Source: Tubulanus polymorphus
Lineage: Eukaryota; Animalia; Nemertea
DNA length: 64,000 nucleotides
Direction: 5' to 3'
NCBI RefSeq assembly: GCF_964204645.1
Contig: NC_134027.1
Coordinates: forward strand, 7,348,485 to 7,412,484
The position numbers and the translations under genes were made by a program. The notes under the pieces were generated by a model that made no database searches, had not been told where the DNA came from, and saw only the letters and a program-made list of their open reading frames with translations. How positions within the stretch are numbered: position 1 is the first letter of the stretch; each line of letters begins with the position of its first letter. Shown here in pieces: positions 1-64,000 of this stretch.

Positions 1-122
1 GGCAACTGATACCCATAAGATACTTGTAGGTTGAAATAGAAATACCGGTAGATGTATAAAGATATACAGGCTAAAAAGGGCTTGTTTGATTACTCATTGT
101 TACTGTATTACATGTATTTCAG

Positions 123-3238
<3,116 letters not shown>

Positions 3239-4085
3239 ACAGTTCATATGGTACATACATTATTAATTGTCATAATAGCTAGATGCTCATTGCTTCGTAT
3301 TAAAAAGTCACATTATTGGCTAGCATGTCTTAACGGGTAGTTCTGTTGTAGATGATTCTTTTTTCGTTTTTTTCTCTTTAACCATTGAAATTCTATTGTG
3401 AACATAAAAATTACTATATTGAATGGACAACCACAAATGGTCCGGGGACATTATATGTGGTCTCGAAACGAGAAGAAAAACAAAATAATATTGCCTGAAT
3501 ATAGCGGTTACGTAATTGTTGAAAGTCCACATTCTACAGGTCTGCAAGTTTTCAGAATATGGTGGTGTTTTAACACCGCATGAGTCTTTAAGAAGTCTGT
3601 GGCATTATAGAATAAACAAATATGCTTAAACTAAGAAGATAAATGTTCAAGTAACGCACGGTCGTTTTAAGGCGACAGTATGCTGTGTTAAAAGATGCAC
3701 ATATTTGTAGACAGCATGACCAAGACTGTTGCTTCCTTTAATGAGGAAATCACATATATCTTTTTGGCTTAAGTTTGAAAACATGTCATGCAGAAACATA
3801 TTTTCTTAGGATAGGTGAAGATTCTTTTTTCTCTGTATTATTGTTTGCAGCAGCTAGTGTGGTGTATATTTTTCCCCCGAGATATTGCTTAAATTTGGTC
3901 TTCATTTTTTTGCACTTTGCTATTTTATCCATCTTGTTTATAGTCATAAAAGGCAAAATGATTTGGGCTTACATTAATATAGTATTTATTCTTACAAAAG
4001 CTTTTACGATTATCAAAATAAATGCCATCTTGAATGTTTAGATAGCGATAGTGTTGAGAATAATATTTACTGTAATATATTTTAG

Positions 4086-4365
4086 AAGGAAGTCAAGCGG
4101 TTACATCTGAGTCAACATCAACTTCCAATCCCAGTAAGTTAATGAATTGTGCAAATAATTCTCGTTTTCTAGCTCTAGTGAATAAGTAGCCTAATTTGAT
4201 TTAATTTTGTCAATATCTTTAGGTCAAGGTGAAAGTGCTGCGTCAACGTCATCAGTGCCTGCTCCACCCCAACCACCACCAAGTTCAGGACCTCCACCAC
4301 CGCCACCACCGCCGCCACCGCCGCCGCCGCCACCACCTCCACCAATTCCACCTCCTTCATACTAA
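4086..4365 (+). CDS. WASHC4: Distal alternative terminal exons of WASHC4 (4086-4133, 4223-4365) encoding a Ser-rich linker and an 18-Pro run
   Basis: Both exons have AG acceptors and the first has a GT donor. They are phase-1 compatible with the donor at 3058/3059 and stay open to TAA 4363-4365. AATAAA follows near 4697. Confidence 0.75.
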
Positions 4366-5408
4366 GAGTAACAATATACAGGCATGATGAAATTATATTC
4401 CATGAAGTAGTAATTTTATCAAGATAAATTTCAAATTGTTAAAAATGCATTGTAATTTGTTTGAAGACGCGATATAAGTATGAATTTTCTGATAACCTTG
4501 TGTAGTTAGGTTTTGCCTCAATGATTTTGGAATACAGTCTGTTAATTGGAATCAACTATCAATAAGTAATTAGTACCGGTAGTGTTCTACTGAATTGGTA
4601 CTGCTACTTGGTAATCATATACTGTATAGTCATATATGGCTTTTCATATAATATATTACTGTTGTGTATCGATCATAGTTTATTACCATTTGTATAAATA
4701 AAACATAAACAATCGTATAAATCATATTTATTCTTTCGCTTCGTCTTTTTTTAGACATAGTGTCTTAATTGAAGTAAATAATTTACCTTGCCCATTGTTC
4801 TTGAGAAAGCATTGATCTGTTGATACAGTAGACCGTAGTAGTTTCTTACTCCAAACTATTGTGGCCTCCCTGCAACGACTGCATTAGAATCTTTGCACCA
4901 CAGGGAATAATTCGATTGACAGGTCAAGCAGAGTCTATTGTAGCAATAGTCAAGATTTTATCATCTTTATACAATGGAACCTCGTAATGACAAACCGGTA
5001 CCTATATGATTCACGAGACATAAAAATCCGAGAATTCATCCTAAGACTATTTGATCTCATACCGGATACTGACAACACATAGGTTAGAAAGAACAGATTT
5101 CCTGGGCGCCCCAAGTTGGAGGTTTCACTGTACTTTTTTATGGTCAACACACAAACCTCTAGAATCCATTTCAAATCTAAGTCCTTTGATCCCTTCAATT
5201 ATTTTGCCTGTCAGTAGTCAAATTAAAACTCTGTCTAGAATCATTTTTCCGATACCTCTGTATGATAGATGGATAGAAAAGAATAGAAGCTTCATATTCT
5301 TCAGTGCTTGGAAGACTCCCAAGATTTTTATTTATGAATACATTGACGCATTTTACAACATCAAATTAATAGATACAAAATATTTGTTACGATATGACAT
5401 ACTGCTAG

Positions 5409-8187
5409 CTAATAGTACTGTTGGTAATCTTGTCTCTGTACAGGGGGAGGGTTAGCCACATTTGCCGGGGGTTGAACTCTCGATTGTGGCCCAGCATTTG
5501 GCCAATGCGCCCTTGGACTCTGCTGCCCGGGCGATGGAAAGCGAGGTGACATTGTCGATTCTTCATAAGTTGTATGAGGGCTAGCATATCGTTGTGGAGG
5601 CCCCATTGATTGCGGGGGCTGCATGGTCATTGGCGAGACAGCATAAGCAGAGTTCGAATAAGCCGCTGATGGTACCTGCATCTGCGGTTGACCGTGGCTG
5701 ACTTGAGGTGGGGGATAATGATGTTGTCCGGCTATCGGCGGGGGTACATGCGACGCAAATGATGCTACTGGGTAACCGCTGACAACCTGTTGCTGGTAAC
5801 CACTATTCTCGTCCTGTATCTGTACGGTGATTAGATTAGTTCGACCGGCTGTGATTGCTGTACCTCCCGGACGATAATCCGGCTGGGCAGTTACTGCATG
5901 TTGCTGTGGCACTGGTGCAGCTGTTTGTTGGTGATGCATATAAACCACCTCCTGCGGTTGGTATTGCCCTTGCGGGGCAACGACGGGCTGCTGTTGAGGT
6001 TGAACAATCGTATTCATCGCTTCACGATGTGTAAAATCTTGATGCTGCTGGATTTGTGCAGGTGTTTGTTGTTGAGGCGGGGCTTGTTTCATCGGTTTTT
6101 GTTCGGGCCGCCTCGCCGAAACTGATGCCAAATGTCGATGGTTTACGTGCGCTTGTAAGTCTCTCTGCGATAAATACGTTCGTCTACATCCTTCCAGGTC
6201 GTGTTTACTGGTTCCACCCCATGTACATATAAACACAGTACCTAATGCTGATTGTTCTACGCGCATAACCGGATCGTCACATCTGCAAAAATAGAAGCAG
6301 AATCATAATGGACCAGTTATTCTGCAAGAAGGATTATTACGAGACCGAATAGTAGATTAGTTAACACTCAAATGAGGATAATAGAATCAAAACCGACTTT
6401 ATATAAAGATTAGTAAATAGTGGGGTTTTAAATCTATTACCAGAATGTCTGATCATTCATATTGATAGCCATCCTCCCTCGGCCAGATGGCAATGAGACT
6501 GCCATGTTAGCACCCGGTCGTCTAGTGTGGCTGGTTTTCATGCTGTGGCTAAGTTTAGCGACGCAATCTGGTTTGAAACCCTGCCACCCTAGACCGGGTG
6601 TGCACCCGGTCGTCTAGTGTGGCTGGTTTTCGTAACATGGCAGTCTCATTGCCATCTGGTTCTATCCCTGCTGGAGGACGATTGATAACATGGTACGGCG
6701 AAAATTACCTCATACACTTTTTTCCCATCTTCCTTGCACAGTTCAAACAAAACACATGTTTACATGGGATCTGCAAAGAAAATCATTGCATTTTACGAAC
6801 AACTGACTCGACTTAGTTTTTCATAATTTATTCATGTGATTATTTGATCATTGATAAAACCATATACTGACCATTCGACCATAGATCAGTATCGGAAGAC
6901 GACATTTGTCACAGCTGTGGATCAATGGATCAACTACTTTCTCACCGATTAAATTCACCTGAAAGTGATGAATAGAAATAATAACTTAAATAACAGCTCA
7001 AGCACCATGTGATTGAATTAACACTGAATCTGTCATAGATTTTACATTTACATTTACATAGCACACTGCATGTTTATTTTACCTTATGTCTCCAGACAAG
7101 TTTCTGACGTGAATGGTGCCAGTTATCAATGATTTTTGGATCAATTACTTCTGAAAAAATACAATAAATGGTTAACCATTGGCATTGGCATTGCCATTAA
7201 TACCTATCAACGTTACCTATCATTCTAGCAAGTAAGAACAGTCACAGGGGTTCTATATAAAATCACAAGGGATGAAACGCCAGGCCTCCGCTGTAATTAA
7301 ATTTTCAGCCAGAAAGTTGGGACAGTCACGTATCATAGTTTCCTTCTTAGATGCTTCAGGTTCGCATTCAGTCAAATAAGAAGCGTTAAGTCATGTGACT
7401 GTCCCAGCTTTCTGGCTGGCACGACTTGAAGGTGTTTCATCCCTTTTGATTTCATATAGTAAAGCGACCAATTGTTTATCAGAACTTTATAGCGGATAAA
7501 TAAACAATATAAACACAAGGCATATCCGTGATATTTTGAATTTATTCACAGTTCATATTTAGCGCCATTCTCCGGTCATCCTTATTACCGAGATGACGTA
7601 TTTTACCGAGATGACATGAAATAGGCCTATAGCATATTTATAGATTTCTTATCGATTTTAACACTTTAAATCATATTATATCAGTAATAAATGCCTGCTG
7701 GAGTCATATTTTACATATTTTGTCGGATATTTTTGTAGAAAAATAACTTTTAACTTTACCGAGATGAGATCGTTGATCAATCAAATTCAATGAAATGTTA
7801 TTGCTAACCGAGATTACGTATTTGAAGTCAAAATTTATTTTACAAAATATCCGGAAAAATATGACTCTAGATTACGTCTCTAGATTAGAAGGCATTTATT
7901 ACTGATATAATATGATTTCAAATGTTAAAATCAATAAGGAGTAAATAAATATGCTATATTTCATGTCATCTCGGTTGATCTCGGTAAATTACGTCATCTC
8001 GGTAATAAGGAGGACCCCCATTCTCGCGAGATTATCAACAACCCGGAAATAAAATCCAAGCCCATCGCCAAACCCCTGTGAGAACAGTGTGAAAGAAAAA
8101 TGTCGGCCGACTCATTCAATTCAAGGTGAATTGCTCATCTCATTTCTATATCATACCTCTTTTCTTAGAGTCCAAGTTATCGTCCAT
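5409..8187 (-). CDS. CBLL1: E3 ubiquitin ligase Hakai (m6A writer-associated)
   Basis: Exons 8157-8187 ([10 protein letters not shown]), 7083-7150, ~6872-6958 ([29 protein letters not shown]), ~6709-6771 ([12 protein letters not shown]) and 5409-~6282 ([19 protein letters not shown] plus Gln/Pro tail): RING and C2H2 HYB domain. Confidence 0.95.
6483..6659. repeat. Small foldback element in a CBLL1 intron
   Basis: Perfect 27-bp inverted repeat (6483-6509 / 6633-6659) enclosing two identical 30-bp direct repeats (6510-6539, 6602-6631) and a partial inverted copy. Confidence 0.8.
7253..7459. mobile_element. MITE-like palindromic element in CBLL1 intron 1
   Basis: ctatataaaatcacaagggatgaaacgcc ... 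ggtgtttcatcccttttgatttcatatag, plus inner IR cagccagaaagttgggacagtcac / gtgactgtcccagctttctggctg. Confidence 0.75.
7573..8017. mobile_element. ~445-bp foldback MITE with 8-bp TSD
   Basis: Near-whole-length inverted repeat with repeated taccgagat units; TSD ccattctc at 7565-7572 and 8018-8025. Confidence 0.9.
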
Positions 8188-9380
8188 ATTTATTAGAGGA
8201 GAGGCAAGACTCGGACTGACTCGAGAGGAGAGGTCGGTCGGAGGGAGGAGGAGTATATCCAACCAAACGATGATCTGGTGTCTTGAACGAAGGAGGTCGT
8301 GAGATTGTTAAATGTTGATGTGGACGGTGCCAGTCCCTGCCTGGTGGCGTGGGAGAATCAATTATTTACAGCTCAAGCTGAATATCGCGAAAAGTACCAT
8401 AAAAAACTCAATAAGTGAATAAATTGAAAATTAGCTGAAAATGAATAATTTGCACAAAGAATATTTTGTTGAATGCAGATCTAATTATTTTCGTTTTTCG
8501 ATGAATACAAATTCAAATTGAAATACCGGTACTTAATTGATACCGAAAATAGGCGGTGGGTCGGTCCGGCACCCACATGCATAACTAAACATTAAATGGG
8601 TTCGATGATTGACTTGACTTAATCATCTGTCGCACCTGTATTGGCTTAAACGGCTTATCTTGAGCAAATAGCTGAGGTGACATCTTGATAGACATAACTC
8701 GGTGCCAAAGGCCGGTTACGTCCACCGCCTGTATTGGCGGCGGTGCCATCTTCATTGTTCATTACATGTATTTCGCACCGAATTTCACGGCATTATTCCT
8801 ATGAAATGCTGACTTTATTGGTCAGACGTCTAAACAGTACTATAATAGTATAGTATACTATAGTACATTCTATTTTGTTTTTTAAAAATACTTAGAAAGC
8901 CACGCCCGCGGCCATCGAGTCTCCGGCCTCGCCAAAGGCTACCGATTCTATATTTCGCATTTTTCGCCATCGAGCATGAAAAAATATACTTAGCAAGATT
9001 TCAATAAAATTCGTCGAAAATTCTATTCTTTAAGAACGAGTTTTCACCTTCGAATTTAGTTCCATTTTTATCAAATGCAGAAATGGTGAGGTTCACAATA
9101 GTTGTTAGTGACATGAATACCTTTGGTAAAATTGGATATGATTAATTTCATGAGTTATACTTGAGTTTCACATCCCGACAAAAGAGAGTATTTGATTTGT
9201 AGACGTATATTGTGTCATGAACCCGGTGAAAGTTATAGAACTAGAACAAATGAAATTCTGTTTCCAAGAATCGGTATGTACATTATACTATATAATTGTG
9301 ACAAGTTTTAAAGTTTGTGTGCCCTTCTACGCCAACAGGCCTTTTGAAGTCAAGATCTTCCATATCCTAAGATTTCCAAC

Positions 9381-10664
9381 ATGTCATCGATGTTGAAGGT
9401 TGGTTTTGTCGGTGCAGGTCGCGCTAATTTTGGTCCCTCTCGTCCTTGGTGCCACGCCTCCAAGGTAGAAAAGTATATCAGAGATGTCACGGTGATTGGT
9501 ATAGTGGATATAGATACGACCAAAGCAGAATCTGTGCTGCAAACGAGGCGCTCTTCAGAAGAGTTCGGGCATCTTTACGGAAACTGCGAAGTTTTGGCCG
9601 ATTACATGCAGTTGATAGCTCTACGCCCCGATGTCGTCATCATTGGAGTTCCACCGGGTGTCCGAGGTTCGTTTACAGACGGCAGAGATATGGAACTTCA
9701 ATTCGTAATGGCAGGAATTCATATTCTCGTCGAGAAACCGTTATCAACGTCGTCTCCGGAACATTTTCAAGAATACGCCAGGGCGGTTACGACTGAGGCC
9801 GAAAAACGCAATGTGATGGTATCCGTTGGATATGTATTCAGGTAGGTTCTGTAGACTAGACGGAAGTGCCCTAGAAGGTCGCTTTTTCCAGAAGTGTCGA
9901 AGTAAGTCTATATTGCTCCATGGGAGCTCATTACTCCAATTTTAGGAAGTACACGTGTGATGTTTTATTTATTCCATCGCAGGTATCACCCCGCGATAGA
10001 AAAAATGAATGAGATGATTAAACAACACGGTGGAAAAGTGATGGCATTCAATGTTAGGTTTTATATCGCTCATGCAGATGCTGTTAACAAGTCCCGATTT
10101 AACGCTCAATTGTTCGGCGGACCATTATGTGAAGAGGCGACACACTTTTTTGATTTGGCGCGCTATTTGACCGAAAGCGAAATAGACCATTCGTCTATTC
10201 AATGTCTGACGGTCAAGGATACAGACCGAAATGGAGCTGGAAAACTTGCAAATTTGCCAAGTGGTACGGAAGATGGCATACCATTTGAGAAAAGAATTCC
10301 ACGAGTTACCGTTGCCCAATGGCGGTTCAAAGATGCCGGAGTAGGGACGTTAATGCTTTCATTGGCGTTGCCTGGATGTCGCCTTGAGACGTACATGGAC
10401 GTTCAACTTGATGGTTTAAGTTTCTCCATTAGCAGGCCGTATGCGGAGTTGCGTGTTCGAAGCCAGATAGACGAAGACCCTGACGCTGCCGTGATTTCTT
10501 CATACGATACAACGGCTGAAGCTGATATGTACCGGAAACAGTTACAGGCGTTTTTCGAAGCTGTACGAACCAATAACCCGACGTTAATTCGAAGTCACTA
10601 TTCAGATTCTGCGAAAACCTTTGAATTTACCAAGGTCGTCAGTGAAGCTGGTGAACGCAATTGA
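9381..10664 (+). CDS. Gfo/Idh/MocA-family NAD(P)-dependent oxidoreductase, 2 exons (9381-9841, 9983-10664)
   Basis: Rossmann start LKVGFVGAG, HILVEKPLS motif, VSVGYVFRYHPA across the GT-AG intron, and GGPLCEEATHFFDL. Confidence 0.9.
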
Positions 10665-11399
10665 AAAATACAGAATTCTCTATTACAGTTTAACCCCGTT
10701 AATACGGTCCTGTTTAAGTCGAAACCCATTCATTATGAAACTAGTTTGTAAAGTAATGAAAGTGCTAGTACACAAATTTGCAATAATTTGGCATTACATA
10801 AACTGAAAATTCATATTCTGATCAACATTCAAATAGATTTTAACAGAAAAACAATGTTTTTATATAAAATTAATATATAAAATATACATGTATGTAGCCT
10901 TATTCCAGTACGGTATCGAAGAAACTAGTGCGATTTCCGAAAAACGACTGTACTATTATTTGATGTCAATTTTAGATCGTAATCTCCAATAGCATTCACA
11001 GACTGGCCAAAAATATACATTTTTGTAAAGAATGAATTACGGTGTATTATTGGGATATTATAATACCGTACTGGCTGATTTCATCCAACCTAATCATCAT
11101 GTATATGTACAGTTCTAATGAGATTTTAACCCTAGAATTCTTAGATAGGCACGACAATCTGCTTTTGTGTGCGGTTGTAGATGGTCCTCAGTCCTAATGC
11201 TTACACGACTAAACCAATCGGAATAAACACAATTCATGTAAAATTCATAGTAATTGTCAATTTATTTTTTCTTTCCGATTTCATGACAAAAATGTGTGTG
11301 GAATATTGTAAAAAGCCTTAAATAACCATCACAGTACTGTGATTATCAATATTTGTATCTATAATGATGCAAATACTGCTTCGACCTTTACATGACATT

Positions 11400-11661
11400 T
11401 TGCAATTGCATATGATATTTTTTGTCCTCTCATGTATCATGTATCGCATGATTTTATTCATCCGTCGAATCGAGTTTTCTCACTATATCATCCAGTCGTT
11501 TAAGTTCATCAAAAAAAAAAACAATGACATCTGGTTGAGTGGTTATCTTTGACGGAAAATGCTTTGTCGTCAAAGAACTGCCAATTGTGCTCGAGCTAAC
11601 CATATTATGGAGCGCCCTGGATACACTAGTGGTGAAAATGCTGCCTTAATAACGATGCGTT
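11400..11661 (+). repeat. Dispersed repeat, copy 1 (copy 2 at ~48745-48937)
   Basis: Shared blocks tctcatgtatcatgtatcgcatgat, gtcgaatc(g/a)agttttctcactatc and agtggtgaa..tgctg..ataacgat. Confidence 0.75.
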
Positions 11662-11676
11662 ATAAGTACACTGTTG

Positions 11677-14600
11677 CTATTTCAGCTTGATATCTCTGTA
11701 AAACGAAACAAGAATCAAAGGTGAAGTTTCTTCAAAATTTGTGTGCATCCCAGATATAATTGAACAAATATGTAATAAGGTATACAAATTAAATTTAGAC
11801 ACAACAGGGAGGGGAAGTCATAAAACAAATGTACAGTCAACCCCTGATATACCGCCCACATCGGTGCAGAACGATTTTGGCGGTATAGAGAGTATGGGGT
11901 ATAGCGGGGGTGGTTTACTACCGGTATGTATTTGTATAGAGATGTACATTGAGAAAACCTGGCGGTAAGCAGGGGTAAATGGGAGGGCAGTATATCGGGG
12001 GTTCACTGTACGTAGAACATGATGAAATTCTAACATTCCATAAAAATTAAAGAAAATCTTACCCACTGTCTTCATTGAGATGAATGTACAATTGAGCCTG
12101 GTTTGTCAAACTCTCAGCTCTTCCGGCAAACTCTGCATGTCGTTGAGAATGTAAGGTGTTCATTTTATTTTTCCATATAGATAACAATGATTGTGAACCT
12201 GTAATGATATAAGGCACCAAATGATAATAAGAAAATGATTAAATAATTAAATCGATCCACACAAAATATTTTGGCAGTTTTTGTATCTAGTCTAGTGCCT
12301 ATGAAAACATGGTAATCCTTGATTGAGAAATTTCATATTATCATTCACAAGATTAGGGAATCTATGTTCTCCACAAAATGCACATTTTGAATTAAATGGT
12401 ATTTGAACACTCACCAATTTTACCTATGCTTGTAAAGCTCTTCTTGAACTTCTTAGGTGGTGGTTCTTCTTTCACTTTTGCAACTTCATTCTGATCCTGT
12501 TTATCCTTTTCTAATGCCTTGCCATATCTACAAGTTTTAAGCAACATATATAAATATACGATAGATCCTTCTACATCATCAAACTTTCAAGTGCTACACT
12601 TTATTCATCGACAATTAAGTCAGGTAAAACAAAGCTAAGTCATAATTAATTTAATTTCATCATGGCAATGATCAAAATTCATAGTCTTTATGAATTTTTG
12701 CTATGATTTATATAGAAACAGCTTCTAACCTGTCCACTTCCTTCCAACTCACGCTTGTAGTGTCCATCTTTTCATCTTTAATTGTTTGTTTATCGTGATG
12801 AGCCTTTTTACTTCCAAGTTTAATTTCGTCTGGCTTTTTACATTCTAACAGACACTCAAGTACTTGTTGGTGTCCATCAGATGATTCAGCATGTGAACGA
12901 ATCAGCTGCTCCAATTCAGACCACATTTGACGATACTGTTCATCCCTGAAAAGAAGATTGAAATACCATGAAATACCAGTCTAGTTTCACAATGATTTCA
13001 GTAATATTTTCTAGATATAGACGCTTTAAATATAATCATTACTCATATCAAATATTAGCTTTCACAAACCTCTTTGGACCTTTGCCTCGTGCTCCAACTG
13101 TGGCCACTGGTAATGCTTCATTGCGACTCTCAGTACCAACGAGATGATATATAGCTTTTTTGCATTCTATGACGTCATCGTCTTCTAGCCTTTCTTTTGT
13201 TATAAATGAAGGCAATGGATCCAAATGCTGTAAATAACATTATGTCACATTGGCATTAAGCAAATTATCAGCTAGTAAAGACAGCATCAATTATGTAGTT
13301 GGATTGAGATTTGAATTACTATCTTAGCCTGAAGAGAAAGATCTGGAAATCCAACCCTGATTCGAACTTACTGATATCATGTTAAAGATTATAGTTTCAC
13401 TTATTGTCATAGGCCACATCCTTGTAGTTCGTTCCAACTGTCCTTTTGCTGAAATTTAGAAATTAAAATTCAAGAAACCATGGCAGTAAACAAATTGTCC
13501 AGGAGAAAAACAAATTTAAAAAACCAGCAACTTGTACACACAGCGTATTTTCTAGTCAAGCAAAGGAACTACTGGGTATTCAATAAATTGATAGGCTAAT
13601 AATCATATAGCACTGGTTGCCATGCTTCCTAAATGCACACCTCTATTCAAAGGCGATTCTTCCTGTTCATTGACATCGGTAGCTGGTGCCAGACGATTAT
13701 CCCGCATGTACTCTCCAAAATGCTGCAAAAAATTTATCAAAATTGATAAATATCCATTTTGACTTGGGAGAACCGATGACACTCTTTATACTTTAAAAGG
13801 TTTCAGTCTTTTATCCATTTATTTGACATACATTTATTCTATAATCAGTGACGCGGCCACCACAGCCTTCACTAATGGAGGGAGGATCTTCAAGTATCGA
13901 TCGAGATGTTGACAATACATGGATGTATATTTCACCACCGTGACTAGCGAGCATATGAGACATCACCTTCAGACCAGATTTACGCGGTTGTTCTAGCATT
14001 ACCGCACGACCTGTTCATAAAAGATATCATAAACTGAAATTATACCACATGCATCGCTATTTTTACTGTGTATGAGGTAAGCAACACCAGATACCTGAAC
14101 CAGTCCTTACCATTTAGAAGAAAATTGGTTAAACACAATGATGGTCTACCATTAACATCAACTGGTGTCACTCTGTAAGCACCGATACAATGATGAAGTT
14201 CTGCAACAAAAGTAAGTAAAATCTCATTTTAATGAAACCTGTATGATATGAATTTATTGTACAAGATGAAACCTTTGACAAAATTTGCATCAAATGAACT
14301 ATTTAAGCCCAGCCATGAAACAGTACTTTACCAGCAGTATTTGATTTCGGTGTACACCACTTCAGTGTCACTGTCTCAGGATTAAAACCATCCCTGGCAA
14401 TCATTGCTCCACCTTCTGCTGATCCACCTGAAATTGAGTAAATTGTTCATGAAGTATCTATCGTGAGAGGCTGAAAAACATTTCAATGACTATAAGATAA
14501 TGATTTCACGTGCCGCTTTGCTCAATGCAGACACAGATTAAACTTACCCTGAGTAAGTGTTCTCAGATAATCAGCCATTCCAGTTTTAATCATGTCATTG

Positions 14601-17600
14601 TGAGCATCCATAGAGTGAAATAATTCTACGTCATAGTTGGCTGAAGAGCTGGCATTTTGTTCTTCCTGTAAAAGAATTCAATCGGGCTGAACATATCTCC
14701 AGTTGTTTATAGAATAATTGGCTCAGAATTTTGCTAGTGCTAAAGCAACATCAGCACAACTCTCTACATACCTTCATAGGGATACCTGTCACTGTCGTTG
14801 AAGCTAATGAAAAATGTTTCTGTGCAAGCTGTAACATCTTGGCAGCTATGTATTTACCAGATTGGCTCACATGAACTTCACTTGACAGACAAGTTGATAG
14901 CTGGAATTTAAAATGATCTTTTTATTGACCTTTGAATCATTAATACTGGACAATTACAAGTCCTATAGCCTGAAGAAATACAGCAATGTTCAAAGTAAAG
15001 GTTTAGTACTAATTCACTGATATCATTTGTTAGAAATCACAAATTTAAAAGCTACCTCCAGTTGTCCACGGCTTGATACTGCTGATTCAGTACCGAATGG
15101 TGTCACATGAATAAGATGAAACTCGCAATGATGAATCGGCATTAAACTGTAAAAAACAGAAAAAAACAAATCATAGCTATCTGGTAATACAAATCATTAT
15201 TTAGGTGACCACTTTTATTTAACTTGCTTTTTCCCTGTTTTTACCCTGAACAGCAAAATAAAAATTTGTTTTTTTCACATTTTCACAATTTCCAAGGCAT
15301 TTGGCTAATTAATTCTAGGGACAATATTTTACTTCAATCAATTTTGCCCTCAGTGATGAAAGATTTGATATAATAGCATCAAAATTATTTTATCCCTGAA
15401 ACCAGCTCCAGAGCTGGAAAGAATAGCCCTTACATATCTCTACTTGATGCATTAAAATACATATCTCTCTTTACTTGATGTATCAGAATATAATGAGAAG
15501 ACTTATGATTTGCAACCTTTACACATTTTTATCATCAACAGATGAAAGGTGGTGCATTCACTGCAAAGGGCACTATACATCAGTATTGATTAAGCGATAA
15601 ACTATGGATAACAAACCAAACATGCAGAAATGCTGAATAACCTTGAAGTCTATGGAAATTAATGTTTGCATCTGCCACTCTAAATGAAGATAAAATTCCG
15701 CTAAAGAGCTGATTTCATCCCCAATGCTAAGTGAGCTGACTGGAGAATTCAATTTAATTCTCCCAATTATGTAAATACTGGTATTTATAATTTGAATTTA
15801 AAGTTTTTTTATATTCAGGTTCGGAAGAAAACCTTAAAAAGTGTACAGGAATTGATATGCTAGATTCCTGAATAGTTATAAATTTCTTTATTCATTTCAT
15901 GATCATCATAAACAAAACTTGTGACATCACTTTGTATTCATTTATCAAGGCCTATCTATCAATTTTCATTTCAGGAACAGAAAAAAATTATTCAAAAAGA
16001 TAATTCGGGGGCTGTGATATAAAGCTTCGAGCCAGTGTAAACTGGAGACCTATTTAGATGAAATTACTAATCTTAATTTGGTAAACCTTGAAAATAATTC
16101 TGTTCACGGCAATAATTTCCGAAATTTGTCTGAGTTCAAACTACTTCTTAATCACAATCTGGATGGGCGTTGGACTAATAAAACTTTAAAAGTACACGAG
16201 TATGACGTAATTCTTTATCAAGTAGTTGTTTTGCCTAAGCACACATTGCCTACTTTAATAATAACTGCGGGGAACGTGAAAAAGTCGCCAAAGGAATGAA
16301 CTGAAGATGATTGAGCACTTAGTAAGCAGACGGGAAATGGGATTCATCATCTACCGAGTCAATATAATTCGAGTTGGTATTAGTGAATTATTTATCAGGT
16401 GCGCAAAGGAGAGAAATTCGAACCATTCGCAAAAAGGAGAACGAACCAGTCGCAGTAGAGCGACTCAGCAGATGGTTTCTAAACGCCGAATGACGTGCTG
16501 TATGAACACAGATAAGATAGGCCTACAACTTTGATACGAAAGCATGAGACGAACCGAAGACGAAACCGAATCAAGGGAGATTTTCTCCTATAATCCTGAT
16601 GGGTATTATTCACAATACGGACGTGAAAATGTCGATAAGAAAATGCCATCGGAAAATGAAACGAAAGAAAGAGAACGTCAACTAAAGTGGAAAAGCATTC
16701 GTAAAACAATTCGTCAGTTTCTGACAGACACAACTGCTCACGGAGTTCCCAGAACGGTTTCGGCTAAATCGGTTTATCGTCGGGTTTTCTGGATTTGCAT
16801 CATATTCATCGCGCTTATGATGAACCTGATGCACTTATCACTGCTAGTTACGCAGTATCTACGTTTTCCATCCGAGGAGGTGACAAAGGTACAATACGGA
16901 TGGGTCGAATTTCCATCGGTTACACTCTGTAACATTAAAGCGATGTCGACAACGCAAAAATATGATGTAATGTTACGAAATACATCATCGAAATTTTATG
17001 TTTACACGCAAAAATTGAAAGAATTCGCATATTTCTTAGAAAACAACGCCACTCATATTGGAAGTAAAGAACTGGAAAAGTTGAAAAATCTCTATGAAGC
17101 TATGCGTACACCTGAAGGATATTTCACTTATATCGGACCGGAAGAAGCAAAACTAGCCGGACAAACTGCCCAGGATATGATACTCAGTTGCAAGTTCAAC
17201 TTTATGCCTTGTTCATGGCAAAATTTCACGTATTACCAACATCCGACATTCTATAACTGCTATACGTTCAATGGAAAAATGACCAAAGACAGTCTGGTGA
17301 CCAGAACGACAGGTCCGATGGCTGGACTTTCCCTAATCATTTATCTGGAAGCTGACGTCAATGGCATACTCAATGGAAGCTATTATAAATCATCGCCAGT
17401 AGAAAATGCAGGTAAATATTCAATAGATTGTGAGTTAATGGATTCTTAAACAAACTCAGAATTCATTACTTGAGAAATAAATAATTCTTACCACACAAAA
17501 TGATCTAATGGAGGGAGAGAACATAATACCCAGTATAACCAATAATGGGACATACCGTTATGTGGAACTTCAATTACTTGTCTCAATCATAGCTCTTGTA

Positions 17601-19913
17601 GTTTATCAAACAGTTACAGTAAATCATATTTAGTAGGCTAAACATTATTCTATGACTAAATTCAAATCATTGTAGGAGGACTCCGTGTTGTAGTGCATAG
17701 TCCACAGACTCGACCAGCCCCAGTAGACAGTGGAGTTGACGTTCCCCCAGGATATTCAACGTCTGCCAAAGTTAACGTCATCAACATGGAACGTTTATCA
17801 GCTCCAGTTGGAAACTGTACTAATCAAGTTTATCAGCCAAAACTGCCAACGTTTTACTACAACCGTGAAACATGCATGCTTCTTTGTCAACAAGAATATG
17901 TCATGAAAAAATGTGGATGTCAAACGTCGACTTTGCCAACACCTCTCAACATTAAAAGCGATTACTGCGGCAATGGCTTCAATTTAACTCGACTGAATGA
18001 AAAGTATAAATGCGTAATGACTGCATTGCGAGATTTTGCATGCAATGACACAGGACGGACCCAATGCTACTGTAATCAACGATGTTTGGAAAGTGTCTAT
18101 CGCACTGATGTTTCATATTCATATTGGCCACTTGATTATTATCAGGCCAGTTTCTTCAATACCTACGTCAGACAAAATCCGAACCGAAATGGCCTGAAAG
18201 CCTACAAAAACTTGAGTAATTTCACCGATGACGAACTGATTAAAGGTGGACATATACGCCGCAATTTTCTACGTTTCAATATTTTCATGCAAGAATTGAG
18301 TGTCGAACAACGCCGCGAAAAACAAGGTTACGAACTGCAGAATTTGTTTTCAGATATCGGAGGAACTTTAGGACTCTGGATTGGCGTTTCAATCATTACC
18401 ATTATTGAACTCATAGAATTGCTGATCAAAGTTGTGATGAAAGCTTGCGGTCAAATTGGCAATGGCAGTGCCGAATTAGTTAGAAATGAAGAATCCCAAC
18501 GAGGAAATTGCCGAAATCAAGACAGAGCCTGGCATATAAGTTTTACGAACTGAAATTGATTACAAATAAAGATATATCTTGCAATTCATCAACATTATCT
18601 TGGCAATGCTTATAAATAGATATTTAAGATTAATTATGTGATATTGACTCATTTTACATTTTACAAAAAATGTGCCATTCAAATCTGTCAATTCAATATT
18701 GGAAAAACAACTGTTATGTAATGAATGTAGGTTTCAATAAATGCCGGTGAAATGAAATAGAAATACCTTGCACAAAATGCTGCTAATGTTTTATCACTTA
18801 ACAACTATTGTACACCCGCGTACACTTACTTGTCAGTATTAGCCGCCAGTTTATTTTGTTGATGAATGAAGTTCATCATACTATCACATAATTTTCTTGC
18901 ATAGGCATCACTGAAATAAGATTTTATGTGGAGAAATTATGGAAAGAAACCATAGAGCTTGTAGGCCTAGATAAAATTTACATTCAGTTTAAAATAATAA
19001 AACTTTTAAGATACCTTTTTATTGGTGACAAACAGATAATTCGTCCTCGATTGAGTACTTCAGATGCAATTTCAGTCATTGATGTGCGCAGTTTGTGCTG
19101 TGATATGCTTGGCTCTGAGAGACATTGTACTGCCTGGTTCAATCCTATTAGAATATTGTCCTCATGACGTTTTGCAGACTTCGATGGTGGACCTACTTGG
19201 GCTAAGTTCAATAAAACCTACATCAAAGAAATCTTTTATTTCAGTGCTGCAGCTTATTCAAAGTACCGGGTATAAAATTTGCGGATCATTAATGATGATA
19301 AAAAGATGGAACAACAAACCTGCTGTAAATTCTGTTCATTTGGTGCCCAAGAATTCAAACTGGAAGATTTCGAGTCACTTACAATAAACTGAATCTGAAA
19401 TGAAGCAATCACTTTTAATTGGAGAATTTTTATCGAAGATCTTTACTTCTAGGCTTCAAAATCATGCATACCAAGCTTGCATTCTCAATGTATTTTGACA
19501 GTGACCAATTGACAATATTCAAAAGATAAATTTGGATTTCATGATATTTATCATTCTTCAAGAATTCAATATTCTTATCTGTGATACTGAAATTCCAACT
19601 CGAAAGTATCAAACTATCCGGTAAATCAGTAAACAATGTACATTCCCAGATAGGGTTTTTTAATTGATGACACCAAATTGAATCGCAAACTCACAAGTTT
19701 ATCACATGGATAAATATCCCAGATGATTCGCGCAAACTCAATCGCTGCTTCGACATTAGCGGTCCATAAGGTTTTCGTAACGGGTGCTAAAGGAATGATT
19801 CCAGGGGCTCGTCCTTTTTGCAAGACATCAAACTCAGTACTCTGTTTCGATGATGTAAGTAGATGAGGATCGTGGTCTAGTACAATTACAGTTTTGTGAG
19901 AATGTGGATACAT
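11677..19913 (-). CDS. INTS13: Integrator complex subunit 13 (Asunder), multi-exon
   Basis: [10 protein letters not shown]...[65 protein letters not shown]...[35 protein letters not shown] and RHAEFAGR; last exon GDIKLK* ends at 11677. Confidence 0.96.
11834..12008. mobile_element. Tc1/mariner (pogo/Tigger-type) MITE in the last INTS13 intron
   Basis: TA|cagtcaacccctgatataccgccc ... gggcagtatatcgggggttcactg|TA. Confidence 0.85.
16544..18553 (+). CDS. DEG/ENaC channel, FaNaC (FMRFamide-gated Na+ channel)-like; 2 exons (16544-17411, 17676-18553); nested antisense in an INTS13 intron
   Basis: TTAHG pre-TM1 motif, hydrophobic TM1, [24 protein letters not shown], Cys-rich thumb, SYWPLDYYQ, and [14 protein letters not shown] in TM2. 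Confidence 0.93.
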
Positions 19914-21303
19914 AACAATTGAAATCTGAAATTTGAAATTATCATCCTTTGAGTATTGAAGGACGTAAATAAATGAATGGAGTAGGCCTAAAGCCTACGC
20001 GCCACCTGCAGGCAAGCAGACCATAGCGGCCGGGTTTATTTAGTAATCTAACCATTGGTGGTCTTTTTTCAATTGGATGTTTAAGAAAACCACTGATTTT
20101 CAAAATTAACCACAGACTACGTTGTTTCACTTATAGAATACAAACTCAACAGGAACAGGATTTTGACTTTGTCTTTGACTTTGTACTAACTTGAATCTTG
20201 ATGATTCAATGTGATCAAATATTAGATTCTGATATACATTTGATGGGATATACTTTGATGGGATAACTATCAGGATTTATCACATAATCGGTTAAGAAGG
20301 AGCGCAGTACATAATACTAATTGAATAATGACAGTCAATTAAATTGAATTGAATTTATTTGGAAGAAGTTAGTTATTAATTATTTCTGTGTGTAGTAATG
20401 AAGTTGTATATTGATGTCTATTTCTACTTCAATTTGAATCAAATGTCTGACTTTTTATTCTAGTCTAACTGGCTTGTACCTGACTGCACTGTAACGACTT
20501 TTTGTCGAGCTAAAAGAGAGATTTGTCGACTTTTCCACGATATTTCTATTATTAAGCGAAATTTATTCAATACAATTCAACAACCCGGAAATTAGTGGCT
20601 GCGTAAAAATAGTTTTCCAGATATTTTCAAATACAAAACGTTTAGCCAAATTTCACCAGAGAAAATGTATTTTTTTTTTTAGTTTACTAGAAAAATAATT
20701 TAGATGATTATATGCACCATTTAATCATGTTACTACAAAGAAAGCGCGCTCCCTATCAATAATCAATGCCACACTGAAATGACAGTAGTGCATTCTGGGA
20801 AATCAAGCGAAATGTAGCATTTCTCATAAATTTCTCTCTTATTTCGCTGCATTTATTCCTCAAATCTCGTTAACAACAATCGATGTAAGCAGTTTTACTA
20901 ACCCTGAAATCAACCATATATGTTGTAGTACATTGTACATTTATGTGGGCCTAATCATCGAATATAATTATTATCTTAACTTTAAAAAAAGCCTCCCCCA
21001 AAAAATAACCCTTCCTTCAACTGAAACTTCCTTGCTTCCTGTTCCTTCTTCCCTGAATCATCATGGACCCCCTGGATCTTCTACACCTCCAGTTTCATTT
21101 TATTGTACAGATAATTTTACATTAGTTATAACCACAATTTGCATCTCAAGGTTTTCTATTCCGTTCCAAAAAGGCAAAAGTCTTGTTGATGTTGTCTATT
21201 TTAATTCATTTCCTCATGGACCATCATGGATTTGTTCGATTCTGCCCCCTCATTCAATTAAAGTTTCTTCGTTTAATCGCATATTACAGGTTTGGCGATA
21301 GAT

Positions 21304-24300
21304 ATGGATAAAATGAGAGCTGATAAAAATATCAAAAAGTTAAAACCGAACGGTGTATGTATCGATAATCATCATTGCCTTCCTGTCGCGCACGGAAACC
21401 AGTTTATATCCAGTATTGAACACCCGCAATCTCGTGTCGAAAATGGAGGTGACTTGTCGATCGGAAATGGGGGTAACGGAACGTTTGACAACACAGAAAC
21501 AAACAAGATTTCATCACACGAGGGACGAGAAACTACCAATACAACCGGTGACATAATTCAGGTATCGAAAAAAGAGCATAGTTTGAATATCCGCTGTGAC
21601 GATCGACAAGATATCCACTCAACAAAACACCAGCGCGATAATGACGCTTTATACTCGAAGGCGCACTGCACTTGTCATCAAAACAATTTCGAATCCGTGT
21701 CTCCGGAGAATTGCACGGCGAAACAAAAGGCCAATAATTTCTTAGGCAAAAACGTTTCCACGAATGGAATGATAGCGACAAGGGATTGCGGCGATGACAT
21801 GGATAATTATATTACTGCCAACGCGCATCTTTTAGTGCACTTAAACGAGGATGACGGCCGCCACGAAGGAGGGGGTGATTCGGAATCGACGCAGATTAAA
21901 GTTATGAACGGTATTTCGTCGCTGTCACATTCGCCGACCGAGTCGAATATGATAACAGGCGCGTCGCAACTCGATCGCCGCGTGGCGTCGGCTTTAACGT
22001 CGTGTTCGTCGGACGAAGACTTCTACGAGTACAATTATCAATACAAAGACAGCAGCGACCACAGCACAAACGATTCCGCACCAGTCTTTCAAAGTATCAA
22101 TACCAACGGAATCATTCATAATAACATCAGCGTTGATAGTTACCGTGGCGGTAACGGTGAGATTCATGTTTACGACGATCAAGGTGACTTTATTGAAACG
22201 GATTTCGTTAATAGGGAAAACTATGGTTTGAATTCGACGGACGAACGAGATTCATCCGATGAAGACGTGAACAATTCGCAGCACGTTATCGCCAACATGT
22301 ACGATACGGTCAACGTCTCGCGTAAAGGTCACGACGGCTGCAATTTGGACACGAAAACGTTAACGGTCGCGAAGGATTCCGTGAAAAAGGTGCTACACAC
22401 CACGACGCGCGGTAATATCGTCGACGAAGTCGCCGTATTCTCGTCGAAATCATGTCGAAATAACCGCGAGTGGATGAACCATCTCAGCGACGCGTCGATT
22501 GAAGATAACGACGAGGAGGACGACGACGATAACGAAAATTTAATCGACGGCTCGAATTCGCCCGATACGAACTCGAAAACTTTGACGTTATCCGGCGGAA
22601 ATATGCGCACGAGCGTTTCGCACACGTCGGACAGTAGTATGGATACATGCGCGTTAACACCGGAATCGTTATCGCTGTGGTCGCCGGACGTCGAGTATCC
22701 CGAACTAAATTCGATCGAAAGCGGCGTTTCCGAGTCGTGTTCACGTGGTAAAGATTACTGCGATGTTCATAAAGACGGCGGCAGCAGCATTCGCGAGGAT
22801 GAACGAAATCTCGTCGAAAGCATCGATATCTGTTTGTGTCCGACAGAGCAGTCTTTTAATATTCCAAATATACCGAATAATCTGAACGAAGTTTCGTCCA
22901 GCGACCAGTCGTCGGAAGACGATCTTTACAACGTGTCGAGGCAGACGTCAACTTCGAATTTCGATAACGATGAGAACAGTTACCAAGGCGACGATCACAG
23001 TAATACAGACAATGAGGATCGTTTGTACGATGATGCATTTATCGCGTCAGTTTTCGGACGGGAAGTTTACTCGCAGGAATTCCATCAGAAGCTACGCATT
23101 GATGTGACATCTCATGGTCGATACGTGCGTCTGCTAGACTATAACCCTTCGGCTTCAGATGATGATGACGACAGTTCTGATCGGTAAGTGTTTAATTTGA
23201 TTTCACCTATGAAGATAGTTTCGTAAAGATCTTTTATTGAATATCGAGTTTTGTAGCCAATTTTTAGACAATTTTTGCATTGCAAGCTAGGCTATATGTT
23301 AGGTAGATTCTATTATGGGAAAGCAGTAGTTTACTTCCAGAATATATCGGAAGGGAGATTCTGAGATTGTTATGCATTATGCTATCTATTTACTGCAGAG
23401 AAGCATCTGAACCAATATTTGTTGATGCATCCGATGAACCGTTAAGCAGTGACTTGAGTCCTGAACAGGAACAGCCTCAGTATGATATCAGTAATACAGA
23501 ACAGCGTGATGAAAATATTGCCAAGGTTCAAATGATTTTCTCATATTCATGTTAATTACATTCTAGCTTCGTCTGTGTCCAAATCCCAATGTAAAATGTT
23601 TTGTTGCTTTTTTTCAGACGGATGAAGGTAAATGTCACCATCAAAAACACCGCAAAGTTCCTTCAATCCAAAAAGTAATGGTATGGAGTGAATATGAAGC
23701 ATATATCAGTCAAGTTAAACAAATAGGTCGCTCAGCATGTGGTCCTACTGCTGTTATTAATATATTGGTGAGTTTTTTAAATGAAATCATTCTTCTTTGA
23801 CAATTCTATAACAGCATAGTAAAAATGTGATTTCATGTTTGTAAATAGAACTTCGAAATCCCACTGGTGCATTGAGGCACTGATAGTATAATTTGCTGCC
23901 TTTCAAATTCTGCTGATTTTGTTGCAAATCAAAAGATGATTGATTTCTTTTACAGAAAGCCTTTGATATTTTCTGTGATAAAGAGAAAGTGAACTATGTG
24001 ATAAAAGCAAACCTAAGGGCAGAAAAGGCATCGGTGCCAGAATATCTGCTATCGAGAAGTGTGGCTGGTAAGTCCTTATGCTGAAAATTAAAAGTTATCT
24101 TTTATGCTTGGAAATTATAAGTCTCATACCAGACTTGTGGAGTCAGTCACTATTCTCTAAATTCTTAGTTTGGTATTTGATCAGAGTTGTTTCAAAAGAC
24201 AAAAGAGTTTTGCTTAGCATCAAAATATAAGGAAAAGTTCATGTCAGAAGAGTTCTTAAGTTAACAATAGTTGATTTGTTAACATTTGTAGGGACAACAG

Positions 24301-25374
24301 CTATAGACCTCATCGATGGGGTACATAAAGTAACTGATGGTGCTATATATGGAAGATTTTTCAGTTTCTACCCGAAACGAAAAGTGGATTTATCACGATG
24401 GTTGGGTTATTGGATAAGCAAAGGTAAGGATACATGAATATTTGCCGAAGGTGAAGTACATGAACGGTACTCAAAGATTTTATTCGAAGACCTTTTTCAT
24501 GTTTTTGCATTGATTCCCAGGCATACTAAAACTGTTGCTTAGGACTGTCCTATTGAATTCATCACATTCTAAGAATTTCATACATTCTGTTTATCATTAG
24601 GTGCAGTTCCTCTTGCTACATTAAACTTACAGAAGGCAGTACCCCCAGGTTGGGTTACTCCAGATGCATGGCATCATCAAATGGTGTATGGTGTAGGACC
24701 TAAAGGTAACTTTTGCTGAGGCTCTAATATAGAATACTCTTAATATGATTCATCAATGTTTTTAGCCACGTCTTTGAACTTACGCTTTATTTTGTAAAAC
24801 TGTTTGATGTCGCTTTTAGGGGTTTACTTAACGAATCCGTTGGAGATAGTGCCATTTAGTATTATTGAGCAGCAATTGTGCAGTGATTCGGTATTGTTGG
24901 TGCGACGAAGTGATGTTGTAGCTCGTTGGACCGAAGATTGCGATCTTAACACCATGTTACTGCAGGAGGATAAAAGATGGCAGGATTTCAATGTTTTAGG
25001 TATGTTACAAAGGATCTTTGAACGATTTCGGTAGTTGCTCTATTCAATGAATTTACTTTCCATCATACAGAAGATGAATAGAATGAATAGAACAAATGAG
25101 GGAAATATTATGCGTGTCTCTATTTAGTAAGTAATTAAGTTTTTCTTCACTTGCAGGTCAAGTAGTCAGTGTGCTACGTGAAGCAAATGCACCCGGTTTT
25201 CAAGGTTACAAATTACCATGGACATCTCACATATTGATCCCTGCTGTGTATCTAGCTGGGATTAGTTTGTTTGTAAAACATGGATCGGACAGTTACAATG
25301 AGCTAGTGAATCTAGGCGAGCTGCCTATATGTACAAAAAGTGTAGATGGTGATAGCCAGAAAGATACTTCGTAG
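21304..25374 (+). CDS. Uncharacterised protein: ~630-aa acidic/Ser/Asn-rich disordered N-terminus plus C-terminal papain/C39-like domain
   Basis: Exon 21291-23183 (first ATG 21304), then in-frame exons at 23399, 23618, ~23956, ~24292, ~24601, ~24820 and ~25157 giving QIGRSACGPTAVINIL ... DAWHHQMVYGV ... VYLTNP. Confidence 0.8.
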
Positions 25375-26604
25375 CGAACACCCTTGTGGCAGGCATAGCC
25401 AATATTGGCAAGCAGTGAAGACTATTTTAGCCTTCGAAGTAGACAGATTCTCCATACCGGTAATATGATGAATATACAAATTGCAGGGATATTATTATGG
25501 TTATAACCTGGTTAATGACCAAATTGAGAAAAATTTTGTCACTGAAAAAAATCTAGTTCAACTATGGAGCCTACTTTTCTAAGTGTTTTGTCTTGAATTT
25601 TGCAAGCGGTTAGATTGGCTCCAATGTTACTCTGTGTGATGATAATTCATTTGCTTTTAAAGCGTTATTTGTATTTTGTTGACGGTTTCAAATTATTGAA
25701 ACTAGCATGTTGTATGTTTTACAATATGGGAATACAAGAATAGTCAATTCTACAGTGTGTATTCTAATCTGATATAATCCATCGTGTTATTCAATGTATT
25801 TTGTGGTCATTAGAATTTCAAAATGTGCTAAGGCTAAGGCGCGAACATAACAAAATAGATTATTGATAAAAGTAAATTGTTGATTTTTACGTTTTGATAT
25901 TTTGGGGAATACAAGTACGATGTACAATGTTATGTATAGTTTCCAGTTTAGAGATCAAATTTGATCATGGATAACCAGATGGTGCAAAAAACGGAAAGTC
26001 TGTAATTATTATAGCGGTATTAATCACATCCAATGCTATTTAAACTATTGGAATTGATATATTTTACTAGTATTGGTAAATTGTCTTGTAAATCTCAAAA
26101 CTTTTCAGACTAGAATTAGACGGTGAATTGGTTATCAATTTTGTTGGCTAATCAGCTAAATTTGTATCCCGCATTGTACTCAAGTGACAGTCAGCATTAT
26201 CTTCTTCCAAATTGTTGGCCAAGAGATATAAAGAAAAATGTGCTTCAATGCCTGGTTAGTGAACACACTATAATATGATGTACCCGACAATGTTCTCATC
26301 CCTTGATATGATTGAGATCTTTCATGCTTGTTCCGTGAAGTCAAGGGCCAAAGATAATAAATTTTTGATTTCAGCAGTACAATTGAGGTAGGACAGAAAG
26401 GAAAATTTTTGATACAGATTGTTCGAATTTATCTATTTATTTGATATACCAAATATTTGGTATATTTTTGTGCGTTGTTACCAGTATTGATACTGCTTGC
26501 AATTGCAATTGAGGCATGAATTTTGTTTCTGCAGATGTGGAGTGCACAAAAAAATAATGTTTACTGGAATTTAAATTTGTCTGTTTACTATTCCTTGTCA
26601 GTTA

Positions 26605-26823
26605 GGCTAAACAAAAATGATACCTTGTTTCTCCGCAGCGGCCGGGTCATTTTGTAAAATATGATAAAATTTGTAAACAGTTCATTTCTATAGCGGCCGG
26701 GTCTGTTATGGTAAAATTGATCACGATTTTAAAAAAAGTAATGTATAGGGTAGATAGGCGGCCGGCCGGGTCAACATTTAAGCTCAGCAGAGCGGAGAAA
26801 CAAGGTATCAATTTTTTTAAGCC
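26605..26823. mobile_element. PIF/Harbinger-type MITE
   Basis: TTA|ggctaaacaaaaatgataccttgtttctccgc ... gcggagaaacaaggtatcaatttttttaagcc|TTA; three internal ggccgggtc units. Confidence 0.85.
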
Positions 26824-27563
26824 TTAGAGTCTATTGTAAGATCATCAATATGAGGAATATTGTCTGTAGAATAGTGCATTGAATAGCTTTATTTTTGTCT
26901 GCTTCCTTTGCCAATACATGTATGTTTTATGTGTGCAGAATATTGAAGATGTAAAAATTGTATTTTCCCTCCCTTAAAGCTGTCAAATGAAATTTTTATT
27001 AATAAAATGTTAATTCAGTGTCTGAATCCATGATTCTGTGTTATATAGCAATTATTTGAAGTCTGATTTTTCCTGCTCTTCATAGCAGATGAGTAGGACT
27101 TCCTTTGTTTCAGATGCAACTAAACTGCCTTGTATCCAAACATTCCCAAATTTCCTACATTTGAAAACATTTTCTTTGTTACTTGTTTTTCAATAAGGGT
27201 TTCTCTTAGAGCAGACGAGTAAAACTTAAATGCCACTGCTCTCTAGATGCAAACATTTCCGCCCCGCCCCCGAGAACAAATTTGCTCTATTCAACTCTTA
27301 TTTAATAATAATCACATTCTTTATAACGCCATATTTTTCTTCATCAGTCCTAACAGTGGCATTTTACACTTTCCAAAATTTCCTTCATTATTCGATGAAA
27401 AAATTCACAGGATTTTAAAGTTACAAACAACCATAAAGCAATGGGTCTGCGGCGTGGACTTCAATTTGAGACAGAAATTTGAAAAATATACCAATTCAAT
27501 GAACAATCAATTTATTAATTACACTATGTACTGCAACGTATATATAAAATCGTATAGCTCATA

Positions 27564-28211
27564 TTACGTAGAGTTATCATTATTTTCAATTTGTTTTTTA
27601 TATTTTTCGATGATCGGCTCCATTTTGAAATTTTCTAAACTCGGAGACAGTCTTTTATACTCCTCAGGTGCATATCTCTTCAAAGTTTCTATTGGGTTTG
27701 GCCACTCCTCAGGTCGATAGTTTGGTCCGCTGCATTTTCGACCGGTCAGGGGGTCGGTATAGTCCCCTGTGCTGTAGACTTTTTCCTTGACCTCATGGAG
27801 AACATCTTTTCTGACTTCTTCAGATAGTTGTTTTATCAACACTAGGTCACCGATGTTGCATATCTGTTTTGTATCCATTGCCAGTAGATGACACCTTTCG
27901 TTAAAGTACTGAAATGTAAAAATAGGTTATAAACTCAAATAGAACAGATCGATCGTGTGAACTGAAACAGTACAGTACCCGTCAGTAGTAGTACACAGTA
28001 GAAAACATCATCAATTTCTTGCAAATCAAAAAGATCAATTATGTACCTTTTTCAAGTAGTCATCCAGCACCATTTTCAATGCCCTTATTTTCACTGTTTT
28101 TCTGTCTTTGCCCCCATACTCTAAAACTTTTCCTATCAAAAGTTTTGTTTGCGCTTTCGGTAAATCGACACATTTCACAGCGCTCCAAACAATTTTCTTT
28201 CGGGCCGACAT
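27564..28211 (-). CDS. MRPS17: Mitochondrial ribosomal protein uS17m, 2 exons (28047-28211, 27564-27908)
   Basis: LIGKVL...KTVKIRALKMVLDDYLKK|YFNERCHLLAMDTKQICNIGDLVLIKQL...HEVKEKVYSTGDYTDPLTGRKC. Confidence 0.93.
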
Positions 28212-28888
28212 CTTTTTAGATAACACGATGAACCGTCAGGTGCTGCCGCTATGTTTGTCGTTGACGACGAATACTAACCATTACTTGCATCCCACAGTAA
28301 GAATAGTAAGCATATCATGGGGCAGCACGCGACGGTAGAAAATCTGACACTCGCGGTGTGCTGGATCCCGCAGTTTTCACGAATAAGTTCACCTCAAATT
28401 GTTGGTGTAATTTCCATTGATTACTTCATGTTTTCAATGAGGATAACAATTCAAACCTAACTGATTTAAGCTTAAACTTTTTCATGAAACCGGACCATGG
28501 ACCTGAGCGAAAAAGATTTTGCAATGAACCTTAGTGATGAACCAGTGCACTGTTACCATAAAATGGCCATAGAAATCATCTGCTAGAAATCCCTGACTAA
28601 GATAGAATAGTTTTGACTGAGAGTTGATTTTGCAAGCCTTGCCCCAGACAAACGGTTCGGCTATCGCGTAAGACCAATTGAATTATATAATGATATAAAT
28701 ATATAATGACCGTTATATGTACCCGAAGCCATTAATGTTCGATAGAATATTGGAATTTGGACTTAACTTTCGTCAAATGAAACGATAGTACATCATGGAT
28801 CTTCCATATATCAATTATTTCCTGTGGTATAACATTGATTGGGAACTTTACGGTATTATAGATGATAGACGGCAGTTCATCATCTGAG

Positions 28889-29924
28889 ATGATGATGCTG
28901 CAAATGTGCCAATTTATATTGGTATTCAGGTTATTTGTAGTAAGTGAACAATTAAGTGGAAATTTTGTGAGAAGAGTGATAAATGCAAATCCGGTACCGT
29001 TCAAGACGATCGAAAATCAACGCTCTAAAATACGTTGTGCTTCTTATTGTTCAAACGAAAGACATATTTGTCGGTCGTTTTCACTATCTAATCAAACCTC
29101 GTCGGGTTTACTTCAATGCCAGCTCTATGATCATGTACCATCAGATTTGGGCGAACAACCAGTAGAGTTATTTATTCACAGTAGTTTAAACAGTAAGTTG
29201 GTTTTTTCAAAGAAGATTGATTGTAGATTTTCCGGTGAATTTACAGATATTGTCTATCAAGTCACATTCTTTGTTATTTGCTCTGAATTTCTTCAAACAT
29301 TTTCCAGGCTGTTCCCATTTGCGCGTCGGTTGGAATGGATCAGAAATAAGTAATACGAAGTATCTTAAGCACGATTCTACCTTGCTTGTATTCACAAAGA
29401 AAGCATTTGTATGTTATGGTAAAGTTAAAAGATGGAAATATGACAGAGATAGTACGAATGCCGAAGACGCTCATGTCTCCATATGGCGACCGACAAATGA
29501 TAGCCTGAAATACAAGATTATTGGTTACAACATACTTTCGTCTGGTGAAGCTGGGACATGGGTAGAACAAGTTCCCGAAGCTGATCAGATAGCAGTAGAA
29601 CCAGGCGACGTCATTGGTGTTCATGCAACTGATAATCAGAGTAAAGCATTTCTACTTTACAGGCAATGGAAACCGTTAGTAATACCTATTTTGAGCAAAT
29701 ATTTTTTTATTTTGGATTCTAGGAATGAATCCAGTAGCATCGAACGCATGATTGCCGCATTGTCTTGTTGTAGGTCATATGGTGGCTCCCCATCCCCAGA
29801 GATGTCACCGATTTTGCAGTCTGTTGGAGTCGTATTTGAGAGTGATTTGGTTCTTGGAACAAGTGTAACGTTTAGAAATTCGGGGCACTGGCGTGAATAT
29901 TTATTGATGGCAATGTTGAACTAG
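28889..29924 (+). CDS. Secreted PAN/apple-domain protein, copy 1 (intron 29193-29307)
   Basis: Signal-peptide-like start MMMLQMCQFILVFRLFVVS; CASYC...CRSFS...CQLYD pattern; splice joins in frame to the 29217-29924 ORF (WRP...YKIIG...VEPGDVIG). Confidence 0.7.
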
Positions 29925-29969
29925 AATACAGAAGTAAGAAAAGTACACGTGGTACACGAACTTTTGAAA

Positions 29970-30126
29970 AATAATAATAATAATTTATTTTCGTAAACCG
30001 GTTACGAGGTATCCAGTGCAAGCCAACAGGCTGTACATAAAATTAAGGCGCTGGAACCTTGTGCAGAGTGCAGGGGAATGTGCAGTGATACTTATAAATA
30101 ATGCTATTAATAATCCTAATGCTAAC

Positions 30127-30160
<34 letters not shown>

Positions 30161-30194
30161 CTAACAATAATAATACATGTAATGCTAATCAATG

Positions 30195-30227
<33 letters not shown>

Positions 30228-30357
30228 CAAATTCTAATAATAATGACAACAATAACTTATACAAATACAAATACAATGATAATCATAATTACGGCAATAT
30301 ACTATAACCATTAATATTTCAGTAATTTAGGTAAAGATACTCATAATGATAATAATA

Positions 30358-30394
<37 letters not shown>

Positions 30395-32091
30395 TAATAA
30401 TAATAATAATAATAATAATAATAGTAATAATAATAATAATAATGATTGATTAATAATAATAATAATAATAATCATAATAATAATGATTGATTACAAATAT
30501 GGAGAAAGCAAATGCCACAGATAATAATGATTACAAAGATAGATAGTCTAGTATAGCAGTCTAGTCAAGTTTAGTTAAGACTAAACACATACCAAGTTTT
30601 TCCTCAACGGGAGATGAATAATTACGCGTATTTCAGTAATATTTGTTTTTTAAATTGGAATGATAGTGAATTTATGCTGGTGGATGAACGGATAACATTC
30701 GGAGTATTTCGCCAAATATTAGGCATCTGAGCTAAGAAGGATTTACTGTATAATTTGGATTTATGGAAAGCAGCTCTCGCATAGTTAAACTGTCTGGTAT
30801 TGTGGGAGTGGAAGTTGAAATTATGATGAAATAAATTTAGCAGTGGAGTTGGGAGGGAGTTATGAGTGTATTGAAATCCTAATTTGATAATTTCCAGTTG
30901 AATCAGATCATGGAATTTAAGTATTTTATATTTTTTGAAAATAGGACCTGTTGGGGCGTTGTAAGCTGAGTTTTCGATGAGTCTTAGTGCTTTTTTCTGA
31001 ATAGTAAAGAGACTTTTGGATTGACTAGATGATAACAATGGCCCCCACGCAATAAGTGCATACGTTAGGTGACTTTGGATATAGCTTATATATAACAGTT
31101 TTTTAGTCCAGCAGGGAATGAGATTTCTTAAGCTTCTTAAAAGATATAAATTTTTGTTTAATTTGTTAATTAATTGTTTTACATGAGGTTCCCAATTTAG
31201 ACGATCATCAATTAGCAAACCAAGAAATTTAGTAGAGTTTACTATTTCAAGAGAGTGTTTTCCAAATACTATTTTGTATAATGATTTGTCAATGGTTTTA
31301 TCTTTTGAAAAAAGTAAGTACTTTGTCTTATCTATGTTAAGAGTGAGTTTATTTGAGTTAAACCAGTCAATGATAATATTGAGATCAATTTTAGCATTAT
31401 GCAATAGTAAATTCATATGTTTGTTGGAAATAAGTAAGTTAGTATCATCTGCAAAGGAAACAGCTTTAGTGTAGCAGAGGTTGTGATTAAGATCATTGAC
31501 ATAAATAAGAAAAAGTAAGGGCCCAAGGACCGATCCCTGTGGGACACCAAATGAAACGGTATTATAGGAAGAGTAGGAATTATTGAATTTAACAAATATT
31601 TTACGATTGCATAAATATGATTTGAACCAATTATAGGCATGACCTCGAATACCATAGTGGGATAATTTAAATAATAATTTGTTGATATCGAGGGAGTCAA
31701 AAGCCTTAGATAAGTCCAGAAAGAGGCCAAGGGAGTGATCCCCCTTTTCAAGATTTTGTAGTATAGAGCCTGTAAATTCTGTGATTGCGTGAGTAGTAGA
31801 GTGTTTTGGTCTAAATCCATATTGGCTGTTATTCAGTATGTTATGTTTGCATAGAAATTTATAAAGTCTATTGTGAACAAATTTTTCTAGTATTTTCGAC
31901 ATGACCGGAAGTAAAGATATTGGTCGGTAGTTATTAAGGAGCTGTTTGTTTCCATTTTTATATAGAGGAATTACCTGAGAAATTTTCATACTATCTGGAA
32001 ATATACCATCCTGAAGGGATTTATTGCAGAGAATTGTCAGAGGATCGATAATATTGGATATAATTAGTTTAAGCATTCTATTATTCAGTAA
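29970..32091 (-). mobile_element. 5'-truncated duplicate of the LINE: RT ORF 30622-32076 (484 aa) plus 3' UTR and tail
   Basis: Translation identical to the C-terminal part of 34811-37558; NYRPISLLP, QYGFR, FLDLSKAFD, GVPQGSVLGPLLF, FADDT. Confidence 0.95.
30125..30490. repeat. Compound (AAT)n microsatellite in the LINE 3' UTR, copy 1
   Basis: Visible AAT arrays. Confidence 0.95.
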
Positions 32092-32100
32092 TACTCAGTA

Positions 32101-32403
32101 CTGAAATGTAAAAATAGGTTATAAACTCAAATAGAACAGATCGATCGTGTGAACTGAAACAGTACAGTACCCGTCAGTAGTAGTACACAGTAGAAAACAT
32201 CATCAATTTCTTGCAAATCAAAAAGATCAATTATGTACCTTTTTCAAGTAGTCATCCAGCACCATTTTCAATGCCCTTATTTTCACTGTTTTTCTGTCTT
32301 TGCCCCCATACTCTAAAACTTTTCCTATCAAAAGTTTTGTTTGCGCTTTCGGTAAATCGACACATTTCACAGCGCTCCAAACAATTTTCTTTCGGGCCGA
32401 CAT
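32101..32403 (-). pseudogene. MRPS17: Partial MRPS17 duplicate (promoter, exon 1 32239-32403, intron 32101-32238) spliced onto LINE sequence
   Basis: Copy of 27909-28211; only 4 nt of exon 2 are retained before the duplication junction. Confidence 0.9.
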
Positions 32404-33080
32404 CTTTTTAGATAACACGATGAACCGTCAGGTGCTGCCGCTATGTTTGTCGTTGACGACGAATACTAACCATTACTTGCATCCCACAGTAAGAATAGTA
32501 AGCATATCATGGGGCAGCACGCGACGGTAGAAAATCTGACACTCGCGGTGTGCTGGATCCCGCAGTTTTCACGAATAAGTTCACCTCAAATTGTTGGTGT
32601 AATTTCCATTGATTACTTCATGTTTTCAATGAGGATAACAATTCAAACCTAACTGATTTAAGCTTAAACTTTTTCATGAAACCGGACCATGGACCTGAGC
32701 GAAAAAGATTTTGCAATGAACCTTAGTGATGAACCAGTGCACTGTTACCATAAAATGGCCATAGAAATCATCTGCTAGAAATCCCTGACTAAGATAGAAT
32801 AGTTTTGACTGAGAGTTGATTTTGCAAGCCTTGCCCCAGACAAACGGTTCGGCTATCGCGTAAGACCAATTGAATTATATAATGATATAAATATATAATG
32901 ACCGTTATATGTACCCGAAGCCATTAATGTTCGATAGAATATTGGAATTTGGACTTAACTTTCGTCAAATGAAACGATAGTACATCATGGATCTTCCATA
33001 TATCAATTATTTCCTGTGGTATAACATTGATTGGGAACTTTACGGTATTATAGATGATAGACGGCAGTTCATCATCTGAG

Positions 33081-34116
33081 ATGATGATGCTGCAAATGTG
33101 CCAATTTATATTGGTATTCAGGTTATTTGTAGTAAGTGAACAATTAAGTGGAAATTTTGTGAGAAGAGTGATAAATGCAAATCCGGTACCGTTCAAGACG
33201 ATCGAAAATCAACGCTCTAAAATACGTTGTGCTTCTTATTGTTCAAACGAAAGACATATTTGTCGGTCGTTTTCACTATCTAATCAAACCTCGTCGGGTT
33301 TACTTCAATGCCAGCTCTATGATCATGTACCATCAGATTTGGGCGAACAACCAGTAGAGTTATTTATTCACAGTAGTTTAAACAGTAAGTTGGTTTTTTC
33401 AAAGAAGATTGATTGTAGATTTTCCGGTGAATTTACAGATATTGTCTATCAAGTCACATTCTTTGTTATTTGCTCTGAATTTCTTCAAACATTTTCCAGG
33501 CTGTTCCCATTTGCGCGTCGGTTGGAATGGATCAGAAATAAGTAATACGAAGTATCTTAAGCACGATTCTACCTTGCTTGTATTCACAAAGAAAGCATTT
33601 GTATGTTATGGTAAAGTTAAAAGATGGAAATATGACAGAGATAGTACGAATGCCGAAGACGCTCATGTCTCCATATGGCGACCGACAAATGATAGCCTGA
33701 AATACAAGATTATTGGTTACAACATACTTTCGTCTGGTGAAGCTGGGACATGGGTAGAACAAGTTCCCGAAGCTGATCAGATAGCAGTAGAACCAGGCGA
33801 CGTCATTGGTGTTCATGCAACTGATAATCAGAGTAAAGCATTTCTACTTTACAGGCAATGGAAACCGTTAGTAATACCTATTTTGAGCAAATATTTTTTT
33901 ATTTTGGATTCTAGGAATGAATCCAGTAGCATCGAACGCATGATTGCCGCATTGTCTTGTTGTAGGTCATATGGTGGCTCCCCATCCCCAGAGATGTCAC
34001 CGATTTTGCAGTCTGTTGGAGTCGTATTTGAGAGTGATTTGGTTCTTGGAACAAGTGTAACGTTTAGAAATTCGGGGCACTGGCGTGAATATTTATTGAT
34101 GGCAATGTTGAACTAG
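33081..34116 (+). CDS. Secreted PAN/apple-domain protein, copy 2
   Basis: ORF translations identical to copy 1 at offset 4192. Confidence 0.7.
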
Positions 34117-34161
34117 AATACAGAAGTAAGAAAAGTACACGTGGTACACGAACTTTTGAAA

Positions 34162-34318
34162 AATAATAATAATAATTTATTTTCGTAAACCGGTTACGAG
34201 GTATCCAGTGCAAGCCAACAGGCTGTACATAAAATTAAGGCGCTGGAACCTTGTGCAGAGTGCAGGGGAATGTGCAGTGATACTTATAAATAATGCTATT
34301 AATAATCCTAATGCTAAC

Positions 34319-34352
<34 letters not shown>

Positions 34353-34386
34353 CTAACAATAATAATACATGTAATGCTAATCAATG

Positions 34387-34419
<33 letters not shown>

Positions 34420-34549
34420 CAAATTCTAATAATAATGACAACAATAACTTATACAAATACAAATACAATGATAATCATAATTACGGCAATATACTATAAC
34501 CATTAATATTTCAGTAATTTAGGTAAAGATACTCATAATGATAATAATA

Positions 34550-34580
<31 letters not shown>

Positions 34581-37500
34581 TGATAATAATAATAATAATA
34601 ATAATAATAATAGTAATAATAATAATAATAATGATTGATTAATAATAATAATAATAATAATCATAATAATAATGATTGATTACAAATATGGAGAAAGCAA
34701 ATGCCACAGATAATAATGATTACAAAGATAGATAGTCTAGTATAGCAGTCTAGTCAAGTTTAGTTAAGACTAAACACATACCAAGTTTTTCCTCAACGGG
34801 AGATGAATAATTACGCGTATTTCAGTAATATTTGTTTTTTAAATTGGAATGATAGTGAATTTATGCTGGTGGATGAACGGATAACATTCGGAGTATTTCG
34901 CCAAATATTAGGCATCTGAGCTAAGAAGGATTTACTGTATAATTTGGATTTATGGAAAGCAGCTCTCGCATAGTTAAACTGTCTGGTATTGTGGGAGTGG
35001 AAGTTGAAATTATGATGAAATAAATTTAGCAGTGGAGTTGGGAGGGAGTTATGAGTGTATTGAAATCCTAATTTGATAATTTCCAGTTGAATCAGATCAT
35101 GGAATTTAAGTATTTTATATTTTTTGAAAATAGGACCTGTTGGGGCGTTGTAAGCTGAGTTTTCGATGAGTCTTAGTGCTTTTTTCTGAATAGTAAAGAG
35201 ACTTTTGGATTGACTAGATGATAACAATGGCCCCCACGCAATAAGTGCATACGTTAGGTGACTTTGGATATAGCTTATATATAACAGTTTTTTAGTCCAG
35301 CAGGGAATGAGATTTCTTAAGCTTCTTAAAAGATATAAATTTTTGTTTAATTTGTTAATTAATTGTTTTACATGAGGTTCCCAATTTAGACGATCATCAA
35401 TTAGCAAACCAAGAAATTTAGTAGAGTTTACTATTTCAAGAGAGTGTTTTCCAAATACTATTTTGTATAATGATTTGTCAATGGTTTTATCTTTTGAAAA
35501 AAGTAAGTACTTTGTCTTATCTATGTTAAGAGTGAGTTTATTTGAGTTAAACCAGTCAATGATAATATTGAGATCAATTTTAGCATTATGCAATAGTAAA
35601 TTCATATGTTTGTTGGAAATAAGTAAGTTAGTATCATCTGCAAAGGAAACAGCTTTAGTGTAGCAGAGGTTGTGATTAAGATCATTGACATAAATAAGAA
35701 AAAGTAAGGGCCCAAGGACCGATCCCTGTGGGACACCAAATGAAACGGTATTATAGGAAGAGTAGGAATTATTGAATTTAACAAATATTTTACGATTGCA
35801 TAAATATGATTTGAACCAATTATAGGCATGACCTCGAATACCATAGTGGGATAATTTAAATAATAATTTGTTGATATCGAGGGAGTCAAAAGCCTTAGAT
35901 AAGTCCAGAAAGAGGCCAAGGGAGTGATCCCCCTTTTCAAGATTTTGTAGTATAGAGCCTGTAAATTCTGTGATTGCGTGAGTAGTAGAGTGTTTTGGTC
36001 TAAATCCATATTGGCTGTTATTCAGTATGTTATGTTTGCATAGAAATTTATAAAGTCTATTGTGAACAAATTTTTCTAGTATTTTCGACATGACCGGAAG
36101 TAAAGATATTGGTCGGTAGTTATTAAGGAGCTGTTTGTTTCCATTTTTATATAGAGGAATTACCTGAGAAATTTTCATACTATCTGGAAATATACCATCC
36201 TGAAGGGATTTATTGCAGAGAATTGTCAGAGGATCGATAATATTGGATATAATTAGTTTAAGCATTCTATTATTCAGTAAGTCATTACCACCAGTGGTCT
36301 TTTTTGGGGCTAGGTTGTTGATAATCCTCAAGATTTCCTCCTTGTTGGTTGGATTTAAAAAGATTGAGTGGGCATTCCTTGCCCCCATGTAAGTTGTAAA
36401 ATTGTTTTTAGAACTTGGACATTTGTTTGCATAAGAGCTACCAATCGAAGAAAAGAAGTTACAAAATTGTTGGCTTATTGATTTAGGTTCCTCAACAAGT
36501 TTATTATCGATGATGAATTTATTAGGGATCCCCGATCTGTCATTTAATTTACCTGTGGATTGCTTCAAAAATTGCCATAATTTGCGACTATTATTGGAAA
36601 ATAATACAATTTTGTTTGCATAGTACGATTTCTTTTGACGCCTTTTAATGTAATTTAAATTATTTCTGTAAAGAATATAGTTTTTATAACGTTGGTCAGA
36701 TTTGTCCAGATTCAATACTTTTTTATAAAGATGATCGCATTTCTTAGAGCATTTTAAAATTGATTTAGACATCCATGGTTCGTAAATATGAACTTTCTTC
36801 TTAACTTCTATTAGTGGGGATACGTTATTTATGATTAAATTTATATGCGACATAATGAAATCGTAACAACCATTACAATCGAGCAGGTTGACAGGAGTCC
36901 AGTCTAGTTGTGAAAGCATACGATTTATCCTATCGATATTCTGGGTATTAAAATTCCGAGTATAATGTTTACTGGTTGTTGAAGGTTTTCGTTTATAACG
37001 CACGGTCACGAGGCATGGTAAATGATCAGACAGGTGTGAAATCAGGATAGCACTTTGATGATCAGAACTCAGCGCCGGAGAGAGATATATATTGTCAATT
37101 AACGTGGCTGTCGCGTGTGTTATTCTAGTTGGCCGTAAAATAGTTGGAAAAAGATTATTTGATAAATTGATATCCAAAAATTTGGAAGTGTTTTTATGAT
37201 GATTAATGTTAATATAATCTAGATTTTGGTCCATTCCTAATATCATTTCGCACTTTTCATTCTTAATTTTGCGTATTAAATTTTCGTATTCGGAAAGAAA
37301 TTCAATTTCACTAGTTCCTGGGACACGGTAGAGTTCGCCAATGATTGTCCTTTTACTAGATTGAAAAGCCATATCAATTTCAATAAAACAAGATTCAAAT
37401 TTACCTTCAATGAACACTTCTAGATCCGGTCTCTTATTATAGGTTAAGTTATTACTTATATAAATTGCTACTCCTCCACGCTGTTTCAAAACTCTGTGAT

Positions 37501-38700
37501 TCTCTATTAATTGATAACCAGGAATTTTGCATAACATTGAATTGTAGTCAGTCAACATAGCATAATGATGTCAATGGTAACATTTTGGGATTTAAGTTTT
37601 TCAATCAATATTTTGAGTTGGTCAAATTTGTTGTTAAGACTATGTATGTTAAGTTGAATTATATTAAGGTTATTCGTATTCATACTGAAATGGTTTTTTA
37701 ACTCGTGCAATTCGAGGTACGGGCATTGATTACTGAACATTTCCAATTCACTATCATTATCTAATAAATTGTTGAGATGAAAATTTTCATTTTCCTTTAA
37801 TCTGTCTAAATACGTGAAAAAGTTTGTGTTACCGAGACACATGTTTAATTAATTTATACCACGGTCAAAAAAGGATTATGAATCAGGGAAAAGAATAAAG
37901 AATAATTATAAAATAAATAAATAAATATAAATATAAATACAATTCCAGAACTCGGATGTATGAGTATAGGTCAGAAATGCATGACTGCTTTATGGACATG
38001 GTTTACAAGGTACACAATATATTGATCTACGACTGAATGGCCTACTCAGTGGTTTATATAGATACACGCTTTTCGGAATAGTTCATCGTAAAGATCATAA
38101 AGACACTACAGTTTACTCGCTCGTTGATTGTATTGTTTTCTCGAAGTCCGCATAACCACATAAATGAATTTTGATGTCATCGATGATGGCCCATACCTTC
38201 CCATCGAGTGACCACACTGCCGATACTTTTTCGTGTTTGTAGAGAAATTTAACAAAGTCAGCTCTCGGTTTGGTCAGGTCTTCGGATATAGAAATTTTCG
38301 TACTTTTTAGTTTGCGTCGATTTTTTAGAATGTTCACTTTATCTAAGTGTCGAACGAATTTGACAATCATCGGTCTCGGCTTCCGGGGGTCTCTGGATTT
38401 TCTTCCGACGCGATGAATCCGATCTATTTGAAGAGGTTCGACTATTATATCTAGTTTTGTTTTGAATAGATTAATGCATTTCGATAGGCAATCCTCATTG
38501 TCTTCTTCTGTCAAATTGAAGATTCTTACCGAGTTGCGCCGAGTATACATCTCGAGTTCCTCTGTTGCTGAGTTTGATTCGATGATGCAGTTATCGTATT
38601 CGGACACAGTTTTTAATAGCATAATGTTTTGGAAAATGCAGTTTTTCCTATATACTGCGCGATTTACAAAAAGCTGTGTCTTAAAGAAAACACTAAAGCT
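34162..38700 (-). mobile_element. Near full-length non-LTR retrotransposon of the CR1/L2 group (ORF1 38113-38622; ORF2 34811-37842, frameshifted at ~37555); 5' end approximate
   Basis: ORF1 has an L1/CR1-type RRM (RRNSVRIFNL, IDRIHRVG, PRPMIVKF, ISEDLT). ORF2 has APE (QLNIHSL, GGVAIY, TLIDNIY, SDHLP) and RT (FADDT). The 3' end is AATAAA followed by (TTA)n. Confidence 0.95.
34317..34680. repeat. Compound (AAT)n microsatellite in the LINE 3' UTR, copy 2
   Basis: Visible AAT arrays; one unit shorter than copy 1. Confidence 0.95.
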
Positions 38701-39205
38701 GCGTTCACACTATACGATGATAAATACTTTCACACCAGTTTGCTTTCTTGAGTTTGCTTTCAGTTTGCTGAATGAAGAAAAATATGGCGACAAATATTAT
38801 TCAAACATGTCAAATGGTCGACCGATCTGAAATTCCCCTTCATAGTTATCTTGAAGGAAACTTTTCCAACCTGAGATTTCTTCATTCCTATAGAACCTAT
38901 TCCTATGTAATATCAATATATATGATGATTGCAGAGAAATTACTTGTTGTTGCATTTGAATTGGTTTTGGCAGATAGAAGAGGTTAAATGACGACCCACG
39001 TTATTGTTACGAAACCTATCGATTGCTTATCAGTAGCTTAAAAACTTGGCATCGTCGTGCTGGCTCGTTGATCAGAGAATCCAAACGAAGCAGATTAAGA
39101 TCATAGAGAATAGAAGAAAACCGTGAAAAATTATAAAAAGTACATGAAGTTTGTCATATTGCTTGTTACTTGTACTTGAATCGTTTTACTGGTGTAGTTT
39201 ATTGT

Positions 39206-40110
39206 CTACAAGTGAATAAACCTTGAGCTGTCACTCTGAAATTTTCGTTGACTAACGTAATATAATAGAAAGTTGATACACGAGTTGAGAACTGATGTAA
39301 TGTTGTACGCTGTATTGGATGCCTCTACTCGTTTTCCAATTATATATTCGCTCATTTTTGAAACAGAACCCGGGATTTCAAATATCAAAAATATACGATG
39401 CTCATTGTGGGTTACCATTTTCGTTGCTTTCGATTCGGTAAGTTTTGAGACTTGCTGATTTGTCATGTATTTACGTTTCTGCAATTTCACGTACAAACAA
39501 CCAACAGAAGAATATTTGCTAGGAAAACCAGAAACGTGGGTATGATGATTCCTCGTAGTAACGGGTCGAACATAAAGTTAAACATTCGAAATATCTTTCG
39601 ATGAGAGCTTGATCTGAAGATAGTTTCTTCTTGAACGCATAAATACCCCTGAAAAGTGTAAATGGTAAGTGTCGCGGAGTAATACAAAAAAACTTTAGAA
39701 AAATAAAGCGAGGAAAAATATCACAATTTTAAGGCGCACTTTCGTCATCATTATTGCAGCCTTTAACGGTACTATGATGGTAACGAGTCGGTTTACTGTC
39801 AAGACGGTTAACCAGTTTCTTAACAACAAAAAAGCTTTGTAAAAAATAACCGAGCCGATGTACACTTTTGGGTCAACATTCTAGGGTCCATATCTGTCCA
39901 CAGCAGCGCTGCCAATTCGAGCTGACAGTAGAAAATACCTAAGTGGTTCCAAAATGAACTGTATTACCAAGAATAAGTTATCGATAGCGGCCAACAGAGT
40001 GTCAGTAGAAACGCGGAACGATGGTCGTATTTCAAACGCACAAACACGATGATTACTAATGAATTAAACGTGATTCCAAATAAAATAAACGGAGGTAAAC
40101 ATGTAAGCAT
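39206..40110 (-). pseudogene. Frameshifted intronless class A peptide-GPCR pseudogene
   Basis: Fragments in different frames: ILFGITFNSLVIIVF (TM1), AAIDNLFL (TM2), NWLTV..VNRLVTIIVPL (TM3), IIPTFLVFLANILL (TM5), KATKMV..IFEIP (TM6), LNSCINFLLYY (TM7). Confidence 0.8.
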
Positions 40111-40879
40111 TCATTTCCCAGCGTCCTTGTCCGAAAAGTGTATCGTTGACAGGTTCTTTATTCATAGCCGCCTGATCTACTCGCGCAAGTCACTATGTCA
40201 TCAAGACGTCGAACAATTAAGGATACTTACTAACTAATGAGCACCAAAGTTATGTGGCTCGTGTGAATCAGGTCTTTAACCGTAGAATAGCCGGACACAT
40301 ATATGTAAGGCGATAGAAATGATTCTCTAAAATGTGAATTTCGAAGATCCAAATCGATCGAAGTGAAAAAGGTTGATTTGCGATGATCTCCTGTCGATTC
40401 AAAATTGCATTAACAACAAAACCCAACAAATTCATAAATGAATGAAAGTCACTGTATGTTTCAGCAATATCAGGTAGCTAATACCGATATCACATTTCCG
40501 TGAATTCGGATGAAATGAGATACGGCTTTATACACCGCCTAACCAATTAACGATATAAAGATATGGTTCGCTTTAAATCATGTCTGTATGAATGTATACG
40601 AGATACGATAGGAACGATGTAACTCAAAAGCAGACATCAGGGGTACAATTAAAATTCTTCTAGAATATGAGAAAAAAGGAAGTCGGTGTTAGGCTTAATT
40701 ATTATGTTCATTGAGATATTCCAAAATGAGTGCCCGCACATTGTCGAGTAGTTAATCAATGATAATAGTAGTGAGTTTTATTTACAAAAAGAATTTACAA
40801 ACATACTTAAAACATCGTTCGTTCATCAATATCGAAGTTTATAGAATTAAACGTTTCTCAGCATGCATACATACGTATT

Positions 40880-43800
40880 CTATTTTTCACGAGACGCGAT
40901 TTTCTTTGACACGTCACTTCTACATCGCCGTCTGCAGATGATAGAAATGGCGGCAATAAACATAACGATCAACGCAATGCCACACACTATCAACATGATC
41001 CAATTATCATCGTCGGTGATAGCTGGAAATCAAATATACATTAAGAGACGTATTTTCGCAGAAACGTAATCTGTAATTTCTGCATTCGTTGTATGTATAC
41101 CGCTATTTACATGAATGCAAATTAGATGAACATACTTCGAGTATATGAACACAAATCTCATCAGATTCACCCACCTTTCACTTGAAATTGATTGTCCGAG
41201 TGAACGATGACGTCACCATCGAAAATATCAAAACGGTAATTATAAGTAGAGTTACTGTCGACAGGAATTCGTACGTAATTGATAGACGTGGTGAAATTAA
41301 ACGATTGACAAAGTGATCTGTTGAATTTGGGACAGAGCTTGAAATTGACGACGTAATTTTTCGTTCTTAATCCTGGCAATTCCACTATGACGCTGTCGAC
41401 TAATTGAGAAACTTTGACTCGTTTAATCCATCGCAGTAATCCATTGATACCTGGGAATAATACCAGATTGTGTATACAGCGACAAATTTGTGTGACGTTT
41501 AGACAATCAATCTAAACCATCTAAAGCGTATTCACCTTTCGTTTTAACCCTTACTGATTTTAGAGGAGAACTTATTTCTGGACTTGACTTTAAGTTGAAT
41601 CCTCTAATTCTGAATTCGTATCGTGTATCAGGTTTTAGATCAGTTACTCGGGTACTCGGATAACTGATATTAGCTGGAATTGTCTTTTGTGACCATCCCG
41701 AACCTGATCTGGCTTTCCTGTATTCAACGATGTAAAATTCGTCCGTGACATTTGGATTTGACGACCATGACATTGAAATTGATGTTGCTGTTACAGTTGA
41801 GATCATCAAATCGCTTACGCGGTGTCGAGCTCCTTAAAAATAGAATACGTAATTGTGTATATGTGCTATAAAACTACTGATAATGAAAGCAGTGCTTGAC
41901 GAAAATATAGTGTCATTCCAGGAAATTTCCATGCAAAGCCTGTACTTATGGTAACAAGAATTATATAAATAAGGGTGCACATTATTTGGGATTGGGTAAA
42001 AAATCACTTAACGTGGCGCGTCTTTCAGGTGGGAAGGGATTTATTTCATTCGTGGCAAATGCACGATTTTACAATGCATAGATATATATTACAGTTTTTT
42101 AACGACTCATCAAAAAGCGCTTACCTGGTCGTAACAGTTTAATTTTGAAGTCCGTAAATCCGACTGTATTATGTATTAAGCATGTGTATGTGCCATAATC
42201 ACTTGGAGTTACATCTCTCACCCGAATCAACCACGTATTGTTTACGTTTTTCAGTACGAATCGACAGGATTTTACGAGATCATTTAGATCTCTATCGTCT
42301 GCCGTACAGAGTAAATGCGTTCGCGAATACTCCTTGTTGTATTCCAGGTATTTGACGTTGACTTTCGTGTTGTATTCAACTTTGAATTTCACATTTCCAC
42401 CCTCGTTAACGACTCTTTTCAATGTGGAATTTTCGTGTTTGATAACTGGTGGAACTACGTGCGAGAAAATTATAAATGTACCTGTATCGGAAAATCTATC
42501 ATATAATTCTTAATTAAAAACATGATGGATTAAATACCTGCGCATAGGTTTAAATACGCCCCTTGAGGCGAAATGCAGTATACGCGGACGTTTATACGTC
42601 GAATGACCGTCCCTGCAACATTTTTCTTCTCACACGAATAGCGAGCATCGTGCAAACCATTGACGTTTGCGATGACGATATCTTTCGTTCCTCCTAACAT
42701 TTTTGAGCGCTGTCTCTTTGATCCCTGTATTCTTTTATCTACATGGAAACATGGTGTACTGATAGTATCTTTCATTGTACTATATTAAGACATGGGGCCG
42801 GTTGCTCAAAGGTTGGTTAGAGCTACGAGCAATTATCTAAACTCTAATAGGTTAGAGTTAACCGGTGGATAGAATATAATGACAATCAAAAACTAATAAA
42901 GAAGTTTCCAGTTTCTAGGCGCCATTTTGTGGCGGTCCCTCGAGGTCCATATTGTTGCGATAATTTGCGCTCATTTTTAAAACATAAGTTTATATTGAAT
43001 ATCATATAGTGCTGCAGTCCCTCGCTCGACGAAATCGATTTATACACCATTTTAAAGGAAATTAAATGCAGATATTTGCTGGCGATTCTTGGAATTTTTG
43101 AACTCAACAATTGAGAACAGTGAAGATGTGAAACCAAGGACCGCATATCTTAACCGTGCGTAAAAGAAATCGCAATATTTATTAATTTTAAAATATCTAA
43201 GTATCTCTTAAAGCTATATTTCCAATTTTCACAGAGGTTAAAGAGGGTTATTTGCAGTTTAAGCCTGCGTTGAATTTTTTTGAATATCTTTCCTGACGAC
43301 TGATCTGTACCCGCTTGAGTTTGAGATTACGCGCAAAAGGGGTCTCCCACTGCGCACCGCCATTTCACTGAACATTGAGATTTGTGAAAAGAAATCGCAA
43401 AAATTAGATTTTATACTGGTTTGTAATTATCAATATTGCTTCTGATGGTTATATACTACCTTTATTTTCGTATGGTTGAAAATGGACTTTGAGTGCTTTG
43501 ATGAATTCGAGTTTTGTAGCGTTGGGAAATTAAAGGATTTCTTGTAAGAGTGGGGACTTTCTGTGTTGGTTGCAAATATGGCCTAGTTGAGAACCTAATT
43601 TGCGTTTCAACCGAATGTACCACTCATGGTTGGACACTAGAAAAAAAATCTAAGTTTTTATATATTTTTGAATATGCGGCGCAGCTGAAAGTTGCCAAAC
43701 TGGACGTTGACCCCCTAAAACAGAATATCAAATGGGGGACAGATATGAACCCCTTTAAATATTATATTGGAATTTTATATCAGTAAGGTTTTCTGGTCGA

Positions 43801-46119
43801 TGTTTTCCAGCAAGAAGGTTGAGATTCATTAAATGAATTCATCGTATGATCCCAGAATGAGGGATTACCAGAGAGAGATATGTGTTAAATATGTCCTAAG
43901 CGTTTAAATTGACTGGCACATTTCACCATCGACTCTAAAACGTTTGATTTCACCGAACACAAAATCGGCGCTAGGCTGGATGGGCTGTATACGACAATTC
44001 CTCAACTGGGCCGTTCACACTTCAATAGCGGGACAAACCGGATCCCGAAACCAGATTAACGAATTGCCCCCGCCAAAATACGGTACAAACAAGATATGTA
44101 TTATCATCTCAAAATATCCCCATGGAAAATGTGAAGAAATCAAATTGCATTTTAAAATTTCTTGTCGCAAATCTCAATGTTCAGTGAAATTACAATGCGC
44201 AGTGGGAGACCCCTTTTGCGCGTAATCTCAAACTCAAGCGGGTACAGATCAGTCGTCAGGTAAGATATTCAAAAGATTTTAACGCAGGCTTAAACTGCAA
44301 ATAACCCTCTTTAAACTCAGTGAAAATAGGAAATATAGCTTGAAGCGATACTTAGATATTTTGAAATTAATAAATATTGCGATTTCTTTTACGCACGGTT
44401 TAGATATGCGGTCCTTGGTTTCACATCGTCACTGTTCTCAATTGTTGAGTTCAAAAATTCCAAGAATCGCCAGCAAATATCTGCATTTAATTTTCTTTAA
44501 AATGGTGTATAAATCGATTTCGTCGAGCGAGGGACTGCAGAACTATATGATATTCAATCTAAACTTATGTTTTAAAAATGAGCGCAAATTATCGCAACAA
44601 TGGGGACCTCGCGGGACCGCCACAAAATGGCGCCTAGAAACTGGAAACTTCTTTCTTGTTACCATGATCGTATTTATCCACCAATTCCCTTAACCAACTC
44701 TGGAGCAACTGGCCCTTGATTGTAAACAAATTCAATCGAATTGCATATGATTTCATATTCATTCTTTATTTGAAGAGTTTGTTTTCATCAACATTACCTT
44801 TCCACCATCTGTATGAAACCGGTTGAGTAACTCCATAACCGTCCCCATCACATCTTAAAACTAAACGCGTTCCCTGTTCGACGTGTATGTTCCTTGTATC
44901 ATCAGCGCTACCCATAAACGATCTGTGGATTTTCGGCTCATAATCAATTTCTGAGCCTGACGGGCCAACTGACGGAAAAAGAAGGTATTCAGATTCTTGC
45001 GTTTTCACGATATTATAATAACCAAATTAGCTGGTGGTCACAGGATTGTTTTGTTGGAGATGTAAATAATTTTTCTCATATTACTTATATTACAGTAATA
45101 TGACAAAAGTGCTAAGCTTTTTCCCCCTATATTGAGCCTCAGGTGATATCAAATGTACTTTTGAATTTCCTTTATATATCATATTCTTTAAACCTTTATG
45201 TATTTTTCTACCTATTTGTCTGAATTATGAATCAGGACCTACCGGTTACATTAAGTAGTTTTTTTTCAGTGAATACGGTGTTATTGTATTTGCACATCCA
45301 GTAACCAGCGTGGAGTGTGCTGGTACTTTTTATCATTATACCGTACATATTCTGATAAAACCACCGACAATGTTCGTATATATCACTGTTTGCGTAGTGT
45401 CCAACCTCGCGACCCTGCAGCAGTTCATATACAAACAACATGAAAAATGAAAAAATCCAAACCGGACATGCGTTCATTCACTTATAATGATGAATAAACT
45501 TGATGATGTTGAAATTTCTGATGAAGAGGTTTAGTTAAAACATCGAAAAGCTCGACGACCAAATCATCAATTGTAGCGGTTTTAAATTATACTATGTCCC
45601 CGAGACCATCAAATCCACTGTAGTTGTTTTGAAAGAAAAAATAACAAGATCCGTAAATCGAGATATTTTTTCGCCATACAACCGAATACTTCCTGTATTT
45701 CCTTATCTAGCGCAAAACTATAGAGACCAAAATTAAACTTACGTTACAGTTAAATTTCGTAAGTTTCAATTCGCGCAGCACTTTACGATCGTAGTTCATG
45801 TGGACAACCATGATCGGTTCATCACAGAAATCTTCCGAATATGCTACGTTACATTTCAGATACACAGTTCGCCCAAATATGACTGGATTCGGCTCGATAT
45901 CTATTGACAACTCCGAAAAAGGCTTCGTGCAATGTCCATCTTCACAGGTTACTGAACCTACGTACAATACAAATCTTCCATTACGTAAATAAGTACCCCA
46001 TATATAGACGCCAGGTCGTGCATTTTTCGATATCGGACGATTCGATATACATAACGTTTGAAATTCAAATTACCTATCAGGAACAGTATTCCTAACCATG
46101 CCAATTGAACAATCGCCAT
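40880..46119 (-). CDS. Type-I membrane Ig-superfamily protein (about 3 Ig + 1-2 FN3, TM, ~20-aa basic tail), 9 exons
   Basis: Signal exon 46074-46119 (MAIVQLAWLGILFLI); VYLKC..HAGYWMC, LVLRC..DARYSC, DYGTYTC; FN3 with ISMSW, YIVEYR, LKPDTRYEFRIRGFN; TM WIMLIVCGIALIVMFIAAISIIC-RRR; TAG 40880-40882. Confidence 0.85.
42795..44715. mobile_element. Outer palindromic MITE interrupted by a larger foldback element
   Basis: gggccggttgctcaaaggttggttag ... taaccaactctggagcaactggccc termini flank the inner element. Confidence 0.7.
42898..44654. mobile_element. Non-autonomous DNA transposon with ~500-bp terminal inverted repeats, in an intron of the Ig/FN3 gene
   Basis: aaagaagtttccagtttctaggcgccattttg ... 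caaaatggcgcctagaaactggaaacttcttt; near-identical ORF translations on opposite strands (42886-43146 vs 44340-44693); no transposase recognised. Confidence 0.92.
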
Positions 46120-47323
46120 TTCCAATGTTTTACTATTCGTAAACAGTGTAGTGGCAGGCTATAGCATCAGTGTATGCATGAACAAATAGGTTACCATAAT
46201 TTCCAAATAGGTTTCTACGAAACAGAGAAAAATAGTGCAACTCGTGCTCGAAAACGATCATGACGGAATACATGAGAAGTACTCGATATGAATGACAAAT
46301 AGATTTCCGAAATATTGTATAATTTGGGATGAAACCATAAATCAGTAGGAAATCATTACTTTATCACCATCTGGTGATAGTGTTGATTGTCTGTCTTCAA
46401 AGAAAGTTTTTTGTCGTCAAAGGTTCAAATCCTGTTTACTTTAGATCTAATAGAACCTGGTGTCGAGCTTATTAGAACAAAAACCTATCTTGTGACAAGG
46501 GTAGAAAGCTTCTAGGGCCACCGTGAGCGAAAATTGCGCTGCGCAAAGTTCGTACGAAAGTTCGCATCCAGCGAGTCCACCGCACACCCGGCGAATGTGG
46601 CAATATCCATCACTAAAATCCAGATTGACATGGTCTTGCAAGGGAAAAATGGTACCAAACTCGTATCCGTACGTACGTATAGTTAAAGGATCGGTCTCAA
46701 CTATGATTTGGAGCTGGAAAGAATTGGGGTATAACTCTGGTAAAGATATGCTTAATTTGTTTGATCGATGAGATGACAGATTAAACCTGACTCTCCAAAC
46801 GTGTGGCAGATCAAATGATAAAATACTGCGTATGTTCGGCACTAGCACTAATTGGAATTCAATACGTATAAAATGTAATCTATCACTTCAACTAAATCGT
46901 CGAGGGAGCGCAAAGGAATCTATTTTGACATTATTAATTTTTTTGTTATTTCCAACCTTCGTACCATCGCTATTTATATGTTGTTTCACAAGCGATAAAC
47001 TTGAGCGTTGACTCTAAAACGAGTAAGCCTACATCTTGTATTATGTTTGACGGAATTGCCAATTTTATGAAATGTTCTCTGTTCAAATTTTGGTGTTCGA
47101 CAAATTTTGTATCCTGGACTATTAGACTAAATTTACATTTCTTGCTAATATTCCAATTATACGTCGCATACGTATGAATTCCGATATTTTCAAAACTTTT
47201 TTTATGTGCATATATACGTATTAATTGAATATCAATTTTGCTCATTGAATTTTATACGCGGGGTTCACGTCGCAAGCAGCTAGTTTTGGGGTAATTAGCC
47301 AATTATGCCAGCAACAGCTCAGG

Positions 47324-48412
47324 ATGGAGGCTGAATTGGAAATGCTGAGAAGGCGTATCGCCAACAAGACACGCGACTGTCGTTACGATGAGTACCAAAC
47401 CTACGTCGCATTACTGAAGATGATCGGTGGCATGTTTCTGACATTACTGGGCATTGCTTTGAACGTTCTGAATATCGTTGTTTTGAGACGACAGTCATCG
47501 ACCCATACGTCGATTTTTTTGTTGATATGTTTGGCGTATACCGACATGGCATTTCTCTTAACGCGTGGATTACGTGAACCTATACGTATTTGGATAGCTT
47601 TCATATACGACAGCGACTACGTATTCCGCCAGAAAATGATCCTCTTAGACAAATTTAAAGGACGTTCCGTATCGCACTATCTGATACCCGATTTGTATTT
47701 ATGGGCAGACTATCCCCGGTACGTGACTCACATAGCTCGAAACTGGCTAACGGTCCTTATCAGTACGGAACGAGCAGTAACGATCGCTCATCCGTTTTGG
47801 TCTCGTAGAAATATAACCAAAACCCGTCTACTTACCATTCATCTGCTTATCACCGGGTGTTTTCTGATACTTTATGTACCTCATTTATACGGGCTCGGTC
47901 AGGCTAGTGCCGTTGTTGGAATTGATCCTTGTCAGCTTAAACCACGTAAAGGTACATACCACAATAAAGGGATATGGGATACCCTTTGGGTGATTTTGTA
48001 CCGTTCCGTAAATCCAATGATGAAGGAAGCGGTCCCTTTCACTTGTCTTGTCATCACGAACATATTCATTTGTTACAAAATCTGGGTAGCTTCTCGAGAA
48101 AGGAAATATAGGATGGCTAGTGACACTACAGCATCTGTACAAGCGGACAACATGCGTCACAAAGTAGTTAAGATGACGTTAGCCATTTCAGTAACATTCA
48201 TGACTTTCGAGTTACCCTCGTCATTTTTAGCCTATAGAGATTTCTTATTGCAGTTCTTTTCATTTCCTCATCTGTCTCTCGGTGACAGGAGAGTCCAAAA
48301 ATTTCTTGCTGAAATATTCCCGATCATGGATTCGTCCACTAATTTTTTCGTTTACTGCTTGGCAAACGATAGATTCCGCGCTACAGCAAAATCAATCATC
48401 TTCCGGAATTGA
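47324..48412 (+). CDS. Intronless class A GPCR, FMRFamide/sex-peptide-receptor-like orphan group
   Basis: Seven hydrophobic segments; GIALN, LAYTD, NWLTVLISTERAVTIAHP, KMTLAISVTFMTFELP, DSSTNFFVY. Confidence 0.93.
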   Translation: MEAELEMLRRRIANKTRDCRYDEYQTYVALLKMIGGMFLTLLGIALNVLNIVVLRRQSSTHTSIFLLICLAYTDMAFLLTRGLREPIRIWIAFIYDSDYVFRQKMILLDKFKGRSVSHYLIPDLYLWADYPRYVTHIARNWLTVLISTERAVTIAHPFWSRRNITKTRLLTIHLLITGCFLILYVPHLYGLGQASAVVGIDPCQLKPRKGTYHNKGIWDTLWVILYRSVNPMMKEAVPFTCLVITNIFICYKIWVASRERKYRMASDTTASVQADNMRHKVVKMTLAISVTFMTFELPSSFLAYRDFLLQFFSFPHLSLGDRRVQKFLAEIFPIMDSSTNFFVYCLANDRFRATAKSIIFRN

Positions 48413-48744
48413 TACAATCCTTGAATAGTAACATAGAAAAGAAGTTAATAATCGACTCTTGTGTGCGTTCCTTGTTCACTCAACAAAATCATCAACTTTG
48501 GCCTAACCCATTAATTTGTACGTATATAGGCAGAGATCTGCTCGTGAGGCTAGTATATAGATGGTCCTCATTCCTAATGGTTGCACCACTTCACCAATTG
48601 AAGTAGAGCGACGTTATGTAAATCTACATTGTATATTTGTCAGTTTATTTTCAGCCACGAATGATCATAACAGTACTTTCGATTATCATATCAATGTTTG
48701 TATTTGATGATGCAAAAACAGCTCCTTAAAATGAAAAAGTTTGC

Positions 48745-48937
48745 AATATTGCACATGTTGTTTTTTCGTCTTCTCATGTATCATGTATCGCATGATGTTT
48801 TTCCCCAGTCGAATCAAGTTTTCTCACTATCTAATCAGTTCATTATTTGAAAATTATTTGGCAGGAAACCCATAGTCGGCCATAGAAGGCCCACAGAGCC
48901 AGTGGTGAATATTGCTGTTATATAATAACGATACGTT
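48745..48937 (+). repeat. Dispersed repeat, copy 2 of 11400-11661
   Basis: Same conserved blocks in the same order, with internal deletions. Confidence 0.75.
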
Positions 48938-50255
48938 GTCGATACGTACCGGTACATACATGTATTGACAAAATAGAAAAGATTGGGATTTCTTAAGAAT
49001 ATCTAGATTTCAGATTCACCAGATTTGTTTATTCATGGAACTTTCCTTCACTATGCATCATGTTGTCATTCAGAAAAACACTGAAAAGTCTCATAACTAT
49101 TTCATTTTTTTCATCTCTTATTTATTTTACTATAATTCGGCTATATAAGCTTTAAAACTTTCGGCTATTTAAAACTTCACCACACCTACTGGAAAAAGGC
49201 TGTGGTTTTTTGAAGGAGAAACATTAAATACATACAATACAAATAACAAGTCAACACTCATAAGTCACGACCAAAGATTTCAACAGGTAAATTATACAGT
49301 AGATTGAGACTGCTGAATCGAATCTGATCAACTAGGATAACCATTCAACTCGGATGTTTGTTGAAATATATTTTGGACCCTATTTATGAAATACATCACA
49401 TCCAACTCTGATATCATTTTTACAGTCATAAAAGGTACAACTTGAGTGGAGTCTGCATTTTCATGTAAGTTGCATGCAAATGTTATGGTCAGATCTTAAT
49501 TTGAATATATAGAGATATTTCAATTTTTTTCTTCTTCCAACATCTTACGAATCTATTTAAAGATATTTACAATTTCACTTCTAATTTACAAGATGTACAA
49601 TTTTACAATACATAAATAAATATCTTATTTACAAAATGGTGTCCTGAATTTCCGATGTATTCAAATTCTATCTTTTTTTTCAATTAAAATAGAATGTTCT
49701 TTTACGTGTAACCATGAATAAAAAATGTGAAGTCTTTTTCTATCAACGTTATAGCCCAGGATTAAGATGGGATCTCTTTCAATGAAGTTTCAGTTGCAAT
49801 GAAGTATTAGACTGTTTTGTGAATTTCAGTTAAATTTACGGAGTGCCTGCCTCATTAGACAACCAATCTATGAGGATGAATCTGAAAAATTACAATATAC
49901 TTACAAAATTGAACTTCCTTGAATATTTTAACATGACATAACACCGGTACATTAGATTTATTCATAAAGTTATGTTCAATTTCAGAAAACTAAGAATCAA
50001 CGCTTCACTAAGATTACTGCTATGAAAAATAACATGTAGTTAGTGAATGAATTTAATTCAAGAAATATTTCCTCATCTCTTTCACTTTTGAATTACCCCT
50101 TTACAAATATTCTCCTGTAGAAAATCGACATTTTCCAACACTACTTACTAAGACTCAAAGGGGTCTCATGCCATTAGAGTGGATGAAGTATCAGGTATGT
50201 TTAAGTGTATGTATATGTATCTATTCCTCATAACGTCTATCAGTCAGCAAAAATA

Positions 50256-53231
50256 TCAGTCTACAATTTTTTCGAAGTAATCCACGTGTTGATGCTTAAG
50301 AACCTTTAGAAGAGACAAAAAAAAAACAAAAATACATTATGAAATTAAACATCAAAATACAGAATCTTCTAGTTAAGTAACTGTCATGTTACCTCATTGC
50401 CCCAACTTATCCATCCTGGTGTCAGATATCTTGCAAATAGTTCCAAACAAACCGCATCTGCCTTTAGAAATGGCTTGAATATCTCTGTTGATGAAGATGA
50501 TGAAATCTAATTCAAAATCCAGTAGCTTGCAAATTGGAAAGAATGAACTGAATTTTGGGACAGGGCACATGCTGCCTGAATATATTCTTACCAGATAATG
50601 TTGGTTTTTGAGAATGAATACTGCTCGGGACGCTTACAATGATTTTATGCTGTAATTTTTCTACATCAGGAATTGTTAATTTACTCTCAGTTTCACACAT
50701 CGATTCATATAATCCAATGATGATATTTTCATAAGGCTTTTTCTGATCAGAATTGAAATCGCACACCAAATCTCCACTTCTCGTAACCTGATTAAAAAAA
50801 AAAGAAATATGAAATTGTTATGAGTACATATTTAAACTGCTGTGATGCATCTGCCTTTATTTGTTGCTCGTAGATCTGACCTTCATCCAATGCCAATCTG
50901 CAATGTGCTTGACATTCCAAAATGGAAATAAACCTTCTTTCACAAACTTAATTTGCTTTAATTTATTTGTGGCCCAAACCGCAATGAGGCATCCACTTGG
51001 TGAACTAAGCGATTTCACAGGTAGTTTATACATGTCCCAATCAGTCAACGTTTTATATCTAGCAAAAAAAAAAACATTACTGTGTTCATGTATCTCTTAA
51101 TCTACATCAATGTTAGTAATTGTATAAATAGGGGTTCATACGCGCGCTCGAATTTATTTTTATTTTTTATGAGCTCGATCCTTCGACCTTTGGTATGAAC
51201 CACTATTTATACAATTACTAATGTTCTCATACAAATAAACTCACTTCTTTATTCTTTTGATCGATTTATTTTCCCAAGGTGGATCAATGACTATCAGATT
51301 GGCAGGTGAAACTATCAATGAAAATTGAAAAGAACATCTATGATAAGCTTGTGCTACCTTTCATCTATACGAAATTCCACAGCAATTACAGAAAAATTTC
51401 AAAAATGTTTTCAGAAGTTTCTGTGTACCAGATTTGATTAATTTTTTGCAGTCCTGAATATCTGACAATAGGAACTTTGAAGCGCCTGGGATCAGAAATT
51501 CATCATCCAGGTAACGCATAATAGCTGGTTTATCACTCTGGTTGAAGTAAAGTCTGCTACATGGGAAAACAGTCAAATCTGTTGTGAAAATTCAAAAAAT
51601 AATTGTCTCGCAAGTTTAAAACGTAAATGGATTTTAGTTATAACACAACTTTTTCACAAATTTAATGCAAGAGCTAATTTGAAATAAAGTGTCTGATAGG
51701 TTACCTGATTCTTGGATAGAAATTGGATGAGTTCCATATGATTTATCATCCACAGATTTACAAACTTCTATCATATCAACCTTCGAACCAACACTATTTA
51801 AGGCAGCATCTCTCGCCTGGCGATTATTGCCTGCTTTCTTATTTGGTTTGAAATAATTTTGTCGAGCCCAATCTAGGAGACTACCAGACCTGCATCTTAT
51901 CTCTTCTTTTACCTTAAAAATGGACAATGGCTTTTAAAGAAAACGAATAATATGAATGTATGATTGAAAGCGGCTTTTTACAAACCTTAGAATGGTAGGT
52001 TTCTGATTGAAATTCTATTCTCCTTTTTCTTTTCTTCTTCTTCTATTAGAATTTATAATAAGATGTGTCATCAAAAATCTTTTTTTACTGTATCTTAGGC
52101 CTACAGTACATACATGAAAAGGGTAGGGTATGAAATCCGGCTGCTGCCGCGGCCGATGGTATGAAATGCAGTATCAATATATATTATATGTTCTTTCAAT
52201 TCCTCCATTTATGATAAGTGAATTATAAATATTTTTTATTCTTAGGCCTAATCTATAAAATGATGATTTTTCTCATCTTTTCATTGATATCAAATAAAAT
52301 TTATCTGATCTTAAATCTTCAATATCTTCACTGGATATCCTATTAAATCTATCTAGTAAATATGTTCTAAATGTACCGGTATGTGTTTTACTTTGGCCTT
52401 GTCTAAAAGTACAATTTATTTATCACCATATTTGGTTGAAACATTTTCTATGATTGTAATTAGATATTTTTGATTTTGTGTTAATTCATTTAACTTTGTA
52501 TCTACTGATTTAGCGGCAGTGGTATCTTTCATTCTTTGGATAAAGCTTAAGTTATTTTTGTTTTGCGATTGTTTGTTGTTTCCATTCATTTATGTAACAA
52601 CGTATTTATTGAAATTGTATCAAAAATACATAAAGAGGATGTATTTTTGATTGTACTCACAATTCTTCAATTTACAGTAATCAACACACATCATTTTGCT
52701 AAAAATAAGTTTAATTACGCACATATAGACACTAATCACCATCCTTTGCGATTCATGATTAAATCAACAAAAACCTTTCACTTTAGAAATATATACATAA
52801 GTCTATTCACGCAATAAAGAGAATAATTTACATCACTAAGTTATAAAATAAAGACCACGGGATATTATTGCGGCCACATTTTGTGCAGCCGCGACTGCAG
52901 TTCATACAGTGGCCGCGGCCACGGCCGGCTTTCATACCCTACCGTCTAGTCATGAAAAGTGTACACACGATGAAATACCACTGCCACCAAGACTGACCCG
53001 GTTAACCTTTTCTCTTACTTTTCTATCTACTGATGCTTTCAGATCGGTTCCATTTTCTTCTTCAGATTTTGAAAGGCTTCTGCTACTACAAACATACTGA
53101 CTGTCCATGAGAAATTGCTCCCAAATTTCGAAATAGTCGTTTTTAACTGTATAATCTTGCGTGCAATTCTGATCAAACCAAAGTTTCTGATCGACAAACC
53201 AACCGCAGTCATTTTCAAATAACACAGCCAT
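50256..53231 (-). CDS. METTL4: N6-adenine methyltransferase METTL4 (MT-A70 family), multi-exon
   Basis: IVIDPPWENKSIKR, IAVWATN, WHWMKVTRSG, KKPYE, SVPSSIHSQKP, LELFARYLTPGWISWGNEVLKHQ; TGA 50256-50258. Confidence 0.95.
51114..51220. mobile_element. 107-bp MITE with TAG...CTA ends and 4-bp TSD (Academ-like)
   Basis: atgt|tagtaattgtataaataggggttcatac ... gtatgaaccactatttatacaattacta|atgt. Confidence 0.85.
52126..52939. mobile_element. ~810-bp non-autonomous TIR element in METTL4 intron 1
   Basis: TA|gggtatgaaatccggc..gccgcggcc ... ggccgcggcc..gccggctttcataccc|TA; AT-rich interior. Confidence 0.8.
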
Positions 53232-53379
53232 GCTAATGTGATTTAAAGGAATAAGCACCTATTTTTCTTTAAATTTAGTTGGCCCTATCCCCTAAGATAA
53301 TTATTTATTCGCCTTGTTTATTCGATTGAAAAATATTTTCTTCAACATCGGGCAACGACCTTGAGCTTGAGCTACGGCA

Positions 53380-54200
53380 ACGATTACGATTACGATTACG
53401 ATTAGCTTTATTGACCAAATAATGCGAGTTATATAGGTATACAAATAATAATAAAGCAATTACAAGAGAAGATATAAAACGTAGGGTATACAGACATGAG
53501 AATACAAAAGGAAACACAACAACAACAACAAAAAAAACTGAATACATGTATTATCAAATCTCCGAAGTTGACCGCTAGTGCGGCGCCACTGGCTATGACA
53601 TGCGTTTAAATATACAATGTACAGTGTATTCGAGATCTCAGCCAAACTTAGTTTTAATGGAGTCATTTACAAAATCGATAATAGCTGGTAGAATTTCAGT
53701 GTCCCCGTGGCCATATGAAGCAATATAGATGAATTGATCTTCATGGCTCATATTATTTAAATTTGTATAGTCTAGTTTAGAGAACATACTTTTACGATGT
53801 GACTCTAATTCTGAACAATCCAGAAAAAAGTGACATTCGTCTTCAACAGATCCATTATTGCAAAATCTACAAGTTCTGTCGTTACGATCAAGCCTGTTAT
53901 GACGACCAATCTCAATATTCAAGAGAGCTTGTTCTCAATTTCGAGAATTCTCTCCTTTTGCTAAGAGGGTTACACAGGATATAGTTTTCCCGGCAACAGA
54001 AGTCTTTTTTGAACAAATTGTATGATTTAAGTTTACCATCATTGAGGGAGACGGGTGATTTCCAATTTAATTCATATTGATTAATGATATTTCTTTTAAA
54101 CATTTGGAGGAATGCATTATTACTAGTAAACATTCCTGTTGACTGATGGTCCCATACATAATTGAAGTTGAATACGGACAAACATTTTTCCATAAAGAAA
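53380..54200 (-). mobile_element. Degenerate 3' fragment of a second LINE family (RTE-X-like C-terminus)
   Basis: Frameshifted KLRTSS..IEIGRH..RTCRFCNNGSVEDECHFFLDC zinc knuckle; 3' end AATAAA followed by (TAATCG)n. Confidence 0.85.
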
Positions 54201-54395
54201 CACCAGTTCTAGTTCGAGGAGAAACGGATATTCTCGGAGCAACCCCTTTCTCCATATTCTCAGAGCTTTCTGACCCTCACTTGCCATTGCAATGGTGCAA
54301 ATATCAACATAGGCCTAAACACATCTAAATTATTTCTTAAATATGACTGCTGTTACTTAGAACTTCTATTTAGAGTAGCCTCGTAAATAAAGATA

Positions 54396-57300
54396 ATGAT
54401 GTTTGCCAGCAAAAGATGTTTGGTATTGGCGGTGTTTATGGTTGTCGGGGTGCTTTGCTGCTTCTTTAGAATGTTCAGGTATGGCGGTAGGCTGTCAAAT
54501 CAAACAAGTGAAACGTCAATCAAATTTTGTTACGGGACCACTATCCCCCCAACTCAACTTAAAATAAAGCTTGTTGGATAGTTTTTGGTTTTGCCATTGT
54601 TCTCCTATAGGGTGCTTTTGATGTTTTTTTTTAAGTTTAAGGAATATTATCATCGTATTCTGCAAGAGCCGTGACCTCTTGTATTGAATATGAATATTAT
54701 GAAGCAGTTAAAGGCCGCCAAATTCAGTGTACTGCTACTATGAATGTTGTTATTTTTCAGTTACATGCAACTATTGATGGTTATTTGGGGCTATTTAGCT
54801 GGTCTGCTGTGCGCTTATCAAGCATTTGGGTAAGATAATTACTGGAATATACCAGTAAATTTCTAACACACAGTCAAGTCCGCTTAATTGAACTTGACTG
54901 TACCAAAATCCATTTTATTTGCCTGATGTTAGAATAAAGGTCTTCTATTTTAAGTCACCGCACTGAGGTTCCAAATCTTTTGGTTTTCTTGGAGCGAAAA
55001 CGAAAGGTAAGATTGATAGAATTTGGTTGTAGATAAAAAATTTGTCTTTTCATATAAAAATAAGAATTTCGCATTTTAGGATCGATGTCAAGATGATGAT
55101 GAATTTTTGTTGTTGAAGAAAGTTTGTCCTGTCTGTGGGGAAAGGAACTGCCCTCGGCATAGGTAAGTTATGTCTACAACACTGACCTTGATATTCAATT
55201 TGAGAATTAAAAAAAGAACTTGATTTACTTGCCAAGGCGCCAACAATTTAACAGTATGTTAAACTTTTTAGGCCGGAGTTGAATATCCTGGCATTACAGC
55301 CATGGACAGATCTGAAACTTCCAAGTAGAATTGATACTGCTTTTGAAGAGGTATGTTTTGGTATTCCCATTGGCTACATGGAAATTAATTTCTTATTTGA
55401 TAAACCAAACATGTTTTTATTTCGATTTCAGCTTCTTAGTCTTGTTCTGAAAAATTTTGTATATACATGGTACAGGTAAGTAAAAGTAATAGAATGCGAC
55501 TAGGCAAATTTCTATGTTTTAGGCTAAGATGATGCCACTCGAGTTGGAGGTTTGGCTATATCTTTAATTCATAATTTGACAATATTTTATTCTGAAAAAT
55601 CGGCTTGATTTAATCAAAATGTAGAAGAATATTTTTCAGTTTTCCCCTACAAGCAGCAGCTAGGCCTAACTGTTATTCAATTTCTATGAAAATAATTCTC
55701 ATTTGTATTTGTCTGTAAGCTGTCGGTTCTTTCCATTTCCTACAGAGATATTAGTGATAATGAAGCATTTGTTGATGAATTACGGGCAAGCATGAGATTT
55801 ATGGCTGCAATACTATATAGGAGATTAAAAAAGGTATGTAAATACTATATAATAAATAAGGCGTTTGAAAAAACTGACACCTGATTTACTATTCAGATAT
55901 TTTCAAATGATGTTAATTCAAAGAGCTACCGTACTCCTATGAAGATGCTGACCATGGTTAAGCTTCTCATGACAAATTTATGGTATTGTTCGATATTATT
56001 TAAGATTGATTTGCCGACATTAGTTACTGAGAAGATGATAAATGCTGGTGTCAAACATTTACATTACTATCTTGAAGAACTCAAGAAAGGTTAGTCGTGA
56101 CATTGCAATGGTGAAGAAAATGAAGCTATTAATTGAATGACTTTTATATTTTTATCTTCAGGAGGAAAGAATAGCGATATCCAGCAAGCAATATTTGAAT
56201 CGCTGGGAACAAATTTACATATTGCTGTCCGTAATCGTAACACTGAATTGGATTATTTACGTAAACTTATAGAAAGTCTCTTCCCATACATTTTATCTAA
56301 ACAGTCTCTTAGATGCAGGTAAAAGGCTTGTTCTACCCTCTTTAAGTTGTACACTATTTAATTACATGTGTATATATTTACCTTTTTTTAATTTCACAGG
56401 TCATTGTGTTCATTATTGAGTGAGATATTATCCGGCTCTGTACTATTACCATTGATGGATTTACTAGCTGATCCTGATATCATTAACAAACTGATATTAC
56501 TTCTCATCGATGAGTCTCCAGTAAGTTAAATATTGCTATCAATAATCTTTTGAAATGATATATAATGCATTTTTAAGAGTACCTACCGTAAGTGATTATC
56601 AAATGTTGTTCGATATTCTGTACAGCAAGAAAAGCTGATTTGAATATAATTTTTGTAGCCACCAGTTTGCAATGATCCACTCTCAGATGATGTGACATTA
56701 CTCGCTGACTATGGTGTTCCACTTAGTAACAACAATTCGGTAAGAATGACCTAAAATCAGAAATATTTGTCATTTGAAGTTTCACTGATAGCAACAATTA
56801 CCTACAATTTTTCTGATTCCCTTTCATTTTTGGCGATAATCTCCGAGATGGCTATTATGTGGCAAGTCTATGACATTATTGCAACTGTTAATTTCAGTTC
56901 TTACGTATTGGAGGATTGGCGGATATTCTACAAAATCAAGACGCTTTATTCCCATTTATGCAGTTTTTGAAACAGGAAGCGTCTATCAATGTTCTAATGT
57001 TCTGTTTGGCTGCAGGTATGATAGATCTAATGCGATTTAGTTTGAGTACCGGTAACGGCTTGTTGGATTTCAAATCAAGTGAGAAAATTGTTTTGGATTT
57101 CAGATGATTTCAATCAGAAGATATTGAATCCGGACCTATCGCCTGTGACTAAACAACAGCTGCACACAGAAGCAAATGAAATGTATAACATCTATTTTTC
57201 TCCGTCTGCACCAGATAAGATACTCTTTGATGATGAAATCGTTCAGGAACTGAAAACAAGTTAGTTCTTCCTATGTTGAACCTGAGTAACCTTGCATAGA

Positions 57301-60300
57301 AATTCTGAAGAAGAAAATCAGTGAGTTAAAATAAAACTGCTCCGCGAAAACTACAAGTTTTGATGTGTGTATTTGCAGTCTGCGACTGTCCACCAAATGA
57401 GATCACTAAACTACAGAGAACAACTTGTTTATTTCGAGCTTATGAGCAGGCGTATAATCTACTTGAAAAAACGTTCCTACCCCTATTTCATCAAAGCGAC
57501 GATGTAAGTATTTTTTCATTCACCTTCACTTTTCATCCGTCGTCTATTCATTTGTTTGTCCATTTGCCCATCCATAGACAGAATACGGATATTTTGAGAA
57601 GTGATAAGAATTGTCTTGATATTTCAGTATTACATTTGGCTTTGTGGAAAGAGACATACATTTAGTTCGGTGCGTTCGGCTTCAAGGTATGTAATATCGA
57701 GGCATCAATTCTTTACAGCTTTTCACCAATTCTTAAATAATCATTTAAACTTTAATTTTGTACATATTATCTCATATATTATATGTGTAGTAATCAATAT
57801 CTAACTCATATATATATTTTTGTGCATAACTTCTGCTTCGTTTTGATATAAGCTTCATTTTTTCAATAATAATGAACTACCGGTAATAAAACTGCTGTCA
57901 TCATCTGTGTTGAACCTTTCTCTGCTAGTAGAATATAGATTACAAGCACAGTATCAAAATTTACATAGGAATATGCATTTATTTATTACTAGCTTCATAG
58001 AATATATATATGTATATTTCATTGTTGAGATGTAGGTCTGACTATGGTTCAAGGTGGTCACAGTTGCTATAACGTGATATTCAATCATACATATATATGT
58101 ACTGTTTTATGATTTTATCTCCAAAAAATGGATTTCTTTTTTTAAGCTCTTCGCTATCTCCGAAGCCCGCCAATGCTGTTAGGTAATGAAATGGTTGTAA
58201 CAAAAACATTTGTTGTATACACCCTAAAGTACATTTGTAGCTGTTTTTCCTAAACTGCCATTTTTGAATGTCTGTATATACGTGTACGGTATAGTGTAAA
58301 AGAAATTGAATAGCAATGAGGGGTGTGTCAATATTGGTCTCTGTCTTTGTTCTCCCAAATATACCTGATTTGTATCTTGCTCAGGAAAACATTGCCAATT
58401 GTCTTTCACTTTTAAACTCAAAGGTTCGGGTTAATGTGATTTCATGTCTTCATTTTCAAACCATTAATGAAACATTTTTGATGTGTAAAAAAACAAGAAA
58501 TTATTCACAAACAAAGTACATCTTTTGGGTCATTCATTAATTACGTATGTACACAAATTTAATCGCCGGAGATGCGTTGTGGGGCCATTTCACGGTCTCA
58601 TTCACAGAAGCATGAGAAGTCGTGAGCCAACCACCTAGTACAGAGAACGACGAGCTGCTACGCGGAACAGCGTGCTTTTGAAAAAAGCATAGAAAAACTT
58701 TTGTTTAGCAAAAGCCGCCCCTGCTGCCCCCGTTCTCTGTAAGTTCCCCGGCTCTGAGGTTGGATTGAAATACTTGGATATTATGCATATGTGATCAATG
58801 AACGATCCCTATCAAAATTTGTGGAAATGAAATCAATTAAAAATGTATTAGGTTCATTCTCCTTAAAATATATGTTTAGGTTGTGGTTAGGTTTGTGGAG
58901 AGGTGGTTTGGTGGAGAAATTTGTTGGTCGATGCATATTTGATTGTTTGTTTGACTTCGCATATTACAAAATATCAGGAAAATCTGTTGAGACTTATGTA
59001 TTGCATGGAAGCTTGGATAGGTATACATGTATTACTGTAATCCTTCTAATTTCTTTTTTTTCTGACGGTAGGAAAGCAAAGGCATCAGAACAGTTTGCTT
59101 TATCTAAAATTGGAAACAAATTGAAAGGAGTTTTCAGAAGTCAGACAGGTTTGTTGAAAAAAGCTTGCTATCGAAAAACTGATGATAAAATGGTGATAAA
59201 CCATGGAAAATCATTTTCAAAATATGTTTCTTAATTGTAACCAAGTGATATATATTGTTTTTAGTCGATGGAAAAATAGATCCTGATTTTCTGTTTACTG
59301 ACTCTGCTGAGGATATACTGGTAGGAATATGGATATATATGGCCTTTACTTGAATTTTTGAATTATTGATACATTTTCAAATATCATTTCAATTGTTAGC
59401 ATTTCAAATTACCATATCATTTAGAACGTAATGGCCAGCCACACACAGCCGGGATATACATGTATCGATGATAATCATGCATTTCTTTGCAGGCTGGAAC
59501 AGAAATCCCAACGGAACCATTCCTGGATGAAGAAGATGCAGAGCAGCCAATGCATGATTTGAGTGCATGGCGAGTAAATATACCTTGTATAGAAACCTCA
59601 CCGGACCCTGAAAATCTGAAAAAAGTCATCCATATGTTTTCGATAGAAGTTCGACGACTTGATGTCCTGGAACAAGGTTTGTGTATTGTAGTGAGAAAAT
59701 GTGTTAGTTACGGTATCACAAAAAATTCCTTTGACACATTATCATAACACCTTGGGATATCAGTAAGTATCAAATCAGATAAAAAAATATGTCGAAATTT
59801 TTCCTATTTTTAGATGAATTCCAATCATCAAATTGGACTGTTAATAGGTAAGGCATGTGGAGAATGATCAGACAAGAAAATTCACTCGCAGAAAAATGCA
59901 CAATTCTTTTAACCTTACAATTTCAGGAGATACAATGAGTTTTATGCAATGGAACAAAAACTTCGAGAATTTCATGGTAAGTCGTACTTAATTATTGATG
60001 TGTTTTCATTAGGTAGAATGTATACTGTATCACTATCTTCACTTACAGGTGAATTCCCAGATTGTAAGCCACCACCAAAGAAATCACTTGGCACAAAAAG
60101 CGCTGAATTCCTCGAATCGAAAAGACTCGTTTTTGAGAAGTACCTACAGGTAAATGGAAAATAGCCTGGTTTTCCCTTGTTTGATTTAAGATTCTTATGA
60201 GATGAAAAATTTTCACTTTGTGATCATAAATTGTAGAAATTATTGACGGTTCCAAAACTACGAGGAAGTCAATTATTGTTCACGTTTCTGACGTCTGAGG

Positions 60301-62201
60301 AGGAAATAACCACCAGTTTGTTGCCGGACATCAATTTTGGTAAAATGTTCAAATCTGTTCCGCTAAAATTGATCAAAGAGGTAAGAACAATGTTCGAAGA
60401 TTTGAGAGTTCAGTATTTGGATATCATTTATTGAGTTTCGTGAATTTTGTTGCTTTTCAGAAAGGGCAACATTTAGATCCATTTCTGAATTCATTTTTCA
60501 CGTCGACAGAAGCAGCTAAACCTCGACCAAGGTAGATACTAGCTATCTCAATGATTCCTGAGAAGGATTAGTCAATATTGCACAAGATTGATATGATTGA
60601 ATTATCTGTGTTTTAACCCTTTCAGTGCTGACTAATTAATACCCTATAGTGCTGAAGATAATTTGAAAATTTTCAAAAATTCCACCCTAGTGTGTTGAAC
60701 AACGGGAATACCACTATAGTGCGTCTACACTGCGGTGCGGTGTATCGTTAGTTACTAGTATTTCACTGTTTGACAGGTGCTACCATCTTTCAATAGAGAT
60801 AATTACTAATTACTAATTACATCAATACACCGCAGTGCGGTGTACTAGCAAAATCCATCACTGATTTATACACCGCACTGCGGTGTAGACGCACTGAAAG
60901 GGTTAATTCGAACTTTCACTTTGTGATCATGTAATTTCAGTAATGACGAAAAAGACAGTGATTCTGTGTCGATTTCTAGCGAAAATGTAAGTACTAACTA
61001 TTGTTGTAGTCTTAATGAAATCTGTACTATTATCTCCTCAGATACCGAACAAGTTTTACGATGGATGTATCCCCAATTACCGCAACACATTGGTCGCTAC
61101 CTTATCTAATAGGATTGCCTACATTGAAATCTGTATTATCATTGTAGCTAGCTAATCCAATGTATGAAAACAATGCAAATACAGATTTGCATCTGCCATT
61201 GCCTGAAAACACTAATGGAAATAGTATTACAGCAGATGTAGAAGGCATATTTGATACGATCAAGTATTTAGGTATGGCAACGAATAACGTTCATGATTGA
61301 CTATTGATTTCAAGTTTACTTCATTTGAAGAGTTCGCATTTTAATTGGTAAAAGAATGGTTATTGTAATTGTTTTACAGCCGAATCTGTTTTTGATGTGA
61401 AACCCTGGGTGAAAAAAGCCTTGGCTGCTTTCGGAATGGTGGGCAAACGATCGCTGGAACATTATATTGATTGGTTATTAGGACAGAAGTTTGACCAGGT
61501 TACAGCTGAGCATAGAGTTGTCTCTCTAATACATAGATTAAGAGGTAGAATGATAATTTCAATCATTTTGCTTTGATGTCTAACCCTTGATAACGCTGAT
61601 AATTTTTTTGTTGATTTCATTCTGTAGATGTTTTGTTCTTTGATGAAGAGGCTCCGAGGTAAGGGTGGTTGTATAATTGTATATTTGAAAACTTTCAGTA
61701 TCGTAAATTTTTTTGTTGCTCCATGAATTTGTTTTGATTTTATTTCTAGGACGGATAAAGATAAGATTGCACGCAAAGAAGCAGCTTTGAAAGGGCTGAT
61801 TGAGTACATTCCAAGTAAGAAATGCACAAAGCTTTGATGTTAATTTCATATACAGGGTAGCTCCGTTTTGAAAGCAGTCTCAATTTTGATTTACGGTATT
61901 GATTAACACAGTATAAGCCTAACTTTGATGTTGCAGAAATCGTGGTAATGTTGGTTGGAGAAAAAGTCAATGCGAATGGAGTGACTTTAGTATTTGGGGC
62001 AGTGCAAAATCCTAAACTTAACAAACAGGTAATCAAGTGATGAATATTGAAAATTCGATGAAGAATGCAGATTGTATTGAGCATTTTATCTATTTCCAGT
62101 TATGTTATACGTTGCTCGATTGTTTGTTGGCTGAAATATTTCCCGAATTGGCGGAAGTTGATCCAGAGTCTTCTGGGGCAACAACTCCAGTTAACATTTG
62201 A
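54396..62201 (+). CDS. SNX14: Sorting nexin 14 (TM-PXA-RGS-PX-PXC), about 30 short exons
   Basis: [110 protein letters not shown]; TGA ends at 62201. Confidence 0.95.
60617..60902. mobile_element. piggyBac-type MITE in an SNX14 intron
   Basis: TTAA|ccctttcagtgc ... gcactgaaaggg|TTAA, with subterminal repeats/IR (tacaccgcactgcggtgta). Confidence 0.92.
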
Positions 62202-63139
62202 TAAAAAGATCCTGTATTCTAAGTCTTGACAATCTGTTCTTCGGAGGATCATTCGCTTGTTTGATCTATAAATGTAAAAAATCAGTATATCTAGAATTGT
62301 CTCAATCGTGAATTTAATCTCAAATTTAAATTTGAGTCTCTCAACCATGAATTGTATCATTCTGTTTGACCATTGGCATCAGTGATGAATAAACCTTGAG
62401 TAGGTTAGAAATGTAAAAAATGGAATTTTATGTTAATAATAAAAATGTTAGATTTATTTTAAATTATAGTTTTCTAGTTCTTTTTTCTGAAGCGTGATGG
62501 GTTTGCGATGGATTGTGATGATTCTTTGAAGTGCACTGGTCACAGCTGACAAGCTAGTCCGGTTCCCGCAACTTTTCAACGTGATCGGCTGGTGCTGCCA
62601 CCTTGCGACTTGACGAATATCTTGAGTCGATTGTCGAAGCGGAAAACATATATGTTTTAGCTAAATTCGTTTTAACGTATTTTTTAATACTAAGTCGTCG
62701 TCTGTCGTCACAGGATTTTTTACCGGAATAATTTCGACTACATGGAGCTTCAAATGGACGATTTAAGTTTGGATGATTAAGTGTTTTGAACTTGACAGAA
62801 ACAGTTTTTGGTTGCAGCAGCCAACAACGGCAGCAACAACAACAACAACCATCAAGCCGTTCTTCCGCGTTCCGAGTTTTGTTCGTGTAGACTGTAATAT
62901 AGTGTAATTGTCCTAATCCTACAGCTCTTTTTGTTTTGTGACGTTGCAAGTTGAATAATGGCTGTTGGTGAATTTGATGATGTACATTAATCTCTTGCTG
63001 CATTCACATAATGAGATTTTTGCCTGCTGGCTGGTGTCCGAACATTGGAGGTTCCATTGTTAATGTTGTACTAACTAACTAAAATACTGAATTGGTTGTG
63101 CTGCCTCATAATTAATGCAAAAACAGTAATATAGTCAAG

Positions 63140-64000
63140 ATGGATGATTCACCTGATGATGTTGCGCTTGCAGAATCTGCTATGGATGATACAAGTGCCA
63201 GGTAGCTAATCGTAATGCCCCTGTATACTGTAAATCACTGATCCTTGCCCTGAATCACAGCCACCGGGGAAGGTTCCATGGGGGGCTCGTCGAATAAAGC
63301 TGGGGGTCGAAAAGCAAAGGACCCTAGAAAATTGAAAATATGTTTTCTTCTAAAATGTATCAGAGAAAGGTCATCCTTATTAACGAGATTCTTCCTTTTT
63401 TCTAGAATCTTCAGTAGAGCTTTGAAATGGACTGTGGTCCCAGCTTAATGCCACAACCCCTTGTATTTTGATCTTGCACATACACAGCTTATTTCAGATT
63501 TTGACTTGAAATAGTGTCATGAAAATCACATTTTTTACTCTAAATTACAGAGAAGATGAAGAGGACGGAATATTGGAACCGATGCAGTTTGATGATAGTT
63601 TACCCCCAGGTTGGGGAAGACGATGCGTTCAGCGTGCTGCTGGAGTCTCAGCTGGCAAATGGGATGTTTATTTGATCAGGTGATGGTCACATCTAAGATA
63701 ATTGATGCATTTCAACTGGATTTATTTATTATCGAATATATGTAGTATATGACTTAAATTGATGAATATACTAATATATCATCCTTTTGATATATTTTCA
63801 GTCCGGATGGGAGAAAGTTCAAATCGAGGGGTCAGTTACAGTCGTATTTCGATAGAAAAAATATCACAGAATATACGGCTGAGGATTTCGATTTCACCGT
63901 TCGAGGTCGTTCTAATTTTGGCCTGCGCGTCAAACGCCAAGGAGCAACGATCCCGGAAAATGCAGTTGATGAAAAAAAGAAGGTTTCAAAGAAAGGAAAA
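63140..64000 (+). CDS. Methyl-CpG-binding domain protein, MBD4/MeCP2 type; 5' part, runs off the window
   Basis: Exons 63140-63201, 63551-63679 and 63802-: [46 protein letters not shown]...DFDFTVRG. Confidence 0.9.

What the first reader, a model, noticed from the sequence alone, without database searches (positions are those of the whole stretch)
30622..32403. Nascent chimeric gene: MRPS17 promoter/exon 1 spliced in frame, across one TGA, to an intact endonuclease-less reverse transcriptase
Seen: on the minus strand the duplicated MRPS17 exon 1 (ATG 32403, 55 codons, phase-0 donor) keeps its whole intron and acceptor (32101-32102). The new exon 2 reads TAC TGA GTA TTA CTG AAT AAT AGA ATG CTT (Y * V L L N N R M L), which is the LINE ORF2 frame, open for 484 aa with all RT motifs and the LINE's own AATAAA. 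Knowledge: MRPS17 is a housekeeping mitochondrial protein, and LINE RT normally needs its APE domain and own promoter. Inference: a constitutive promoter may now make a spliced mRNA that yields a stand-alone RT by reinitiation at ATG 32076, or a potentially mitochondria-directed uS17m-RT fusion by readthrough or one substitution. In-frame joining has a 1-in-3 chance, so function is unproven.
Basis: partly seen in the sequence, partly recalled or inferred. Interest (0 to 1): 0.85.

Follow-up and report, generated by a model that had tools for sequence, protein, structure and literature searches.

The report
Fresh duplication joins gene to LINE
A near-perfect 4.2-kb tandem duplication has put the first exon of a mitochondrial ribosomal protein gene in front of the cut-off back half of a broken retrotransposon, and because the join carries a stop codon, the reverse transcriptase lacks a conserved front part and no hybrid RNA was seen, this is most likely an ordinary young rearrangement rather than a working new gene.

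Summary
The anatomy is as described, but it is the junction of a 4,187-bp tandem duplication: 27905-32091 = 32097-36280, 0 substitutions, one 3-nt microsatellite indel, a 5-nt insert between. The insert supplies two letters of the TGA. The RT is not intact. Motifs 1-7 are kept, but the cut falls right after motif 0 (RT0 loop), present in 71 of 72 full-length relatives and within the range where stand-alone group II intron, DGR and DRT RTs align. The parent LINE lacks its ORF1 N-terminus and is frameshifted in its endonuclease. In 3 contig runs no contig bridges the junction. The one spliced run joins exon 1 to native MRPS17 exon 2 (depth 320) and shows no chimeric joint. Contigs cannot prove absence, raw reads were not decisive, and one depth ratio leans towards a heterozygous duplication. 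Reinitiation after 56 codons is feasible in mammals (PMC6614817). Verdict: a very young, probably private duplication (or library chimera) of the class known from Drosophila; a functional RT gene is unlikely (about 4%). Three look-ups of earlier scan notes found nothing like it.

The parts
27905..32091 (.). Tandem duplication, copy A (from 4 nt into MRPS17 exon 2 through intron, exon 1, promoter, plus-strand gene, to the 3' half of the LINE)
   Evidence: self-BLAST 4187 columns, 0 mismatches, 1 gap; gap is 3 nt in the ATT microsatellite
32097..36280 (.). Tandem duplication, copy B
32092..32096 (-). 5-nt insert at the junction; its first two letters complete the TGA at 32097-32095; the retained ends on either side share a 7-nt inverted match
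32239..32403 (-). Duplicated MRPS17 exon 1, 55 codons, phase-0 GT donor
   Evidence: weak uS17m match
32101..32238 (-). Duplicated 138-nt MRPS17 intron with acceptor AG at 32102-32101
32097..32100 (-). The only 4 nt of MRPS17 exon 2 kept in the chimera
30622..32076 (-). 484-codon LINE ORF2 fragment: RT motifs 1-7, thumb and C-terminal helices; no endonuclease, no N-terminal extension, no motif 0
29970..30621 (-). LINE 3' UTR with ATT microsatellite, AATAAA at 29989-29984 and (TTA)n tail
28047..28211 (-). Native MRPS17 exon 1
27564..27908 (-). Native MRPS17 exon 2; the exon 1 to exon 2 splice is seen in run X4 at contig depth 320
34811..37842 (-). Parent LINE ORF2 (APE + RT), frameshifted at about 37560 where relatives have the CETF motif of the endonuclease
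36281..36301 (-). Motif 0 (RT0 loop) of the parent ORF2, ending on the last base before the breakpoint; absent from the chimera
38116..38580 (-). Parent ORF1 remnant; relatives match only from their residue 86-104 on, so the N-terminal part is missing (5' truncation inferred)
33054..34116 (+). Head-to-head neighbour gene (two overlapping open frames, Cys-rich, hydrophobic N-terminus), duplicated whole; other copy 28862-29924
   Evidence: no Pfam match at curated cut-off; X4 contigs at depth 14-21

Best explanation
A 4,187-bp tandem duplication with no substitutions between its copies joins a copy of MRPS17 exon 1 and its intron to the 3' half of an already broken LINE, and it is likely a very young, private or low-frequency product of break repair whose chimera has no function. 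Shown: breakpoints 4 nt into MRPS17 exon 2 and just after motif 0 of ORF2, a 5-nt insert that completes an in-frame TGA, an intact native MRPS17 downstream, and a whole extra copy of the plus-strand neighbour gene. Inferred: the join was made by microhomology-guided end joining (polymerase-theta type) after the LINE had inserted. Inferred: if the copied promoter fires, the acceptor is used and gives an mRNA with a 56-codon ORF and a 2.1-kb AU-rich tail. Such an mRNA would be rare or decayed, and would yield at most a little reinitiated RT fragment that lacks the RT0 lid and NTE, so it would be unable to prime or jump templates efficiently and may not fold stably.
For: 0 mismatches in 4,184 aligned bases. 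All 7 listed sites where X1's LINE contigs carry another letter are shared by both copies, so they predate the duplication. Breakpoints are non-homologous, with 4 nt direct and 7 nt inverted match; an inverted match of 7 or more occurred in 64 of 20,000 random 12x12-nt pairs (post hoc). Tandem duplications of 1 kb-1 Mb with homology or insertions at the junction depend on polymerase theta in C. elegans (PMC7368036, passages). Such chimeras segregate by the hundreds in Drosophila (PMC4069613, passages). Motif 0 K.S.G.D is present in 71 of 72 full-length relatives and missing here. In the model of parent residues 330-919 (pLDDT 91), group II intron, DGR and DRT RTs align from model residues 68-80 while the chimera starts at 107. 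R2 motif-0 mutants lose over 90% of TPRT and template jumping (PMC4117753, passages). The parent is frameshifted and lacks its ORF1 N-terminus. X4 shows only the native splice, depth 320 against 6.2 for the contig at the 5' end of the RT region and 0 in 31820-31939. Depth in bin 32060-32179 is fully accounted for by non-bridging contigs in X1, X2 and X4.
Against: No read or contig was shown to carry the junction, so its existence in a living animal is unproven. Logan contigs are simplified graphs that can drop minor paths (10.1101/2024.07.30.605881, passages), and sample S2 (X2, X4) may lack the duplication, so the RNA result does not test a carrier. The templated-insert test was not significant (21% of 1,024 possible inserts match the flanks as well). 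Reinitiation after a 57-58-codon ORF was efficient for p53 (PMC6614817). Motif-0 point mutants keep primer extension (PMC4117753, PMC11761039). 109 of 116 highly conserved columns in the kept part are matched, so polymerase activity is not excluded.
Confidence: 0.66

Rival explanations
1. The junction is not in the animal: a chimeric library molecule or mis-assembly wrote the 4.2-kb unit twice.
For: Copies have no substitutions. X1, which matches the window with 0 differences over 552 + 1,532 host bases, has contigs that run on past both breakpoints, the LINE-side one into native LINE sequence. No bridging contig in X1, X2 or X4. X5 raw-read depth in the junction bin is 10.5 against about 19 expected without loss.
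Against: The copies differ by 3 nt in the microsatellite and the join has a 5-nt insert with a 7-nt inverted match between the ends; an overlap assembler needs a molecule holding it (my knowledge). In X1 the contig wholly inside the unit has depth 48.3 and the contig one-third inside has 40.4: ratio 1.20, against 1.00 expected without duplication, 1.29 heterozygous, 1.51 homozygous (the tool warns that depth is no copy number). A short junction path beside a LINE at depth 228 could be pruned from contigs (recalled Minia/SPAdes heuristic).
Confidence: 0.21
2. The duplication is real and persists because it doubles the plus-strand neighbour gene with its shared promoter; the MRPS17-LINE chimera is a passenger.
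For: The neighbour's frames (28862-29924, 33054-34116) lie wholly inside the unit and are covered by X4 contigs.
Against: No population data; no bridging contig in S1 or S2, and the X1 depth ratio argues against a homozygous duplication. The gene's function is unknown.
Confidence: 0.09
3. One reading: the housekeeping promoter makes a stable spliced mRNA that gives an active endonuclease-less RT by reinitiation at ATG 32076, or a uS17m-RT fusion by readthrough, with some cellular effect.
For: Splice signals are identical to the used native ones and the frame is shared. The ATG has A at -3. Reinitiation after about 57 codons and 6-243 nt gaps is reported and can protect mRNA from decay (PMC6614817). 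EN-less L1 RT fragments give residual Alu mobilisation, though the fragment tested keeps the Z domain (PMC4889948). The first 20 residues of exon 1 hold 5 K/R and 1 D.
Against: Motif 0/NTE lost. No chimeric contig in X4. The stop is followed by G, not the leaky UGA-C context (context rule recalled). No divergence, so no time for selection. RT-only open frames of this family are commonplace: 5,020 of 7,984 scored candidates of 266-847 aa at E<=1e-60 (many may be contig ends).
Confidence: 0.04

Closest known systems
Segregating tandem duplications that create chimeric genes or recruit downstream sequence (Drosophila yakuba/simulans, PMC4069613)
   Same: One boundary inside a host gene copies its 5' end onto foreign 3' sequence; young; also carries a whole-gene duplicate.
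   Different: The recruited 3' part is a LINE ORF2 fragment in frame behind one stop; population frequency unknown here.
Polymerase-theta-type tandem duplications (C. elegans brc-1/brd-1, PMC7368036)
   Same: kb-scale head-to-tail copy, non-homologous ends, short homology and a small insert at the join.
   Different: Here the templated origin of the 5-nt insert is not distinguishable from chance; no genetic test.
APE-type LINE of the Jockey/CR1 group (L2/Crack/Daphne-like; PMC4120745, PMC13343379)
   Same: ORF2 of about 1,010 aa with APE + RT, an ORF1 upstream, microsatellite tail, 5' truncation.
   Different: This copy is frameshifted in APE; the duplicated half lacks APE, linker and motif 0. 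The clade name is recalled from the layout, no reference tree was built.
EN-less L1 ORF2p fragments (Delta348 RTCys, PMC4889948) and natural stand-alone non-LTR-type RTs (group II intron, DGR, DRT, G2L4)
   Same: RT core without endonuclease.
   Different: The L1 fragment keeps the Z domain and the natural RTs align over the RT0 region; the 484-aa frame begins after it.

Membership tests
Tandem-duplication chimera / recruited-sequence allele | Head-to-tail near-identical copies with one boundary inside a host gene | tested here: met
Tandem-duplication chimera / recruited-sequence allele | Junction present in reads of a living individual | tested here: inconclusive
   no bridging contig in 3 of 3 contig runs; the raw-read run is another sample and its junction reads were not listed; X1 depth ratio 1.20
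Expressed chimeric gene | Spliced transcript joining exon 1 to the LINE | tested here: inconclusive
   absent from X4 contigs, which show the native splice at depth 320; carrier status of that sample unknown
Expressed chimeric gene | Continuous fusion reading frame | tested here: not met
   in-frame TGA at 32097-32095
Expressed chimeric gene | Translation past the stop (readthrough or reinitiation) | not testable with these tools
   needs Ribo-seq or proteomics
Complete non-LTR-type reverse transcriptase | Core motifs 1-7 with Y/FxDD and thumb | tested here: met
   (109 of 116 conserved columns matched)
Complete non-LTR-type reverse transcriptase | N-terminal extension with motif 0 (RT0 loop) | tested here: not met
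   definition in PMC11761039, PMC10830420, PMC10830416
Complete non-LTR-type reverse transcriptase | Polymerase activity | not testable with these tools
   needs an enzyme assay
Domesticated RT gene | Fixed, conserved, under purifying selection | tested here: inconclusive
   0 substitutions between copies leaves nothing to test; 5 of 7 listed copy-specific sites change the amino acid; a homozygous duplication in S1 is disfavoured
APE-type LINE (Jockey/CR1 group) | ORF2 with APE and RT domains, ORF1 upstream | tested here: met
   (parent copy)
APE-type LINE (Jockey/CR1 group) | Clade placement by RT phylogeny | not tested
Autonomous LINE copy | Whole ORF1 and unbroken ORF2 | tested here: not met
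   ORF1 matches only from relatives' residue 86-104; ORF2 splits over two frames at about 37560
Mitochondria-targeted fusion | Targeting signal within exon 1 | not tested
   no predictor available; only charge counts

The most novel reading that the evidence does not exclude
A gene caught at birth: the duplication is real and heterozygous, the MRPS17 housekeeping promoter drives a spliced mRNA in every cell, and reinitiation at ATG 32076 (or readthrough of the single TGA) makes a lid-less, endonuclease-less LINE polymerase, possibly carried to mitochondria by the uS17m N-terminus, that can still extend primers or be complemented by other copies of its family.
Probability: 0.04. Interest if true: 0.75.

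Novelty: new member of a known kind. Interest (0 to 1): 0.2.

Why it matters
As most likely read, it is one more young tandem duplication with a chimeric by-product, useful mainly as a tidy example of how a host promoter and first exon can be set in front of a retroelement enzyme in a single repair event. If a carrier did express an active RT fragment, it would be a starting point of RT domestication that could be watched in a population, and a natural test of whether a LINE RT without its RT0 lid still polymerises.

Tried and rejected
No whole genome was held, so other family copies could not be read directly. Run search: 10 runs listed, 4 holders from one study, no RNA holder on record; X4 is taken as RNA only because its contig is spliced. 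X3 and X6-X10 were never laid; a depth and loose-end test on the native locus (26800-28380) was not obtained, which leaves the raw-read test of the junction and an independent RNA check open. Templated-insert test: not significant. Target-site duplication search for the LINE: only 8-9-nt AT-rich matches, none convincing. Single-sequence fold of the 484-aa frame: pLDDT 36.6, uninformative without an alignment, not used as evidence. X5 raw-read depth (host part 11.9, LINE part 31.9; window letters in 35 of 222 reads at 7 sites) cannot separate one from two copies. ORF1 had no PDB or Pfam match; the Atlas gave no answer. Exon structure of the plus-strand gene was not resolved. Clements and Singer 1998 (Z domain) was not held; I recall it as showing the Z region is needed for L1 RT activity and do not count it. 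10.1101/721357 added nothing. Literature search for MRPS17 with retrotransposon gave 4 papers, none on such a chimera by title or abstract start; one search listed general chimera papers only. Earlier-finding look-ups by place, words and sequence gave nothing relevant. Rejected: domesticated RT gene (no age, no fixation), LINE-mediated transduction (both copies keep the intron and lie head to tail), haplotype false duplication (breakpoints are non-homologous with an insert).

Full report
Observation. On the minus strand exon 1 (32403-32239, 55 codons), the GT donor, the 138-nt intron and the AG at 32102-32101 are identical to the native MRPS17 copy at 28211-27909. The next codons read Y * V L L N N R M in the LINE ORF2 frame, ATG 32076 opens 484 codons, and AATAAA lies at 29989 before a (TTA)n tail. 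Native exon 2 matches uS17m in solved mitoribosomes (E 3.7e-12); exon 1 matches weakly (E 0.048). The 484-aa frame matches Pfam RVT_1.

What made it. Self-comparison shows one tandem unit, 27905-32091 = 32097-36280, 4,187 columns, 0 mismatches and one 3-nt gap in the ATT microsatellite. One boundary lies 4 nt into MRPS17 exon 2, the other inside ORF2 of a LINE that continues to about 38580. Five new letters (32096-32092) sit between the copies, and two of them complete the TGA. The retained ends share 4 nt directly and 7 nt in inverted orientation; 64 of 20,000 random 12x12-nt pairs from the window reached 7 (a post hoc test). Whether the insert is templated could not be told from chance (21% of 1,024 possible inserts). 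kb-scale duplications with homology or insertions at the join depend on polymerase theta in C. elegans (PMC7368036, passages); I infer a repair event of that type. The unit also copies a plus-strand neighbour gene whole. At 7 listed sites all X1 contigs of the LINE family carry another letter (from the 40 of 233 rows shown); both copies share the window letter at all 7, 5 of them amino-acid changing, so the duplication is younger than those differences.

The parent LINE is broken. Against its closest relative (1,013 aa) ORF2 splits into two frames at about 37560, where relatives have the CETF motif of the endonuclease. ORF1 relatives match only from their residue 86-104 onward, which points to 5' truncation. 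The layout (ORF1, APE + RT, microsatellite tail) fits the Jockey/CR1 group (PMC4120745, PMC13343379, passages); no tree was built.

The RT is not intact. Parent residues 424-430 align with KKSPGPDG of L1 ORF2p and end at 36281, the last base before the breakpoint. Among the 72 full-length relatives (990-1,040 aa) of the 120 listed, the K, S, G and D columns are 99-100% conserved and the pattern K.S.G.D is found in 71 of 72; the parent itself has T for S and one extra residue. Of columns conserved at 90% or more, 14 lie in the lost residues 335-435 and 116 in the kept part, of which 109 are matched. A model of parent residues 330-919 (78 sequences, pLDDT 91) matches L1 ORF2p 369-1063 (Z 31.8, rmsd 4.1, 556 aligned) and R2; group II intron, DGR and DRT RTs align from model residues 68-80, while the chimera starts at 107. 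The RT0 loop is the lid over the template in non-LTR RTs (PMC10830420, PMC10830416, passages). R2 motif-0 mutants keep primer extension but fall below 10% in TPRT and template jumping (PMC4117753, passages; also one passage of PMC8857657); in group II-like RTs the loop is needed for microhomology joining but not primer extension (PMC11761039, passages). Against my reading: deleting L1's tower (302-389) leaves RT activity, and the EN-less L1 fragment from residue 348 gives residual Alu mobilisation, though it keeps the Z domain (PMC4889948, passages). So polymerase activity is open, while retrotransposition-type function is unlikely. RT-only frames of this family are common: 5,020 of 7,984 scored candidates; of 51 stored relatives of at most 560 aa, 26 have the motif near the start and 25 do not; many may be contig ends.

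Reads. Ten runs were listed, four holding the stretch, all from one study; four were laid on 30620-34200. X1's contigs match the host part with 0 differences over 552 and 1,532 bases. One X1 contig stops matching at 32091 and runs on into native LINE; another stops at 32097 and runs on for 1,108 letters (not shown; native exon 2 is inferred). In X1, X2 and X4 the depth of bin 32060-32179 is fully explained by such non-bridging contigs (88.6 vs 88.7, 38.2 vs 38.2, 1.65 vs 1.65). X4 holds a 785-nt contig of depth 320 joining 32239 straight to native exon 2, so it is taken as RNA; no joint to 32100 is listed, the contig at the RT 5' end has depth 6.2 and does not join exon 1, and 31820-31939 has none. 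Limits: Logan contigs are simplified graphs (10.1101/2024.07.30.605881, passages) and show presence, not absence; 464 pieces and 187 loose ends were not displayed; the X4 sample may not carry the duplication. The X1 depth ratio of 1.20 lies between no duplication (1.00) and a heterozygous one (1.29) and below a homozygous one (1.51). X5, the only raw-read run, is another sample, and its depths were not decisive. A direct raw-read test of the junction is therefore still open.

Translation if transcribed. The first ORF is 56 codons, the gap to ATG 32076 is 18 nt, the stop is followed by G, and 2.1 kb of 29% GC sequence with 10 ATTTA follow. Classical limits disfavour reinitiation (13-18 codons, 80-90 nt), but the same paper shows efficient reinitiation after 57-58 codons and gaps of 6-243 nt (PMC6614817, abstract and passages). 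Mitochondrial targeting was not tested beyond charge counts.

Comparison and verdict. Tandem duplications that copy a gene's 5' end onto foreign sequence segregate by the hundreds in Drosophila (78 and 38 chimeric genes, 143 and 96 recruitments; PMC4069613, abstract and passages). This locus works like one of those. It fails two tests for a fused, complete RT gene (continuous frame, motif 0). Searches found no report of an MRPS17-LINE chimera. No supplements were read. Best reading: a real, very young, non-functional by-product (0.66); artefact (0.21); kept for the neighbour gene (0.09); functional RT chimera (0.04). Interest 0.2.

Noticed in passing
window 28862-29924 and 33054-34116 (+): Head-to-head neighbour of MRPS17, duplicated whole: hydrophobic N-terminus and a Cys pattern that I recall as PAN/apple-like; no Pfam match. 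An X4 contig runs from it into the LINE tail in antisense. Exon structure unresolved.
   Followed up: partly
window 32585-32690 (and 28393-28498): Short very high-copy repeat in the MRPS17 promoter region: contig depth about 31,000 in X1 against 40-48 around it; MITE-like by inference.
   Followed up: no
run X4, record 17, laid on 30646-31800: A 2,829-nt contig of depth 484 with 97 differences and 13 gaps: a diverged, decayed copy of the same LINE family is abundant in this probable RNA run and would confound RT-region expression assays.
   Followed up: no
window 42895-43395 and 44157-44657: 501-bp inverted repeats, 95% identical, enclosing about 760 bp; possibly a non-autonomous DNA transposon.
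   Followed up: no
window 39209-40100 (-): Frames broken by stops that resemble a rhodopsin-type GPCR; weak match (E 0.003) to the intact GPCR at 47249-48412; probably a pseudogene beside the LINE 5' end.
   Followed up: partly
window 11321-11492 and 48660-48836: Dispersed repeat pair, 77% identical over 183 columns.
   Followed up: no
window 36281-36304 (-): The family's motif 0 has T for the S found in all 72 full-length relatives and one extra residue; the high-depth contigs of X1 and X2 carry the same letters, so it is a family trait.
   Followed up: partly
window 487-23187: Ordinary compact animal genes: Pfam WASH-7_mid, zf_Hakai, GFO/IDH/MocA oxidoreductase, amiloride-sensitive channel, Mat89Bb; a 636-codon acidic frame at 21277-23187 has no Pfam match.
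   Followed up: no
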